Assembly: GCA_039804105.1 (NCBI GenBank) | Contig: JBDRZU010000001.1 | Span: 896,001-960,000, forward strand | DNA from: a candidate division WOR-3 bacterium | Lineage (GTDB): Bacteria; Hydrothermota; 32-111 | Length of the DNA stretch: 64,000 nt | Reading direction: 5' to 3' | Made by a program: the position numbers and the translations under genes | The notes under the pieces: model-generated | What the model was told of the DNA's origin: nothing | The model's database searches: none | What the model saw: only the letters and a program-made list of their open reading frames with translations | Shown: piece after piece, positions 1 to 64,000 of the stretch | Numbering within the stretch: the stretch's first letter is position 1 | How the letters are laid out: the number at the start of each line of letters is the position of its first letter

Positions 1-326
1 ACTGATACAATCAAAGAACCTGAAAAAAAATGTAAAAACATATGTATCGATGAGGCAAATGGAGAATTGATCATGAATATATATTCTTTCAATTCCTTTT
101 TTTCTATATCTCCATTATTTATCGTTAACCTGTATCTGATCCTTTGTACGATTTCATATTCTATGGCAAGTATTAAACCTAAAATTCCACCAAGGTATAA
201 AATGATATTTCTTTGAACCTGAGTGAATTCAACCGACTGTGGAACCATTATAACAAGTAATGGAACACCTATAAGTAGTGCTGGAAGATTTGTTGAAAGG
301 GTAAACACATTTAATAATTTTTTCAT
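1..326 (-). CDS. membrane protein, N-terminal part only (runs off window start)
   Basis: Hand translation from ATG 326 is open to the window edge: MKKLLNVFTLSTNLPALLIGVPLLVIMVP...IILYLGGILGLILAIEY..., with hydrophobic segments. A TTGACT-16-TAAGAT promoter lies at 339..366. Not in the ORF track. Confidence 0.7.
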   Translation of the reverse strand, partial: MKKLLNVFTLSTNLPALLIGVPLLVIMVPQSVEFTQVQRNIILYLGGILGLILAIEYEIVQRIRYRLTINNGDIEKKELKEYIFMINSPFASSIHMFLHFFSGSLIVS

Positions 327-371
327 ATTTTATTATTTATCTTAACATAATTTTTTTTCAAGTCAATATAT

Positions 372-2402
372 TCAAAATGTAGTTGAAGAATTTATTGATA
401 AAGATCCATAATAACTATTAGTCAATAAATCCAGATGAAAACATGGATAAAAATTCAAACTGATAAATTTAAATTTCAACCTCAGATCTGGAGAAAAAGA
501 TAGACACATTTTCTTTAAACCACCAAAATCTTTTTTCAAAAAGATTTGAGTAAATAATCCCATAGAGAATCTATTTTTAGAACTTAAATACCCAAAATAT
601 AAACCATATTTTTCATCTATAATCCTCTCTATTTTTTCATCGGTTATCAATGTTTTAAAACTCGCAGATGTTCTAAAAGTATTTTTATAAGTTGAAGAAA
701 ATAAAAAATTATACTCTGTCGAAAGATTTTTTTCTTCTTCAGAAAATTTATAGTTTGTTTGATTTATAAAAAATTTTCCTGAAAGATCAAATTCATTTAA
801 TTTTGTATCATAGAATGTTCCGGTTGTTATTTTTAAGATAAAATTTTTATTATTTTCAAAATTTTCTCTTGAAAAGATATTGTTTGTGATAGAAAAAAAC
901 AAAGATGGGAGATTTTTGTTTGAATATATAAGATTCAAATTTGTAAAGAGATCATTACGAGTTGAGTTAAAAAATAAAATTTTATTCTGCTCATCGTTTT
1001 TAACAACAAGATCTCCTGCTAAAACAAGATCTTTTGTTATGAATATTTGATTTTTGAAAAGAAATCTAATGTAGTCGTGATAAAACAAATTAGGATCATA
1101 GTGTGAAATTGTCATCAAATATGTTAGAGCATAATATTTTTTTAAATCAATTTCAATTCCAACTTTATGTGAAAATTTGTTTAAATTCACTATACCATTA
1201 AAAAAATCGTTTCCTAAAAAGACAAATGGAGATGAAATGTTAAAGAATAGTTTTCCTTTTTTGTTGAGATATAGATTGTTTTTTAATTTGAAGTTTATAT
1301 AAAACAGAGAATCCTTTAACACCATATTTTCAAATCCAAAGCCATAGAACTTAAATTTTTTATCAAAAGTTATACTGGAGAAAATTTTCTTAGAATCCAT
1401 TATTTCCCCGATAATATTTGAGAGACAAGTTAAAGAATCTTGATAGGAAAAGGAAAATCCTTTTAAAGGTATCAAACCATAATTCGAAAAACTATCATAA
1501 TAATAGAGATCAAGTAAATTCAAATTAACTTTTTTGAAATTGAGATGAATGTTTATTTTATTTTTATTCCAAAAATTTTCTCCCCAGAATATACTATTTT
1601 GTATTTTAAAATTGTATAAAAAATTACTAACGTTTCCGTAAAAATAAATCAAGTATGAGTTAAAAAAATTATTCAAAATATTTGGTTCATATCTAAAGTT
1701 ATACGACATTTCTCCATTAAAAAGGTTTTTAAAGAAATCTTTATTTGAAATATTAAAATAATAAGTTTTGGCCAGTTTTCCTTCCTTTACAAGATCTATC
1801 CTGTATCTTGATGGTTTTAAAAGTTTTTCTGGTGCATAGGTTAATATTTTTTCTCCAATTAAACATTTTTTTGTTATATCCTCTCCATCCATTACTATTT
1901 TTACATCTTTTGTTCCCTCAGGTATATAAACTGAAAATGTAAAATTATCAGGATCAATTTTTCTTTCATTTTCAGGTAACAATAAAATGATTTCCTTTTT
2001 TAACTCTTTTTCTTTTACAAACTTTACCATATTGTTCGTTCTTTCCTGTATCATCTCTGGTAAATATTCTAAGTTATTATCTTTTGTTAAAATTTCAAAA
2101 TAGTAATAGAAATCTTTTTTCGGTAACGAATCAAAAAGTATTGAAACAAAAGCTTTATTTCCATCAAAATTCATTTTAAATCTTTTTTCAACATTAAAAT
2201 CCGAAAGAATAATATATATTTCTTTAATTCTATAGGGATCCTCTTTAAAAATTAAAAAAATCGTAAAATTTTCTCCCTTATAAAGTTCATCTATTTTTGA
2301 GTAATCTGCTACAAATCCGGAAGAAATTTTTAAACATAAAAAAACAAAAATAACAATTAAAAAAAATTTTTTAATTTTCAATATGAACATAAATCGTATC
2401 AT
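372..2402 (-). CDS. hypothetical outer-membrane protein (N-terminal Ig-like region, C-terminal probable beta-barrel)
   Basis: 676-aa ORF with a signal peptide, alternating aromatic/hydrophobic strands in the C-terminal half and a terminal Phe (SINSSTTF). Start uncertain (2402, 2390 or 2381). Confidence 0.55.
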   Translation of the reverse strand: MIRFMFILKIKKFFLIVIFVFLCLKISSGFVADYSKIDELYKGENFTIFLIFKEDPYRIKEIYIILSDFNVEKRFKMNFDGNKAFVSILFDSLPKKDFYYYFEILTKDNNLEYLPEMIQERTNNMVKFVKEKELKKEIILLLPENERKIDPDNFTFSVYIPEGTKDVKIVMDGEDITKKCLIGEKILTYAPEKLLKPSRYRIDLVKEGKLAKTYYFNISNKDFFKNLFNGEMSYNFRYEPNILNNFFNSYLIYFYGNVSNFLYNFKIQNSIFWGENFWNKNKINIHLNFKKVNLNLLDLYYYDSFSNYGLIPLKGFSFSYQDSLTCLSNIIGEIMDSKKIFSSITFDKKFKFYGFGFENMVLKDSLFYINFKLKNNLYLNKKGKLFFNISSPFVFLGNDFFNGIVNLNKFSHKVGIEIDLKKYYALTYLMTISHYDPNLFYHDYIRFLFKNQIFITKDLVLAGDLVVKNDEQNKILFFNSTRNDLFTNLNLIYSNKNLPSLFFSITNNIFSRENFENNKNFILKITTGTFYDTKLNEFDLSGKFFINQTNYKFSEEEKNLSTEYNFLFSSTYKNTFRTSASFKTLITDEKIERIIDEKYGLYFGYLSSKNRFSMGLFTQIFLKKDFGGLKKMCLSFSPDLRLKFKFISLNFYPCFHLDLLTNSYYGSLSINSSTTF

Positions 2403-3015
2403 TTTTGTAGTTTTCTAACTCTATTTCTATAATATTATTACCACTATAGGTTTTTGGTTTAGAAATTTCTTTTTTTGATTGAACTTTATAGGGGTTTTCC
2501 CCTTTTTTTATAATTATCTGTTCATTTTTTGATCCATTTATTTTACCATACTCATTTTCAACTTCTAAATTTTTACAATAAATTATAAAAATTTTTGCTA
2601 GGGAATCCGTTAAATCAATTAAAAACATTGAACTATCTGAAAAAACAAATGTATCAAAAATTTTTAGCTGAACATCTTTTTGAAAGGTTTTAATGAAAAA
2701 GTTTCCATAGTTAAGATTTAACCTGAAAACAATTTGATCAGATATTTCAAAAATATTTGTAGAAAATTCACTCTTTCCAAAAACAGATATCTCACTTTTT
2801 CCATCAATTAAAACAACATCCAACAATGAAAATCTATCAAGCGATACATTAAAACTATCTTTTACAATATCCCCTTTCTTTAATGGTTCTTTTTCCTCTT
2901 CTTCAATCTGAAAGACAAAACCTTTTGAATTTTTAACAACTCCTATCTCCTTTGAAAATATAAAAAAAGCCAATAATGTTAAAATCAAAAAAACTATTAT
3001 CTTTTTGTTTTCCAT
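2371..3015 (-). CDS. FecR-domain protein
   Basis: Signal/TM anchor followed by a FecR-like pattern (G.V...PLKKGDIV....V....S...V...DG.S.I.V...SEF...LNLNYG). Confidence 0.65.
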   Translation of the reverse strand: MENKKIIVFLILTLLAFFIFSKEIGVVKNSKGFVFQIEEEEKEPLKKGDIVKDSFNVSLDRFSLLDVVLIDGKSEISVFGKSEFSTNIFEISDQIVFRLNLNYGNFFIKTFQKDVQLKIFDTFVFSDSSMFLIDLTDSLAKIFIIYCKNLEVENEYGKINGSKNEQIIIKKGENPYKVQSKKEISKPKTYSGNNIIEIELENYKNDTIYVHIEN

Positions 3016-3539
3016 CTCATACTTTTAACATCATACAAATTTAAATCTTTTATTTCCATTTCGATTCCATTTACCCATACTCTTCCAGTTGGTTGAAAAC
3101 CCCCAATCTCAAAAAATTTAAAAATTATAGAAAGGTAATCATCCTTACTCTGATTTATTTTACTTGGTATATTAACATCACCAGTATTGAAAAAAAGAAT
3201 ATTACTCCTTTCTAAAATACCATTCTCATAACTTTCAAGATACCATGCAAAAGACTTTTTGGTTGGTAAATAGAAGAAAGTATCAAGAACAATGTAACTT
3301 TTGTTTGATACATCAATCTTTAAAAATGGTTTTGAATTTATCAAAACATCTTTTCCAAAATCATAAAAATCTGTTACATCTTTTATTATAAGAGAACATG
3401 AAGAAGATGAATTAAAAATGAAAATATGACTAAAAGGTTCACTCTTCTCTTCAGACCCAGGATAAAAAACTGTTAAATCCCCATAAATCAAATTTGTTAA
3501 AATAAAAAAGATAAATAAAAAAATTTTTTTTCTACTCAT
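2997..3539 (-). CDS. hypothetical exported protein
   Basis: 180-aa ORF with a signal peptide; overlaps both neighbours, suggesting an operon. Confidence 0.65.
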   Translation of the reverse strand: MSRKKIFLFIFFILTNLIYGDLTVFYPGSEEKSEPFSHIFIFNSSSSCSLIIKDVTDFYDFGKDVLINSKPFLKIDVSNKSYIVLDTFFYLPTKKSFAWYLESYENGILERSNILFFNTGDVNIPSKINQSKDDYLSIIFKFFEIGGFQPTGRVWVNGIEMEIKDLNLYDVKSMRWKTKR

Positions 3540-4062
3540 TTAAAAGGGACATAAATATTAGATCAACATATTTCCCATCTTTGAACGAATGTTTCTTAAA
3601 AACTCCTTCCCGTTTAAATCCCAAATTTTTATACATTTTTATAGCGTTTTTATTAAAATCATAAACCTCAAGACAAATTTTATGTAGTTGTAGATTTTTA
3701 AAACCATAATCAACGAGTAGTTTTGTCGACTCTGTTCCATATCCTCTATTCTGAAAATTTTTATCAATAGCTATCGCAAGCATTGCTCTCCTGTTTGGCC
3801 AATTAAAATCGGATAAACTTATCAATCCAACAATATCAAAATTTTCTTTTTCAACAATTTTAAAAAAAATTCCTTTTTTTTCTTTATTTAAAGAAATTAA
3901 CTCTTTTAACATCATTCTGTTTCTTGGGAATCTTTCAGCAAGATTTTTTCTTACATCAGGATCGTTCAAAATTTTTTGAATGGTAAAAAGGTCATCCTCT
4001 TCAATTGGAGAGAGTATGACCTTTTTACCTTCTAAAAAGATTACTGGTTTTTCTTTTTTCAT
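3532..4062 (-). CDS. GNAT N-acetyltransferase, RimJ/RimL (SpeG-like) family
   Basis: Motifs FQNRGYGTE, LQLHKICLEVYDFNKNAIKMYKNLGFKREG. Confidence 0.9.
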   Translation of the reverse strand: MKKEKPVIFLEGKKVILSPIEEDDLFTIQKILNDPDVRKNLAERFPRNRMMLKELISLNKEKKGIFFKIVEKENFDIVGLISLSDFNWPNRRAMLAIAIDKNFQNRGYGTESTKLLVDYGFKNLQLHKICLEVYDFNKNAIKMYKNLGFKREGVFKKHSFKDGKYVDLIFMSLLNE

Positions 4063-4063
4063 A

Positions 4064-7000
4064 TCATCTCAAATTCAACATTTTAACATTTTTTTCATAA
4101 ATAGTTTTATCATCTTTGCTTGATACTACCTTTATGAAGTAGATTCCCTTGCTGTTGAGATAATTTTCAAGTTCAAATCTATGAACTCCCGAATTTATTT
4201 TTCCATCATAAACTTTTCCAACACTTCTTCCAGTAAGATCAAAAATTTCTATCCGAGAATAGCAATCCTCTGGAATTTCCACAAACAAAATTTTCTCGTT
4301 CACACTGTTATTCAGTTTTGTGTTGAAATATTTAATGGTTTTATTTTTCAACACAGAAATGTTATCTATGTTTGAATATGAAACTATAGAGAAGAGATCA
4401 GAGTAATAATAGATTGAACTGTTTGAACTTGATGTCAATTTAAGCATACAACTATCAGAGTACATACCTGATGGAACAGTCCATTCATAGTTTCCACTAT
4501 TGTTCTGATTTGCAATAATCTGAATCCAGGAAACACCCTTATCATAAGAGATTTCAAGATTGTACTGTAAAATTGTTCCAAGTGTTGTCCATGTAAAATA
4601 GTATTTTTTTGTTGTTTCAAATATATTTCCCAGAACAGGAGAAGTGAACTTTACGATGGGTTTTGAAATAACAAAAGTATCAGATATTCCATGAATCGTT
4701 GATTGAGAGGAATTGGATATTTTTATTAAAGCCATATCTGATACAGCTATATCAGGTATTGTCCATTCATAATAACCTGTATTTGAAACACCCGTTGCTA
4801 TTGATCTCCACTGCAAACCAAGATCTGTTGAATAGAAAATATCACAGTTTGTAAATGCACCCGAGTTTCTCCATGTAATATAATATTTTCTTCCTGCTAT
4901 CATCGTATCAGAAGAACTTGGGGATGTTACTATTATATTTTGTGGTAAAATCGTAAACCTTTCTGATATACCATAAACATTGTTGTTATTACTATTCAAA
5001 ACTTTTATCAGACAGTTATCCGAATCTTCGGTTGGAACAATCCATTCATAATAACCTGTATTTGAAACACCTGTTGCAACATACGTCCATGTCGCTCCAT
5101 TATCCTTTGAATACTGTATATCAACATTTGAGATGGTTCCAGTATATTTCCATGTAATAAAATATTTATTCCCTGAAACATATTCGTCTGTCATTTTTGG
5201 TGAGAGAACTTCAATCGTTTGTAACGGGATAGAGAATTTGGAGCTTGTTCCATAAACACTTGTATTATCATAGTTCGATACTTTTACAAAGCAGTTCTCA
5301 GAAGGTGTATTCGGAATCGCCCATTCATAAGAATTTGTGTTTGAAAGGTTATCTACCACCATGTTCCAGTTGGCACCATCATTGTATGAATACTCTATTC
5401 TGACCTTTGAAATTGTTCCAATATTTGTCCACGTTATAAAATATTTCCTTCCAACTATCCATCTATCTGTAGAGGTTGGAGAGTTCACAAGAACAAGTTG
5501 TGGAACAATCGAGAACACTTCACTGTCATCATAAACCGCTTCATTGTTCGAATTTGTTATTCTTAAAAGAACAAGATTTGAATTAACATCTGGAACGGTC
5601 CATTCATAATAACCGTTGTTTGTTAAATTAGAAGCAAGAGAAATCCAGTTTGCACCATTATCTAGAGAATAATAGAGGTTAACAGTGGATATGGTACCAA
5701 CAGTTTTCCATGTTATTATATATTTTCTACTCACAAAGAATTGTGAATTTAAAGTAGGATATGTTATTTCGAGTTTTTGAGGTATAATTCTGAAATTATC
5801 AGAAAGATCAAAAACATTCAGGTTGCCAACATTACTGACTCTTATCAAACCATTAAGAGTTGATGATAAAGTTGTGGAGAGAGTCCATTCATAATACTTG
5901 TTGTTTACTGTTGAGCCTGTTATTGTATTCCAGATTGATCCACCATCGAGTGAGTATTCAAGCATTACATTATCAACTGTTCCAGTATTGTACCAAGTTA
6001 TTGGGTAAGTTTTTGATACCATCAAAGAATCGTTGAACGATGGAGAAAAGAGAAATATAGTTTGAGGTATTATAGAAAATCTTTCAGAAACATCATATAC
6101 ACTTTCCAAAGATGTATAACTGACTTTAACAAAACAACTATCGGATATGTAATTGGGAATAGTCCATTCATAATATCCAGAATTGGTATAAGATGAAACT
6201 ATCAAATTCCAACTTGTCCCATTGTCTATAGAATAATAAATGTTAACCTTATCGATAAGACCATTGTTTTTCCATGTGATAAATATTTTACTTCCAACGA
6301 TGAATGATGAATTTGGTTTAAACGATGTTATACCTATCTCAGGATATAATGCTACAATTTGATTGGAAACACCCTGAACAAGAACATTCGCTTTATTTTT
6401 CAACCTGATAAGGGTCTGCAACGAATTTGAAATCGGGAAAGGATTAAACAGATAATTTTGGTTTGATGCAACTATTGAGTTTGAAAATGTTGTCCAGTTT
6501 GAACCATTATCAAGAGAGTACTCACCAACAAGTGTATCAAGTCCACCAGTATAATCCCATGTAATATAGAAAGGTGAAAGTGATATAATAGTATCATTTA
6601 TATTTGGATATGTTATGTTTATGGATTGATCCTTTATCACAAATTGTTGAGAATACCCTTCAATAATCGGTGATTCATAACCTGTTATTTTTACAAGACA
6701 GTTTGTCGATCCAATCTCAGGAACCTTCCATTTAAAGTATTTTTGTGTAGCACTTATGGTATCTATGATCGTATAGGTTATTCCACCATTCTTTGAATAA
6801 GAAATAACAACACTATCTCCACTGCCCATATTTGAGTACCAAGTAATATAATAATATTTACCACAGAGTAAAGTATCAGATAAATTTGGTGAAACAACAG
6901 TTATCGATGGATATTTCATAGTGAAAATAGGAGAAACACCAAAGACAGAAGTATTTGAACTATTTTTTACCCTTACAAGAGAATTGGAAGAAGAGATATT

Positions 7001-10000
7001 CGGTAAAGTCCAGAGGTAATATTTTGAGTTCGTTGTTGTAGCAATCGTCTGCCATGTGGACCCACCATTTGTTGAATACTCAAGATCAACATTTGAAAAA
7101 CTACCAGTATAGTTCCATGTTATATAGTATTTCCTACCAGTTATCCATTCTGAACTTGAAAGAGGTGACATAACATTTATTGTTTGAGGAACTATTGAAA
7201 ATCTTTCACTTATTGCTGTTGATGATGTCAATCTTAAACAGGTTATCTTTATATAGCAGTTTGAACTTATAACATTTGGAACAGTCCATTCAAGATATTG
7301 AGCTGAAGATGGAATCGTGTCAATTTGCGTCCATATTGTTCCACCATCGGTTGAGTATGAAATTATAACTGAATCGTTTGATGAACCCAAAAAATCAAAT
7401 GTAATCAATGCCTTTTCTCCTACTATGTATTCATCATTTAATTTCGGCGAAGATATCGTTATGATTTTATCAGAAATTGTAAATAATTCAGATACTCCAA
7501 GAATAGAGGTATTATCTTTGTTAACTATTCGTATAAGAGTTGAATCACTCTTTACATTTGGAGTTGTCCAGATATAGTATCTGTTCGATGTAAGAGTTTT
7601 ACCAAGTGTGTTCCAGTTTACTCCATTGTTGGTAGAATACTCAACTATAGATGTATCAAAAAGTCCTTTGTAAACCCAGGTAATATTGTATTGTTTACCA
7701 GAAATCAAACTTTCACTTAAAAACGGATACTTTACAGTAATCTGTTGTGGAATTATTCTAAACATAGAGGAGACATCAAACTTTGTTGTATCATCAGTAT
7801 TTGCTACTTTTACTATAACAGAATCTGAATAGATTTGAGGTAAAGTCCAGAGATAGTTCTGTGAGTTTGCTGTAGAATTCGTGATAACATTCCAATTTTT
7901 TCCATTATCAAGAGAATAAGTTATTTTAACATTTGAAAAGTTCCCTGTATAATCCCATGTTATATAATACTTATTTCCAGCATACCATATTGTTGAACTA
8001 TCAGGATATGTAACTAAAAGGTTCTGAGGAATTATAGTAAATGTATCGGATATATCAAACACATTGCTGTTTCTTGTGAATTCAACCTTTACAAGTGCTT
8101 TATTAGAAGAATAATTTGGAACTGTCCATTTATAGGAATTGGAATTCCCTTGTTTTGCAACAAAAGTCCAGTTTGAACCACCATCTATTGAATAATATAT
8201 GTTTACAGAATCAACTCGACCAAAGTTATACCAACTTATATGGTAATCTCTTCCAGATACAAAAGTATCGTTCGACAAAGGTGAGGTTATAAAAATTTCC
8301 TGTGGCTTTATTACAAAACTCTGTGAATATGCAGTTACCTGATTATCTCCATATTTTTCTACTCTTATTACAGCGTTTGAAGTTGGTTCATTTGGAATTG
8401 TCCATGAATAGGAGAAAGTATCTGATACGAGATTTTTTATCTCTTTCCATGTTATTCCATCTGTATTATAGTATAGTTGGAATGAATCCACATAACCTTT
8501 TACTGTTCTCCAAATTATATTATGAGTTCTTCCTACATACAGAGTATCCGTATTGTCAGGGTAAACAAGATCAAGAAGTGGTTTTTTTACAAGAAGGTTA
8601 CTTACACTTAAACTCTTTTTGAAAACATTCAAAGAATCATAAAAATCGAGTCTAATAATAAAATTGTTTGAAGAAGCATTCTTTGGTATATAAAACGGGA
8701 AAAAGGTTGTATCCGCATTTTTAGTTCCATATTCGAAAAAGTTAATACCATCGGTAGAATAGTTGAGTTTTACTTTATCTTTTGGATCTGTTGCCCTCAT
8801 ATTCCAAATAACGTAATATAATTCACTAACATACATGGTATCATTTTGATTTGGGAATATAATTGTATCTATAGTATCAACAGGTAAAACAGTAATTTTG
8901 TCAGAAATGTCAAAAGTATCATTAGTTGATTTATTCAAGATTATTACTTCTATTGTATCTAGGGTATCAGAAAAAGTATCTTTAAAAAGGAATATTTCGT
9001 TAGGATTAACCGCAAAAGTTCCAAGATTAATAGTTCCTTTTTTAGCTGAATATATCTGAATTAAAAGAGAATCGTTTGGTAAAAAACCTCTCTGTGTTGT
9101 ATATACAGGGAAATAGTTATTGTAGTAAATAACATCTCCACTCACAGGTTGATTTATAACTAAAACTGGATTTTTGGCTGAAAAATTGTTATCAGATTCA
9201 TCAAAAGCATAATTGTCTCTTGTTGACATAACTTTTACTTTATAGGTATTAAAAAGATAAGTTGGCATCGACCATAAATAAGATCCTGTATTTTTTATAC
9301 TCTTTATCAAACTGTAGTTCAATCCTCCATCAAGAGAATAAAATAATGAAACAGAATCAGGTCCGCCAATCCAATCCCAATTAATTTCAAGTTTTTCACC
9401 ACGATAGAATGATTCTCCACCATTCGGTTGAACGATATCATATATTGGTCTTACTATCGAAAAAACTTTTGAAAGAGAATATACTGAATCATTCGCGGTA
9501 CTTGTAACTTTTATCCAACAACTATCACTAACATAATTTGGAACCGTAAAAATAAAACTTCCAGTATTCAGGGTTGCTGTTGAGATGAATGTACTTTGAA
9601 CAATTCCTGAAACTTTATAGTATAATTCTATGATTACACTATCAACTGTTCCAGTCCAATTCCAATAAATAGGATATTTGTTCCCAACGATCAATACAGC
9701 TGCTGAATCGGGGTTAAATATTGAAACTGATGGTTTTAAAATTGAAAAAGTATTATCACTTATATCATAAGAAAGGTTGTCAGAGGTATTTGTTACTCTA
9801 ATTATACAGTTATTTGAAACATCGTTTGGAACTTTCCATATATAATTTCCATCATTTGTTTCTGAAGATGAAATAGTTTTCCAAACTGTTCCTCCATCAG
9901 TTGAATACTCTATTTTAACATTTAAAAATTGTCCATCATTTTCCCAGTGAATTGGAGTATATTCTCCAACAGTAAGATTTTCAGAACCATTTGGAGTCAA

Positions 10001-13000
10001 TATTTTTATTGCTGGTCTTTTTATTGATATCAAACCATCCGATACATCTTTTGTTAAAGAATCTGCTGTGCTTGTTACTCTAAATTTTATTGAATCGGAA
10101 ACAACAAGAGAAGGTATCGTCCATCTATAATATCCATTATTTGTGGTTGAGGAAATAATTGTATTCCATGTATTCCCGTTGTTTGTAGAGTATTCAATCT
10201 TTACATTCGAAACATTTCCATTATTTTTCCAGTGGATAGGTAAAATATCACCTGAAACAAAACTTTCTCCTCCATTGGGAGAAAGTATCGTTAGAGTTGG
10301 TGATACTATTGAAAAATTGTTATCAGAAACATCATGAGTGTTTCCATCAGTTGTACTTGTTATTCTGATTTTCACATTTGAAGAGACAATAGAAGGAACT
10401 GTCCAGTTGAATACACCATCGTTTGGATCAGAGGGATCGATTGAAATCCAGTTTATTCCATCAGTGGAATATTCTATCATAACATTTGCAAAAGTTCCCT
10501 GGCTCCTCCATCTGATCGGGTAAACTTCACCACCAACCAAATTCTCTCCTCCATTAGGAGATATTATAGATATTGTAGGAGAAACTATCGAAAAAACTCC
10601 ATTGGAAACATCAAAAGTGTTTGTTGGATCCTGATTGTTTGAAACTCTAAAAAGAACATTTGAACTGACTGCTGTTGAAGGAACAGCCCATATAAAAGAA
10701 CCATCGTTCAAAGTATCAGAATTAATAATCTTGTTCCAAGTGGATCCTCCATCAGTTGAGTATTCAAGTTTTACATAAGAAAAACTACCTATCCAGTTCC
10801 ATTCAATTGGTAAATATTCTCCTGCAATTATAGTTTCTCCGCCATTTGGTGAAACAAGCGTAATTTGTGCCGGTATAATTGAAAATTGTGAGCTTACAGC
10901 ATAATTAGAAGGATCGGAAACATCTGAAACTTTTATTAAAACATTTGAACTTATTGTCGAAGGTATTGTCCAATAATAAGAACCTTCATTTACAGTTGAA
11001 TTAACTATGATATTCCATGTAGAGCCATTATCAGTCGAATATTCTATTTTAACATTTGAGATTTCTCCATTATTGATCCATACAATTTGATATACATTTC
11101 CCACTAAAAGTGAATCGTTTGATTTTGGTGATTTAACTGTTATTGTTGGTTTTGAAATTGAGAATTTTTTTGAAACAGCATAGGAATTCAATGTATCAGA
11201 CAAATTTAAAACTTTTATGAAGCAATCATTTGAATTTAAGTTCGGGATGGTCCAGATATAAGTTCCAGTATTTGAAGTACTATTAGTAATAACATTCCAT
11301 GTCAAACCATTATCTGATGAATATTCAATTTTTACATTAGGAAAACTTGCATCATAGGTATAATTTATTGAAACTTTTTCTCCAGACAGAAGTGAAACAC
11401 CTGAATCTGGAGATATAATTTTTATAGAGGGTGAAGAAATTGTAAATGTGTTATCAGAAATATCAAAAGAATTGTTATCAGAACTATTTCTTACCCTTAT
11501 CCTGTAATTTGTTGAAGGAGTCAAATTTGAAGGTATATTCCAGACATACGAACCATCGTTTGTTTCAGATAAAACTATCGAGTTCCATGTTGTTCCACCA
11601 TCAGAAGAATAATCTATATTCACAGATGCAAAATCACTGTTACTATTCCATAAAACAGGATATTTCTCTCCTGTTTTAAATTCCTCTCCACCATTTGGAG
11701 ATAGAAGGTTTATCTGGGGTGATTTTACAACAAAAGTTGTATCACTGATATCATAAGAAGTCACATCTGAAGAATTTGTGATTTTCAAACGATAATTTGA
11801 AGATGGTGTTGATGGAACAGTCCAGACATAACTTCCATCATTTGGAGTGTTTGCTACAATAGTGTTCCATGTTGTACCATTATTGGTTGAATATTCAATG
11901 TTAACATTTGAAATGGTTCCCTCTGTTTGCCATACAATTGGATACTTGTTTGAAGCTATCAGTGTATCATTTCCATTTATTTTGACTATTTTTATCTCTG
12001 GTTTCTTTATGGTGAAAGAAAAATTGGATATATCATAAACCGAAGAATTTGCAGCGTCAGAGATTTTTATGAGGCATTGAGATGACGGTGTTAGAGGAAC
12101 AGTCCAGACAAAAGAACCATCATTTGGATCTGAGGCATCGATTGTCGACCAGCTTGAACCATTATTGGTAGAATATTCTATCTTTACATTAGCAAAAGAT
12201 CCACTCCAATTCCAGTTTATAGGATATTTTTCCCCAACAATCAACTGTTCACCACCATTTGGATAAGTTATATCTATCTGTGCTGTTACTATACTTGATT
12301 GTGAATTTGAAATATCATAGCAGTTCACATCGTTAACATTTGTTATTCGTATCAAAAGATTGTTTGTTGAAATATTCGGAACAGTCCACAGATAACTCCC
12401 ATCACAAGCAGTAGAAGTTGTTATAGAGTTCCAGTTCATTCCACCATCAGAAGAGTATTCCAATTTAACGTTTGCTATAGATCCTTCCCAATCCCAACTT
12501 ATGTTCGCTTTTGTACCTGCAACGAAAGTCTCTCCTCCATTTGGTGTTAAAAGTGTAAGGGAAGTTGAAAGTATTGAAAAAGGATAATCGGATATATCAT
12601 AAACAGCAGGATTTGAAACATTAGTAATCTTTAACAAACATTTTGATGATGGATTTATGGAAGGAATCAACCAGTTATGACTTCCATCATTTGTGGTTGA
12701 TGTAGTTATACTGTTCCAAATGTTTCCAGAATCAGCAGAATATTCAAGTTTAACACTTGTAAAAGATCCACTCCAAAGCCAATATATCGGATAATATTTA
12801 CCCGTAATGTATTGTTCTCCACCATTTGGAGTGATCAATGTTAAACTATTGTTGGCTATGGTAAAAGTGTTTTCTGTTATTGCAAAAGAGTTTGGATCAG
12901 TAGTGTTTGTTATCCTTATTTTACACTGTGTTGATGGAAAGTTTGGAACACTCCAAATATATTCTCCATCGTTTGGAGTAGAACTCGTAATAACTGTCCA

Positions 13001-13471
13001 GTTTGTTCCTCCATCAGTTGTGTATTCAAGTTTTACATTTGAAAAAACACCTGTCCAATCCCAATGAATCGGATAATTTTCCCCAATAATAAGAATATCA
13101 TTTTGGACTGGTTTTTTAATAAATATCTCAGGTCTTGATATTACAAAAAAAGTATCACTAACATCAAAGTCGTTTGGATCAGATGGATTTGAAATTCTTA
13201 TTTTACATGTAAGGGAAGGATTATTCGGAACTGTCCAGAGGTAATCTCCATCGTTTTGTGTTGCACTGTATATCAAAACCCAATTTGTCCCACCATCGAT
13301 TGAATATTCCAATCTTGCTGATGTCGCGCTACCAGTAATATCCCAATGTATAGGCATCTGATTACCAACTATATAATTTTCATTCCCGTTTGGAGTTCTT
13401 AAATTAAAGGATGCTGAAAAAATTGATATTGAGAACAAAAATAAAAATATAAATAGGAATATTTTTTTCAT
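4064..13471 (-). CDS. giant surface protein: 32 tandem ~93-aa Ig-like (Kre9/KNH-type, Ser/Thr-rich) repeats plus T9SS type-A C-terminal sorting domain
   Basis: Start at MKKIFLF after GGAGG (13471). Repeat pattern PNGGE...I.W....V.IEYS.DGG..W..I....NDG.Y.W.VP. C-terminal IEIFDLTGRSV...KGIYFIKV...KMLNLR. Confidence 0.85.
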   Translation of the reverse strand: MKKIFLFIFLFLFSISIFSASFNLRTPNGNENYIVGNQMPIHWDITGSATSARLEYSIDGGTNWVLIYSATQNDGDYLWTVPNNPSLTCKIRISNPSDPNDFDVSDTFFVISRPEIFIKKPVQNDILIIGENYPIHWDWTGVFSNVKLEYTTDGGTNWTVITSSTPNDGEYIWSVPNFPSTQCKIRITNTTDPNSFAITENTFTIANNSLTLITPNGGEQYITGKYYPIYWLWSGSFTSVKLEYSADSGNIWNSITTSTTNDGSHNWLIPSINPSSKCLLKITNVSNPAVYDISDYPFSILSTSLTLLTPNGGETFVAGTKANISWDWEGSIANVKLEYSSDGGMNWNSITTSTACDGSYLWTVPNISTNNLLIRITNVNDVNCYDISNSQSSIVTAQIDITYPNGGEQLIVGEKYPINWNWSGSFANVKIEYSTNNGSSWSTIDASDPNDGSFVWTVPLTPSSQCLIKISDAANSSVYDISNFSFTIKKPEIKIVKINGNDTLIASNKYPIVWQTEGTISNVNIEYSTNNGTTWNTIVANTPNDGSYVWTVPSTPSSNYRLKITNSSDVTSYDISDTTFVVKSPQINLLSPNGGEEFKTGEKYPVLWNSNSDFASVNIDYSSDGGTTWNSIVLSETNDGSYVWNIPSNLTPSTNYRIRVRNSSDNNSFDISDNTFTISSPSIKIISPDSGVSLLSGEKVSINYTYDASFPNVKIEYSSDNGLTWNVITNSTSNTGTYIWTIPNLNSNDCFIKVLNLSDTLNSYAVSKKFSISKPTITVKSPKSNDSLLVGNVYQIVWINNGEISNVKIEYSTDNGSTWNIIVNSTVNEGSYYWTIPSTISSNVLIKVSDVSDPSNYAVSSQFSIIPAQITLVSPNGGETIIAGEYLPIEWNWIGSFSYVKLEYSTDGGSTWNKIINSDTLNDGSFIWAVPSTAVSSNVLFRVSNNQDPTNTFDVSNGVFSIVSPTISIISPNGGENLVGGEVYPIRWRSQGTFANVMIEYSTDGINWISIDPSDPNDGVFNWTVPSIVSSNVKIRITSTTDGNTHDVSDNNFSIVSPTLTILSPNGGESFVSGDILPIHWKNNGNVSNVKIEYSTNNGNTWNTIISSTTNNGYYRWTIPSLVVSDSIKFRVTSTADSLTKDVSDGLISIKRPAIKILTPNGSENLTVGEYTPIHWENDGQFLNVKIEYSTDGGTVWKTISSSETNDGNYIWKVPNDVSNNCIIRVTNTSDNLSYDISDNTFSILKPSVSIFNPDSAAVLIVGNKYPIYWNWTGTVDSVIIELYYKVSGIVQSTFISTATLNTGSFIFTVPNYVSDSCWIKVTSTANDSVYSLSKVFSIVRPIYDIVQPNGGESFYRGEKLEINWDWIGGPDSVSLFYSLDGGLNYSLIKSIKNTGSYLWSMPTYLFNTYKVKVMSTRDNYAFDESDNNFSAKNPVLVINQPVSGDVIYYNNYFPVYTTQRGFLPNDSLLIQIYSAKKGTINLGTFAVNPNEIFLFKDTFSDTLDTIEVIILNKSTNDTFDISDKITVLPVDTIDTIIFPNQNDTMYVSELYYVIWNMRATDPKDKVKLNYSTDGINFFEYGTKNADTTFFPFYIPKNASSNNFIIRLDFYDSLNVFKKSLSVSNLLVKKPLLDLVYPDNTDTLYVGRTHNIIWRTVKGYVDSFQLYYNTDGITWKEIKNLVSDTFSYSWTIPNEPTSNAVIRVEKYGDNQVTAYSQSFVIKPQEIFITSPLSNDTFVSGRDYHISWYNFGRVDSVNIYYSIDGGSNWTFVAKQGNSNSYKWTVPNYSSNKALVKVEFTRNSNVFDISDTFTIIPQNLLVTYPDSSTIWYAGNKYYITWDYTGNFSNVKITYSLDNGKNWNVITNSTANSQNYLWTLPQIYSDSVIVKVANTDDTTKFDVSSMFRIIPQQITVKYPFLSESLISGKQYNITWVYKGLFDTSIVEYSTNNGVNWNTLGKTLTSNRYYIWTTPNVKSDSTLIRIVNKDNTSILGVSELFTISDKIITISSPKLNDEYIVGEKALITFDFLGSSNDSVIISYSTDGGTIWTQIDTIPSSAQYLEWTVPNVISSNCYIKITCLRLTSSTAISERFSIVPQTINVMSPLSSSEWITGRKYYITWNYTGSFSNVDLEYSTNGGSTWQTIATTTNSKYYLWTLPNISSSNSLVRVKNSSNTSVFGVSPIFTMKYPSITVVSPNLSDTLLCGKYYYITWYSNMGSGDSVVISYSKNGGITYTIIDTISATQKYFKWKVPEIGSTNCLVKITGYESPIIEGYSQQFVIKDQSINITYPNINDTIISLSPFYITWDYTGGLDTLVGEYSLDNGSNWTTFSNSIVASNQNYLFNPFPISNSLQTLIRLKNKANVLVQGVSNQIVALYPEIGITSFKPNSSFIVGSKIFITWKNNGLIDKVNIYYSIDNGTSWNLIVSSYTNSGYYEWTIPNYISDSCFVKVSYTSLESVYDVSERFSIIPQTIFLFSPSFNDSLMVSKTYPITWYNTGTVDNVMLEYSLDGGSIWNTITGSTVNNKYYEWTLSTTLSSTLNGLIRVSNVGNLNVFDLSDNFRIIPQKLEITYPTLNSQFFVSRKYIITWKTVGTISTVNLYYSLDNGANWISLASNLTNNGYYEWTVPDVNSNLVLLRITNSNNEAVYDDSEVFSIVPQLVLVNSPTSTDRWIVGRKYFITWTNIGTISKVRIEYSYNDGANWNMVVDNLSNTNSYEWAIPNTPSENCFVKVSNYDNTSVYGTSSKFSIPLQTIEVLSPKMTDEYVSGNKYFITWKYTGTISNVDIQYSKDNGATWTYVATGVSNTGYYEWIVPTEDSDNCLIKVLNSNNNNVYGISERFTILPQNIIVTSPSSSDTMIAGRKYYITWRNSGAFTNCDIFYSTDLGLQWRSIATGVSNTGYYEWTIPDIAVSDMALIKISNSSQSTIHGISDTFVISKPIVKFTSPVLGNIFETTKKYYFTWTTLGTILQYNLEISYDKGVSWIQIIANQNNSGNYEWTVPSGMYSDSCMLKLTSSSNSSIYYYSDLFSIVSYSNIDNISVLKNKTIKYFNTKLNNSVNEKILFVEIPEDCYSRIEIFDLTGRSVGKVYDGKINSGVHRFELENYLNSKGIYFIKVVSSKDDKTIYEKNVKMLNLR

Positions 13472-13493
13472 CGAGACCTCCTCTCCGAGAATA

Positions 13494-13522
13494 ATTTTAT
13501 CCATCAACTTATTAATAGTCAA
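13494..13522 (-). promoter_or_regulatory. sigma70-type promoter of the giant-protein gene
   Basis: TTGACT-17nt-TAAAAT, followed by GAGGAGG-TCTCG-ATG. Confidence 0.65.
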
Positions 13523-13986
13523 GAGATTTGAACAAATTCAGTTGTGACAGGCTTTGGCCCTTTAATTGATAAAAATATAGCATATTCATCCGAAATATTC
13601 TCAAAATTGTGAACAACACCTTTTGAAGCGTAAGCCATATCTCCTTTTTGTAGTATTTGAAATTTTCCATCAATATAAAATTTAATTTTTCCTTTTAATA
13701 CAAAAAAGAATTCATCATTTTCAGGATGTTTATGCAATGGGGCTTTTGAACCAACAGGCATATTGTATATGAAGGGAGACAAAATTTCCAAACCATCAAA
13801 GAAAGGATTTATTTCGAGTTTATCAGAGTATGAAACCTTTTCACCATAAAACATAAAGATTTTTGCTGAATCCTCTTTTTCGATATTTAAAAATTTTTCT
13901 TTTGGAGATTCACAGTTAGGACATTTTTCTGGAGGATTATCTCCTTTATGGATATACCCACAAACTGAACATTTAAAAATTTTCAT
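13519..13986 (-). CDS. rubredoxin-like + cupin domain fusion protein
   Basis: CSVCGY...CPNC rubredoxin motif; cupin metal motif H-K-H-P-ENDE...H. SD AAGGAG before ATG 13986. Confidence 0.85.
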   Translation of the reverse strand: MKIFKCSVCGYIHKGDNPPEKCPNCESPKEKFLNIEKEDSAKIFMFYGEKVSYSDKLEINPFFDGLEILSPFIYNMPVGSKAPLHKHPENDEFFFVLKGKIKFYIDGKFQILQKGDMAYASKGVVHNFENISDEYAIFLSIKGPKPVTTEFVQIS

Positions 13987-13999
13987 AAAATACTCCTTT

Positions 14000-14374
14000 T
14001 TATAAAAAGAAAGACAAACTACTAATAGGAACAAAATAAGCGAAAAGTGCCCCAAGTACAATACCCGTCAAACACCCTAAACATGCCTCAGGAGGCATAC
14101 CCTCTAACTCGTTCATAAGATCTGATACACCACCTACAACATACAGTATTCCCATTAATCCAAGACCTATACATACTGCTGTAACACACCATGATGGTGG
14201 TTCCGAATTTTGATCAAAACCTGTTATACTTTGATTTAATATAATTCCACTAGATATGAATGCACTTAACACTTTTTGTTTATGTGATATTTTTCTTGTT
14301 TTGAAAACAACACCTCCAAAACAGATGTTGAAAATCAGTATAAATATTAACAAAGTGGAAACTACCTTCTTCAT
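14000..14374 (-). CDS. small membrane protein with Cys/Gly-rich hydrophobic helices
   Basis: GGAG SD before MKKVV; signal peptide; two C-terminal hydrophobic segments. Confidence 0.6.
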   Translation of the reverse strand: MKKVVSTLLIFILIFNICFGGVVFKTRKISHKQKVLSAFISSGIILNQSITGFDQNSEPPSWCVTAVCIGLGLMGILYVVGGVSDLMNELEGMPPEACLGCLTGIVLGALFAYFVPISSLSFFL

Positions 14375-14386
14375 AAAAAACTCCAA

Positions 14387-14620
14387 TCAAATCTGAAAAG
14401 CGTAAACTATCATAGCTCCCACAATAAATCCAGCAAAACAGGAGAGAGTAAAACATTCGATTCCGCCTTCATCCTGCATTTTTGAAAATGCATTCGTATA
14501 GTGTTTGTTAAAATTGTTATTCTGATTGAACAATTCAAATTTTGGTAAAAATTTTGAACAAGAAACAAAACCTGAAAAGAGGATGAAAAATAAAATTGAA
14601 TAAATGAGAAAATTTTTCAT
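14387..14620 (-). CDS. small putative lipoprotein with C-terminal TM helix
   Basis: GGAGG SD, FVSC lipobox-like motif, hydrophobic C-terminus. Confidence 0.6.
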   Translation of the reverse strand: MKNFLIYSILFFILFSGFVSCSKFLPKFELFNQNNNFNKHYTNAFSKMQDEGGIECFTLSCFAGFIVGAMIVYAFQI

Positions 14621-15894
14621 TTTTCCTCCTTTATTTTTTCTTCCAACATTTTAAATACAACATAATTTCCTCTTTCGTTTATATGTGTATTATTTTTTCT
14701 GTACAGTTCTTCCCCATTTTCATAACATATTTTAAAAGTATCAACAAGTGAGAAAAATTTTAAATCATATTTTTTCAGAATTCTCTCGATTTTTCTATCA
14801 GCAAAATCCCATTCTTTGTATTGTTTCGAGGCATATTCCACCAGTTTTTTCTGAAGAACTTTATCCACAGCAAATTGATCTGGAACAATCAAAAAATAAA
14901 CTTTCTTTTTTCTCTGTGCGAAAAATTTTGATATATATTCTATATTCTTTTCAAAAAATCTCCATTCCTTTTCATAAGAATTTTCAATCAAAATTTTTGA
15001 TCTTCGATTTTCAATTTTAATAAAATCTTCTTCGGATAGGTCTCCAGATATATTTTTTAATTGTAAAAATGTTAAAAAATTTTTAATCAGGTTCACACTT
15101 TTTAAGTTATTTATCGAATAGTTGTTTTCAGGATAGTAAACCTCTGTGATATCATTACCAGCGAATATTATTATGAAAGTCATGTCAGGAGATGTTTTAT
15201 CAAAATGATCAACAAGAATCTCATAGTAATCTTTTGGTGAATTACCAGGTTGGGAAAGGTTTACAACTTCAAATCCGAGTGAATCCTCAAACATTTTAAT
15301 GAAATTATTCTTATAATCTACAACTCCAACACCAAAAGAATCTCCAATAAAAAGAACTCTCTTTTTTGTTTTCGGTTTATCAAATTCTGTTCCTAAAAAT
15401 CCGTACCTATTTACTCTTTCATTGTTGAAATAGGTGTTTGGCTTGAGTTTTAAAATTTCATCTTTTTTTTTCAAAATATCTATTGGTTTAAAAAAATAAA
15501 AAAGGTTTAAAACTATTTCAAGTGAAAAAAATAGTACAACAATATTGGTATATACAAGTTTTAGATTTTCTGGTATTTTTAAACTTATAAAATATCTTTT
15601 AAAAAAGTGAATTGTTAAATAAAAAAATCTGTTCAAAGTGATTATGAGGATTTCAGGGAAAAGATGTGTTCTAAAAAATATTGAAGTGAAAAAAAATGAT
15701 ATAGGAAATGAAAATAAAAAAATTTTGAAATTGATTGGAAAAAAAAGAATAGCGATTGAAGAAATGTAAAACCCAATTATGGTATAAATATATGGTAGAA
15801 AATATTTTTTTTCAAAAAAGATTGTAGCAAGAAAGATTGTAACAAGAACATAAATTTTAAAAATTTTTTCAACTTTTATTGTTTTATGTTTCAC
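14617..15894 (-). CDS. membrane-anchored SGNH/GDSL hydrolase (AlgX/AlgJ-like)
   Basis: N-terminal TM helices; motifs FIGDSF, FAGND, NTHINERGN. Confidence 0.8.
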   Translation of the reverse strand: MKHKTIKVEKIFKIYVLVTIFLATIFFEKKYFLPYIYTIIGFYISSIAILFFPINFKIFLFSFPISFFFTSIFFRTHLFPEILIITLNRFFYLTIHFFKRYFISLKIPENLKLVYTNIVVLFFSLEIVLNLFYFFKPIDILKKKDEILKLKPNTYFNNERVNRYGFLGTEFDKPKTKKRVLFIGDSFGVGVVDYKNNFIKMFEDSLGFEVVNLSQPGNSPKDYYEILVDHFDKTSPDMTFIIIFAGNDITEVYYPENNYSINNLKSVNLIKNFLTFLQLKNISGDLSEEDFIKIENRRSKILIENSYEKEWRFFEKNIEYISKFFAQRKKKVYFLIVPDQFAVDKVLQKKLVEYASKQYKEWDFADRKIERILKKYDLKFFSLVDTFKICYENGEELYRKNNTHINERGNYVVFKMLEEKIKEEK

Positions 15895-15924
15895 ATAACA
15901 ATTTTATTAAGAAATAACAAAATG

Positions 15925-17190
15925 TCAATCTACCAATTCGTTTAACCTCTTAACCGCACAAAACTCTCCACACATTGAGCATACATCACTATCCTCAACT
16001 CTGGATCTCTTTCTATAATCTTTAAATTTTTTTTCATCTATAGAAAATTTTGACATTTTTTCCCAATTGAGTTTTTTTCGTGCTTTTGACATTTGAGTAT
16101 TTATCTCAAGAGCATACTTTCTTCCAAGAGCAAGATCAGCAGAAAATGCGGCAATTTTTGACGCAATAACTCCTTCTCTAACATCTTCAACATCGGGAAG
16201 TTTTAAATGTTCTGCGGGAGTGACATAACATAAGAAATCAGCCCCAAAATATGCTGCAAGAGTCCCACCTATTGCACCTGCGATATGATCATATCCTGCT
16301 GAAATATCGTTTACGAGAGGTCCAAGAACATAAAATGGTGCATTATGTGTAACCCTTTTCATTATTTCAATATTTGACTGTATATGTTGTAAATATAGAT
16401 GTCCTGGTCCTTCGACCATAACCTGAACTTTTTTTTCTCTCGCTCTGTCAACAAGTTCTCCCAGGATTAAAAGTTCTTCGATCTGTCCCCTATCTGTGCC
16501 ATCCTCACATGCTCCTGGTCTTAAGCCATCACCAAGAGATATTGTAACATTGTATTCTTTTAATATATCAAGGATTTCATCATAATACTGATAAAGGGGA
16601 GATTCTTTTCTATTATATTTCATCCATGCGATTAAAAATGAACCTCCTCTTGAAACCACATCCATTATCCTTTTCTCTTTAAAAATTCTTTCCATAGAAG
16701 ATAAAGTGACTCCCGAGTGTATCGTCATAAAATCAACACCATCTTTTGCTTGTTCTTCAACAGTTTTCAAAAAATCATCAATATTCATTTCAACTATATC
16801 CTTTTTTTTCAGAGAAAGTTCAAATCCAGTTTCATATATTGGTACAGTTCCAACCATAACAGGACAAAGTTCAAGAATTTTTTTCCTGATGATCTTAATT
16901 TTTTTACCCAACGATAGATCCATCACCGAATGAGCACCATACTCAACAGCAATTTTCATTTTTTTTATTTCTTCATCAACATTTATATGCATAGGAGATG
17001 AACCAATATTTGCATTTATCTTTTTCGATAGACCTTTTCCGATAGCATAATACTTTTTCTTTTTCCTTTTTATATTATCTGGAAGAACTATTGTTCCATT
17101 TTTAATTCCTTCAATTATTATGGATTCATCAACCGCATCATTCTTCGCAGCATCTTTTAAGGCTTCTTTGCGAAAAACCATACTTTTCAT
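15925..17190 (-). CDS. thiC: phosphomethylpyrimidine synthase
   Basis: Motifs KINANIG, SRGGS, EGPGH, YVTPAEHL, CSMCGEFCA. SD AAGGAG before ATG 17190. Confidence 0.97.
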   Translation of the reverse strand: MKSMVFRKEALKDAAKNDAVDESIIIEGIKNGTIVLPDNIKRKKKKYYAIGKGLSKKINANIGSSPMHINVDEEIKKMKIAVEYGAHSVMDLSLGKKIKIIRKKILELCPVMVGTVPIYETGFELSLKKKDIVEMNIDDFLKTVEEQAKDGVDFMTIHSGVTLSSMERIFKEKRIMDVVSRGGSFLIAWMKYNRKESPLYQYYDEILDILKEYNVTISLGDGLRPGACEDGTDRGQIEELLILGELVDRAREKKVQVMVEGPGHLYLQHIQSNIEIMKRVTHNAPFYVLGPLVNDISAGYDHIAGAIGGTLAAYFGADFLCYVTPAEHLKLPDVEDVREGVIASKIAAFSADLALGRKYALEINTQMSKARKKLNWEKMSKFSIDEKKFKDYRKRSRVEDSDVCSMCGEFCAVKRLNELVD

Positions 17191-18202
17191 AATAACTCCT
17201 TTCAAGATCCAACAACTCTTTTATCCTTTTTGAGGGATTATCATTTTCATTTATGTATGAAAGAACAGCAAAATTTTTGAAACCAAGATTCAAAACTTCA
17301 ATAAGATTATGGGGTTTTATCCCACCTATTCCTACAGATGGAACATTAGAAATTTTTAGCATTTTTTTTGCTTTATTTAACCCCAACACCTTGTCCTTTA
17401 TTATTTTTGAATTTGTTGGATAAATTGGCCCGATTCCAACATAGTCAGGATTTTCTTTTATCGCTTGTTTAAGTTGTGATAAATTATGTGTTGATTTCCC
17501 AACGATAATGTACTCAGAAAATTTTCTAATATTATCAACGGTTATATCAGTTTGACCAACATGCACACCATCAGCATCTGAAAGTATTGCAATATCAACT
17601 CTATCATCAACTATGAATAAGGTTTCACTTCCTTTTGTTATACTTCTTATATTTTTTGCAACATTCAAAATTTTTTTATCTGTAAGTTTTTTATCTCTAA
17701 GTTGTATCATTTTGATTTTGTTTTTTACAGCAATTTCACTCAACTTTTCATAACCTACAACAGGATCAGTCATGACCAAATACAAACCGAAATTTTGAGG
17801 AAAAACTTTTTTTAACAAACTTCTCACGATGTCCTTTTCAATCCTGTAAAGGTTGAACCTGATCTCTTTAAACTCTCTTGAAATTTTTAAATCTTTGATT
17901 TTAAAAATCTCTTCAAGAACTCTTGATGACTCCTGACATCTCCCGATAGATGCCCTTATGATATCTCCAAAATCTTTTCTCTCATTTTTATCATAATCAT
18001 AGAACTTCCCAGGATCAGTTTCTGTATCGCGTTTAAAAATAGTGTTAGGAGATATTTTTTTTCTTAAAATGTATAACTTTTCCCTTTGTTTTCTGATTAT
18101 TATCAAAACATTTTCATCCTTTCTTTCAAACCTAACAAAATCCTCTATCACCCTTAAACCTTCAGATAATCTGTTTAAATTAACATCTATTATCCTTTCC
18201 GT
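17138..18202 (-). CDS. thiE: thiamine-phosphate synthase with N-terminal ThiD2-like domain
   Basis: Motifs QLRDK, DDRVDIA, GVHVGQTD, GKSTH, GPIYPTNSK. The conserved N-terminus RIIDVNLNRLSEGLRVIED extends 17 codons upstream of the ORF-track GTG, to an ACG at 18202 behind AGGAGG. Confidence 0.9.
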   Translation of the reverse strand, partial: TERIIDVNLNRLSEGLRVIEDFVRFERKDENVLIIIRKQREKLYILRKKISPNTIFKRDTETDPGKFYDYDKNERKDFGDIIRASIGRCQESSRVLEEIFKIKDLKISREFKEIRFNLYRIEKDIVRSLLKKVFPQNFGLYLVMTDPVVGYEKLSEIAVKNKIKMIQLRDKKLTDKKILNVAKNIRSITKGSETLFIVDDRVDIAILSDADGVHVGQTDITVDNIRKFSEYIIVGKSTHNLSQLKQAIKENPDYVGIGPIYPTNSKIIKDKVLGLNKAKKMLKISNVPSVGIGGIKPHNLIEVLNLGFKNFAVLSYINENDNPSKRIKELLDLERSYYEKYGFSQRSLKRCCEE

Positions 18203-18972
18203 AGTTCCTCCTTTATCAACTTATAAGATTTATAACCAGACAGCAACATCCCACCAAAAATTGGTCCCATTCTGAAACCACCAAATACACCGTTAGCGGC
18301 CATTCCTGATACAAAGAAGTTTTTGTAAACTTCTCTTGTATTTTCAACAGTTTCTCTTTCTCCGAGTTCTGCATTCATAGGTTTTTCACCTTCAATTTTA
18401 CCTGAAGGAGTATTGAGTTTAACATTTGCTTTCTTTACAAGCACTGATGTTAATTCTGCAGGATGTCCGGTTGCATCGATAACTTTTTTTGATATCACAG
18501 TAAGAGGATCAACATGTAAAGACATATATTCAACAGGTGTCCAGTTGATCACTATTCCACAAACAGCATCATCTTTTAAAACAACATCAACAACTTTTAT
18601 AAGGTTAAATATCTTTAAACCAACCCTTGAACTGTTGTATATCAGAGATGATGTTATTTGAACAGAGTCAAGAACAAAATAACCTTCAGATTCCTCTTTT
18701 AATTCAACATTAAACTCTTTTAGTATTTCTACAGCATCTTTTTGAACAACAATACTGTTAAACATCATCCCCCCACCCCACATTCCACCACCTGGGGCGA
18801 GTTTTGATTCAAAGAGTGCAACTTTGAAACCATCCTTTGCAAGATAATACCCTGCGACAAGACCAGAAGGTCCTCCTCCAACGATAGCAACATCAAGATT
18901 CAAACTTTCTTTCAGTTTTTCAAAATAGTTTTTCATAATCAGTTCACTTATCTTTTGATCCTGTAGTATCAT
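18190..18972 (-). CDS. thi4: sulfide-dependent thiazole synthase (non-Cys THI4)
   Basis: Motifs VGGGPSGL, GGGMWGGG, LHVDP, DATGH, RMGPIFGGMLLSG. Confidence 0.95.
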   Translation of the reverse strand: MILQDQKISELIMKNYFEKLKESLNLDVAIVGGGPSGLVAGYYLAKDGFKVALFESKLAPGGGMWGGGMMFNSIVVQKDAVEILKEFNVELKEESEGYFVLDSVQITSSLIYNSSRVGLKIFNLIKVVDVVLKDDAVCGIVINWTPVEYMSLHVDPLTVISKKVIDATGHPAELTSVLVKKANVKLNTPSGKIEGEKPMNAELGERETVENTREVYKNFFVSGMAANGVFGGFRMGPIFGGMLLSGYKSYKLIKEELRKG

Positions 18973-18988
18973 AAAAACCTCCTAAAAT

Positions 18989-19013
18989 AAAAAAATCAGG
19001 TTTTGAACCTGAT
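18989..19013 (-). terminator. riboswitch expression-platform terminator
   Basis: ATCAGG-ttcaaaa-CCTGAT followed by a T run, just upstream of the thi4 SD. Confidence 0.75.
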
Positions 19014-19021
19014 CTTTTTGA

Positions 19022-19108
19022 TTTCCCTACGGCAGCATTACCTGCATCAGGTTCAAAGGGTCAACGGTTACACCGTTTTCTCAGCTGCTAACAGCAGCTC
19101 CCCTAAAA
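19022..19108 (-). ncRNA. TPP riboswitch
   Basis: AGGGGAGC...GCTGAGA...GACCCTTTGAACCTGATGCAGGTAATGCTGCCGTAGGGAA matches the THI-box consensus, upstream of the thi genes. Confidence 0.95.
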
Positions 19109-19143
19109 TAAAATTAAACACTTAAAATTTTAAAAGTCAACAA

Positions 19144-22100
19144 TCATATTTCACATTTTTCCCTTTTGATTTTCGTTTCAACTATTGAATAGATAACAGG
19201 AACAAGTATCAATGTTACAATTGTTGAAAAAGATAGTCCCCCAATTACAACGATACCTAATGACCTCCACATCTCAGCACCCTCTTTTGTGCTCAAAGCA
19301 AGTGGAAGTAGTCCAAAAATGGTCGTTAAGGTTGTCATAAGAACAGGTCTTAATCTTCTCTTTCCTGCCAAAGCAACCGCATCACATAAATTCATACCAT
19401 TTTCTCTGAGTTGGTTCATATAACTTACAAGAACTATAGCATTGTTTACAACTATTCCAACAAGCATGAGCATTCCAACAAATCCCATTATCGAGAGTGT
19501 TGTATTCGTTAAGAACAGGGCAAGAATAACACCAGTAAAAGCAAAAGGAATCGAGAAAAATATTATGAAAGGATCCAGAAACGACTCAAACTGTGCAGCC
19601 ATTACAAGAAATACTAAAATGATTCCAATAACTATTGCTATCGAAAGATCTCTAAAAGATTCCTGCTGACTTTTAACATCACCACTACTTAAAATAGTTA
19701 TCTCCTGAGGAACAGAAATTTCTGAAATCATTTTTTGAACCTTTTTATTACCATCTGAAAGTGATATATTGTTTAGGTTTGCCTGTACACTTATATATCT
19801 CATCCTGTTTTTTCTTTCAATCGTTGGGGGTTGTTTGGTCAACTTTATGGATGCGACGCTGGAAAGTGGAACATTAAAATTAGCAGGTGTTGTTATCGGT
19901 AGAGATTTTAGATTGTTGATGTTTCTTAGATACTTTTTATCAAAGAATACATCTATATCGTATTCATAACCATCTTTTCTGAAAACTGAAGGAACATTTC
20001 CATTTATACCGTTTCTCAAACTCAACATCAAATAATAATTGTTCACTCCATAAATCGTTCCATTTTCCTTTTTCGGAATAACAGAGATATCCTCTATCTC
20101 TTCTTCTCTTGATATCGAAACATCAACAAAACTACCATCATCCTCTATCTTTTTTTTCAATTCTTTTGCGATTGAAAAAGTTTTTGAAATATCTTCGCCA
20201 TATATTTCGATAGCTATCTGTTTTTGATTTGAAAACCCTCCAGCGAAATTTGAACTCATCTCAACACTTTTTACTTCCGGATAACTCTGTATAAACTTCC
20301 TTATTGAAGAAAGATTCTTTTTAACCTGATTTATCGAAAGGTTGTCTTTGAATGCAATAATTATCGTTGAAGAGTACTGCGTTGAACCACCGAACATTCT
20401 TCCACTTGTGCCTCCAGCGTAGAAAACAAAATTTTCAACATCGGGAAAATTGTTTTTTATTTTCTTCCCAATTTCAGTCATAATACTATCTGTAATTTCT
20501 ATCCTGAGCCCCGGTGAAAGATTCACGGTTCCCCTTACTCTATTTCCACCGAAAGAGGAAAAGAACTCCGTCTTTATTGAGGGAAGAAGGAATAAAACAC
20601 CAACAAAAATAATTACAATAGTAATGATAATAAATTTTTTATTTTTCATCGAATATGACAAAAAATTCGAATAGAACTGTTCAAAATCGTTAAACCATTT
20701 TTCAGTTATGTTGTGGAACTTTTCAAGAAATTTTTCTTTATATTTTAAAAGTTTTGAGCTTAGCATTGGTGTCAGAGTTATAGAAATAAAAAGTGATGCA
20801 AAAAGAACAACGGAAACCGTATATGCTAACTGTTTGAAAAGAAAAGAGGTAAACCCTTCAATAAAAAGAAGTGGAATAAAGATTGCTATTGTTGTTAATG
20901 TTGATGCAAATATTGCTCCAATCACTTCACTTGTTCCATCAAGTGCTGCATTTTTAATTTCCTTCTTTTCCTCATCTTTATGTCTGTAAATATTCTCAAG
21001 AACAACTATCGAATTATCCACCACCATACCGAGTGCAATCGAAAGTGATGCCAAGGAGATTATGTTCAAGGTTGATTTGGCAAGGTAAAGATATATGATT
21101 CCAAAGATAAGAGAAAATGGAAGAGTTAATGATATTATCAAACTACCGGTTATATTTCTTAAAAATAAAAATACAATTATCACAACAAAAATAAAAGCAT
21201 ATAAAATAGTAGAAGAGAGATTGCTTATTGAATTTGTTATCTGCTTTGATGTATCAAAGACAATGTTGATCGTTGTTCCTTCAGGATACATATTTTTTAT
21301 ATCTTTTAATCTACGGTTCAACTCTTCGACAATCTTTACAGTGTTTGCGTTTGATTGTTTCTGTATAACAACGACCATCCCTTCCTTTCCGTTAATTTTT
21401 GCAACTCCTTCAATTTCTCCCTGAGAAAAATCAATATCAGCAACATTGTATAAATATATCGGGTTTTTCCCTGAATAACCTACTATCGTCTTTGATATAT
21501 CATTAACGGATGTATATTCTCCTGGTAACCTTATAGAATAACTCCTTATGCCCTGTCTTATTTCTCCAAGTGGTATATTCAAATTGTTTGCAGAAATCAT
21601 AGAATTAATTTGTGATAAAGATATATTGTATTTTATAAGGTCTGGTATTCTAACTTTCACATTTACTTTCTTTTTACTTGAAGATGTTATTGAAACTGCA
21701 CCGACTCCAGGAATTTGTCTTATTTTATCAAGAACAACTTTCTCTGTAAAATCGTACATTTTTGCCACTTCGCCTTCATTTTCAAAAACTATTGCTACCG
21801 TAGCAACCGGAATCATTGATGTTGAAAATTTGAAAACAGTTGGTGTTTGAGCATCTTCAGGTAAGGAACTCTTTATGAGTTCAATCTGAGTTCTTATATC
21901 GTTTGCGGCAGCATCAAGATTTTTACCCCAGTTAAACGACACCGTGATAAAAGAAACCGATTCCATCGAATTTGAATTTATCTCTGTCACATCGGGAACC
22001 ATCGAAATTGCTGATTCGATCTTTTTTGTTATCTGCTCTTCAACATCGATACTTGAAGCACCTGGATAAACAGTTATTATAGAAATTTGAGGTAACTCGA

Positions 22101-22212
22101 TGTTTGGAAGCATTTCAAGAGAAAGATTTTTAAATGAAAGAAAACCAAATATCAATATAACAATAAAAACAACTATAATAAAAATTGGTCTTCTGATAGA
22201 TAGTTTTACCAT
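19144..22212 (-). CDS. RND efflux permease (AcrB/AcrD/AcrF family)
   Basis: 1022 aa; motifs GMVVDNSIVVLENI, GIVVNNAIVLV, RLRPVLMTTLTT. Confidence 0.95.
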   Translation of the reverse strand: MVKLSIRRPIFIIVVFIVILIFGFLSFKNLSLEMLPNIELPQISIITVYPGASSIDVEEQITKKIESAISMVPDVTEINSNSMESVSFITVSFNWGKNLDAAANDIRTQIELIKSSLPEDAQTPTVFKFSTSMIPVATVAIVFENEGEVAKMYDFTEKVVLDKIRQIPGVGAVSITSSSKKKVNVKVRIPDLIKYNISLSQINSMISANNLNIPLGEIRQGIRSYSIRLPGEYTSVNDISKTIVGYSGKNPIYLYNVADIDFSQGEIEGVAKINGKEGMVVVIQKQSNANTVKIVEELNRRLKDIKNMYPEGTTINIVFDTSKQITNSISNLSSTILYAFIFVVIIVFLFLRNITGSLIISLTLPFSLIFGIIYLYLAKSTLNIISLASLSIALGMVVDNSIVVLENIYRHKDEEKKEIKNAALDGTSEVIGAIFASTLTTIAIFIPLLFIEGFTSFLFKQLAYTVSVVLFASLFISITLTPMLSSKLLKYKEKFLEKFHNITEKWFNDFEQFYSNFLSYSMKNKKFIIITIVIIFVGVLFLLPSIKTEFFSSFGGNRVRGTVNLSPGLRIEITDSIMTEIGKKIKNNFPDVENFVFYAGGTSGRMFGGSTQYSSTIIIAFKDNLSINQVKKNLSSIRKFIQSYPEVKSVEMSSNFAGGFSNQKQIAIEIYGEDISKTFSIAKELKKKIEDDGSFVDVSISREEEIEDISVIPKKENGTIYGVNNYYLMLSLRNGINGNVPSVFRKDGYEYDIDVFFDKKYLRNINNLKSLPITTPANFNVPLSSVASIKLTKQPPTIERKNRMRYISVQANLNNISLSDGNKKVQKMISEISVPQEITILSSGDVKSQQESFRDLSIAIVIGIILVFLVMAAQFESFLDPFIIFFSIPFAFTGVILALFLTNTTLSIMGFVGMLMLVGIVVNNAIVLVSYMNQLRENGMNLCDAVALAGKRRLRPVLMTTLTTIFGLLPLALSTKEGAEMWRSLGIVVIGGLSFSTIVTLILVPVIYSIVETKIKREKCEI

Positions 22213-22215
22213 AGA

Positions 22216-23076
22216 TCACCTAACCTTCACTTTCTGTCCATCTTTTAACATATCTGAACCGATAGTAACGATAGTGTCTCCCATATTCAAACCTGATACT
22301 ATTTCTACCTGTGATTCGTTTTTGAGACCTGTTTTGACATCAACTTTGTTTGCGATGCCATTTTTCAAAACAAAAACATATTCACCATTTTGATCATTTT
22401 TAACAGATTCAAATGGGACAGTTAAAACATCATTTTTCTTTTCTAAAAGTATTTTTACTGTACAACCTTTATTTATCAAATTACCGTCACCTGTAAACAG
22501 AACATCTATGCTACCAAGATTTGTGTAATTGTTTGGATATTTTGAAACTCTTATAACCTTTCCGTTAAACTTTTTTTCATCAACTTCAACCTGTGCAAAA
22601 GTTCCATTTTTAATTTTTTCGAGTAACTCAGAGGAAACTGAAACTTTTGCTATTTTGCTTGCATCATCAACTATCATACATACAGGTGTTTGGTTTGTTA
22701 CAAAATCGCCCTTGTTTATTGATAGATCATAAACTCTTCCATCTATAGGTGAAATGACCTTTGCTTTCTCAAAAGAAACTCCGGGTATCGATCTGTCTAT
22801 TTCAGCTATAATCTGATCCTTTCTTACATATTCACCCTCTGATACCTTGTATTCTAAAAATCTACCAGGAACATCAGAAAAAACTTCTGTCTGTTTATAA
22901 CCCTCTATCTTTCCATAAAAATCCTGATATATTTTTATTTCTTCATTTTTTGCCAAACTAAAGGAAACTGTTCTAACAAATTCTTCACTCTTAATCGGCC
23001 TATTTCTTGTTTTTGAAAAGATAACAAAAACGATTAAAACTACAATGATGAATAAGATAACAAAAAATTTTTTCAT
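22216..23076 (-). CDS. RND periplasmic adaptor (membrane fusion protein)
   Basis: Lipoyl-like halves (VSEGEYVRKDQIIA, VISPIDG), C-terminal VEIVSGL..GD; sits between the TolC and RND genes. Confidence 0.9.
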   Translation of the reverse strand: MKKFFVILFIIVVLIVFVIFSKTRNRPIKSEEFVRTVSFSLAKNEEIKIYQDFYGKIEGYKQTEVFSDVPGRFLEYKVSEGEYVRKDQIIAEIDRSIPGVSFEKAKVISPIDGRVYDLSINKGDFVTNQTPVCMIVDDASKIAKVSVSSELLEKIKNGTFAQVEVDEKKFNGKVIRVSKYPNNYTNLGSIDVLFTGDGNLINKGCTVKILLEKKNDVLTVPFESVKNDQNGEYVFVLKNGIANKVDVKTGLKNESQVEIVSGLNMGDTIVTIGSDMLKDGQKVKVR

Positions 23077-23087
23077 TTAATTCCTCC

Positions 23088-24410
23088 TTAAAGAACTCCA
23101 AGATAATTTAAAAGTGAAAGTTTATTTATGATGATATCATAGAGAGATTTTAGATATCCAACCTGCGCGTTTATATATTTTGTTTCAGCATCTATATAAT
23201 CAACATTACTTATAATACCCCTATTGTATTGCTCGGTAGCGGTTAAATATGCTTCTTTTGAAAGATCTAAAGTTTTTTCAAAAATCTTTAGATTCTCTTT
23301 TGAATTTTCATAGTTTTTCATCAAAAGTTCAAGATCAACAGGAATTCTTTCTTTCAAGAGAAGATAGCTCATCTTTACTTGTTTTTCCTGCTTTTTTGAT
23401 TTCAAAATGTTCAAAACTCTGCTTCCACCGGATAAAAGATCAAGATTCACCGAAAAACCCAAATTGTAAGATCCGTCGAAATATGAAGAATCGGAAATAT
23501 AGGAGTAATAATTTTTATAGTTGTATGAGGTGAAAAAAGCAACATTTGGAAGAAACGATGTAGAATTTAACAGCGTTGACTTTTTCGCTACATTTTTTGA
23601 AATTTCAAGATTTTTCAACTCACTTTTATTTTTATAACATATATCTAACAATTTTTCTTTCGTTAATGAATCCAGTCCAAGAGTATCAAATTTGTCAACA
23701 GTACTAAAAGAAAGAGAATCATTTAGAATTACACTATCTTTGATATCCATTCCGAGCAAAAACTTTAAACTGTGTAAAAGATTGTCTCTCTGCTTTATAA
23801 GATTTTTTAATTCCATTTTACTGTTTTCAAAATCAATTTCTGAAGAAAGTTTCTCAAGTTTACTTGAAGTACCAAGATTATATTTTGATAGAGTCACTTT
23901 ATGATGATTCTCTTTTGCCTCAATAATTTTTTTATTAACATCTATCATTTGATCAAAAAGTTTTACTGAAAGATATAATTGTATAACAGAAAATTTTATA
24001 TCCCTTTTTGTTTTTTCAAGATCATTTTTAGACATTTGGAGTTTGTCTTTCGAAACCATATATCCAAGAACAAGTTTTCCTCCAAGAAAAACTGGTTGCG
24101 AGAGTTTTACATCCAGAGAATAGTTGTTCTGTTCACCAACTTTTATTTTCATTGGTCCAAAAGCAGTGTTAACATATGTTGTTGGAACTGTATCCAATCT
24201 GACAAAGGTTCCAGTCGATGTTACTTTTGGGAAAAAGTTTGTGATTGAAAGTAGCAAATCTTCGTTTGCTATATTTACATTTTCCTCTGATATTTTTATC
24301 TGTAAATTATCATCATACGCTTTTTCAATAGCTTCATCAAGAGTCAAACTTGATATGAATGAAAAGGAAAAATAAAAAAATAAAAGCATCACAAAAAACT
24401 TTTTTTGCAT
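23088..24410 (-). CDS. TolC-family outer-membrane efflux protein
   Basis: Motifs LTLDEAIEKA..N, FFPKV, QPVFLGG; two-repeat OEP pattern. SD AAGGAG before ATG 24410. Confidence 0.9.
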   Translation of the reverse strand: MQKKFFVMLLFFYFSFSFISSLTLDEAIEKAYDDNLQIKISEENVNIANEDLLLSITNFFPKVTSTGTFVRLDTVPTTYVNTAFGPMKIKVGEQNNYSLDVKLSQPVFLGGKLVLGYMVSKDKLQMSKNDLEKTKRDIKFSVIQLYLSVKLFDQMIDVNKKIIEAKENHHKVTLSKYNLGTSSKLEKLSSEIDFENSKMELKNLIKQRDNLLHSLKFLLGMDIKDSVILNDSLSFSTVDKFDTLGLDSLTKEKLLDICYKNKSELKNLEISKNVAKKSTLLNSTSFLPNVAFFTSYNYKNYYSYISDSSYFDGSYNLGFSVNLDLLSGGSRVLNILKSKKQEKQVKMSYLLLKERIPVDLELLMKNYENSKENLKIFEKTLDLSKEAYLTATEQYNRGIISNVDYIDAETKYINAQVGYLKSLYDIIINKLSLLNYLGVL

Positions 24411-24412
24411 CT

Positions 24413-24991
24413 TCACTCCTTAATTAAAATTTTTAGAACATTGTCTTTAATATATTTTATTCTCTTCTGGTCAAGTTGTGTTTCAAAAAAGATTATTCTC
24501 GAAATTTCCATATGTATCAAACCAACTATCATCATCGTTAAAATTTCACTGTTTAAATCTTTAAAAATATTTTTTTGAATACCTTCATCTATTATATCCT
24601 TCAATATCTGAAACCTTTTTACAACTATTCTTCGATCGATACCTTTTGAAAAATCAAACAACTCTTTGTTTGAATTGAGATTGTTTATAGTGAAAAATTT
24701 CACTTTATTTACATTCCCAACCATTATTTCCAAAAATGTCTCTATATATTTCTCTACTTTCAGATATGGTGAATCCACTTTTTCAACAGATTTTTTTATC
24801 TCTTCATTACAATTGTTTATAGCATAATTTATAGCTGAAATAAAAAGTTCTTTTTTGTTTTTAAAATACAGATAAATTGTTCCTTTTCCAACATTTGCTT
24901 TTTTTGCAATACTATCAACATCTGTCTTATAGTATCCTTTTTTCCCAAAAAGTTCTAAAGATGCTTCTAAAATTTTATTTTTTTTATCCAT
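24413..24991 (-). CDS. TetR/AcrR family regulator
   Basis: HTH motif IAKKANVGKGTIYLYFKNKKELF. Confidence 0.95.
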   Translation of the reverse strand: MDKKNKILEASLELFGKKGYYKTDVDSIAKKANVGKGTIYLYFKNKKELFISAINYAINNCNEEIKKSVEKVDSPYLKVEKYIETFLEIMVGNVNKVKFFTINNLNSNKELFDFSKGIDRRIVVKRFQILKDIIDEGIQKNIFKDLNSEILTMMIVGLIHMEISRIIFFETQLDQKRIKYIKDNVLKILIKE

Positions 24992-24997
24992 TGTGAT

Positions 24998-25026
24998 AAT
25001 ATAATTAAAACTGACCAGTCAGTCAA
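24998..25026 (-). promoter_or_regulatory. promoter of the efflux operon with TetR operator palindrome
   Basis: TTGACT-17nt-TATATT. The inverted repeat ACTGAC-n2-GTCAGT (25010..25023) overlaps the -35 and spacer. Confidence 0.75.
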
Positions 25027-25099
25027 GATGTTTTTTTAAAATTTCTATTGAAATTTTATATTATTTTATTATACTAAAAAATAGTAAAAAAGGAGAAAT

Positions 25100-26263
25100 A
25101 TGATTGTTGAATGTCCAAAATGTCATAAAAAATATGAAATTGATGAAATGTACATTCCAATAGGTGGTGCTCCAATAAAGTGTCCGAATTGCAAAAATAT
25201 TTTTGGAATATATGTTGAGCCTATAGATATTCCGATGACTGAAGTTACTGAAGAAAACGTATCTTCACAAACTCTTGAAACTTCAGTTGAAACATCAAAA
25301 ATACCATCTTTTGAAGAAAATTCGATTTCAACAAAATTTGAAGAACAAAAAGTTGAAGAGAATGAAATTCCAACTTTTCCAGATATGGATCAATTTGGAA
25401 AATTTTCAAGTGAAACAGAGGAAATTCCATTTTCATCAAAATCCAGTTTTGAACCAAAGGTTGAAGAGGTGAAGAAAGAGGAACCTTTTGTTAATCCTTT
25501 CACTCAACCACAAACACAAAAACCAGTTCAACAACCACCTTTCCAGCAGCCCGATTTCGGTGTTCCACCTGCTTTTACTCAGCCAAAGGTTGAAGAGGCT
25601 AAGAAAGAGGAACCTTTTGTTAATCCTTTCTCTCAGCCACAACCACAAAAACCAGTTCAACAACCACCTTTCCAGCAGCCCGATTTCGGTGTTCCACCTG
25701 CTTTTACTCAGCCAAAGGTTGAAGAGGCTAAGAAAGAGGAACCTTTTGTTAATCCTTTCGCTCAGCCACAACCACAAAAACCAGTTCAACAACCACCTTT
25801 CCAGCAGCCCGATTTCGGTGTTCCACCTGCTTTTACTCAGCCAAAGGTTGAAGAGGTGAAGAAAGAGGAACCTTCTGTTAATCCTTTCGCTCAACCACAA
25901 AGACCTTTACAACAACCAACTCAAACAGTTCAGGCAGGTAAAGCAGGTACTCCAATGTTTGATGTATTACTTGCTGGATTTAATCTTCCACCAGATTTTA
26001 AATCACTTCCTGAAAATGTTCAAAAACTTCATAAAGACGCTATCAAACTTGCAAGACAACTTGCCAAAGATATTCTTCTTTACCATAAAGATGAAGTTGA
26101 AAGAGGTTTGACATCTGGAAATATAAAAGAAATCTTGAAAGAGGAAATTGAAAAATCTTATAAATTCTACTCTCAAAGGATACCTTCAGAAATAGTAAAT
26201 TCAACAAACTATTTCAATGAAGCTTTAAATAAAATAATTTGTAAAGGGCAGAATATTTTTTAG
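25100..26263 (+). CDS. zinc-ribbon (MJ0042-type) protein with Pro/Gln-rich repeat linker and helical C-terminal domain
   Basis: Motif MIVECPKC...IKCPNCKNIF; SD AAGGAG. Confidence 0.85.
   Translation: MIVECPKCHKKYEIDEMYIPIGGAPIKCPNCKNIFGIYVEPIDIPMTEVTEENVSSQTLETSVETSKIPSFEENSISTKFEEQKVEENEIPTFPDMDQFGKFSSETEEIPFSSKSSFEPKVEEVKKEEPFVNPFTQPQTQKPVQQPPFQQPDFGVPPAFTQPKVEEAKKEEPFVNPFSQPQPQKPVQQPPFQQPDFGVPPAFTQPKVEEAKKEEPFVNPFAQPQPQKPVQQPPFQQPDFGVPPAFTQPKVEEVKKEEPSVNPFAQPQRPLQQPTQTVQAGKAGTPMFDVLLAGFNLPPDFKSLPENVQKLHKDAIKLARQLAKDILLYHKDEVERGLTSGNIKEILKEEIEKSYKFYSQRIPSEIVNSTNYFNEALNKIICKGQNIF
25454..25900 (+). repeat. 129-bp (43-aa) intragenic tandem repeat, ~3.5 copies
   Basis: CCAAAGGTTGAAGAG recurs at 25454, 25583, 25712 and 25841; units are nearly identical. 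Confidence 0.95.
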
Positions 26264-27795
26264 TATTTAAATGCTGAACCACCGACAAACTCTCTTAGAA
26301 CAGATGTTGGTGGTATTTTTTCAACAGAAATTTCTTTGAAAAAAGATAAAATAAAAAGTAATCTTTTTGCATCAAGATAAAATTCACTCTTTTCATCGAT
26401 TTCCTGTAATAAAGGTTTAGCAAAGTTCTTTAATACTGAAAGTTCATATAAAAGTGAAGAGTTGAAAAAGAAATCTGCACTCTCTTGGAAAGGGAAAATA
26501 TTTTTTTCTTCTCCGTCGCGAACATGTTTCCACATTTTAAGAGTATTTTCAGCAGTATGGTTTCGAAAAAGATAATCTCTGACAATTCTTCTTATCAACC
26601 TGTTATCGGTTGTTGAAATCCTGTGTGTGTTATCTATATTTATCTGGGTTAAAGCTGAAACATATATTTTCAGTTTCAAATCTTTTGGAATAGATTCGGT
26701 AAGTTTCTCATTCAATCCATGTATTCCCTCTATCACAAGAATCGAGTCCCTTCCCATCTTCAATTTTGTTCCATCTGCTAATCTTTTTCCAGTTTGAAAA
26801 TCAAATTTAGGGTTTATAATCTCTTCTCCCTCTATGAGAGCATTCAAATTTTTATTAAACAGTTCTAGATCTAAAGCTTCGATTGATTCAAAATCTTTTT
26901 TTCCATCCTTATCGAGTTTTATTTTATCGTTATCAAGGAAATAGTCATCGAGAGATATTCCAACAACTGAAAGTCCAAGAACTTTCAACTGTATGGATAA
27001 TCTTTTTAAAAAGGTCGTTTTCCCTGATGAGGAAGGTCCCGCTATAAGTATAATTTTCAGTTTTCCTCTCTTGGAATCAACATGGTTTGCTATTTCAACT
27101 ATCTTTTTTTCATGTAAAGCTTCACACACATACACAAGTTCAAATATCTCATCATTCTCTATCGAATCTCTGATATTTTTCACTGACCTCCATCCAAGCA
27201 CTTTTGCCCAATTTTCTGACTCGTTAAAAATTGCAAAAAGTTTTTTCTGATCCTTTTTAACATTTTCCTCAGAAAGATATGCAATAAATCCTGGTGGATA
27301 ATATTTAATAAAAGATCCCTTTAACAATGAGGTCGAATCAACTATGGGTGTGAAAAAAAATTCTTTCACATTGTTATATTCACACAAAAAACCACCAGAT
27401 ATTTCAGAATTAGTTAAAATATCAAACTTATCCTTATCATCTTTAAAAACTTTCAGAAGTTCATCTTTTGTTTTATATTTTGAAGAAAATTTTTCATTAT
27501 TCTCTATTCTTTTTTCAAGAACATCATTTATTCTGTTAATATCGTTCTCACAAAGTAAGGTTTCAGAAAAAACTTCACAATAGAGTCCACCATTTATCGT
27601 ATGTTCCACATTCAAAATTGCGTTTTTAAAATTTGAGGTTATGATATCTTTTAAAATTAAAATTAAACTGTTTTGAAGAACAAGTTTTCCATAAAAAGAA
27701 TCAGAATAAACAGGACTTTTTTCCTCATACGAAAAATTATCATCAAGAGGCATTAACTTATTTTTTCTTTCAAAACAAACTATTTTTTTCTCCAT
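26260..27795 (-). CDS. nucleoside/uridine kinase with N-terminal ThrRS-like domain
   Basis: Motifs IAGPSSSGKTT, ISLDDYF, IEGIHGLN, TTDNRLIRRIVRD, PTSVLREFVGGS. Confidence 0.88.
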   Translation of the reverse strand: MEKKIVCFERKNKLMPLDDNFSYEEKSPVYSDSFYGKLVLQNSLILILKDIITSNFKNAILNVEHTINGGLYCEVFSETLLCENDINRINDVLEKRIENNEKFSSKYKTKDELLKVFKDDKDKFDILTNSEISGGFLCEYNNVKEFFFTPIVDSTSLLKGSFIKYYPPGFIAYLSEENVKKDQKKLFAIFNESENWAKVLGWRSVKNIRDSIENDEIFELVYVCEALHEKKIVEIANHVDSKRGKLKIILIAGPSSSGKTTFLKRLSIQLKVLGLSVVGISLDDYFLDNDKIKLDKDGKKDFESIEALDLELFNKNLNALIEGEEIINPKFDFQTGKRLADGTKLKMGRDSILVIEGIHGLNEKLTESIPKDLKLKIYVSALTQINIDNTHRISTTDNRLIRRIVRDYLFRNHTAENTLKMWKHVRDGEEKNIFPFQESADFFFNSSLLYELSVLKNFAKPLLQEIDEKSEFYLDAKRLLFILSFFKEISVEKIPPTSVLREFVGGSAFKY

Positions 27796-27802
27796 ATTTT
27801 TT

Positions 27803-27874
27803 AGCTGGTGGGCGGATTTGAACCGCCGACCCGCGCTTTACGAAAGCGCTGCTCTACCACTGAGCCACACCAGC
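27803..27874 (-). tRNA. tRNA-Thr(CGT), CCA not encoded
   Basis: GCTGGTG...TGGTAGAGC A GCGCT-TT-CGT-AA-AGCGC...GGTTCAAATCC...CACCAGC T folds as a cloverleaf. Confidence 0.95.
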
Positions 27875-27881
27875 AAAAATT

Positions 27882-30800
27882 TTATTTTATAAATAAAATT
27901 TTCCCAGTAAACTCTTCGTTCTTTTCGTTAATCAATTTTACAAACAAGATTTTGGATGATATTTTTTTACTTGAAAGATCTACCATGTATTTGTTGACTC
28001 CGTTATTTCCTATGATATCAACCGAGTAGAGTTGTCTACCTGTAATATCATAAATTTTCAGCTTTATTTTTTCGTTATCTTTCGAAGTAAACACAACACT
28101 TATTTTATTGTTTTTGAAACTATTTTCAATAGATAAAAGTTTGAATTCTCCGTCATTTTCTAAAGAAAGATCCTCTATGTTTAACTTTAGTTCAAAAAAG
28201 TCCATTATTCTTCTCAACCATCCTCTCTTTGAGTTGATCGAATCATTGTCAACAACATTTCCAAACTCAATTGAGGATGCAACGGTTCTATATTTGTCAT
28301 TTTTATATGAAACAACATAACCACTAAGACCATTGTAGAACACCCTTTTCGAGCCATTTATACTATCGATCAGATCATTGTACGATGTGGGAGTATAATT
28401 TAAAATCATCCCTTCACCAATTGTTCCACCTGTTCCATAATATATTGAAGGTGAAGTAGAAGTTCCATCACTTTTTGGATTTACATGGCACAAATAGTTA
28501 AAATTGAAAGCATTGTTGTATAAAGGATCCCAGTAGAATGCTTCACCACCTTCTATATAAAGTTTTATATTTCCATTATTCAAAAGAGAATCAATCATTA
28601 AGGCAACAGGATCATAAGATGGTATCACATAATTGTTCGGATATGACCCAAGTGTTAAAAACACATAATTATAATTTGTTAGATTTTGATATTCTATACT
28701 GTTTAAAAGATCTCCAGCATATCCCCATGATTTCAAAATTGAATCAATATAAAAACCACTGTTTGATGATTTTGCATAGTTGAGCACAAGATAATCTTTT
28801 TTGTTTATATATATAGTTTTAAAGAAAGTATCAGCAAAACCAAGTGTATCAGTATAAACAATTTTTAATCCAACTGTATAAAGTGTATCCAAAGGTAAAT
28901 CTTTAACATAACCTGTAAATCCACTAACAGAAAAAGTATCGTTACCATTTAAGTATGGTATATCAAAAGATTCAGGAATAATAGATAATTTGTTCGTATC
29001 ATTCGAAATAATTGAAATTTTTAATTTCCTGTCATTTTCATTTGAGTAGTTTTTCAATTTTACTCTTAGATCAACAGTATCGTTTGAAAATATAGATGTA
29101 TTTTTTGATATCACAAAAAGAGTTTCAATCTTTGTTTCCGGTGCATATATAAAAAATCTTTTCTTTGTATTCAGAGATGAATCACCTGAAAAGAATTTGA
29201 AACCTAAAGAATCGTAAGTTTTGTTTTTAACATTATCTCTTACTTTAAAGAGAATTGAGTTCAAAGAAAAACAACTATCTGATGGAAGAATCGTGTCTTT
29301 AAAGTTAAAGATATTAGAATAGAGTTTTACATTTCCTGTGAAAACAAAGACAGAACATGATAAAGATAATAGAGGTTGAAGACCATTGTTTTCAACCATT
29401 AAAGAAACATATCCAGAATCTGCTGAAGTAAAATTTCCATCTGGTTGATTGAAGTAGAACAGAGTATCTTTGATGATCAGTTTTTTTATATATGGATAAA
29501 ATGTTGAACTTGTGATCACAGAATAGGAACTATCCGGTTTATAATTATTTTTAAACGCATAAAATTTTATAGTATCTCCAGTTTCTCCAAAGAGATAAAA
29601 AGTAATTTTTCCGTTTTCATCAGTTATACCAACATCTATCAATGAATCGTGTAAGATATAAGAAACCTTAACATTTTTTACAGGCAACCCATTAGTTCTA
29701 TTATAAACAAAAAGATCAAAATCATAATTTGAAGATGGTATCGCTGAAAAAACATCTATATATAAGGAATCGTAGTTTGTATAAAATTCAAACGAAGGAT
29801 CACCAAGAAGGTTGTACTGCTCAAAATACCGTTTTCCAGTTGAAGGAAAAGTGTTTAAAACATTGAGTTTTGCAAAATAAATCAGATCTGAAACATTTGT
29901 ATAATTTGAATCGATGTAGTAATCAAAAAATTTTCTCTCCATGATGTCATCTTCATCCCAATATGAATAAACTGAAGAACCTAAATAGGCAATACTTTTT
30001 CCACTTTTTACCCATGTCTCTCCAAAACAATCTGAAGAGTAAGCATAGTTTCCAGTAAGACACGCATAACTTGAAACGAACGGTAACATATCACCATTTG
30101 TTAAACTTAATATATCTGATTGATAAAAAGTTGGGCCAGCCCATGATGTAACACTTCCATGTCCAGAATAGACAGCAAGAGATCTACCGCTATTTATCGC
30201 AGTTGAAATAGGTGTTCCCGTTTCATTGTAATAGAACAACGAATCTATAACCATCAAAGAATCTCTGAGTTTTTCCATAACATAAAGATGTGTTGATTCA
30301 GCAACCTGATGGAATGAAGCATCATCTGATGCCATAAAATATCCCTTTTTCGTCCAGTTGTTTGTATTATTAAAAAGAGAGTTTTGATAATTAATATTTC
30401 TTTCAACAATAACTTTTAAAGTACTCGTATCTGTTACAGAAAACCTTCCGATCCCAACATCAGGTAAAAAATCTATACCTTCAAGTGTAGTATAGTATAG
30501 ATCTGTTGGTGGGAAATCTGTTTCCGTGCCAATATAGTTAGGTATCAGATTAACATCACCAACAAGCAAAACATATTCAAGTGGAACAATTGAATTGTTA
30601 TAAACATTCAAAATACCATTTTTGATCTGTTCTTTCGTGTATCCAACAGTATCCAAAAGAAGTATTTCAGTATAAAATCCCTGTTTGTTTTTCAATTTTA
30701 TGAAATTTTGCAAGAATGGTTTCATCGTTGAATTTACAACAAAAAGGATTTTTCTTTTTAATGAACTTTTTTGAATTTCAGATTGTTTTATAATTTCTTT

Positions 30801-31355
30801 CAGTTCAAACTCAATATTCTCGTGATAAAAAAGTTTATTTTCTTTTCTATCGTAAACAATTGGATTAATTTCAACCTGATAAATATATTCATCTTTTCTT
30901 TTCCCCAAAAATTTTAAATCTATAATTTTATCAGGGAATTTTTCGTTTGAATTATAAAATTTTTCATCTATAAAAAATTGATTGTTGTTTTGAGATTTTA
31001 TCACAGGTTTTTGTAGAGGATATATACCCTTTTCAGGGATTTGTATATTTATAATTTTTTGCTGACCTATTTTTACATTTTTTAGATCAAGATTTTCATC
31101 TTTTGAAGAAATTAAAAATCTATATGATGGGAGTTCAGGATATCCATATTTTGATGTTTTAAAACCATTTTTTACATCAATTTTTAAAAATCCTTCCTTT
31201 AAAAAGTATTCAAAACTTTTAAGTTTTATAACATATTTGTTGTTTAGCTTTTCAACTTTGAACCCATCTTCAGAGGAACCATCAATTTTAAAAGTTTCCG
31301 AAAAAATCATCATTGAAAATAAAAAAATAAAAAAAATTGCAAAAAATTTTTTCAT
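27882..31355 (-). CDS. gingipain-like C25 cysteine peptidase with T9SS CTD
   Basis: Propeptide (GYPELP), YVLLVGD, TDLYY, GIGRF, catalytic YSGHG and SYAC, YNLLGDP; CTD LKIYDITGRQL...KILFIK. Confidence 0.9.
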   Translation of the reverse strand: MKKFFAIFFIFLFSMMIFSETFKIDGSSEDGFKVEKLNNKYVIKLKSFEYFLKEGFLKIDVKNGFKTSKYGYPELPSYRFLISSKDENLDLKNVKIGQQKIINIQIPEKGIYPLQKPVIKSQNNNQFFIDEKFYNSNEKFPDKIIDLKFLGKRKDEYIYQVEINPIVYDRKENKLFYHENIEFELKEIIKQSEIQKSSLKRKILFVVNSTMKPFLQNFIKLKNKQGFYTEILLLDTVGYTKEQIKNGILNVYNNSIVPLEYVLLVGDVNLIPNYIGTETDFPPTDLYYTTLEGIDFLPDVGIGRFSVTDTSTLKVIVERNINYQNSLFNNTNNWTKKGYFMASDDASFHQVAESTHLYVMEKLRDSLMVIDSLFYYNETGTPISTAINSGRSLAVYSGHGSVTSWAGPTFYQSDILSLTNGDMLPFVSSYACLTGNYAYSSDCFGETWVKSGKSIAYLGSSVYSYWDEDDIMERKFFDYYIDSNYTNVSDLIYFAKLNVLNTFPSTGKRYFEQYNLLGDPSFEFYTNYDSLYIDVFSAIPSSNYDFDLFVYNRTNGLPVKNVKVSYILHDSLIDVGITDENGKITFYLFGETGDTIKFYAFKNNYKPDSSYSVITSSTFYPYIKKLIIKDTLFYFNQPDGNFTSADSGYVSLMVENNGLQPLLSLSCSVFVFTGNVKLYSNIFNFKDTILPSDSCFSLNSILFKVRDNVKNKTYDSLGFKFFSGDSSLNTKKRFFIYAPETKIETLFVISKNTSIFSNDTVDLRVKLKNYSNENDRKLKISIISNDTNKLSIIPESFDIPYLNGNDTFSVSGFTGYVKDLPLDTLYTVGLKIVYTDTLGFADTFFKTIYINKKDYLVLNYAKSSNSGFYIDSILKSWGYAGDLLNSIEYQNLTNYNYVFLTLGSYPNNYVIPSYDPVALMIDSLLNNGNIKLYIEGGEAFYWDPLYNNAFNFNYLCHVNPKSDGTSTSPSIYYGTGGTIGEGMILNYTPTSYNDLIDSINGSKRVFYNGLSGYVVSYKNDKYRTVASSIEFGNVVDNDSINSKRGWLRRIMDFFELKLNIEDLSLENDGEFKLLSIENSFKNNKISVVFTSKDNEKIKLKIYDITGRQLYSVDIIGNNGVNKYMVDLSSKKISSKILFVKLINEKNEEFTGKILFIK

Positions 31356-31373
31356 TTATTCTCCTTTTTATTA

Positions 31374-31435
31374 AATATAGTTTATTAGTTTTTTTAGTCA
31401 ATACTATTGACTGTTAAAATCTATTGTAATATAAC
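31374..31435. promoter_or_regulatory. divergent promoters with back-to-back -35 elements
   Basis: AGTCAATA-C-TATTGACT palindrome at 31396..31412. Minus strand: TTGACT-16-TATATT. Plus strand: TTGACT-17-TATAAC. Confidence 0.55.
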
Positions 31436-31454
31436 TTATTTAAAAGGAGGTGGA

Positions 31455-31967
31455 ATGAAATATTTGTTCCTATTAATGGTTCTTTCTTTAACTCTAATTT
31501 CATGCACGATAGGTCCTGTATACGTTTACAATTATCAGCCAGTAGTAAAGATACTTGCAGATACAACAGAGGTTACTTTCTTCGTACAGGATTTATCACC
31601 CGATGGTTGGTGGTCAGGAGATGGAGTAGATTCACTCAATTTCAAAATACTACTCTCTGAAATCAAAAAAGTAAAATCATATATAACTGATATTCAATTT
31701 AATATAGTAACAGAAACTTATGGCAACATTTTTGAAGATCGAATTTCTTTTTTAACTCCGATTGAATTATCCGGTTCAAAATCTGACACTTTAACATTGC
31801 CTTTATCAGTTAACGAACGAAACGCTTATTATACCGATATCTCTGATGGAATAAACGATAATGTCGGAAAGGCAGCAATCATTATAAAAGCTATATACTA
31901 TGATGAATTTGGAAACATTTATGAATCACTTCCTTTCTATCTACCAATCAAAGTAATAAAACCATGA
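31455..31967 (+). CDS. lipoprotein, tandem paralog 1
   Basis: AGGAGG SD, LISC lipobox, YNYQP and DGINDNVG motifs. Confidence 0.8.
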   Translation: MKYLFLLMVLSLTLISCTIGPVYVYNYQPVVKILADTTEVTFFVQDLSPDGWWSGDGVDSLNFKILLSEIKKVKSYITDIQFNIVTETYGNIFEDRISFLTPIELSGSKSDTLTLPLSVNERNAYYTDISDGINDNVGKAAIIIKAIYYDEFGNIYESLPFYLPIKVIKP

Positions 31968-31975
31968 GGTGAATT

Positions 31976-32485
31976 ATGAAAAAATTATCTTATATTTTAT
32001 TATTTTTCACAATCATTCTCTCTTCCTGTTATACATCACCTACTTCGATAAAGTATTATCAACCAATTTTGGATATAAGTATGAAAGACACCTTAAATTT
32101 TTCGATTCCACTTGGTAACGATTCTATATGGAACTATGAGGATGTTGATTCAATATATGAAAATATAATAATTTTTGAAAATCAGGGTTTGAATGCTTAT
32201 ATTACAGAAATAGATTGGGAAATCTACGATTATACAAACAGAATCAGAGAGGATTATAGCAAAATTTACCTAAATCCTGTAAAAATAGAAAAAAAATCGT
32301 CGGATACAATCTCTCTTCTTTTCTTTCTATATGGTTCTTCCGCTACAAGAATTGATGAGGGAGATGGAGTAGAAGATAATGTAGCTTATGGAACCATTCA
32401 GTTAAAGATAAAGTATTATGATGATAACGGTATAACTTACACTTCAAAGATATTCTACAAAAATATAAAAGCTGTTGTTGAATAA
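31976..32485 (+). CDS. lipoprotein, tandem paralog 2
   Basis: LSSC lipobox, YYQP and DGVEDNVA motifs. Confidence 0.8.
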   Translation: MKKLSYILLFFTIILSSCYTSPTSIKYYQPILDISMKDTLNFSIPLGNDSIWNYEDVDSIYENIIIFENQGLNAYITEIDWEIYDYTNRIREDYSKIYLNPVKIEKKSSDTISLLFFLYGSSATRIDEGDGVEDNVAYGTIQLKIKYYDDNGITYTSKIFYKNIKAVVE

Positions 32486-32497
32486 AGAGAGGTATAT

Positions 32498-33031
32498 ATG
32501 AAAAAAATATTTTTCATAATTATTTTTGTAACATTATTTGTCTCCTGTTCTATTGGTCCGATTCCAGTTTATTATTCTCAACCGATAGTTTCCCTTCTGG
32601 ATGATACACTTGAAGTTATTTTTTCTGTTCCTGATAAAGACATGTCTGGTTGGAATCACTATAATCAAAACAATATTGGTTCAGATACCGCTTTCCTTTC
32701 AATAGATGCTTATGAAACAACAGGAGAAAAAAGTTTCATAGAAAAGATCGAGTATAAATTTATAGTTGATGGCAATACAGTTGAAAGAGAAGATATAACA
32801 TATCCAATACCAATAGAAATTGAAGACAAAGATACCGTGAATTTGCCAGATCTCTTGGTCATAATAAACGAACCTCTCGCTTATGAAATCGATATTCAGG
32901 ATGGTTATGCTGACAATGTTGGAACAGGAATACTCGAAACAAAAGTATTTTATACTGATATAAAAGGAGAATCTTTTACTTCTGTTCCAATAAGAAAAAG
33001 ATTTAAAGTTATAAAACCTTTAACATATTGA
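32498..33031 (+). CDS. lipoprotein, tandem paralog 3
   Basis: FVSC lipobox, YYSQP and DGYADNVG motifs. Confidence 0.8.
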   Translation: MKKIFFIIIFVTLFVSCSIGPIPVYYSQPIVSLLDDTLEVIFSVPDKDMSGWNHYNQNNIGSDTAFLSIDAYETTGEKSFIEKIEYKFIVDGNTVEREDITYPIPIEIEDKDTVNLPDLLVIINEPLAYEIDIQDGYADNVGTGILETKVFYTDIKGESFTSVPIRKRFKVIKPLTY

Positions 33032-33056
33032 CTTTTGAAGATTTATTTAATATGAT
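33028..33056 (+). promoter_or_regulatory. promoter of the fourth lipoprotein
   Basis: TTGACT-17nt-TATGAT, then AAGGAGG. Confidence 0.6.
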
Positions 33057-33078
33057 TTTATCAAAGGAGGTATCAAAA

Positions 33079-33561
33079 ATGAAGAAAACAATTTTCTTTC
33101 TTACAGTTATATTGTTAATAACTTCCTGCACCCTATATGTGCCTACACCTGATTTCACAATCACATGGATAGATCCTCTTGGAAGTGTTATAACACCAAC
33201 AACAACTGAAGTACTTATTAACACAATAGATGTTGAAAACAATACTTCTTATGAAGCAGTACTTGATAGAATCTCCTATGATTATATCTATAATGGTGAT
33301 GTGATTTACGATGGTCAGGACATCTGGAATATATACGCTTTACTTCCGCCTACAGTAATAGATACTGCGACTGGAGATCCTATCAAAGGAAAAGCAAGTA
33401 TCGAAAATATTCCAATTCCAGTTCCAGCATCAATTTACACTTATATGGATTCAAGAGATATTCAGGGAGTAACTCTGAGGATATACATAAGTGGAACAGA
33501 CAATGTAAATAAAACAAAAAGAACAACAAAGTATGTAGATTACGGAATAGCAAAATATTAA
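33079..33561 (+). CDS. lipoprotein (divergent member of the cluster)
   Basis: AAGGAGG SD, ITSC lipobox, beta-rich. Confidence 0.8.
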   Translation: MKKTIFFLTVILLITSCTLYVPTPDFTITWIDPLGSVITPTTTEVLINTIDVENNTSYEAVLDRISYDYIYNGDVIYDGQDIWNIYALLPPTVIDTATGDPIKGKASIENIPIPVPASIYTYMDSRDIQGVTLRIYISGTDNVNKTKRTTKYVDYGIAKY

Positions 33562-33568
33562 ATTTTAA

Positions 33569-33600
33569 AAGAGGGAGTTATAACCTCCCTCTTAATTTTT
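33569..33600. terminator. intrinsic terminator between convergent genes
   Basis: AAGAGGGAG-ttataac-CTCCCTCTT hairpin flanked by A/T runs. Confidence 0.65.
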
Positions 33601-35356
33601 CTTTCACTCTTTTAACATTCTCTTTCAGTTTCGAATAATTTTTATCAACTTCAAGACCTTTTTCAAAACTTTTTTGGGCATTCTCATAGGAGCCGACAAG
33701 GTTATCAAGATGAACAGGCACAAAACCGAAAAAACCTGCGGAAAGATAAAACAGGAGAAATTTTTCTGCAAAGTATCCTTCTTCAAAATATGACGCTCCC
33801 ATGTTATTGTAAGCGAGTGATGATTTTGGAGAAATCTCTACTATCCTTTCCATCATTTCGCGTGATTTTAAACTCATCCCAAGATTTTTATAGGTTAAAC
33901 CAAGATTGTAAAGAACCCTTACATTTTCAGGTTCAATATTTTTTGCTTTTTCAAGAAAATATAATGATCTTGGATAATCTCTTTTTGAAGCAAACAAAGT
34001 CCCGAGATTTATAAGAGAGTTCGTGTATAAAGAGTCAAGTTCATAAGATTTTAAAAGATTTTTTTCTGCATCAGCAAAATTACCTTCTTTCATAAAATAA
34101 AGTCCCAGATTGTTTGTTCCAACAACAGATTTTGGATTATTTTTTACAACATAAGACCATAATGATATCTCACTTCTAAAATTTGGAATATAAATTAAAG
34201 TAACGATTAAAAAACAAATAGAATAAAAAAGAAAAATATATTTCCCGATATTTTTTAATTTAGTATATACAAAATATGAAAAAAGAATAAAAGAGAATGA
34301 AGGCAAAAAAAGATATCTATCAGCAAAAAGATTCAAAACCGGTATAAAATTTGAGATAGGGATATAATTTATAACAAAAAATAAAAAAGAAAAAAGAATA
34401 AATTTTTCATCTCTATATCTGTAAACAAAATAAATCAAAATTGAAAAAAGTGAGAGACTCAAGATAAAGAGTTTAAGATTTTTTTCAGAAATCGGAATAT
34501 AATAGTCAACAACAAGTGGATATGGGATAAAAAGATTTTTTATATATTTCATGAAAATATATGGCTGGATTTTTAAAATATCTATGTATGTAGCGTCCCT
34601 TAGCATTCTATTTTCTTTAAAAAATTGATCCATATTTTTAAAATCCGGCATATAAAAACCTAATGTGAAACCAAAGAATAAAATAAAAATGAACGACAGT
34701 AAAATGGTCAAAAAAATTATCATGTAAAATTTTTTATCAACACTTTTTTTGAATATCATGTCATATACAAAAAAAATTAAAGGCAAAACTAAAGCGACCT
34801 CCTTAGAAAAAAGTGCCAGAACAAAGAATACTATAGAAATGATTCTTTTGTTTTCAATATGAAAATAAAAAGATAACATAGAAAAAATGTACAGAAAAAG
34901 TTCTTTTCTATGAGTTATTATAAGAATATTTTCAACATGGACAGGATGCAATGAAAATAAAAACACTGATAACAATGAAAAAATTTTGTTTTCTGTAATT
35001 TTATAAATTAAAAACGATGTAAGAAAAATTGTTATAACATATAGGAAAAGATTTTCCAATCTATAAAAGATAACTTTGTCTTTAAAAAAGAATCTATCAA
35101 GGATTATAGACAATTTTCTTATAGGTCTTTCAGACAATTTTATTGAAAAAACATCTTTTAAATTATCTACAGATTCATCTTCAAATATTGTCGGATAATC
35201 ATCAAACTGAAAAGGATAATTTAAAGAAAACAGATAAGGAACAATCGAAATTAATGAAAGAACAAAAAGAAAAAATAGAAAATTTTTATTTAAAATTTCT
35301 AAAAAACTCTTCTGTTTCTTGAGAACATTCTTTCCAGCTTTTGAATTTTTGTTCAT
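33578..35356 (-). CDS. TMTC-like GT-C membrane glycosyltransferase with C-terminal TPRs
   Basis: FQFDD loop, LHPVHVENI..I..RKE, LFSKE, FADRYLFLPS, multiple TM helices, TPRs (NNLG..AEK, YNLG). Start probably ATG 35356. Confidence 0.8.
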   Translation of the reverse strand: MNKNSKAGKNVLKKQKSFLEILNKNFLFFLFVLSLISIVPYLFSLNYPFQFDDYPTIFEDESVDNLKDVFSIKLSERPIRKLSIILDRFFFKDKVIFYRLENLFLYVITIFLTSFLIYKITENKIFSLLSVFLFSLHPVHVENILIITHRKELFLYIFSMLSFYFHIENKRIISIVFFVLALFSKEVALVLPLIFFVYDMIFKKSVDKKFYMIIFLTILLSFIFILFFGFTLGFYMPDFKNMDQFFKENRMLRDATYIDILKIQPYIFMKYIKNLFIPYPLVVDYYIPISEKNLKLFILSLSLFSILIYFVYRYRDEKFILFSFLFFVINYIPISNFIPVLNLFADRYLFLPSFSFILFSYFVYTKLKNIGKYIFLFYSICFLIVTLIYIPNFRSEISLWSYVVKNNPKSVVGTNNLGLYFMKEGNFADAEKNLLKSYELDSLYTNSLINLGTLFASKRDYPRSLYFLEKAKNIEPENVRVLYNLGLTYKNLGMSLKSREMMERIVEISPKSSLAYNNMGASYFEEGYFAEKFLLFYLSAGFFGFVPVHLDNLVGSYENAQKSFEKGLEVDKNYSKLKENVKRVKEKLRGRL

Positions 35357-36305
35357 AAATTTTTTCTCCTTTGATTTTTTCAACGATCCTTTCAAGATTT
35401 TCCTTATATGATAGATCTTTAATGTAATATATTGGCAAATCTTTATAAATCTCTCGATGAACTGGTATATCCATACAAATAACTCTTTTTCCAAGAAACA
35501 ATCCTTCAGCAACGGGCAAAGAAAATCCTTCCTCTTTTGAAAGATAGATTATAACAAAAGAATCATTTATGATTTTTTCAAATTCCTGGAAAGGAAGATA
35601 CCCTTTAAACTCGAAATCTTTAACCGTTTTTTTTAGATTTTTATCATCAACTCTTCCCGTAATAAGAATTTTTTTATCTTTAAAAAATTCTTTTAAATCC
35701 TTCGCAAGTTTCAAAGCAAGTGAGATATTTTTTCTTTCCTTTAAAGTGGAAGGTATCAAAATATACTCCTCTTTTTGTTTTTCATATTTTCTGTATGTAT
35801 CAAAACCATTATAAATTACACAGTTCTTTTTCGAATTCAGGTTTTTAAATCTTTTTTTATAAATATCCATACAGTTTTTAGTTATAAAAATTATTCCATC
35901 TGATCGTTTCGAAATCAGATTGTATTCGATTTTCCAATAATATCTTGTAAAAATATCCTCTTTTGAACTTTTTTTTTCAGGTATAAAATCGTGTATCGTT
36001 GAAACTGTTTTGTAAAATTTGATCATAGTTGAGCTCTGTTTTGGCATATATAATAGATCAACTTTGCATAATAGACCTATAAAAGGAAAAACAAACTGTT
36101 CATAAAAAAATTTTGTTGCCCTGTTAAAAAATGGAATTCTTATGTATAGGAAATCATCTCGTCCAACAATCTCTCGGGCTTTTTCTTGATCTATGAGAAT
36201 AATATATTTATTATCCTGATCAGAAAAATTTTTCAAAATCATCGTTATATGTGTAGAAACACCTCCACCTTTTGTAATAGATGTTCCATCAACAAGTATT
36301 CTCAT
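35286..36305 (-). CDS. glycosyltransferase family 4
   Basis: Motifs TIHDF, ERKNI, EEGFSLPVAEG, DIPVHREI. Confidence 0.88.
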   Translation of the reverse strand: MRILVDGTSITKGGGVSTHITMILKNFSDQDNKYIILIDQEKAREIVGRDDFLYIRIPFFNRATKFFYEQFVFPFIGLLCKVDLLYMPKQSSTMIKFYKTVSTIHDFIPEKKSSKEDIFTRYYWKIEYNLISKRSDGIIFITKNCMDIYKKRFKNLNSKKNCVIYNGFDTYRKYEKQKEEYILIPSTLKERKNISLALKLAKDLKEFFKDKKILITGRVDDKNLKKTVKDFEFKGYLPFQEFEKIINDSFVIIYLSKEEGFSLPVAEGLFLGKRVICMDIPVHREIYKDLPIYYIKDLSYKENLERIVEKIKGEKIYEQKFKSWKECSQETEEFFRNFK

Positions 36306-37098
36306 TTTTTTCCCTCATTATTTTTTTTAGATTTCTTAAAAATTCAAATCTTGCCCTTACTGGTGAAAAATTTTTTTGTTTAAAAACCTGTAATATCATT
36401 ATAAATGGTTCAATAAAAATTAGAAACAATAAAAACATAAAAATATTTTTAGAATCAAAGTTTTTCAAAACAAAAAACAATCGATTCCTTTGTAAAAAAA
36501 ATCTTTTATCTTTTAAACCTGAAGATGAATGTTTGTGGTAAACAACAAGATTTTCATCAAAACAAATTCTTTTAATCTTTTTTAACCTGACCGATAGATC
36601 AACATCTTCATAATACATAAAATAACTTTCGTCAAAACCTTTTAACATTTCAAAAATCTCTCTTTTTATAATAAAAAATGAACCCGTAAGATGGAGTTTT
36701 CTTTTATCATATTTTAGATTTTTGTTTAAAATATTATAAAAAAGTATAATTTTTGAACCAAAAGATTCAATATTTTTTGTATAAAAATTTCTTACAAGTG
36801 GAACAATCACCTCTTCATGAGTATTCTTTACCTTTTTAAAAAAATCTTCATCAAAATATATATCATCGTTTGTAATTATCAGATATTCATTCTCTGAAAA
36901 CTTTGAAGCATAGTTAATTGCCTGACCATAGCCAGCACCAAAAAGTTTTAACACTTTTACTCTTTCATCTTTTAAATCGAAATTTTTGTTTTGTGTTAAA
37001 ACAACTATTACATCACCAATATCTTCTTTTAAATAGGATTTTATCTGTTCTTCAAAAGTGTCATAATAAATGGGAATGATAAGAGAAAATTTATCCAT
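36289..37098 (-). CDS. glycosyltransferase family 2
   Basis: Motifs GYGQAIN, ITNDDI, GFDESYFMYYEDVDLS. Confidence 0.9.
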   Translation of the reverse strand: MDKFSLIIPIYYDTFEEQIKSYLKEDIGDVIVVLTQNKNFDLKDERVKVLKLFGAGYGQAINYASKFSENEYLIITNDDIYFDEDFFKKVKNTHEEVIVPLVRNFYTKNIESFGSKIILFYNILNKNLKYDKRKLHLTGSFFIIKREIFEMLKGFDESYFMYYEDVDLSVRLKKIKRICFDENLVVYHKHSSSGLKDKRFFLQRNRLFFVLKNFDSKNIFMFLLFLIFIEPFIMILQVFKQKNFSPVRARFEFLRNLKKIMREKNENTC

Positions 37099-37990
37099 TT
37101 TTTCTTATACCTTTTAAATTCAAAAAACCACAAAATAACCCTTTCATATAGAAAGAAAATTTTTTCGTTTTAATTATATGAAAAAGGATTGAAATTAAAG
37201 TTCCCAGAATAAATGATACCCAATTTTTCAAAGATAAAATTTTATAGTTTTTGAAATAGATAAAAACTCTGTTCCTACCTTCCCAGAACACTTTTTTTGA
37301 AGAATATTCACTCATTCTGTTTTCGAGTTTCGTCGTTCCTGAAATAAAATGATAACCAACGGTATCCGGTGTAAAAAGGATTTTAAATCCACATTTTTTT
37401 AACCTTAAAGAAAAATCAACATCTTCAAAGTACATAAAAAATCTTTCATCAAGCATTCCCGCTCTAACAAAACAATCTTTCAAAAAATAGCATATTGACA
37501 TCGAGAACCCTTTAACATCCCCTTTAATCATTTGTATTTCATATAATTTTTTACCATGAAGTTTTTTATAGGGTCTTATAAATTTTCCAACATCATCACC
37601 TGCAGAATCAATAAACTCTCCATTATAATCCAAAACCAACGGAGAAAAAAAATGATAATCTTTATTTTGAGTTATGTTTTCTATACAGTTTTTTATAAAA
37701 TTTTTTTCAAGATAAACATCGTTATTCAAAAGTATAATATTTTCAAACTTTGATTGTTTCACTCCAAGATTTACAGCAAAACTAAAACCTTTGTTCTCTG
37801 ATAATCTAAAAAGAGTCACATTCTTTAAATTTTTTAAAAGATACATATAACTTTTATCGGAACTATTGTTATCAACTAGTACAACTTCAGAATAGGGATA
37901 GGTTTGTTGGTTCAACGAAACAACAAGTTTTTCAACAAACTTATCACCATTGTAGTTTATGATAACAACAGAAACTTTATCGTTCAACAA
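37091..37990 (-). CDS. glycosyltransferase family 2
   Basis: Motifs VDNNSSD, NKGFSFAVN, LLNND, LDERFFMYFEDVDFS. Confidence 0.92.
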   Translation of the reverse strand: MLNDKVSVVIINYNGDKFVEKLVVSLNQQTYPYSEVVLVDNNSSDKSYMYLLKNLKNVTLFRLSENKGFSFAVNLGVKQSKFENIILLNNDVYLEKNFIKNCIENITQNKDYHFFSPLVLDYNGEFIDSAGDDVGKFIRPYKKLHGKKLYEIQMIKGDVKGFSMSICYFLKDCFVRAGMLDERFFMYFEDVDFSLRLKKCGFKILFTPDTVGYHFISGTTKLENRMSEYSSKKVFWEGRNRVFIYFKNYKILSLKNWVSFILGTLISILFHIIKTKKFSFYMKGLFCGFLNLKGIRKNG

Positions 37991-39851
37991 AGAATTTTCC
38001 TTTCATTTTTCTATTTTCAATTTCAAGTATATAGTAATAAAGTCCGGTTTTAAAGTTATTAATATCTATTTTTATGAAGTTTTCTGTCTTGATCCCTGAA
38101 TTTTCAAAAATTCTTTTCCCATCAACTGCAAACATTGTTACTCTATACATTCCCATAAACTCAGAGAATATGTTTATCTCGTCAACAGCAGGATTTGGAA
38201 AAACATAACTTTCAATCGTATCATTAACAAAAAACTCTAAAACCGTATCAATATCTGAAACGTTATTATATTCGTCAACTCCAGTTACAAACAAAATATT
38301 TTCTCCATAACCGATTTTATGAACGGTTCCAGCATTCGAATTAAGTATGGTTCTATAAAGATCTTTTATTTTATAAATTTTTAAATCGTCAAGATAAAGA
38401 TAAAAATCCTGTTCTAAATTCTTATTGAATTCGATTTTCAGAAGTCCTTTTTTGGTTATAAAGTAAAAAGGTTTCCAATCTACTAACTCTCCTTCAAATG
38501 ACTTTATTGGCTCTCCATTTAGATAGATAAAAAAAGATGAATCAGAAAATAACCCTTTATATTTAAAAGATATGATATTTTCTTCTTCAGATAAAAATAT
38601 TTCAAAAACAAAATTTCTGGTGAACAAAGAAAATGGCTTTGAATAGGGATACTGATCTGTTAAACAAAAATTCCCAGTAAAATTTTCAGGCAAAGAATCA
38701 AAGTTTTCTGTATATAAATCATAGGCATTTGAAAATTCAACATTGTAATTTTTTATAATAGAAAAATCGTATGATGGATCAAATGTTATTTTAAAATTGT
38801 TATTATTCATTTTTGCAAGTTCTATGTTATTTACAGGCAAAGGAGAAAAGGTATCGTTTATTCCATATGATAGAAATTCTTTTTTTATTATCTGAAAATC
38901 TTTATCGATACTTAAGTTTATGTAATCCTTATAAAGTTTATACAATGTTGAAAAATTCAATGGATAAAATAATTTTATTCCTTTAAATTTTTCATTTTTC
39001 GTCAAATTAATTATCACAGAATTTTTTAGGTTACATGAAACATCTGTTTCATCGATAATTGAAAAATTGTTTCTATCTGTGAATTTCAACTTGTCAATAT
39101 CTCTTACAATACTTTCAGTTTTAATCGTTGATACGGTTAAATCTTTATAGGATGTTGAATCATAATAATGTTCAAAATATTGTTCAGAGATAGTTATAGA
39201 GATATCTTCTAAATTATTTAAAGTATCTATGCTTTGAAGTATTTTATCATAAGGGAAACCATTATATGGAACTATACCTTCTGAACCAATAATGTAAGAA
39301 ACATAATCCTTGATCTCATAGACAACTTCTATCGATTGCATAAGACAGGCATCAAATATTAAAATATCTGTTTTTTTCTTTGTTTTTTTATATATATCCA
39401 AAAAAATATTTTTAAATTCACCATCAGTTATAGAAATAAAGTCAAACGGATGATTATCAAAAAATATCGATTTATCTTTTGAAGTAAAATTGTACCAACC
39501 ATTACCATGGTCCCATAAAACCATTATTCTTTTATCATAATCATACTTATAAAATGTTGAAAAAAAGTTTGAAATATTATGAAAATCACCTGAATTCACA
39601 TTATCAAAAACTTTAAGGGTCTCACTTCTTCCATCATATATTTTGAAGATAAAGGAATAGAAAGGTGAATCGAGAAAAATTATTATATCAGTATTTTTTA
39701 TTTTTTTTGAACTTTCAATCAATTGATTGTAATTTTTTAGAAAACCATTATAAAGATTGTTATCAGCACAAAAATATCCTATAAAAAGTATCTTAGATAT
39801 AAGAAAATGAGGTAAGAAAAAAAATATTAAAAAAAATGGTAACTTTTTCAT
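37977..39851 (-). CDS. clostripain-family (C11) cysteine peptidase with T9SS CTD
   Basis: Motifs YFCADNNL, LWDHGNGW, FDACLM; CTD YVFPNPA...TGLYYY...KFFVER. Confidence 0.85.
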   Translation of the reverse strand: MKKLPFFLIFFFLPHFLISKILFIGYFCADNNLYNGFLKNYNQLIESSKKIKNTDIIIFLDSPFYSFIFKIYDGRSETLKVFDNVNSGDFHNISNFFSTFYKYDYDKRIMVLWDHGNGWYNFTSKDKSIFFDNHPFDFISITDGEFKNIFLDIYKKTKKKTDILIFDACLMQSIEVVYEIKDYVSYIIGSEGIVPYNGFPYDKILQSIDTLNNLEDISITISEQYFEHYYDSTSYKDLTVSTIKTESIVRDIDKLKFTDRNNFSIIDETDVSCNLKNSVIINLTKNEKFKGIKLFYPLNFSTLYKLYKDYINLSIDKDFQIIKKEFLSYGINDTFSPLPVNNIELAKMNNNNFKITFDPSYDFSIIKNYNVEFSNAYDLYTENFDSLPENFTGNFCLTDQYPYSKPFSLFTRNFVFEIFLSEEENIISFKYKGLFSDSSFFIYLNGEPIKSFEGELVDWKPFYFITKKGLLKIEFNKNLEQDFYLYLDDLKIYKIKDLYRTILNSNAGTVHKIGYGENILFVTGVDEYNNVSDIDTVLEFFVNDTIESYVFPNPAVDEINIFSEFMGMYRVTMFAVDGKRIFENSGIKTENFIKIDINNFKTGLYYYILEIENRKMKGKFFVER

Positions 39852-39880
39852 AAAAAAGGTGGGGTTTAAAAACCCCACCT
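39852..39880 (-). terminator. intrinsic terminator after the porV-like gene
   Basis: AGGTGGGGTT-ttta-AACCCCACCT followed by a T run. Confidence 0.75.
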
Positions 39881-39887
39881 GATTTTA

Positions 39888-40940
39888 TTAGAAATTCAGA
39901 GTTAATGTAACTCTATGACCATTAATATAATTGTCTGAAAGAAGTCCCATTTCTGTATAGGAATAATCTATTCCAAGATCTATTCCAGAGAATCCATATT
40001 TGAAACCGATACCTGCTGTAAGGTTTTCAATCTTTTCATTCTGTGTAAGATCATCCATATTATCAAGAACATATTTGAATTTTTCCCAGTTGAATATATA
40101 TCCCAACCTTACAAAGAGTATTTTTGAAAGGTTGTATTCCATTCCGAATCTTATGTTCTCGGTTCCATCGTTTGGATTCTGAAATTCAAGAGTTGTTGTG
40201 AGGAAATTCGTTGGACCTTCAAGAATATCATACGCAAGACCAAAGTTGAAATTCATTGGAAGTGTGTATGTATCAGTTTTGTAGTAGATATTAAGTGGTG
40301 TTTGACCATCAGTCCATTTTGAGTATTTATCTGTTAATATTGTTCCACCTGTAAACATTCCCTCAGATCCAAAATTTCTGATAGACATTCCTATTCTCAA
40401 TGATTTGAAACCTGTTTTATAGAGTGCTCCAGCGTCAAATGCTATCATTGTTGATGTTGCATCTACAATCTTTTCCTGTATATATTTTAATGTTACACCA
40501 GAAGTAAGCTTATCTGTAAAAGATTTTGCATAGGATGCTCCAACAACATAACTTGATGCTGAGAAATATTCTCCTGTTCCTTCTGGTTTATCAACTGTTG
40601 TTATCTCCATTTGAGGCATTGTCATTATTCCTGCCTGTAAACCTAAAGCACCCATTATTCCCATTGGAGCAGCAAAAGCAACATATGAATAACTTATTTC
40701 CGCTGGATATTTAACATAATTAAGAAGCAGCCCCATCTTGTTCATCGTTGCAATTCCTGCTGGGTTGTAATAGAGTGCTGATGGATCATCAGCAACAGAA
40801 ACAAATGCACCACCCATCGCAGTTGCTTTCGAGCCAACCAATATTTTCAAAAACTGAGCACCTGTGGTTCCTTCATTGAAAGAATAGGCAAAATTTGCTA
40901 AAAGTGAAATCGATATGATTATTAATAATAATTTTTTCAT
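39888..40940 (-). CDS. PorV/PorQ-family outer-membrane beta-barrel
   Basis: N-terminus AQFLKI.VG.KA.AMGGAFVSVADDPSALYYNPAG; terminal LTLNF. Confidence 0.85.
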   Translation of the reverse strand: MKKLLLIIISISLLANFAYSFNEGTTGAQFLKILVGSKATAMGGAFVSVADDPSALYYNPAGIATMNKMGLLLNYVKYPAEISYSYVAFAAPMGIMGALGLQAGIMTMPQMEITTVDKPEGTGEYFSASSYVVGASYAKSFTDKLTSGVTLKYIQEKIVDATSTMIAFDAGALYKTGFKSLRIGMSIRNFGSEGMFTGGTILTDKYSKWTDGQTPLNIYYKTDTYTLPMNFNFGLAYDILEGPTNFLTTTLEFQNPNDGTENIRFGMEYNLSKILFVRLGYIFNWEKFKYVLDNMDDLTQNEKIENLTAGIGFKYGFSGIDLGIDYSYTEMGLLSDNYINGHRVTLTLNF

Positions 40941-40948
40941 TGTTCCTC

Positions 40949-43900
40949 CTACTTAATGATAGCAAATTTGCCAATTTTTGTTTCACCATTAGGTGTTTGA
41001 ACATGATAGATGTAAATTCCCGGTGCTGGTATCTGATCATTTTTCGTCAAAAGATCCCACTCAGCATATCCTTTTGTTAAGTCATATGCTGTCGTTGTCT
41101 GATTGTCTTTTGTTATTGTAATTTCTACATCATGATTGATAGTTTTTATCAATTCACCTGAAAGTGTGTAAATTCTGATTGTGCACTTATCAGGTAAATT
41201 TGTGAAAAGAATTCTTCTATAGTTATAGTCAAGATCAAGTTCACTTCTGACAACATATGGGTTTGGAACAACTTTAATTTTATCAAGGGTTGATTTTACA
41301 ACATCGGTGAATGTTGCTGGAGTAACTGTGAATTTGAACGAAGAATTTATTGGTGGATATGTTAAAACAAACGCTGTATCATTTGGAGTCACTCTTACAA
41401 TCCAGACATCACCATCTTTTGGTCTTGAACTCCAGACCATTGGTCTTAGCGGTAATGGCGAATTGTTAAATTTCAAAATAATGTTTGAGAAATAAAGACC
41501 TACTTTTACAGTATTGGGTGAACTTGATTTTAGATATTTTGGATTCTGAGATGGAAGGGCAGTTGATGAGATATTGAAATGCCAGTTATCACCTATAGTT
41601 CTACTATTGTACGGAATTTCAATGTTGTTATCAACATCAAAAATCGTTACAGTTAGGTTTGTGTCGTTTGGCAGGAAAGTATCTGTTCCAATAACAGTAA
41701 GTGTTGGATAAACTACTTCATGCCATGTTATGATATATTCTTTACTATTATGATAGAACTGCCTTCCTTTTGCGGCAAGTTCGGCTTTCATGATTGAACT
41801 ATCGTAAGTACCACTCTGGACACTAACTTTGAAGGTTGAATTACTTGTATTCATCCATCCAGTTGTATCAAGTGTGAAACTGTTTATTTTGAATAGGAAA
41901 CCAGAATATGGATTCCATTTTTCAGATGGAAGACCAATTATCTGTTCATTGTTAATCCAAAGAGTATCTAAATCCATCCTATCCTCTATCACTATATCAC
42001 CATTTTTATTTGTGATCGTATATGGATATGCAGGGGTATATATTGTATAAACTGAACTATCTGCAAGTCCAAAAGTCAAGGTAAAAGTATCATTTTTGAC
42101 TTTTTCGATCATTGTATCAAGTGCATGTATAATTTCCATTTTTATCAAAGATGTATCAATATTACCTGATATAAAATTGATCGAATAAGTACCTGGTGAA
42201 AGGTTTGAAGTTAAAGCTCTTGGAACTGCTGCTTTCGTTTTTCCAGCACCTTCAAGAACAAGTGGTATCGCACCGATTGTATCATTCGTTGGAGTAACAG
42301 CATACCCGTTAAAATTAACGTCATAAGCCCTTACTGTATAATAATACTGGATTCCATTTGTAAGGTTTGAATCAACAAAATAGTACGGAATTCCGGTATT
42401 TGAACCGACCGTGTCATAGTAGTATGTTGTTTCATATCTTGCTGCTGCTGCATTGTAATATATCAAAGAATCTTTTAAGACAATCGTATATTCATTGATT
42501 TTATCGAATTTACCAATAAGTTCCCATGTTCCACCTGCACCTGTTCTTGATCTGTAGACATTGTATCCCTCAACATCATATTCTCTATAAGCAGGGTTAT
42601 ATGTTGGAAGTGAAGGATCTGAAACAAGAGTGTAGTATTTGTCTGGAATCAATTCCTGAGCATTATCCCAGTATATAATTACCTTTTTATCCATTCCAAC
42701 AACATCAAAGTTAACCTGCCCAGGTGCAACCGGTCCAAGCCAACCCTGATCATAAATCTGTTGTGCTATAAGCATTTTGTTTAACATTTCAGCAGAGTTC
42801 TTCGAAATTATTATTCCAATTATAACTGTTGCAGTTGAATCATATTTGAGTGTGAATGGTCCTGATGCCATTGCAAATCTTTTATCACCTTTTGCTGTTG
42901 GATCCTCTGTCTTTCCAGGATAACCTGGAACACCCTGTCCCCATGTTGGAAATGGTCTATATGATGCTTCAGGATCATTCGGGTTATAAATTGTATGATC
43001 ATAACCAGCAAGAACGAGATATCTTTTAATATGATCAGAAGGATCAGTTTGTATTGTAAAATAGTTGAATGTTGTCATTCCAATTCTTTCCCCTGCTGGT
43101 ATAATGAAAGAACCATCATGATAAAGATCTATTGGTTCAGTTGCTCTTGGTGATTCAAGATATTTGTATGCAACGATTCCCGGGAAATGAGTCCACCCAG
43201 CCTCTGATTCGAGTTGGAACTGATATCCTACATTGATCTGCATCAAAGTATCATTAACACCAGCATAATCAACTGTCATTGTATCAATGAACCCCAAAAG
43301 ATCGTTTGCAGCAGTTCCTGCTTCGTTTCCTATATCGTTATCAGCACCGATACCAACATAACATTTCTTGATATCTTTGTGATCGCTTCTTTTGTTCTGT
43401 ATTTCATACTTTATGAAAATAATATCTTCTTTCAATGGCCCAACCCAGGCGTATGTTGTTTGTTTTACTTCGATTTCAAGAGGTTTTGAACTTGCAACAA
43501 GGCGATACGCTATATCCATATCGTTGAATTCAGTATAGGAATCCTGCATTGAAACAACTGAGTCAGCACCTGATGTTGTTTTCAAAGGCCATGGTTGTCC
43601 ATAGTTATCACTTGTTGAAATGTATACAATATCCCATGGGTTTGTATACGGTGTTGGTCTATCTGGTGATGCATCATTTATATCACCAGGGACAAATTCT
43701 GTTGATGCAGAGTTTGGATAATAACCACATGACATAGTTGTATCTGCTGTTCCATCATCATTTTCAATTATTCCACCAACCCACACTCCTGCACCAAACA
43801 CATATGTTTCCTGCGGAAAACCAGCAGGCCAATAAAGACCTGAGTTGTTTCCAGAATAAACATCCTGACCAAAAATTGCAAAGTTTGTAATCCATGTGTT

Positions 43901-44044
43901 TATCTGATTTATATCAAGCATCCTCTGATCAAATATTTTCCCAGAGGTCATCTTTGGATCTATATATGCAGGACGAGCAAAAATAGCTATTGAAAAAAGG
44001 AGTGTGAGGAGGATTAAAAATACAGTTTTGTTAATTTTATTCAT
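40949..44044 (-). CDS. large secreted protein with T9SS-like C-terminal domain
   Basis: Signal peptide; FN3-like segment (VIIYWD...GYNVYRS...YYYTVRAYD); CTD IKVVPNPY...FTNLP..CTIRIYTLSGELI...GIYIYHV...GKFAIIK. Confidence 0.8.
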   Translation of the reverse strand: MNKINKTVFLILLTLLFSIAIFARPAYIDPKMTSGKIFDQRMLDINQINTWITNFAIFGQDVYSGNNSGLYWPAGFPQETYVFGAGVWVGGIIENDDGTADTTMSCGYYPNSASTEFVPGDINDASPDRPTPYTNPWDIVYISTSDNYGQPWPLKTTSGADSVVSMQDSYTEFNDMDIAYRLVASSKPLEIEVKQTTYAWVGPLKEDIIFIKYEIQNKRSDHKDIKKCYVGIGADNDIGNEAGTAANDLLGFIDTMTVDYAGVNDTLMQINVGYQFQLESEAGWTHFPGIVAYKYLESPRATEPIDLYHDGSFIIPAGERIGMTTFNYFTIQTDPSDHIKRYLVLAGYDHTIYNPNDPEASYRPFPTWGQGVPGYPGKTEDPTAKGDKRFAMASGPFTLKYDSTATVIIGIIISKNSAEMLNKMLIAQQIYDQGWLGPVAPGQVNFDVVGMDKKVIIYWDNAQELIPDKYYTLVSDPSLPTYNPAYREYDVEGYNVYRSRTGAGGTWELIGKFDKINEYTIVLKDSLIYYNAAAARYETTYYYDTVGSNTGIPYYFVDSNLTNGIQYYYTVRAYDVNFNGYAVTPTNDTIGAIPLVLEGAGKTKAAVPRALTSNLSPGTYSINFISGNIDTSLIKMEIIHALDTMIEKVKNDTFTLTFGLADSSVYTIYTPAYPYTITNKNGDIVIEDRMDLDTLWINNEQIIGLPSEKWNPYSGFLFKINSFTLDTTGWMNTSNSTFKVSVQSGTYDSSIMKAELAAKGRQFYHNSKEYIITWHEVVYPTLTVIGTDTFLPNDTNLTVTIFDVDNNIEIPYNSRTIGDNWHFNISSTALPSQNPKYLKSSSPNTVKVGLYFSNIILKFNNSPLPLRPMVWSSRPKDGDVWIVRVTPNDTAFVLTYPPINSSFKFTVTPATFTDVVKSTLDKIKVVPNPYVVRSELDLDYNYRRILFTNLPDKCTIRIYTLSGELIKTINHDVEITITKDNQTTTAYDLTKGYAEWDLLTKNDQIPAPGIYIYHVQTPNGETKIGKFAIIK

Positions 44045-44059
44045 ATTTTTCCTCCATCC

Positions 44060-47000
44060 TTAGAATGAGAATTCAAGACCCAGAGTGATAACTCTTGGTG
44101 CAGACCAGTTCGTTGGGTCATTAAGATAATCTTTATAGTAAGCGATATAAGATTCATAAGCTTCATCTTGTGAAACTGTTCCATCTCTATTTATATCTCT
44201 TCTGACATCATATCCCGGCTGTCCAATCGTATATGCATTGAATATGTCTTTTTTAATAGAGGCAAGTGTTGCGTTTCTGTCTGGAAGACCTGTTGAAGCA
44301 TAAACATCAACAACATTTCTTATGTTGAACAGGTTTGTTACAGTAACATAGAAGTTTGGTTCGAATGTTCCAATTAAGAAACCTTTTCTGAATTTCAAAT
44401 CAGTGTTGAATGTCCATGGTTTTCTTTCACTATTTGTAACACCTGTTTTAACACCTTTTTCGTTAACAGGAGTATATGGTTGTCCAGAGTTGATCGAATT
44501 ATCTATCGAAAGTGTCCAATTATCAGCGTATATTGGCAATTCTTTTGCTGGCATTCTCAAAACAAAACCGATATTTATAGTATGTCTTTGATCAAATGAT
44601 AGATAATAAGGAATCTTTGGCATCTGAATGTCACCACCTGTTACAGGATCTCTTTCAGAATATGTTAGATAATATCCTTCCCATGCATCAGATGCTGTTC
44701 CTTTTGCAAATGAAAGTGTATAAGCGATATCTGTTGAGAAATATTTAGATGATTTTGAAAATGCAACTTCAAGACCTTTCACATTACCATATTCAACATT
44801 TTGCAAAGCATAATAAGGTGCTGGTAATGCATAGACCTTTCTTGAACCAATAAGTCCATATATATCTTTATAATAGGTTGTGACATCTAAAGCCATATCA
44901 GCACCGATTTGGGTTGCTATACCAAATTCGTAAGATATTGTTCTTTCTGCATCAAGGTTTGGTGAACCTATATTTGAGTTTCCTCTTTTTGAAAGATCAA
45001 CACCCATTCCAGAGAAGAGATAATCCATCTGTGGGGTCTGGAAGAAATGACCATAGTTGAAATGTAAAACTGAGACCTCTGAAATTGGATGTGATATACC
45101 CAATCTTGGTGAGAATTTATACTTTTTAGCAGCCATTCTTACTGGCCATGTTAAAGTATCCCAAACAGAATCAGGATATCCTGGATATGAATCAGGTTTT
45201 GTTATATTTGGATTTGGAGTTATAATTATTGTTGTATCACCTGTAATTGTGTCAATTATAGTATCCTGTTGATAGAGTGGGAAACTTCTATTGTTTGCAA
45301 CATAATAGAATGGAGTGTTTGCATCAAGATAATCGAATCTAAGACCTATGTTAACAACCATTCCTTCAAATTCCATCTTATCCTGTACATATGCTGCTGC
45401 CTGTTTTGGATAAACATGGTACTGATCTGAGAATGGATTTGGATCCCATGGAAGATATAGATCCCAGAGATATAATTCATATGCTTTAAACTCAACACCT
45501 GTTTTCATCTCATGGTATCTTCCAATCTGACTTGTCCAATCAGCTTTTACTGTTAGATAATTTGAATATCTAAAACTTGAACTACCATACCAGTTTGGAT
45601 AGATATACTGTGCATCGATCCACCATCCCCATGGAGAGTTGTTTTTCCATTTATCAACCATTCCTGGAACATAATGGAAGTTGTTTGTATCTATCACACC
45701 ATAAGGTTTCCAGAATTCATACCATTTTGGGATAACAACTTCTGGTGGATAAACTGTATCACCATTTTCATCAAAAAGTATCCCATCAAATTCTGGTCCA
45801 TAATGTGTTTGTGTATAGAAATAACTACCAGTTAATGTGACAAAATTTGCCTGGTTTATCATCCAGTTTGCAGTTCCATTGATCTGATATCCATCGGTGT
45901 TTCTTGTAATGAATCTTTCAAGGTTATACTTTAATGAATTGTTAAACTGTTGATAAGAAGAATGTGAATAGAAACCACCAAGATTTATTTTCAAGTTGTT
46001 GGTTGGTTTTACTGTGAACTTTGCCTGTGCATGGTATTCACTTCTTTTGTGGTGTGGGACAACAACACCTAAATTATCCCAGTATGTTGGACCATATCTG
46101 TTCCACATAACCGTGTCAAGCACAACCTTATTAAAATAGTATGTTATATTATTAACAGAGTCATAAACAGTATCAACACCATATTTAAAATATGGAACAG
46201 AGTCCTGTGTCCAGTTCGCTGTTGTATATGTTGTTTCAATATAAGCGTTACCTAAAGAATCATAAGCAATATTGTAATCTACAAAATCATAAGAGAAAGC
46301 GTAACCTGTTGAATCATTTTTATAGAAAAAGTTTGGTTTATCAACAAAAAGAGGTGACCAATCGTTTGTGACATAAATATCACCTGAAACAAAAAATCTC
46401 AAAAGATCTTTATAAATTGGACCACCAATTGAATATTCTAACCTATTATCACCATAGTTAAATGATTTTGGAAGGAATGAATTTCCTTCATATCTTATTG
46501 TTCCTTCATACTTTTTAGCACCTTCCCTTGTAACGATGTTCAAAATTCCTGACATCGCCTCACCATATTCAGCATTGAATCCACCAGAGATGAATTTCAC
46601 CTCTGATACAGCATTTTTATTGATTGTAGCACCAAGTCCCTTTGTAACTGGATCTATGATCGACATACCATCGACCATGTATCCAACCTCATCAGTTCTT
46701 CCACCTCTAACATGTAATTGTGTTCCAGAACCAACAACACCAGCGTTGTTTGCTACAGCAGCCATAATGTTGTTTGAGACTGACTCATCAAGAAGTTGCT
46801 GGTTCATCGTTCTTTCCTTTTGTGTAACATTCGTTTGTATCTTTGACTCTTTCGCTTCAACTATAACGGTATCATATTCGATAGCACCCATGACAAGTTC
46901 AAAGTTGACAGTTGTATTGATATCAGCGGAAACTGAGATATTTGTTTTTGTCTGGGTCTGATATGATATTATCTGAGCGGTAACGGAATAAACTCCAACT

Positions 47001-47212
47001 GGGACATTCAGAATAAAATAGTATCCATCAAGATCTGTAACAGCACCGATTCCAAGTTCTGGTATTATAATGTTAACACCAGGGATACCTTCTTTTGTCT
47101 GTTTGTCAATAACTCTTCCAGTTATTTTTCCTGTAACACCAGCAAAAACATTAACTGAGAAGAGAAGGACCAGAAGGAGAATAATTCCAAAAAGATAATT
47201 TTTCTTAAACAT
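44060..47212 (-). CDS. TonB-dependent receptor with N-terminal carboxypeptidase-regulatory-like domain
   Basis: GKITGRVID...TDLDGYYFILNVPVG; plug HVRGGRTDEVGYMVDG and SGGFNAEYG; FSPRLGISHP; terminal LGLEFSF. Confidence 0.92.
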   Translation of the reverse strand: MFKKNYLFGIILLLVLLFSVNVFAGVTGKITGRVIDKQTKEGIPGVNIIIPELGIGAVTDLDGYYFILNVPVGVYSVTAQIISYQTQTKTNISVSADINTTVNFELVMGAIEYDTVIVEAKESKIQTNVTQKERTMNQQLLDESVSNNIMAAVANNAGVVGSGTQLHVRGGRTDEVGYMVDGMSIIDPVTKGLGATINKNAVSEVKFISGGFNAEYGEAMSGILNIVTREGAKKYEGTIRYEGNSFLPKSFNYGDNRLEYSIGGPIYKDLLRFFVSGDIYVTNDWSPLFVDKPNFFYKNDSTGYAFSYDFVDYNIAYDSLGNAYIETTYTTANWTQDSVPYFKYGVDTVYDSVNNITYYFNKVVLDTVMWNRYGPTYWDNLGVVVPHHKRSEYHAQAKFTVKPTNNLKINLGGFYSHSSYQQFNNSLKYNLERFITRNTDGYQINGTANWMINQANFVTLTGSYFYTQTHYGPEFDGILFDENGDTVYPPEVVIPKWYEFWKPYGVIDTNNFHYVPGMVDKWKNNSPWGWWIDAQYIYPNWYGSSSFRYSNYLTVKADWTSQIGRYHEMKTGVEFKAYELYLWDLYLPWDPNPFSDQYHVYPKQAAAYVQDKMEFEGMVVNIGLRFDYLDANTPFYYVANNRSFPLYQQDTIIDTITGDTTIIITPNPNITKPDSYPGYPDSVWDTLTWPVRMAAKKYKFSPRLGISHPISEVSVLHFNYGHFFQTPQMDYLFSGMGVDLSKRGNSNIGSPNLDAERTISYEFGIATQIGADMALDVTTYYKDIYGLIGSRKVYALPAPYYALQNVEYGNVKGLEVAFSKSSKYFSTDIAYTLSFAKGTASDAWEGYYLTYSERDPVTGGDIQMPKIPYYLSFDQRHTINIGFVLRMPAKELPIYADNWTLSIDNSINSGQPYTPVNEKGVKTGVTNSERKPWTFNTDLKFRKGFLIGTFEPNFYVTVTNLFNIRNVVDVYASTGLPDRNATLASIKKDIFNAYTIGQPGYDVRRDINRDGTVSQDEAYESYIAYYKDYLNDPTNWSAPRVITLGLEFSF

Positions 47213-47242
47213 TATTACTCTCCTTTTTAAATCTTAAATTGT

Positions 47243-47273
47243 AAAAAAAAGGGGAAACAAAGTTTCCCCTTTT
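47243..47273 (-). terminator. intrinsic terminator after the 631-aa gene
   Basis: AAAAGGGGAAAC-ttt-GTTTCCCCTTTTTTTT on the minus strand. Confidence 0.8.
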
Positions 47274-47288
47274 GAATAATTGAAAAAC

Positions 47289-49184
47289 TTATTTAACTGT
47301 GACAATCTTCTTTGTGAAACTGTTGACACCATCGTTAACTTTCACAAAGTAAACACCTTGTTTGAGATTAAGATTGAGCGAGTGTGTTCCTTTTGCGAAG
47401 AATTTTTTAACTTTGTTTACAACTCTACCTGTTGCATCATAAACTGATATTTCAACATTCCTTCCTTCACTCATAACAAAACTTATTGCTCCATTCTTGC
47501 TGAATGAGGAAATATTGTAAACATTTTTATTAACTTTTGAAGAAATTTCTGAATTAATTCCCCATACAGTTGTTCCAAGTTCTTCCCAAACAATTGTTGG
47601 ATCGTTTATATCAACTGATGCATAATATATTGAATCCTGTGAACCAGAAACACCTGCTATGTGTATTAATCCATTTTCGTCAACATATTTACCACATTCA
47701 ACTTCATAAAGTCCTGCATTTAATATAATTGTTGATCTATAAACTTTATCTGTAACAGGATCAAGTTTCAACGCTTCAACTGATGTTCCACCAAATGCTG
47801 GATCAACATAATCAAGGTAAACTATATACATATTATCTGTTGCTTCATCATAGCAGAGGTTTGCACTGTATGCATTTCCTCTCCATGTTGCTGTTGTTCC
47901 TGTATTATCCAAAATATCACCATCATGTATATCTATATAGTCGTATCTAAAGTTTGTTTCACCATCAAATTTATATCCAAAAAGAATTGACTGACCCTGC
48001 CATATGAATGTATAGAGATCACCTGATTCATAATAGTCAACAAAAAGATCAGCCATTGGCACAACATAAGCCATCACACCTGTACCTCTTTCTGGATAGA
48101 ATTCAGCATCCCACCAGTACCACCATGTTCCAAATCCATCTCCAAGTGGTTGTCCAAGTTCATCTGTCCATCCACCTGTTGCAACATCAAGATATGCTTT
48201 AACAGCAAATGCATCGTTTGTTGTATTTGCTGTAGTATCAAGATTATAAATTACTGTATCACCATTTAGTGTATTGACATTTGGCCAGATGTTTCCATCA
48301 AAAAGTCCATAGAAAGCATCCCATGTAACACCAAGATCTGTTGTCTTTGCATAACCTGGAACTATGGCTGAACCAGGACCTGATGGATAAATGTCTGACC
48401 TTGTTTCATCTTTCCACACCATTCCAAAAATACCATGAACATCATCGTTGTTTCCCCATCTTATTGCTGAAACATCTATATCCCAGAGAGTATCATTGTT
48501 AAGTGTTGCTGGCCAATCGTATGTTCCCCATGTTGCACCGTAATCTGTTGAGTAGTTTGAACCAAATCCACCCATCGCATCATAAGCGATCATTACAACT
48601 TTGTCTCCATCAGGATTAACTGCTATTGATGGCATATAAGCCACATAATTTGCTGTATCTGTCACAAGTATTGGTGCACTCCATCCACCACCATTTGCTC
48701 CAAGAAGATCTGCTGTGAACCAATCACCCCAATATGCTGAGGTTCTATAGTTTACTATAACATATGGTGCTTCACCTAATGCTGCAACTGATGCCATTTC
48801 GTTATAGTTTCTTGCAAATGGACCTGATGCTGTTATCAGTGTTGGAGTTGACCATGTTGAACCACCATCTGTTGTTGCTGTATAATAAACACCTCTAAAA
48901 GCACCACCATTATACCAACCGGTAACAACCTGTATTATCTGTCCATCTTTTGATGAAACAATACTCTGAAGTGGTGTTGGAGCAAATCCTCTCATATCAC
49001 CACCAAGTTCAAGTATTCCCTTCATACCTGCTGCCTGTGCATTGGCATCTTTTGTTTCGAAGAATTTACCATCCTGTGAAACTTTTGTGACCTGTTTTAT
49101 CTTTGCAAGTGCATCATTTGCTGGCATTGCAAACAATGAAAATGCAAATGCCAATACAAAGAGAAGAACAAAAATTCTCTTCAT
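47289..49184 (-). CDS. T9SS-sorted protein with BNR/Asp-box motifs
   Basis: Asp-boxes TTDGGSTW, STDYGATW, TTDLGVTW; CTD ISVYDATGRVV...QGVYFVKV...KKIVTVK. Confidence 0.85.
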   Translation of the reverse strand: MKRIFVLLFVLAFAFSLFAMPANDALAKIKQVTKVSQDGKFFETKDANAQAAGMKGILELGGDMRGFAPTPLQSIVSSKDGQIIQVVTGWYNGGAFRGVYYTATTDGGSTWSTPTLITASGPFARNYNEMASVAALGEAPYVIVNYRTSAYWGDWFTADLLGANGGGWSAPILVTDTANYVAYMPSIAVNPDGDKVVMIAYDAMGGFGSNYSTDYGATWGTYDWPATLNNDTLWDIDVSAIRWGNNDDVHGIFGMVWKDETRSDIYPSGPGSAIVPGYAKTTDLGVTWDAFYGLFDGNIWPNVNTLNGDTVIYNLDTTANTTNDAFAVKAYLDVATGGWTDELGQPLGDGFGTWWYWWDAEFYPERGTGVMAYVVPMADLFVDYYESGDLYTFIWQGQSILFGYKFDGETNFRYDYIDIHDGDILDNTGTTATWRGNAYSANLCYDEATDNMYIVYLDYVDPAFGGTSVEALKLDPVTDKVYRSTIILNAGLYEVECGKYVDENGLIHIAGVSGSQDSIYYASVDINDPTIVWEELGTTVWGINSEISSKVNKNVYNISSFSKNGAISFVMSEGRNVEISVYDATGRVVNKVKKFFAKGTHSLNLNLKQGVYFVKVNDGVNSFTKKIVTVK

Positions 49185-49261
49185 TTTACCTCCTATCTTT
49201 AAGGTTTCTTTTTTTCGTGAGAAGAACCATCTCTTTTTAATTTTTCCTCCTTTTATTTATT

Positions 49262-49290
49262 ATTTTAGAATCAAGTTAAAAAAAAGTCAA
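49262..49290 (-). promoter_or_regulatory. promoter of the surface-protein locus
   Basis: TTGACT-17nt-TAAAAT. Confidence 0.6.
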
Positions 49291-49299
49291 TAGTTTTTT

Positions 49300-49373
49300 T
49301 ACACCCGAAAGGATTTGAACCTTCAACCTGCGGAACCGGAATCCGCTGCTCTATCCAGTTGAGCTACGGGTGT
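49300..49373 (-). tRNA. tRNA-Arg(CCG), CCA not encoded
   Basis: ACACCCG TA GCTC..GAGC A GCGGA-TT-CCG-GT-TCCGC...GGTTCAAATCC..CGGGTGT A. Confidence 0.95.
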
Positions 49374-49465
49374 CATTTTTTCTTCTTATGACGCATCGCT
49401 TTTCTTCTTTTTTTTCTTTTATGAGTTGCTATTTTTTTTCTTTTTCTCTTTCTTCCACAGGGCAT
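49373..49465 (-). CDS. 30S ribosomal protein bS22 (AURKAIP1/COX24, mS38-like), 30 aa
   Basis: AAGGAGG-TATAA-ATG, translating as MPCGRKRKRKKIATHKRKKRRKAMRHKKKK*. Closely matches the Bacteroidota bS22 pattern (MP.G.KRKR.K.ATHKRKKR....RHKKK). Below the ORF-track length cutoff. Confidence 0.9.
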   Translation of the reverse strand: MPCGRKRKRKKIATHKRKKRRKAMRHKKKK

Positions 49466-49475
49466 TTATACCTCC

Positions 49476-49784
49476 TTATCTTTTTTCAACTTTCTCCTTT
49501 AATATTTTTGATGGTTTAAAAGCAGGAACATATCTTTCTGGAACCTCAACCTGTGCTCCAGTTTTTGGATGTCTTGCAATTCTCTGTCTTCTCTTCTTTG
49601 TTTTAAAAACCCCAAGGCCCCTTATCTCGATTCTATCTCTGTTAACAAGTGTTTCAGTTATTAGATCTATCAATGTTTCAAAACAGATTTCAACATCCCT
49701 TCTCATAACCCCTGTTCTTTCAGCAATCTGATCTATCACATCCGCTTTTGTTTTGGTTTTTGCCTTATCTTTTACTTCAGCCAT
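49476..49784 (-). CDS. HU/IHF family DNA-binding protein
   Basis: Motifs TKADVI, IEIRGLGVF, ARHPKTG, VPAFKPS. Confidence 0.93.
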   Translation of the reverse strand: MAEVKDKAKTKTKADVIDQIAERTGVMRRDVEICFETLIDLITETLVNRDRIEIRGLGVFKTKKRRQRIARHPKTGAQVEVPERYVPAFKPSKILKEKVEKR

Positions 49785-49842
49785 ACTTCCCCCTTTTTGT
49801 TAATATTATCAATTGATTTTTAAAAGTCAAGTTTTTATATCA

Positions 49843-50340
49843 TTAAAATTCTTTTCTTATTCTATCTATAAAGTTTTTCAAATTCATCACTACAAGAGAA
49901 TCTTTACATTCTTCTTCAGAAAATGTTGTTGAAAAAATTTTTTCAGTTAAAATGTTTTCTCTAAGATTAGAAATCTGGTATTCTGTGGCCAAAGAATACT
50001 TATAACTTTTTATGTTTCCATCATCGTTGTATTCATACACTTTTTTTGAATAATCTTTAATAGTAATGTTTAAACTATCATTTTCTTTCGTCTGAACAAT
50101 TTTTACATTTGCATAAACTGGAAAGATTTCAAAGATCTTGTTGTAAAATTTTTCTTCAAAATCAAGATAGTAAGTTCTGTTTTCTATTTTTTCCAAAACA
50201 ATTTTATCAAAAGGCAAACTTCCTTTTACAAACGAATAGATGCAACCTTCTACACTAATCAGAAATAGTATAGTTATTAAAAAGATACCTTTTGATTTTT
50301 TTCGTTGTTGTTTTAGGAAATTCTTCATATCTAATATCAA
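49843..50340 (-). CDS. LptE-like lipoprotein
   Basis: Lipobox-like VEGC followed by YSF.KGSL...I....ENRT...E, typical of FCB LptE. Start uncertain; overlaps the upstream gene. Confidence 0.6.
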   Translation of the reverse strand: MILDMKNFLKQQRKKSKGIFLITILFLISVEGCIYSFVKGSLPFDKIVLEKIENRTYYLDFEEKFYNKIFEIFPVYANVKIVQTKENDSLNITIKDYSKKVYEYNDDGNIKSYKYSLATEYQISNLRENILTEKIFSTTFSEEECKDSLVVMNLKNFIDRIRKEF

Positions 50341-51976
50341 AATTTTTCACTCTTTTATAATCAGCAAGATTTTCACATATTTTTGCTATCTCTTTCCCTA
50401 TTATCTCTTTTAACTCTTTATGCCCTTCCTCTTCTGAAAGATTTTTTTTCATAACACTTTCGATAAGTTCAGGATTCGGATAAACAACAGCACCAACTTC
50501 TTCTCTTCCAGTTTTTTTATTTATCACAGGCAATACCAGAACTTCTTCAATAAGTTCACTTTCTGCAAGCATTTCTTCAATCTCTTCAGGATATACATTT
50601 TTCCCTGCTTCAGTTACTATTATTGATTTTTTTCTTCCTGAAATATAAAGATAACCTTCTTTATCCTTATACCCAATATCACCCGTATAAAACCATCCAT
50701 CTTTTATAACAGCATCGGTTGCAGATTGGTTGTTGTAATAACCTTTCATAACGATTGGGCCTCTGATTTTCAGTTCACCTTCTCCATTTTCATTCGGATT
50801 ATCTATTTCAACTTCAACTCCCTCTATTGGAATACCAATAGAACGATGTTTGTATTTATGTAAAGGATTTACTGAAACAACTGGAGAGGTCTCAGTAAGA
50901 CCATATCCTTGAACAAGCAAAAATCCAAATGATTCAAAACTTTCAGCGACTTCTGGTTTTAATGCAGCACCACCCGAAATCATTAACCTTATAGTTGAAA
51001 GTCCAGATTTTTCCCTCAAAGATTTAAAAATTGGACTTCCAAGTTTTATGTTAAGTAAAAATTTTGAACCTTTTTCAATAGCAAGCATTCCGTTGACTAT
51101 AGTATTTGTTACGGGAGATTTTTTGATCGCTCGTTTTATTCCAAGGATTATTTTTTCAAAAAGAAGAGGAACACCAAGCATAATTGTTGATTGTGAATCT
51201 TTGATATCCTCTAAAATTTCGTTTGGTTTTAAAGATCTCGCATATGTTATCGTGCAACCATTATACAACGGTAATAAAAAACCCGCTGTTGCCTCAAATG
51301 TGTGGTGAAGAGGAAGAACTGATATGAATCTGTCATTCTCTTTTACCTCTATGAGTTTTGCACTGTATATGATATCATAACTTACATTCCTGCTTGTTAA
51401 CATAACTCCCTTTGATTGTCCTGTTGTACCCGATGTAAAAATTATAACATACGGATCATCAAGAGAAACTTTTACATCCTTGTATCTGTGAGAACCTGAT
51501 TCAACAAGTTTTCTTCCTTCTTCAAGTGCAACATAAAAAGATGTTTCGTGGGTATGCTCGACTTCATCCATTGAAATAACATGCTTTAAATTTGGAAGCG
51601 AATCCTTTATCTCATTTATAAGATCTAAATATCTCGGAGATACAAAAATCCCTTTTGCTCCAATGTAATGCAGTATCATCTTTATCTCTTTTTCTTTTAA
51701 CATCGAATCAATTGGAATTACATAAGCACCAGTTCTTGCTATAGAAAGATAGGAAACTGCCCACTCAGGTCGATTCTCCCCAAGTACAGCAAAAGCATCT
51801 CCTCTTTTGACACCAAGATGTAAAAGGTACTCAGCAAGTTTTTTTGTCATATCGTTCAACTGCTCATAAGTTATCGATTTGAAAGTATATCCTGATTTTA
51901 TCTGTAAAGCGATTTTACTTCCAAATTTTCTTGCAGAAATTTCTGGAATATCCTTGATTAAAAATAGATCTTCCAT
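50255..51976 (-). CDS. long-chain fatty-acid--CoA ligase (AMP-binding)
   Basis: Motifs IFTSGTTGQSKG, QGYGLTETSP, GWFYTGDIG, GRKK...GKNVYPEEIE. Confidence 0.92.
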   Translation of the reverse strand: MEDLFLIKDIPEISARKFGSKIALQIKSGYTFKSITYEQLNDMTKKLAEYLLHLGVKRGDAFAVLGENRPEWAVSYLSIARTGAYVIPIDSMLKEKEIKMILHYIGAKGIFVSPRYLDLINEIKDSLPNLKHVISMDEVEHTHETSFYVALEEGRKLVESGSHRYKDVKVSLDDPYVIIFTSGTTGQSKGVMLTSRNVSYDIIYSAKLIEVKENDRFISVLPLHHTFEATAGFLLPLYNGCTITYARSLKPNEILEDIKDSQSTIMLGVPLLFEKIILGIKRAIKKSPVTNTIVNGMLAIEKGSKFLLNIKLGSPIFKSLREKSGLSTIRLMISGGAALKPEVAESFESFGFLLVQGYGLTETSPVVSVNPLHKYKHRSIGIPIEGVEVEIDNPNENGEGELKIRGPIVMKGYYNNQSATDAVIKDGWFYTGDIGYKDKEGYLYISGRKKSIIVTEAGKNVYPEEIEEMLAESELIEEVLVLPVINKKTGREEVGAVVYPNPELIESVMKKNLSEEEGHKELKEIIGKEIAKICENLADYKRVKNFDIRYEEFPKTTTKKIKRYLFNNYTISD

Positions 51977-51985
51977 CAAAGCTCC

Positions 51986-52579
51986 TTATTCGTTAACATC
52001 TATAAGTTCCCATTCTGAATAGTTACCGTTTGTGTATTCCAACCTTTTGTATACTAAACCTTTTGAAATCGACCAATAAAGGTAACCATAGTAATCATCT
52101 TCCATAATTTTCACTTTAACAACATCTTTAAAGGTTCCTGCACTCACTTCAACAGTTGTATCAATTGCAGCGATTTTTCGAGTTTCTGATTTATATGGCC
52201 AGGAGTTATCAATTTTAACTGGAGTTTCAAGATACACTTCCTCTTCTGAAAAACCGGAAAAATACTCATCCTTTCCATAAAAGATTAAATTTTCGTCTTT
52301 GTCAATCACCAAAAATCTTGTTTGACCATCATCATTTATCGTGTAAACCTTTCTGTCGGTTTTCTCGGTAAAATCAATTATTTTCCATTCATAATTGTCT
52401 GTTGTGGTATAGTTTATCGCTGAAATATAAGTTGTAAACTTGTAATAGTAAGTCATATCCTCTTTTAAACTGGATGACCAATCATAAATATTATTAGCAT
52501 CTTTAACCCATGGCAGAAGTGTGCAACTTGATACGATTAAAGCAACAAGAAAAATGAAAAAAGAAAATTTTTTAACCAT
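51986..52579 (-). CDS. hypothetical lipoprotein
   Basis: VSSC lipobox; TVEVSAGTFKDVVKV...W....GLV pattern. Confidence 0.7.
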   Translation of the reverse strand: MVKKFSFFIFLVALIVSSCTLLPWVKDANNIYDWSSSLKEDMTYYYKFTTYISAINYTTTDNYEWKIIDFTEKTDRKVYTINDDGQTRFLVIDKDENLIFYGKDEYFSGFSEEEVYLETPVKIDNSWPYKSETRKIAAIDTTVEVSAGTFKDVVKVKIMEDDYYGYLYWSISKGLVYKRLEYTNGNYSEWELIDVNE

Positions 52580-52587
52580 TTTACCTC

Positions 52588-53754
52588 CTAATACATATCT
52601 GTTATCTCACAGCCCCTTTTAATTATCTCTTGAGCGATAACAAGCCGTTGTATCTGATTGGTCCCTTCATATATTTGTGTTATTTTTGCATCTCTCATCA
52701 TCTTTTCAACAGGATACTCTTTTATATATCCATAACCACCAAAAACCTGAACTGCATCAGTAGTAACTTCCATAGCAACATCCGAACAGAAAGTTTTTAC
52801 CATAGAACCAACTCTTGCGATATCCTTTCCACCACCATCAACATATCTTGCGGATGTGTATGTTAACGCTCTTGCTGCTTCGATCTTTATCGCCATATTT
52901 GCTATCATATTTTGAACCATCTGGAATGAGATGATTTTTTGTCCAAACTGAACTCTCTGTTGAGCATAGTTAACAGATTCTTCGTATGCACCCTGTGCTA
53001 TACCAAGTGCCTGAGCACCAACTCCGATTCTTGAATAATCAAGTGTCTTCATTGCAACTTTAAATCCCTGTCCTTCACCTCCAAGAATATTCTCCTTTGG
53101 AACCTTACAGTTATCAAATACAAGTTCAACAGTTGCAGATGCTCTTATACCCATCTTGTTTTCATGTTTTCCAAAAGTAAACCCTTTCTCTCCTTTTTCA
53201 ACTATGAATGCTGTTAATCCTCTTATCCCTTTTTCCGGGTTTGCATTCGCTATAATTACATATATATCGGCAACCTCACCATTTGTAATAAATTGCTTTG
53301 TGCCTGTCAAATAAAAATAATCGCCATCCTTTTTTGCAACAGTTTTTATGTTTGATGCATCACTTCCAGCGTCTGGTTCAGTTAAACCAAAAGCAGCAAG
53401 TTTTTCTCCGGATGCTATCTGTGGTAAATATTTTTTCTTCTGCTCTTCGTTTCCAAACAGTATTATAGGCATAGTTCCAAGACCTGTTCCAGCATATCCT
53501 AATGCTATACCAGCACAAACTCTTGATAATTCTTCTGTCGCTATAGACATTCCAGTGATTCCAAGACCCATACCTTCATATTCTTCAGGTATAAAAACTC
53601 TGAAAAGATCTGATTTCGCAAGGTATTCCATTATTTCATAAGGAAATTTTGCTGTTTCATCATATTCCTGTCTTACTGGTTTTATCTTTTCTTCTGCGAT
53701 CTGTCTTGAAAGATTCTTCACTTCAAGAAGTTCTTCTGATAATAAAAGATGCAT
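52588..53754 (-). CDS. acyl-CoA dehydrogenase (butyryl-CoA dehydrogenase-like)
   Basis: Motifs FGLTEPDAGSDA, GTKQFITNG, RDAKITQIYEGTNQIQR. Confidence 0.95.
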   Translation of the reverse strand: MHLLLSEELLEVKNLSRQIAEEKIKPVRQEYDETAKFPYEIMEYLAKSDLFRVFIPEEYEGMGLGITGMSIATEELSRVCAGIALGYAGTGLGTMPIILFGNEEQKKKYLPQIASGEKLAAFGLTEPDAGSDASNIKTVAKKDGDYFYLTGTKQFITNGEVADIYVIIANANPEKGIRGLTAFIVEKGEKGFTFGKHENKMGIRASATVELVFDNCKVPKENILGGEGQGFKVAMKTLDYSRIGVGAQALGIAQGAYEESVNYAQQRVQFGQKIISFQMVQNMIANMAIKIEAARALTYTSARYVDGGGKDIARVGSMVKTFCSDVAMEVTTDAVQVFGGYGYIKEYPVEKMMRDAKITQIYEGTNQIQRLVIAQEIIKRGCEITDMY

Positions 53755-53769
53755 CAAACCTCCTATATG

Positions 53770-54174
53770 TTATTTTCTATTCTTTTCAAACCAATCTTTT
53801 AAATAATCTATCACTTCTTTCGTTTGACTGCCCGGACCGAAAAGTTTTCCAACACCCATTTTTTCAAGTTCTTCCATATCTTCTTTAGGTATAATACCAC
53901 CACCAAAAAGAAGTATATCATCCCTTTTGTTCTCTCTCAAAAGTTTTAGGACTTTTGGAAAAATTGTCATATGTGCACCTGAAAGAATCGAAAGTCCAAC
54001 AGCATCAACATCTTCATCGATTGCGGTTTTTACTATTTTTTCAGGTGTTTGATGTAATCCTGTATATATAACTTCCATTCCAGCATCTGATAATGCTGAT
54101 GCAATTACTTTTGCTCCCCTATCATGTCCATCAAGTCCAGGTTTTGCAACAAGAACTTTTATTTTTCTTTCCAT
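53770..54174 (-). CDS. B12-binding small subunit of an acyl-CoA mutase (methylmalonyl/isobutyryl-CoA mutase)
   Basis: Motifs [28 protein letters not shown]. Confidence 0.93.
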
Positions 54175-55115
54175 ATATCCTCCAAACTTTTCAGATCAAT
54201 TTTTCTAAAGATTTTTTCAGATATTTCATAAGGTGAAATATCTCTATCTTTTGTATTTTCTATAATTTTTAACTCCCTGTCAATACTTTTTATGAACATA
54301 TCCCTTAAAATATCTCTCACCTCTTTATTTTTTCTTGTTTTTCTTTTTCTTTCAACTATTCCATTTTCCATAAACATTTTTTTTACCCGTTCAATCTCCT
54401 CAACAAGTTTATCAATATTATGATCATCTTTTGCTGAAACATTTATAACAGGCGGAATAATCTCCTTATCTCTGGTTTTCATTTGTAAAATCGATTTTAG
54501 ATATTCTGATGTTTTTTCTGCACCTTCTCTATCAGATTTGTTAACAACAAAAATATCACCTATCTCCATGATTCCTGCTTTCATTGCTTGAATAGAATCC
54601 CCTGATTCTGGAACAAGCACCACCATGACAAGATCTGTGATCTCCATAACATCAAGTTCAGATTGTCCAACACCAACAGTTTCAACAAGTATCAAATCTG
54701 TTCCAAAGATTTCCAGAACCTGTAAAATGTTTTCAGTTGAAGATGACAATCCACCAAGAGAACCTCTTGATGCCACGGACCTCATATAAACATTATCAAA
54801 TTTATACAGGTTATCCATCCTTAACCTATCACCAAGTATTGCTCCTCCAGTAAATGGGCTTGATGGATCTACTGCTAAAACCGACAAATGATTATATCTT
54901 TTAGCAAACCTTTCAACAAGTTTGTTAACCAGAGTTGATTTACCTACTCCAGGTGGACCTGTGATTCCAATTCTAAAACTTTCTTTTCTTTCTTTATAAT
55001 ATCTTTTCAAAAATTCGATTCCCTCAGGAGTTTCGTTGTCAACGAGTGTGATAATTTTTGCAAGCGTAACCCTATCTTTTTCTTTGAGTTTTTTCAAAAG
55101 ATTTTCGATCTCCAT
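54159..55115 (-). CDS. meaB: methylmalonyl-CoA mutase-associated GTPase
   Basis: Motifs [42 protein letters not shown]. Confidence 0.93.
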
Positions 55116-55630
55116 CAGAATTCGATTCCTTCTCTGGCATTAACACCTTTTTTAAAATAATGTTTGATCTCCTTCATCTCAGTTACAAGATCAGCATTCT
55201 CTATAATCTTCTTCGTTGCACCTCTTCCAGTTAAAACGAGTTCCACATCACTTGGTTTATTTTTCATAATTTCAACAATAATATTCTCATCAACCATTTT
55301 AAATAGAACCGTTACAAGGATTTCATCGAGTATAACAATATCATAAAGTCCTGAAAAAATAATTTCCTTACTTTTTTCAATACCCTTGTTTACAAGATCT
55401 ATCTCTTCAGTTTTGAGATTTTTGGGATCTATAAAATAAGGGAAACCAAATTGAAGAAAAGTTATTTCTTTTGAAAGTAACAGGTATTCTCCATAGGTTT
55501 CACTTTTTTTTAAAAATTGAACGATTGCTACTTTCTTACCTTTTCCCAAAGCTCTTATTGCAAGACCTAAAGCAGCTGTAGTTTTCCCTTTACCATCCCC
55601 AGTATAAACCTGTATATATCCTTTTTCCAT
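55115..55630 (-). CDS. cobO: cob(I)alamin adenosyltransferase (CobO/BtuR/CobA type)
   Basis: Motifs VYTGDGKGKTTAALG, QFLK, LDE, ELVLTGR, ADLVTEM..IKHY. Confidence 0.9.
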   Translation of the reverse strand: MEKGYIQVYTGDGKGKTTAALGLAIRALGKGKKVAIVQFLKKSETYGEYLLLSKEITFLQFGFPYFIDPKNLKTEEIDLVNKGIEKSKEIIFSGLYDIVILDEILVTVLFKMVDENIIVEIMKNKPSDVELVLTGRGATKKIIENADLVTEMKEIKHYFKKGVNAREGIEF

Positions 55631-55639
55631 TTTTTTATA

Positions 55640-55882
55640 TTATAGTTCATCTATTGGGACACCAAGTTGTGTTGATGATTCAAGGTATGGTGAAAATTCA
55701 AGGATGAAATCCATAGCTTTCTCTTCGTTTGGTGCTTCAAAGATGAGATAGAAATCTGGTTTTCCAAACATCTGAAGGAAATGGAGTATTTTGATATCAT
55801 CCGGTGGAGTTATCTTTTTTACAAGTTCTAAAGCTTTATCTGTATTACCTGGTATTATTTCAAGTGTTGAAACAAAAATCAT
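55640..55882 (-). CDS. GYD-domain-like small protein
   Basis: 80 aa; FGKPDFYLIFEAPNEE resembles the G.YD...I.EAP.. pattern. Confidence 0.55.
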   Translation of the reverse strand: MIFVSTLEIIPGNTDKALELVKKITPPDDIKILHFLQMFGKPDFYLIFEAPNEEKAMDFILEFSPYLESSTQLGVPIDEL

Positions 55883-57219
55883 ATTACCTCTTTTAAATTT
55901 TTTATCAAAAGATCTATATCCTCTTTACTCCTTTTTTCAGTTGAAGCGATTAGAAGAACATCTTTGTAATCTTTTGAAAATTTTTCAAGGTTTACACCTA
56001 TAAGAAATCCTCTTTCTTTCATCTTTTTGTAAATTTCGTTTAAACCGTGTATTCTTACTGGAAATTCATTGAAGAACTCTTTTTTATCATATAGAATTTC
56101 TACACCTTTCACCTCTTTTAATCTTTCTTTCAAATAATGTGCTGAAAGTAAAGAATCTGTGCTGACCTTTTTCAAACCTTTTTTACCAAGTGATGAAAGG
56201 TAAACTGTTGCCATAAGCATACAGAGCCCTTCGTTCGTGCATATGTTGGAAGTTGCTTTTTCTCTTTTGATGTGTTGTTCCCTTGTTTGAAGTGTCATAA
56301 CAAAAGATTCTTTTCCATTTTTATCCTTTGTTCTTGCGATTATTCTTCCTGGCATATTTCTGATATACTCCTTCTTGCTTGTAAATATACCAAGAAGTGG
56401 TCCACCAAAACTCTGCTCTATTCCAAACACCTGCCCTTCTCCTATAGCGATATCTGCTCCCATATCACCTGCTGGCTTTAAAATCGGTAGAGTCATCGGA
56501 TTCTGGTTCACTATAAACATAACACCTTTTTCTTTAACAATTTTTCCAATCCTTTCTCCATCCTCAATCAATCCAAAAAAGTTTGGTGTTTGCAAAACAA
56601 AAGCAGCATAGGAATCATCAAGTTTTTTTTCAAGTTGTTCTATGTCAAGTGTTCCATCTTTCAGATCAACAAAATCACAATGTATATTCTGTCCTTTAAG
56701 GTAGGTATGAATAACTTCAAGAATTTTTACATTCAATCCTTTTGAAATTAAAACTTTTTCTTTACCCTTAATCGACATTGCCATATGACACGCTTCTGCA
56801 GTTGCTGTTGCTCCATCATACATCGATGCGTTTGCAACATCCATCTTAAAAAGTTCACAAACCATCGACTGATATTCATAAATCGATTGTAATGTTCCCT
56901 GAGAAACTTCAGGTTGATATGGAGTATATGCTGTGTAGAATTCAGGCCTTGAAATTATATGTTTTATAACTGGTGGTATATAATGATCATATATCCCACA
57001 TCCCATAAAGGAAATATAATCTTCTGTTGTTTTGTTCTTTTCGGCAATCTTTTTCACATTTTTCAGAAGTTGATATTCAGATATTCCTTGATCAAGTTCT
57101 TTGAGCTCACTCCTTAGATTTTCTGGAATATGTTTTATCAATTCATCAAAACTTTTTACACCGATCTCATTTAAAAGTTCTTTTTTCTTTTTTTCATCTG
57201 AAGGTATATACTTTTTCAT
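55879..57219 (-). CDS. gcvPA: glycine dehydrogenase subunit 1
   Basis: Motifs FYTAYTPYQPEVSQG, ANASMYDGATA, LQTREQHIKREKATSNICTN. Confidence 0.96.
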   Translation of the reverse strand: MKKYIPSDEKKKKELLNEIGVKSFDELIKHIPENLRSELKELDQGISEYQLLKNVKKIAEKNKTTEDYISFMGCGIYDHYIPPVIKHIISRPEFYTAYTPYQPEVSQGTLQSIYEYQSMVCELFKMDVANASMYDGATATAEACHMAMSIKGKEKVLISKGLNVKILEVIHTYLKGQNIHCDFVDLKDGTLDIEQLEKKLDDSYAAFVLQTPNFFGLIEDGERIGKIVKEKGVMFIVNQNPMTLPILKPAGDMGADIAIGEGQVFGIEQSFGGPLLGIFTSKKEYIRNMPGRIIARTKDKNGKESFVMTLQTREQHIKREKATSNICTNEGLCMLMATVYLSSLGKKGLKKVSTDSLLSAHYLKERLKEVKGVEILYDKKEFFNEFPVRIHGLNEIYKKMKERGFLIGVNLEKFSKDYKDVLLIASTEKRSKEDIDLLIKNLKEVI

Positions 57220-57228
57220 AATATCCTC

Positions 57229-57618
57229 TTAATGATGGCTTTCCTCACAATGTTTTTCGTATTCTTTACTTCCCATTAGATTGTTCAACTCATCAAGATT
57301 TTCTGGTTTTATTTTCACGATCCATCCTTCTCCATAGGGATCCTCATTTATTTTGTTTGGAGAATCATTTAAATTTTTATTGACATCAATTATTTCACCG
57401 GAAACACCAGCGATAAGATCTGAAACAGCTTTTACCGCTTCTATCGTACCAATAACATCTCCCGCTTTGACCTTTCTTCCAACTTCAGGAAGTTCGACAA
57501 AAGCGATATCTGAAAGTTCTGATTGTGCAAAATCTGTTATTCCTTCAACACATATTCCATTTTCAACTCTGATCCATTCGTGAGTTTTCGTATATTTGAG
57601 ATCATCAAGAAGTTTCAT
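57229..57618 (-). CDS. gcvH: glycine cleavage system H protein
   Basis: Motifs THEW, GITDFAQ, lipoyl site EAVKAVSD, NEDPYGEGW. Confidence 0.96.
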   Translation of the reverse strand: MKLLDDLKYTKTHEWIRVENGICVEGITDFAQSELSDIAFVELPEVGRKVKAGDVIGTIEAVKAVSDLIAGVSGEIIDVNKNLNDSPNKINEDPYGEGWIVKIKPENLDELNNLMGSKEYEKHCEESHH

Positions 57619-57626
57619 ATATCCTC

Positions 57627-58715
57627 CTATTTGTGTGTTCCATTCTTATAAAATGGTGGTTTGACTATAAGTGCTTTTTTCATTCCTCTTATGTCTATCT
57701 CGATTTCCTGTCCTATCTTTGTAAATGGAAGGTTAACATACCCAAGACCAATATACTTATCTATCGATGGAGAATAGTTTCCACTTGTTACAAAACCAAC
57801 TTCTTTACCATCAACAAAAATCTTGTAATTATGTCTTGGGATACCTTTATCTATCATTTCAAAACAGACAAGTTTTCTTTTTAAGCCATCCTCTTTCTGT
57901 TTTATCAAAGCATCTCTTCCAATAAAATTCCCCTTTTCAAGTTTTACACACCAACCAATTCCAGCCTCGAGTGGAGTTGTATTCTGATCAATGTCATTAC
58001 CATAAAGCATATACCTCATCTCCAATCTTAAAGTGTCCCTTGCTGCAAGCCCTATAGGTTCTATTCCAAACTCTTTACCTGCTTTGAAAATTTCGTTCCA
58101 CATTTTTTCAGCGTTCTCTTTGTAAAAGTAAAGTTCAAATCCATCCTCACCAGTGTAACCTGTTCTGGAAATAACCATGTCTATACCACAGACTTTTGTT
58201 TCAGCAGAATAATAAAATCCCATCTTTTCGAGTGGATAATCTGTAAGTTTCTGGATAACCTTTTCAGCAACAGGACCCTGAACTGCAAGTTGTGCTATTC
58301 TCTCCGAAATGTTTTCAACTTCAACATCATCCCATTTGTTCTTCATGATCCATTCATAATCTTTATCCGTATTCGATGCGTTCACAACAAGCATGATTTC
58401 TTTTTTTAAATTGTAAACAAGAAGATCATCAACTATTCCACCATTCTCATAAAGCATATTAGAATACTGGACCTGATTCTCTTCTAAAGACATAACTGAA
58501 TTTGTTGTTATATAATCTACAAATTCTTTTCTTCTGTCTCCTCTTACAATTATCTCTCCCATATGTGACACATCAAAAACTCCAACTGTCGTCCTAACTT
58601 TTTTGATCTCTTCAATAACTCCTTTAAACTGTACAGGCATTTCATATCCTGCAAAAGGAACAATTTTTCCATTGTTTTTTACATGAAAATTATAAAAAGG
58701 TGTTCGCTTTAACAA
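57627..58715 (-). CDS. gcvT: aminomethyltransferase
   Basis: Motifs [39 protein letters not shown]. Likely TTG start at 58715 behind GGAGG. Confidence 0.96.
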
Positions 58716-58828
58716 TTTTACCTCCATTGAAAAAATTGAATTTTATTATACAACTTTATTCAAATTATTCAAGGGATAGTAGTTGAAAATTTTTCTGAAA
58801 TTTTTAAAATATAAAAAAGGAGTTTTTA

Positions 58829-60070
58829 ATGAAATTTTTACTTTTAACAATAATCATCCTTAAAAACATTTTCGTTTTGTTTCTTAACATCAAAGAAAAA
58901 ATGTATATACAAAAACATTCAAAAAATATACCTGACCAATTTAAAGATGTTCTCGATGAGAGTAAATTTTCAATCTCAAACAGTTATAATATCGAAAAAT
59001 TAAATTTTTCAAACATTTCTTTGATCTTTTCTCAAACAGTACTATTGATCTTTATTTTCTCACCCCTTCTAAACATTTTTTCGAGTTATTTCGATAATCT
59101 CAACACAAAATATATATTAAAATCATTATCTTTCTTTACTTTTTTAATAATAATATCCCCACTTTTCAATCTACCTTTTGATTTTTACTTTCATTTTAAA
59201 ATCGAAAAAAAATATGGTTTTTTAAAATATAAAATTTTCGGTTGGATAAAGGATAAATTGAAAGAGTTATTGATCAATCTTATTCTTACAAACATTTTTG
59301 TTTTAGTCCTCATAGGAATAGTAGGAAAAAATTTTTATTTTTCTCCTCTAAAAATTTTAAGTGTTACAATTATTTTTGTGTTTCTTTTAGTTTTATTCAC
59401 TTTTATTGTCCCGATCGTTTTGATACCATTTATGTATAAAACTGAAAAACTCAAAGATGAAACACTTATGTCAAAAATCAAAGAACTGATAGAAAGATCA
59501 GGTTACACCTTTGATGGTGTTTATGTAATAAAGGAGAGTGAAAAATCAGCTCATTCGAATGCAATGTTTACAGGTATTGGAATTAAAAAAAGAGTCATTC
59601 TTTTCGACAATCTACTTTCAAAATTTTCTGAAGATGAGATTTTAGGAGTCGTTGCTCATGAAATCGGACATGGGAAACTTGCTCATATACAAAAATTTTT
59701 GATCTTGAACATATTTGTGATTTTCCTTTTCATCGTAGCATCTTTTTCAATACTATCAAACGATTACATATACAACCTTTTTGGTATTCCCACAAACTCA
59801 TTTACAGGGATTTTTATTTTATCGATCCTAACTTCTGAATTGATTCTATATTTTTTTAATCCTTTGTTGAACTCTATTTCAAGAAGGTTTGAATTTGAAG
59901 CAGATAATTTTTCCAAAAATCTGATGCAGGACAATATTCCGCTCACCAAAGCATTGAAAAAACTCGCCTATGAAGAACTCTCCAATATCAATGTCGATCC
60001 TTTTTATGAATTCTTCTATTATTCACATCCAACTCTTGAAAAGAGAATATTGAATTTACAAAAAGATTAA
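58829..60070 (+). CDS. M48 family (Ste24-like) membrane metallopeptidase
   Basis: Motifs NAMFTG, AHEIGH, SRRFEFEAD, YSHP; TM helices. Confidence 0.92.
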   Translation: MKFLLLTIIILKNIFVLFLNIKEKMYIQKHSKNIPDQFKDVLDESKFSISNSYNIEKLNFSNISLIFSQTVLLIFIFSPLLNIFSSYFDNLNTKYILKSLSFFTFLIIISPLFNLPFDFYFHFKIEKKYGFLKYKIFGWIKDKLKELLINLILTNIFVLVLIGIVGKNFYFSPLKILSVTIIFVFLLVLFTFIVPIVLIPFMYKTEKLKDETLMSKIKELIERSGYTFDGVYVIKESEKSAHSNAMFTGIGIKKRVILFDNLLSKFSEDEILGVVAHEIGHGKLAHIQKFLILNIFVIFLFIVASFSILSNDYIYNLFGIPTNSFTGIFILSILTSELILYFFNPLLNSISRRFEFEADNFSKNLMQDNIPLTKALKKLAYEELSNINVDPFYEFFYYSHPTLEKRILNLQKD

Positions 60071-60930
60071 GGACCGACATGTATCATTGGAACATCGTTA
60101 CTGTAATCTTCAAATTTTAAACTGTTCTCCCTCTCAAGTTGAAGAATCGAATAATGTATCATCTCCATTGATGAAAAGAATTTTAGCATTTTGGATGTTT
60201 TTTGATCATCAGCAAAAACTCTTGAAAGTTCCTGATAAAAGTTATGTGCAGCGAGTTCACTTTCCATCGCTTCATAGAGTATATCGCTCAAAGGTTTGTT
60301 TGGAGTTGAAATGTCAACTTTTGGAAGGGGAATTATATCTTCAACAGGTAAAACTATCTCTTTTAGATAAGTTTTTTTATAAAATTCTTCAAAATATTTT
60401 TTATGTTTTTCTTCTTCATTTGCAAGGAATTTTAATCTTTCTTTCAAAAATGCATTTTTTATCCTTTCAGAAAGTTGATTGTATAAAATCATTGAGTCTA
60501 TTTCATTTTTTAATGCGAAAAGGATTAGATCTTCTCTTTTTATCTCATCTAAATTCATCCTTCTCCATAGACCATGTATATTACAGTATGCTCTAACACT
60601 TTTTATTTTATAACTCTTTGATAATGTATAAATTGGTTTTTCATTGATATTGAAAAATTTCTTTATACTTTCTTTATCGGTATTTATTTCGATCCATTCG
60701 ATATGATGTTCTTTTGTCATCGGATGTTCAACTTCACCAACAGATATTTCAAAAAAACCATTTTTTTCTTTTATTAATGGCAAATGTTTTTCCATACCTT
60801 CATCTTTATTTTTCACTTCCTCTTTAAACATAACTTTTCCACAACAAATTATTTCTCCATCTCCTTCTCTTAAAACCTCAACAATATTGTTACACACGGA
60901 ACATCTCAAGATATCTTTTTTTATATTCAT
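60067..60930 (-). CDS. desulfoferrodoxin (superoxide reductase) fused to a ferritin/rubrerythrin-like domain
   Basis: C..C..IVEV....ICCG, EKHLP, HPM..EHHIEWI, CNIHGLW; then di-iron E..EEKH / E..EMIH and terminal MIHVGP. Confidence 0.88.
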   Translation of the reverse strand: MNIKKDILRCSVCNNIVEVLREGDGEIICCGKVMFKEEVKNKDEGMEKHLPLIKEKNGFFEISVGEVEHPMTKEHHIEWIEINTDKESIKKFFNINEKPIYTLSKSYKIKSVRAYCNIHGLWRRMNLDEIKREDLILFALKNEIDSMILYNQLSERIKNAFLKERLKFLANEEEKHKKYFEEFYKKTYLKEIVLPVEDIIPLPKVDISTPNKPLSDILYEAMESELAAHNFYQELSRVFADDQKTSKMLKFFSSMEMIHYSILQLERENSLKFEDYSNDVPMIHVGP

Positions 60931-60951
60931 CTCTCCTCCTCTTTTTGATCA

Positions 60952-60980
60952 ATTATAATTCAAAATGGAACCGATATCAA
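60952..60980 (-). promoter_or_regulatory. promoter of the SOR-ferritin gene
   Basis: TTGATA-17nt-TATAAT, then GAGGAGG. Confidence 0.6.
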
Positions 60981-61039
60981 GGTTGGGATTGTATTTTTTA
61001 AAAAGTTAACTATATTAAAAAAAATGTAAAGGAGTAAAA

Positions 61040-61831
61040 ATGGAAGAAAAAAAGAAAAATCAATTCAATAAAATCAAACACAAAATTTTGATTTTAAGTG
61101 GAAAAGGTGGTGTCGGAAAAAGTACTGTATCGGTTAACATATCATCGACTCTCAAAAGTTTGGGATATAGAGTCGGACTTCTTGACATCGATTTGCATGG
61201 TCCTTCAATTTCAAAAATGGTTGGAGTTGAAAATAGTAGAATTGAAATCGATGATAATAACCTTATGAAACCTGCGGTCACAAAAGGTGGAATAAAAACT
61301 TTATCTTTATCAATGCTTGTTGAGAAATCTGATTCTCCGATAATCTGGAGAGGACCTTTAAAAATCAAAGCGATTCAACAATTCTTTGATGACGTAAATT
61401 GGGGAGAACTTGATTTTTTGATAATCGATTCTCCTCCTGGAACTGGTGATGAACCTTTAACTATTCTGCAACAGATCGAAGGGGTGACAGGAGTTGTTAT
61501 AGTAACAACACCACAGGAAGTTTCGACATCCGATGTTGCAAGATCTATAAACTTTGTAAAGATGGTTGGTGGAGAAATTCTTGGGTTAATCGAAAATATG
61601 TCATATTTTGTCTGTCCGGTATGTAAAACCGAACACAAAATATTTGGTGAAGGAGGGGGTGAAAGATTAGCAAAACGGTACAACATAGAAAATTTTGTGA
61701 AGATCCCTTTAGATAAAGAACTTGTTAAACTTTCCGATACCGGTAAACCTTATGTTGAAATATATCCCAATTCGGAGATTTATAAAATTTTTGAAAATTT
61801 CATAAAAAAAATGATCGTAAAAATCGAATGA
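61040..61831 (+). CDS. Mrp/NBP35 (ApbC) Fe-S carrier ATPase
   Basis: Motifs SGKGGVGKST, DIDLHGPS, IWRGP, DSPPGTGDE, ENMSYFVCPVC. Confidence 0.95.
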   Translation: MEEKKKNQFNKIKHKILILSGKGGVGKSTVSVNISSTLKSLGYRVGLLDIDLHGPSISKMVGVENSRIEIDDNNLMKPAVTKGGIKTLSLSMLVEKSDSPIIWRGPLKIKAIQQFFDDVNWGELDFLIIDSPPGTGDEPLTILQQIEGVTGVVIVTTPQEVSTSDVARSINFVKMVGGEILGLIENMSYFVCPVCKTEHKIFGEGGGERLAKRYNIENFVKIPLDKELVKLSDTGKPYVEIYPNSEIYKIFENFIKKMIVKIE

Positions 61832-61837
61832 TTTTTG

Positions 61838-61866
61838 TTGACTTTAAGTTTCTTATTCAATATATT
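61838..61866 (+). promoter_or_regulatory. promoter of the OmpA-domain gene
   Basis: TTGACT-17nt-TATATT, then AAGGAGG. Confidence 0.6.
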
Positions 61867-61885
61867 TTTATTTGAAGGAGGATTT

Positions 61886-63775
61886 ATGAATTTAAAAAAA
61901 TCTATTTTTATTTTTTTATTCGTTATTATAACAACATTTTCAATTTTTTCAGCACCATCGATGCAATTGAACTCAGGTTACATTCATTCTCTTGATGCTA
62001 TACTAAAAGAACAGAGGTTGAACCTTGGTTTCCATTTTTATGGATCATCGAGAGATTTTCAAATACCATATATATCCACTATCGATGGAGACACACATTA
62101 TAGTTGGGATACTTACGCTTTTGCAACGGTCGCATACGGTATAGGCTATTCTTTTACGAACTGGCTTGAGGTAAACATTTATTCAACAGCACATCTTGAT
62201 GCTATCGATACACCTGAAGCAGCAGGAAGAATTGATGAAAACACAAATTATGCAAGTTACGGCTTTGGAGATACTGAAGTCGGTTTGAAGTTAACAACAG
62301 GTGGTATCTTTGGAGCAACAAAAAATGCTGACTTTGGCATATATGGTTTTTATAGGTTATCAACAGGTGATATTTATGATACATTAAAAGATAATTCATC
62401 ATCGTTTTCCATAGATTATATAAAAAATCATGGTGGAATTTTCAGACATTTTACAACGAATAGTCAGGATTTTGGAGTAAAACTATTGATCTCTTTTGTC
62501 ACTTCAACACAGGTTCCATTAGCCATAAATCTCAACGGTGGATATACAAAGTTTAACGATCTTCCTGCATCTATCTCAAATCCTGTAATGTTTGATTATT
62601 CAGGATCTTTTTCTGTCAAATTTGGATCATTCATACCATTTTTTGAAATATATGGTAATAAATATATGTTCAACAACATAAATGATGGCCGCCTTGTTCA
62701 CAATCTCACCGGTGGTGTGAGATTCGATACACCTATAGGTCTTGTGATAGATCTTGGAGCAGATTACAGAATATCTAAATTTGTCCCAGATTTAAAGCCA
62801 ACACTGAATAATACTACCGATGTTTTATATATAAATGATGGATGGGAAGGAACACCTGATTGGAAAGTGTTTTTCGGTTTAACATATTACTATGATTTCA
62901 AAAAAGAGGAAATAAAAAAAGAAGAACCCAAAACACTTATAACTGGAAAAATAATAGATGGTGAGAGTGGAAAACCTCTGTCGGCGATCATAACCTTACC
63001 CGGATATTCAGAAACATTACAGATAGTTACAGATTCAACCGGTATATATTCTGTTGAAGTAAAACCAGGCAGTATAAGAATAAAGGTTGAAAGAGAAGGA
63101 TACAAATGGCAGGAAAAGGGAATAATTATTGAAAAAGGACAAACAAAGATAGTGGATTTTGCTTTGAACAAAAAGGTTGTTGCACAGGGAATTATAACTG
63201 GAACTGTTAAAGACAAATCAACAGGAGAAAATATTAAAGCAACATTATCATTCCCGCAGACCGATATTCCATCCTTTACACCTGATCCACAGACAGGTGT
63301 TTACAGGATCAGTTTGAATCCAGGAACTTACACCCTTGCTGCAACACTCGATGGATATGTAACCTATGTCCAACCTATTGTCATAGAAGCTGATAAAACT
63401 CTGGTATTAAATATAGAGATGCTCAAAAAAGGTGGGAAGATAACTTTAAGAGGAATAAACTTTGAATCTGGAAAAGCAACTATTCTTCCTGAATCATATC
63501 CTATACTTGATGAAGCCGTTAAACTTCTCAACGACAATCCAAAGGTCAGAATAGAAGTTCAGGGACATACAGATTCTGTTGGGAGTGATAGTGCAAACCT
63601 TGTCCTATCACAGGCAAGAGCTGAAGCTGTTAGAAATTATTTGATCATGAAAGGTATAGATCCTGCAAGAATAGTCGCAAAAGGTTTTGGAGAACTTATG
63701 CCTATCGCAGATAATGCAACAAAAGAAGGAAGGGCAAAAAATAGAAGAATCGAATTTTTGATACTTGGAGAATGA
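61886..63775 (+). CDS. OmpA-family protein: N-terminal barrel-like region, two carboxypeptidase-regulatory-like domains, OmpA C-terminal domain
   Basis: ITGKIID..TDSTG.Y and ITGTVKD repeats; INFESGK, GHTDSVG, LSQARAEAV, NRRIEF. Confidence 0.88.
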   Translation: MNLKKSIFIFLFVIITTFSIFSAPSMQLNSGYIHSLDAILKEQRLNLGFHFYGSSRDFQIPYISTIDGDTHYSWDTYAFATVAYGIGYSFTNWLEVNIYSTAHLDAIDTPEAAGRIDENTNYASYGFGDTEVGLKLTTGGIFGATKNADFGIYGFYRLSTGDIYDTLKDNSSSFSIDYIKNHGGIFRHFTTNSQDFGVKLLISFVTSTQVPLAINLNGGYTKFNDLPASISNPVMFDYSGSFSVKFGSFIPFFEIYGNKYMFNNINDGRLVHNLTGGVRFDTPIGLVIDLGADYRISKFVPDLKPTLNNTTDVLYINDGWEGTPDWKVFFGLTYYYDFKKEEIKKEEPKTLITGKIIDGESGKPLSAIITLPGYSETLQIVTDSTGIYSVEVKPGSIRIKVEREGYKWQEKGIIIEKGQTKIVDFALNKKVVAQGIITGTVKDKSTGENIKATLSFPQTDIPSFTPDPQTGVYRISLNPGTYTLAATLDGYVTYVQPIVIEADKTLVLNIEMLKKGGKITLRGINFESGKATILPESYPILDEAVKLLNDNPKVRIEVQGHTDSVGSDSANLVLSQARAEAVRNYLIMKGIDPARIVAKGFGELMPIADNATKEGRAKNRRIEFLILGE

Positions 63776-63793
63776 CAATACTTTTAATATGTA

Positions 63794-64000
63794 TTAAAGG
63801 TAATCTTTGAAATTTTTGATCATCTTTTTCATATTCTTATGCTGAACAAGTAGTTGCTTAACCATAGCAACACTTGTTCCGCTTCCTTTTGCGATCCTTT
63901 TAATTCTGCTTTTATTGTTTAAAAGTTCTGGATTTTTTCTTTCCTCTTTTGTCATTGAGTTTATTATTGCTTCGACTTTTTTTATATTTTCTTCTTCCAT
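63794..64000 (-). CDS. ffh: signal recognition particle protein, C-terminal M domain (partial)
   Basis: Motif [13 protein letters not shown]......[11 protein letters not shown]. Confidence 0.9.

Follow-up and report, generated by a model that had tools for sequence, protein, structure and literature searches.

A TonB receptor, a type 9 secretion cargo and a PorV-family barrel encoded together in a WOR-3 bacterium: a candidate surface uptake complex

Three adjoining genes of a candidate division WOR-3 bacterium encode a TonB-dependent receptor (TBDR), a large secreted protein with a C-terminal domain (CTD) of the type 9 secretion (T9SS) kind, and a barrel of the PorV family. The question raised by this locus is whether the secreted protein (the cargo) serves the TBDR as SusD serves SusC, held at the surface by its own barrel. 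We analysed the locus within a 64,000-nucleotide stretch of contig JBDRZU010000001.1 (positions 896,001 to 960,000; hereafter the window) together with related loci from other genomes. In agreement with the preliminary description of this DNA, our literature search found no functional description of the triad. The features are as follows.

47289..49184, minus strand: protein of 631 aa, Asp-box-like repeats judged by eye, ordinary type A CTD, upstream of the triad
47243..47269, minus strand: terminator-like hairpin (47269-47252) and T run, 3′ of the 631-aa gene
44060..47212, minus strand: TBDR gene, ORF of 1050 aa
46853..46873, minus strand: TonB-box-like DTVIVEA, TBDR residues 114-120, between N-terminal domain and plug
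40949..44044, minus strand: cargo (surface-partner) gene, ORF of 1031 aa, signal peptide judged by eye
42740..43942, minus strand: predicted galactose-mutarotase-like beta-supersandwich with closing helix, cargo residues 35-435 (model, fold comparison)
42209..42733, minus strand: predicted fibronectin type III (Fn3) domain with long insertions, cargo residues 438-612 (fold comparison)
41309..42208, minus strand: variable all-beta region, cargo residues 613-912
40952..41296, minus strand: long conserved T9SS-type CTD, cargo residues 917-1031 (VVPNPY...F.NLP...IYTLSG...WDLL...GKFAIIK)
39888..40940, minus strand: PorV/PorQ-family barrel gene, ORF of 350 aa (NF033709)
39850..39880, minus strand: terminator-like hairpin (39880-39857, 10-pair stem) and T run, 3′ of the barrel gene
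37977..39878, minus strand: clostripain-family (C11) protease with an ordinary type A CTD, downstream of the triad

The three genes and their products

The triad is as compact as first described, with intergenic gaps of 15 and 8 nt, all genes on the minus strand and an SD-like sequence at each of the three starts (AGGAG, GGAGG and AGGAGG). Terminators had been proposed to bracket it, and T-run hairpins do stand at both edges; the hairpin scan gave 9 in total against 6.1 ± 2.6 in shuffles, which is not above chance, but both triad-flanking hairpins fall on gene-block boundaries despite this chance-level total. The upstream hairpin ends about 30 nt 5′ of the TBDR start, and transcripts of the 631-aa gene may therefore extend into the triad. 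The RNA listing had no entry for 39800-47300.

The identity of the first gene was borne out by the Pfam search, in which PF13715, PF07715 (plug) and PF00593 (barrel) all scored above cut-off. A signal peptide, judged by eye, is followed by a CarboxypepD_reg-like domain (residues 30-118), the plug (128-222) and a long-looped barrel, and the family barrel profile matches the structures of PhuR, Cir and PfeA. The terminal aromatic residue, F1050, is the same in 88% of triads. In the TonB-box-like DTVIVEA, three positions carry the majority residue of their columns: V116 (59/77 triads), V118 (65/77) and A120 (60/77). One exbB-exbD-exbD-tonB operon is present in the genome, at about 731-733 kb of contig C1. 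Single-sequence PDB searches with the TBDR and the cargo returned no informative match. A match of the TBDR to the anammox S-layer model NF052345 involved the N-terminal domain only (41.6/1400 bits) and was rejected.

The third gene had been assigned to the PorV family, and its product indeed scored 175.6 bits against NF033709 (PorV/PorQ family, cut-off 90), while staying under the equivalog cut-offs of PorV (44.8/250), PorQ (104.3/220) and PorV2 (65.9/325). It also matched PorV in the PDB (E 1.5e-4). Among the six PorV/PorQ-family matches in the genome, it is the triad-type paralog.

The cargo matched no Pfam family and has no lipobox cysteine, nor any cysteine within its first 100 residues. 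Its family, with 10,697 representatives at 50% identity (E ≤ 0.001, partial-domain matches included), lacks a Pfam model and is annotated as "hypothetical". The preliminary description had presented the cargo as a large protein with no recognisable catalytic motif; the structure model (pLDDT 88.6, mostly beta) corrects this account by predicting a recognisable fold, a beta-supersandwich followed by Fn3. Residues 35-435 match 9ju0 with a Z of 19.1 (rmsd 3.3 over 254 residues) and, more widely, resemble aldose 1-epimerases and the N-terminal domains of GH15, GH65, GH94 and GH116 enzymes (Z 12-19). Identity to these proteins is about 10%, and unlike the GH enzymes the cargo has Fn3 (Z about 12, rmsd about 2 over about 90 residues) in place of the helical catalytic barrel, and the model contains no (alpha/alpha)6-type helices past residue 475. 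The N-domain profile gave no PDB sequence match and no named Atlas cluster. From the model, we predict that residues 35-435 form a ligand-binding or TBDR-facing domain. Twice in this genome, and also at other loci, the N-domain is joined to an ordinary CTD while neither a TBDR nor a barrel lies close by, and the domain is therefore no lid specific to TBDRs. The variable region is dispensable, being undetected in several paralogs of ~700-870 aa, and its fold search gave no clear match (best Z 6.5, FlgK/FlgL-type flagellar domains). Its interpretation as a repeat of the N-domain was rejected (hhalign probability 0.3%).

Synteny, co-divergence and neighbours

The triad proved to be conserved in a sample of 112 related loci, in which counts were limited to cargos with room on the respective side: 87/89 cargos lie directly 3′ of a TBDR and 90/98 directly 5′ of a PorV-like gene. 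Ordinary-CTD genes occupy the latter position in 1/55 cases, the CTD profile behind these counts having included 76 of the CTD-positive cargos in its training set. At further paralog loci, the TBDR was adjacent in 16/20 and the barrel in 13/20. The proposal of a dedicated PorV partner thus stands in part, in that the CTD class is tied to an adjoining PorV-like gene, but the partner is usual rather than obligatory.

The trees of TBDR, cargo and barrel, whose co-phylogeny had been put forward as a check, were congruent over 77 triads. Supported splits of the TBDR tree were found again in the cargo tree (46/57) and in the barrel tree (41/57), with at most 3 in shuffles, and the Mantel values were 0.90/0.77/0.74. 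For genomes with two triads (n = 11), the same-genome paralog was the nearest neighbour in 1/66 look-ups. With equal column numbers, the distances of the TBDR barrel and the cargo N-domain gave the best correlation of 15 pairs (0.88; others 0.74-0.83), exceeding that of domain pairs within the cargo. This co-divergence is a consequence of whole-operon duplication and no proof of contact. A complex prediction for a smaller homologous triad (L075), with the TBDR barrel without plug and the N-domain (998 residues, 57-row alignments), gave ipSAE 0.00 and 0.00 against a mark of 0.32, a score which, with controls not folded, is informative in neither direction.

Neighbouring genes differ between branches. 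GH13/CBM20-48 neighbours accompany 19/24 triads of clade A and C11/S8 proteases 0/24, whereas outside this clade starch-type neighbours were found at 0/52 loci and C11/S8 at 16/52, the window's own locus being additional; 36/52 had no C11/S8 within the available flanks. The split rests on a single clade and is therefore close to one event; clade A takes in five loci of the window's own phylum. The protease neighbour, from which peptide import had been suggested, is a recurrent one, as clostripain (C11) is conserved downstream in this branch (14/52 non-clade-A triads), and relatives of the upstream 631-aa protein occur near the triad at 8/52 non-clade-A loci. Judged by such gene content, which comprises substrate-class enzymes and sugar ABC transporters, the triad loci are likely PUL-like.

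The cargo tail and its barrel

The motifs by which the tail had been recognised (VVPNPY...FTNLP...WDLLTKN) are present in the cargo. The CTD is its best-conserved part, with 48% mean identity in the triad alignment, and the loop glycine G963 and the last-strand lysine K1026 are conserved in 100% and 94%, respectively. In our mapping, both correspond to T9SS motifs given in PMC11285876. Against TIGR04183 the cargo scored weakly, with 19.1 bits under a cut-off of 23. PorZ and PorU tails were the sole PDB matches of the CTD family profile (E 0.006), and PorZ was the top Foldseek match of the CTD model (Z 13.6, rmsd 1.9 over 94 residues). These tails are uncleaved and bound to PorQ and PorV (PMC10202324). 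The likeness is nevertheless weak evidence that the cargo would retain its tail: its E-values are borderline, the CTD of mirolase, too, is nearest to PorZ/PorU, and cleaved and uncleaved tails are not known to differ in any sequence feature (PMC11285876 for the latter two points).

Type B CTD cargos with adjacent PorP/SprF barrels had been cited as the precedent. They share with the triad the clustering of the gene with its own anchoring barrel (PMC10202324), but the comparison does not hold further, as CHU_C (type B) matched 1/18 CTD-family members (E 0.0014) and the barrel belongs to PorV/PorQ rather than PorP/SprF. The nearer precedent is PorZ-PorQ and PorU-PorV of the Porphyromonas gingivalis attachment complex, where a long CTD is likewise combined with a PorV/PorQ-family barrel; by analogy, one-to-one tethering with the tail kept is likely for the triad too. 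Unlike PorU and PorZ, the cargo lacks C25 protease and propeller domains, and the triad, unlike these pairs, is tied to a TBDR and exists in many paralogous sets.

A candidate importer and its alternatives

The explanation that we favour, at somewhat better than an even chance, is a PUL-like nutrient importer in which a surface partner, tethered by its own barrel, captures oligomers for the TBDR. Tethering of the cargo on the barrel is probable, and its work with the TBDR in import is equally so; direct contact as a lid on the TBDR falls slightly short of an even chance, and peptides as the substrate of this copy are a matter on which we are evenly divided. All three proteins would be exported by Sec and both barrels inserted by BAM. 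The cargo would then pass through SprA and be handed to its cognate barrel, keeping its CTD as in PorZ-PorQ. The Fn3 and variable domains may act as an arm that sets the beta-supersandwich over the outer face of the TBDR, whose plug TonB would pull, and the substrate would come from secreted hydrolases encoded at the locus, namely clostripain in the window and GH13/CBM20 proteins in clade A. For the TBDR, the cargo would likely be the counterpart of what SusD is for SusC.

The cargo could instead be an enzyme anchored by the barrel, be it an epimerase, a lyase or a hydrolase, that makes or trims substrate beside the TBDR and would be SusG-like rather than SusD-like. Its beta-supersandwich is shared by aldose 1-epimerase entries and a GH174 fucanase (Z 12-14), its N-domain is also found by itself joined to an ordinary CTD, in the manner of secreted enzymes, and it has polar residues that are invariant per clade; in the window's own clade these are D235, D237, D387 and R389, which could be catalytic. 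The catalytic set of aldose 1-epimerases is a conserved His/His/Glu. Over the 77 triads, however, the N-domain has only three invariant residues (D175, N217 and P299) and no His or Glu column at 80% or above, the top fold matches are N-terminal domains of helical-barrel enzymes, and the same scaffold recurs at loci of both the starch and the protease type, where dedicated hydrolases are encoded next to it. We consider an enzyme unlikely. The chance is slim indeed that the cargo has a structural or adhesive role at the surface and that only co-regulation links the three genes. The all-beta multi-domain build would fit such a protein, as would the density of D-(S/T)-x, the O-glycosylation signal of Bacteroidota (1.65 per 100 aa; genome median 0.39), but the gene order is fixed over many phyla and the N-domain tightly tracks the TBDR barrel.

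Two further alternatives, both very unlikely in our judgement, concern the barrel and the direction of transport. The barrel could be a private shuttle only, with a PorU-like protease cutting the CTD and the cargo, released or glycolipid-linked, serving the TBDR loosely. PorU-like C25 genes are present in the genome, PorV shuttles cleaved cargos (PMC10994853), and 7/20 further paralogs have no adjoining barrel. On the other hand, the genome has another, stronger PorV/PorQ-family match (203 bits) to serve the many proteins that carry an ordinary CTD, the tail of the cargo is conserved far beyond a disposable signal, and it forms a distinct score class, reaching 129 bits where the genome's next protein has 30. 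Alternatively, the TBDR could act outward, either exporting the cargo or coupling TonB energy to a T9SS without GldKLMN, with the barrel as receiver. The TBDR Oar is needed for Myxococcus protease secretion (PMC6434023) and pulling PorV-cargo off SprA costs energy (PMC10994853); GldM and GldN had no match in the genome, nor GldN in 80 genomes, although control genomes gave none either; and cargo-family matches occur in 80/80 genomes of the phylum, as for a housekeeping part. Many of these 80 are single domains rather than triads, though, an SprA-like gene (1806 aa) is present, the special-CTD genes reach 7-10 divergent copies in several genomes, and the neighbours are the substrate-class enzymes and sugar transporters described above.

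As an importer with a barrel-tethered partner, the triad resembles SusC/SusD and RagA/RagB in the N-terminal CarboxypepD_reg-like domain of its TBDR and in the co-diverging surface-partner gene directly 3′, and Bacteroidota PULs in having paralogous loci beside substrate-specific hydrolases and binding proteins. SusD is a helical lipoprotein, whereas the triad partner is all-beta with a CTD, has no lipobox and is not PF07980; its anchor is encoded by a third gene, and the TBDR, unlike SusC and RagA, had no match to their NCBIfam models at E ≤ 0.01. The absence of SusD noted earlier extends beyond the locus, as PF07980 was unmatched in this genome (85% complete) and in 0/80 genomes of the phylum found, with the positive control responding in both searches. 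BamG-BamH offers a similar arrangement, in which a 14-stranded FadL/PorV-like barrel keeps a protein of the cell surface next to another, larger barrel (PMC12578637). BtuG is a non-SusD surface partner on the TBDR BtuB. Unlike the cargo, the partners in both systems are lipoproteins without a CTD, and the large barrel of BAM is BamA.

More tentatively, and with less than even confidence, the triad may represent a third importer architecture in most non-Bacteroidia FCB phyla (WOR-3, Ignavibacteria, KSB1, Calditrichota, Marinimicrobia, Zixibacteria, Latescibacteria, Gemmatimonadota and others): a two-barrel, three-protein utilisome with a T9SS-substrate lid on a private PorV. This would have been the original job of CTD-barrel tethering, in a T9SS that had no motor, and would predate the SusD lipoprotein lid; a single beta-supersandwich scaffold would have been adapted to starch, to peptides and to further polymers.

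Cultured relatives exist in Ignavibacteria and Calditrichota, and these cultures make the triad model testable. The question of why PorU leaves some CTDs uncut could also be approached through the triads, a source of many natural CTD-barrel pairs. If the cargo is a counterpart of SusD, the triad would mark PULs and loci for peptide uptake that SusC/D-based tools miss altogether in many uncultured phyla of sediments, hot springs and digesters, and type 9 secretion would be linked directly to TonB-dependent import.

The triad and its gene order

The layout given in the preliminary description was confirmed: three open reading frames with 15- and 8-nt gaps and SD sites, and two terminator-like hairpins where it had placed them. 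The first gene encodes a TonB-dependent transporter (TBDR) with CarboxypepD_reg-like, plug and TonB-barrel domains, a TonB-box-like DTVIVEA and, near the C-terminus, D-I-N-R-D-G, which we take to be a calcium-loop-like motif. The second, the cargo, matched no Pfam family, and its type A CTD match stayed below threshold. The third, the barrel, scored above the PorV/PorQ family cut-off and below every orthologue cut-off. Since some 30 nt separate the end of the upstream hairpin from the TBDR start, the triad would be transcribed either by read-through from the 631-aa gene upstream or from an overlapping promoter. D-(S/T)-x, the Bacteroidota O-glycosylation signal, occurs 1.65 times per 100 aa in the cargo and 1.24 times in the TBDR (window 40949-47212; genome median 0.39, 90th percentile 1.27).

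Gene order was compared in 72 loci (the best 80 stretches out of at least 551 that were confirmed) and in 40 more loci hand-picked from cargo-profile matches in the window's phylum. Labels in the former set include WOR-3/TA06-type, Edwardsbacteria, Zixibacteria, Latescibacteria, Ignavibacteria, KSB1, Marinimicrobia, Calditrichota, Glassbacteria, Poribacteria, Gemmatimonadota and others, and WOR-3 proteins are among the named cargo relatives. Cargo-CTD profile scores split cleanly (up to 38 bits, one at 71, and 92 or more), the training set having included 76 of the 101 high scorers. A PorV-like gene directly follows 90 of the 98 high scorers with downstream room (in 6 others it comes after one intervening gene, and 2 have none following) and 1 of 55 low scorers with such room, and a TBDR precedes the cargo in 87/89 with upstream room. 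The expected conservation of the triad thus held across many phyla. Among 20 additional paralog loci selected in four multi-copy genomes, the TBDR lies directly upstream in 16 and the barrel directly downstream in 13, so an adjoining barrel is usual, not obligatory.

Several loci carry additional genes. In 30 related loci (e.g. L084:434-1564) the gene immediately before the TBDR encodes a lipoprotein-like protein of about 345 aa with no Pfam match, possibly a fourth subunit; it is absent from the window. Between cargo and barrel, L111, L116, L117, L120 and L121 encode a roughly 590-aa protein with NHL-propeller and PKD parts, and L109 encodes a CTD protein that resembles the cargo in one part. 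Two special-CTD cargos form a tandem in L138; in L012, L015, L017 and L048 a second TBDR directly follows the barrel gene.

Co-divergence and putative substrate

Trees of 77 complete triads were congruent, as the proposed co-phylogeny of the three genes predicts: supported TBDR splits recurred in the cargo (46/57) and barrel (41/57) trees, and cargo splits in the barrel tree (40/52), with at most 3 shared after shuffling (Mantel rho 0.90, 0.77 and 0.74). In 11 genomes with two triads, the nearest neighbour was the same-genome paralog in 1 of 66 look-ups; partners cluster with counterparts from other genomes. This shows that the operon is inherited whole; co-divergence by itself does not demonstrate contact. 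With column numbers equalised, the highest correlation was that between the TBDR barrel and the cargo N-domain (residues 35-435; 0.88, against 0.74-0.83 for the remaining pairs, including those inside the cargo), which would be expected from a common substrate as well as from contact.

One clade of 24 triads (clade A, L046-L078) was recovered whole in the TBDR tree and as 23/24 in the other two. GH13 or CBM20/48 neighbours occur in 19/24 of its loci and C11/S8 proteases in none; five loci are from the window's phylum, three of these with sugar ABC genes. CBM20/48 proteins with ordinary CTDs come after the barrel, like SusE/SusF. In 14/24 loci of the clade a peptidyl-prolyl isomerase of the PPIC type is encoded close to the triad. 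The other 52 triads have starch neighbours in 0/52 and C11 or S8 proteases in 16/52. The window groups with these. Immediately downstream of its triad stands a C11 gene, and this is also true of L008, its nearest relative, and of 13 others. Because flank lengths are unequal, clade A amounts to roughly one event and 36/52 of the others show no protease, peptides as the substrate of the window's copy are about an even call.

Predicted structure and proposed tethering of the cargo

The cargo was modelled with AlphaFold2 from a 73-row alignment (pLDDT 88.6, pTM 0.67). Residues 35-435 are predicted to form a beta-supersandwich of the galactose-mutarotase type, completed by a closing helix. Dextran dextrinase, glucoamylase and GH94/65/116 enzymes gave the best matches, in each case through the N-terminal domain (Z 16-19, identity about 10%); the helical catalytic barrel of these GH matches is absent from the model. 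Residues 438-612 match Fn3 (Z about 12). Fold comparison of 613-912 gave no clear match, and a counterpart was undetected in several shorter paralogs.

PorZ is the top Foldseek match of the tail (917-1031), and the two align at Z 13.6 with an rmsd of 1.9 over 94 residues. PDB sequence matches of the family profile were PorZ and PorU tails only (E 0.006), and the CTD-only profile matched them at E 0.013 and 0.057. Neither of these two tails undergoes cleavage, and PorQ and PorV hold them in place (PMC10202324). By this likeness we expect, with moderate confidence, that the cargo CTD is retained; confidence is no higher because, in the accessible part of PMC11285876, the mirolase CTD is likewise nearest to PorZ/PorU and no feature marking uncleaved tails is known. 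Strong CTD conservation (48%) together with a private barrel argues for a lasting, specific bond.

Two N-domain paralogs in the genome have ordinary type A CTDs and lie among CTD genes, with no TBDR or PorV-like neighbour:

G000:C1:523766-525310, N-domain paralog
G000:C1:1234881-1236869, N-domain paralog

The same combination occurs in L009, L016, L018 and L027, which counts against a pure lid role. No more than three positions of the N-domain are invariant in every triad, and the invariant polar residues differ from clade to clade; this fits a diversified binding face, and catalysis may still occur.

Genomic setting, alternative readings and known systems

The genome (1.81 Mb, 30% G+C, 85% complete) has one exbB-exbD-exbD-tonB operon, one further TBDR (phmmer), six PorV/PorQ-family matches, PorU-like C25 genes and at least 18 ordinary-CTD proteins (strict pattern). 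GldM and GldN gave no match in this genome, which carries a SprA-like gene, nor in control genomes. SusD (PF07980) turned up in 0/80 genomes from the phylum in a search whose control worked; the cargo profile matched 80/80, many as single-domain matches. Features in the genome and window are:

G000:C1:151396-156816, SprA-like gene (L082), 1806 aa, on a weak PF14349 match
G000:C1:397953-400817, 657-aa CTD protein and PorV-like barrel, no TBDR
G000:C1:873300-878770, 1501-aa PorU-like CTD protein and PorV-like barrel, no TBDR
window 4064-13522, minus, 3152-aa secreted protein, reelin-subrepeat/BNR matches, CTD-like tail
window 27882-31355, minus, C25 protease of the gingipain family, propeptide, CTD-like tail
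window 31407-33561, plus, four tandem lipoprotein-like ORFs (169-186 aa), no Pfam match

The two pairs show that the cargo-plus-own-barrel arrangement recurs in the genome. Upstream of the SprA-like gene, at a distance of two genes, a TMEM260-like O-mannosyltransferase is encoded.

We slightly favour a barrel-tethered cargo with retained CTD that serves TBDR import. The triad proteins would be exported by Sec, and the cargo would pass through SprA and be handed to its own barrel, keeping its CTD. The Fn3/beta arm would hold the beta-supersandwich over the neighbouring TBDR, which would take up oligomers produced by local secreted hydrolases once TonB opens the plug. An anchored enzyme is unlikely. 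It is distinctly improbable that the barrel is a private shuttle for a cargo whose CTD is cleaved. We put no higher a TBDR that exports, or energises a motor-less T9SS; PMC6434023 provides the precedent of Oar, and PMC10994853 the energy need. A structural cargo seems least likely.

The triad would work like SusC/SusD, in a PUL-like setting, but it falls outside that class: it has no SusD family member, no lipobox and no SusC model match. The parallel with type B cargos and SprF barrels drawn earlier was not borne out, since the arrangement differs; the tethering logic would be that of PorZ-PorQ. No description of the triad was found in open full-text literature, although subscription papers or supplements may hold one; it is not described in the available portions of the Caldithrix genome paper (PMC5317091), the BAM paper (PMC12578637) or a 2026 transporter review (PMC13543919), where PorV, type IX, FCB and Ignavibacter do not occur. 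The triad is real and widespread, apparently undescribed so far, and is a new combination of parts already known.

Follow-up and report, generated by a model that had tools for sequence, protein, structure and literature searches.

In the genome of a candidate division WOR-3 bacterium, the gene for the 30-aa ribosomal protein bS22 ends inside a tRNA gene, the last letter of its stop codon being also the first nucleotide of tRNA-Arg(CCG). This 1-nt overlap is probably a tolerated by-product of genome packing, in which the RNase P cut would leave a message ending in AAA-UG that tmRNA-SmpB and exonucleases would clear without repair. The features of the junction within the window (the whole stretch of 64,000 nt that was analysed) were the following:

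49803..49830, minus strand, likely sigma-70 promoter for the joint transcript of HU, bS22 and the tRNA (TTGACT-16-TAATAT with a TG extension, by match to the consensus)
49476..49784, minus strand, HU/IHF-family DNA-binding protein, 102 aa (PF00216, E 1.6e-28)
49471..49476, minus strand, bS22 Shine-Dalgarno (AGGAGG), which overlaps the stop codon of HU (read from the sequence)
49373..49465, minus strand, bS22, a ribosomal protein of 30 aa (identified by a profile that matches bS22 chains of known structure; 243 of the 271 genomes of the phylum have an orthologue)
49373..49375, minus strand, bS22 stop codon TGA, whose A (49373) is tRNA nucleotide 1
49300..49373, minus strand, tRNA-Arg(CCG), sole copy among 41 called tRNAs, with A1-U72, A20 and A73, CCA not encoded (ARAGORN, Rfam RF00005)
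49262..49290, minus strand, promoter-like TTGACT-17-TAAAAT, 10 nt beyond the tRNA and likely serving the following gene (consensus; TTGAC box in the family alignment rows)

The genes follow one another on the minus strand in the order HU/IHF-family gene, bS22 and tRNA-Arg(CCG), and this tandem, already read in the preliminary description, was upheld by the PF00216 match for HU/IHF and the profile match for bS22. The bS22 ORF (49465..49373, minus strand) has 30 codons and closes with AAA TGA. Its final letter, A (49373), is common to the TGA (49375-49373, minus strand) and to nucleotide 1 of the tRNA. Both ARAGORN and Rfam RF00005 placed the tRNA at 49373..49300 on the minus strand, in agreement with the end of the ORF, confirming that the overlap first described is real. 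A wrong tRNA boundary was ruled out by the concurrence of the two programs and by the G at -1, which cannot pair with A73. Recoding of TGA was not indicated, as this codon terminates 624 of the 1543 crude gene calls.

The bS22 start is preceded, at 5 nt, by a strong AGGAGG. A profile of 15 WOR-3 orthologues (query included) matched solved bS22 chains from end to end, namely 7jil_5 (E 5.9e-12, residues 1-30), 8fmw_V and 9i5v_10; these chains are the bS22 of Flavobacterium and Borrelia and, for 9i5v, an AURKAIP1/COX24-domain chain. A chance ORF was ruled out by this end-to-end match together with the orthologues, and the 30-aa protein is, from its profile match, bS22. None of the Pfam (including PF08213, COX24_C) or NCBIfam models matched it; PF08213 passed its cut-off in only one of 14 control genomes, indicating that the model is insensitive. 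The protein had been called unannotated, which is too strong a word: the family models cover it poorly, but its exact sequence is already in NCBI, nr, UniRef and JGI and has thus been called. The bS22 proteins of Flavobacterium johnsoniae and Borrelia burgdorferi (PDB 7jil and 8fmw; PMC7797042, PMC10618245) are likewise described, in the passages devoted to them, as Lys/Arg-rich, of 28-30 aa, with one motif from end to end, and as easy for annotation to miss; those passages do not mention a neighbouring tRNA. Both are chains of solved ribosomes, whereas the WOR-3 protein is likened to them by sequence. As a bS22 it would be expected to sit in the h44/h45 pocket of the 30S subunit.

The tRNA-Arg(CCG) has a full cloverleaf, a CCG anticodon, an acceptor stem of seven Watson-Crick pairs (ACACCCG/CGGGTGT), discriminator A73, and A20, which we take to be an identity element of tRNA-Arg. 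Its RF00005 match reached 65.4 bits over model positions 1-71. Only nine of the 41 tRNAs of the genome encode CCA. The CGG codon makes up 202 of 574,568 codons, or ~1% of the Arg codons, in the crude gene calls of this genome, suggesting that the demand for this tRNA is small.

HU, bS22 and tRNA-Arg(CCG) are likely co-transcribed. HU is preceded by a TTGAC-type site in 11 of the 13 family genomes, and no promoter-like site within 60 nt of tRNA-Arg passed our scan in the five genus genomes, all of which carry the overlap; promoter-like sites scoring at least 9/12 accompany 23 of the 41 tRNAs of this genome. Since no promoter was found between bS22 and the tRNA, the latter is likely cut from the HU-bS22-tRNA transcript, and the RNase P cut would then likely leave a non-stop message ending in AAA-UG. 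No terminator-like site was found within 48300-50200, including the region after the tRNA. The closest named relative of HU is labelled candidate division WOR-3. The next gene after the tRNA (49184-47289, minus strand) codes for a protein of 631 aa with a Por secretion tail and is the likely owner of the promoter at 49290-49262, whose TTGAC box, ~10 nt 3' of tRNA-Arg, is kept within the family. Throughout the genome, 18 of the 41 tRNAs are followed within 40 nt by the start of a gene on the same strand (by crude calls; the gap is negative in three, probably from mis-set starts), and many of these tRNAs are directly followed by a Shine-Dalgarno, with no space for a terminator.

The genome, whose 85% completeness sets the scope of every gene absence given here, carries RNase P RNA and RNase P protein, tmRNA and SmpB, and PNPase. 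No ArfA match was found in this 85%-complete genome, nor was ArfB, there being only two RF-1-family genes in it. An NFACT_N/RqcH-like gene (G000:C1:1259336-1259680), barely over its Pfam cut-off, is a possible second rescue route.

We propose that bS22 would be translated from the uncut transcript, with normal termination, for many rounds per message. A terminating ribosome would cover the first tRNA nucleotides, so that translation and RNase P would be mutually exclusive there. Standing at the stop codon, it would occupy the tRNA from nucleotide 1 to ~8, with the acceptor stem melted, and RNase P would be able to cut only between ribosomes, as would also be the case with spacers of a few bases. 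A single cut would free the tRNA and close the useful life of the message, as for E. coli secG, whose stop codon stays intact: the secG mRNA, which retains 14 nt past its stop once RNase P has cut it, is described as gone in less than 30 s, in a source whose pertinent passages name RNase P as the primary separator of secG and leuU (PMC2241853). Because the cut would doom the message anyway, the added cost of the overlap would be the rescue of a few ribosomes on a 93-nt ORF. These stranded ribosomes would be cleared by trans-translation, the clearing of stalled ribosomes being presented as a normal tmRNA task (PMC3985003, in part). At so low a cost, shrinking spacers would give rise to overlaps again and again, each borrowing whatever stop the tRNA offers: TG[A1], TA[G1], TAG at 8-10, or a D-loop stop.

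To follow the junction in relatives, 139 genomes were examined from the best-scoring listed bS22 matches, a sample that leans to query-like sequences; bS22 itself was matched in 243 of the 271 phylum genomes. In 42 of the 139, bS22 was followed by tRNA-Arg(CCG), counting one genome (G002) whose contig ends inside the tRNA, and no tRNA was found 3' of bS22 in the other 97, within 66-1497 nt of downstream DNA. The gap between the two genes in the 42 genomes was -1 in nine, 0 in six, 1-10 in 15 and 31-144 in 12, so that it was 10 nt or less in 30 pairs. ARAGORN added one base per end in some relatives, for which +1 was reset by stem pairing, moving some gaps by 1. All five genomes of the genus carry the overlap as TG[A1], and the remaining four overlaps, from two other families, read TA[G1]. 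On a tree of HU and bS22 (41 rows; G024 was left out, having no HU in its locus) these two groups were split by supported branches that hold spacer rows, indicating at least two origins. A1-U72 was found with a 1-nt spacer in G008 and G1-U72 in other spacer-bearing family members; A1 is therefore best read as a stem repair, which would have made a TGA available. When one genome per species was scanned with a pattern blind to long spacers and other tRNAs, 21 loci came up, 19 of which were known junctions and two new, with 16- and 5-nt spacers. Against tolerated packing stand the fixation of the overlap in the five genus genomes, its at least two origins, and the short gaps of 30 of the 42 pairs.

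The loci without the tRNA (L099-L165, several families) often have a next gene that starts at or beside the bS22 stop, with an actual overlap of stop and start in 20 of the 97 genomes (crude calls); the starts of many of these next genes resemble that of a metallophosphoesterase. In G269 (L159:350-500, minus strand), an apparent relic of the 5' part of the ancestral tRNA-Arg lies at gap 0 after the bS22 stop, and a different tRNA-Arg(CCG) lies 76 nt downstream, an apparent tRNA replacement.

Four more long same-strand genes enter tRNAs in this genome, bringing the count to 5 of 41 tRNAs with tRNA-Arg(CCG):

G000:C1:190597-191247 (L187), pcm into tRNA-Pro(CGG), -10 nt
G000:C1:326773-327285 (L188), tadA into tRNA-Ser(CGA), -24 nt
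G000:C2:125094-125855 (L189), gene of 253 aa into tRNA-Gly(CCC), -21 nt; conserved, no family match
G000:C2:211985-212593 (L190), rdgB into tRNA-Pro(TGG), -10 nt

Short ORFs (<80 aa) that enter tRNAs, bS22 excepted, were set aside as likely chance. Two further tRNAs, tRNA-Ala(TGC) and tRNA-Glu(TTC), follow genes at 0 and 1 nt. The overlap of rdgB with tRNA-Pro(TGG) was found in 23 of 24 adjacent cases from seven WOR-3 families, at -10, -24 or -45; these comprise 16 of 16 class loci and seven of eight further tRNA-bearing loci (25 examined; relatives L209-L224 and L315-L338). The tRNA letters encode the tail of the protein, GA or RGVAQPG, and the Ham1 domain of RdgB spans residues 6-193 of 202, so that one nonsense change in the tail beyond this domain would suffice for a private stop. 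For pcm and tRNA-Pro(CGG) the overlap was present in 12 of 26 tRNA-bearing loci (46 loci examined), for tadA and tRNA-Ser(CGA) in eight of 10, and for the 253-aa gene and tRNA-Gly(CCC) in five of 12; sister genera differ in whether these three genes overlap the tRNA or keep a spacer. In the open-access literature searched, neither the bS22 nor the rdgB overlap of WOR-3 was found described.

Overlaps between genes are as frequent in this genome. By a crude ORF caller it is 95% coding; among 1299 pairs of genes on one strand, 46% overlap, and the gap has a median of 1 nt. In a comparison that rests on two genomes (30 best-scoring loci each) and on kin that are not independent, G021 (bS22 gap -1) had three overlaps among 18 scorable tRNAs and G188 (bS22 gap +68) had none among 22. 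Outside the phylum, the rdgB loci of three genomes centred on G271 contained no tRNA. One overlap candidate was observed among the 19 scorable tRNAs of G271 and G272, too few for a baseline; it is a putative 184-codon frame of G272 (L394) that runs 43 nt into tRNA-Glu(TTC).

The overlaps in rdgB, pcm, tadA and the 253-aa gene invite the reading that several WOR-3 families keep gene ends in tRNAs under lineage-wide selection, with the maturation of the tRNA switching off the message upstream of it, and with bS22 as the latest recruit. We regard this as unlikely, though it is the alternative that fares best, and none of the five overlapped tRNAs has a promoter consensus above 8/12 in this genome. 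In such a bacterial form of tRNA punctuation, rdgB, pcm, tadA and bS22 would borrow their stops from co-transcribed tRNAs and RNase P would act as a programmed switch yielding tmRNA substrates, selected across seven families, which we hold to be doubtful to the same degree: pcm, tadA and the 253-aa gene flip between overlap and spacer, the five proteins have no common pathway, each stop is the first that the tRNA offers in that frame, and overlaps between genes are equally frequent. The retention in rdgB (23/24, seven families, three stop positions) nevertheless suggests more than drift alone clearly predicts. It is rdgB, not bS22, that makes the better case and leaves room for lineage-wide selection, its overlap having lasted over much of the phylum while changing frame.

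A link specific to bS22, by which the overlap would couple its output to the processing of tRNA-Arg(CCG), was proposed in the preliminary description, where spacers in relatives were named as evidence to the contrary. Such spacers (0-144 nt) separate the two genes in 33 of the 42 genomes of the same order, and 97 of the 139 genomes have no tRNA there, so that we now find the coupling improbable. The order HU-bS22-tRNA is old (42 WOR-3 genomes, plus the two loci with 16- and 5-nt spacers), and the overlap evolved at least twice. The predicted cut would fall between G-1 and A+1, each found in only two of the 41 tRNAs of the genome, a context that, speculatively, could slow the RNase P cut. Against the coupling, unrelated genes overlap tRNAs more deeply and more persistently. 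Codon-sensing feedback on bS22 was discarded, since its sequence has no CGG codon for tRNA-Arg(CCG) to sense.

It is equally improbable that the overlap never matters, the tRNA being matured from already decaying fragments, or from a start site missed by the consensus scan, so that no non-stop message would be translated. The very low demand for tRNA-Arg(CCG) would suit this, heavy translation would hold the stem open, and in three family genomes with 5-10 nt spacers a 9/12 site whose first base is non-canonical lies close to the tRNA. In the genus, by contrast, none of the five genomes, all with the overlap, has a passing site within 60 nt of the tRNA, and RNase P's role as primary separator at secG/leuU (PMC2241853, in the passages cited above) argues against it as well.

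In animal mitochondria, tRNA punctuation leaves stop codons that are completed by poly(A), and PNPase, present here, is able to add A-rich tails. The preliminary description had likened the junction to this system and offered repair of the message to UGA by A-tailing; the likeness stands insofar as the tRNA abuts the gene and its predicted excision would leave a partial stop, but no poly(A) polymerase I (pcnB, TIGR01942) passed the cut-off in this 85%-complete genome. Its two PolyA_pol proteins reach 64-73 bits against a pcnB cut-off of 305.65 and, by their motifs, resemble a split pair of CC-adding (with HD domain) and A-adding tRNA enzymes. These two tRNA nucleotidyltransferases, one with an HD domain, are encoded at G000:C1:839033-840403 and C2:240380-241315. 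Although an added A would turn UG into UGA and, in the second overlap group, UA into UAA, any 1-nt overlap can be completed by an A, which makes the fit automatic, the overlaps of 10-45 nt, including the four of 10-24 nt in this genome, are beyond mending by A-tailing, and bacterial tails are described as promoting decay (PMC2241853, in part), which makes such repair the least credible of the alternatives, at a very low probability. In contrast to mitochondria, for which gene-tRNA overlaps are mentioned in a passage of PMC8124441, the WOR-3 genome has trans-translation.

Among bacteria, the closest published idea is that of selB-selC in Alpha- and Gammaproteobacteria and Nitrospirae, proposed on bioinformatic evidence (Mukai 2021, PMC8124441, as far as its pertinent sections go). 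There, as at bS22/tRNA-Arg(CCG), the stop of a bacterial protein gene lies within or past a tRNA of the same strand, a non-stop mRNA is the proposed outcome of processing, and close relatives regain a private stop. In selB-selC, however, all or half of the tRNA is nested, the protein binds the tRNA, and the genomes are large (same sections), whereas our junction has a 1-nt overlap, no evident functional link, a compact genome, and four other genes alike. E. coli secG-leuU also has mRNA and tRNA on one transcript, where one RNase P cut dooms the upstream message, but secG keeps its stop and 14 nt, and the bS22 cut would fall inside the stop codon (PMC2241853, in part). By analogy, the bS22 junction would work like secG-leuU taken one step further and would fit the non-stop model of selB-selC (PMC8124441, in part).

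The arfA gene of E. coli likewise has a cut inside the ORF that makes a non-stop mRNA, which for bS22 is predicted, and the arfA product is tmRNA-tagged; ArfA acts as a rescue factor, and its level is a readout of tmRNA activity (PMC3985003, in the parts concerned), whereas bS22 is a structural ribosomal protein whose overlap is not conserved. The product here is bS22, without an ArfA match, rather than a rescue factor active when tagging fails, and the cut site is shared by nine of the 42 pairs, or nine of the 139 genomes. The bS22 junction fails the tests for both mitochondrial poly(A) repair and ArfA-type regulation. Its parts are a bS22 and an ordinary tRNA-Arg. Both a coupling specific to bS22 and repair by A-tailing are unlikely.

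Taken singly, the bS22-tRNA junction is a curiosity. The five junctions together show that conserved housekeeping genes with their stop codons inside tRNAs can persist in a cellular bacterium. The natural spacer series of one gene pair (-1, 0, 1, 2, 5, 10 and 30-70 nt) makes the competition between translation and RNase P testable, as well as the amount of non-stop message that is tolerated, and gene-tRNA overlaps are not always annotation errors.
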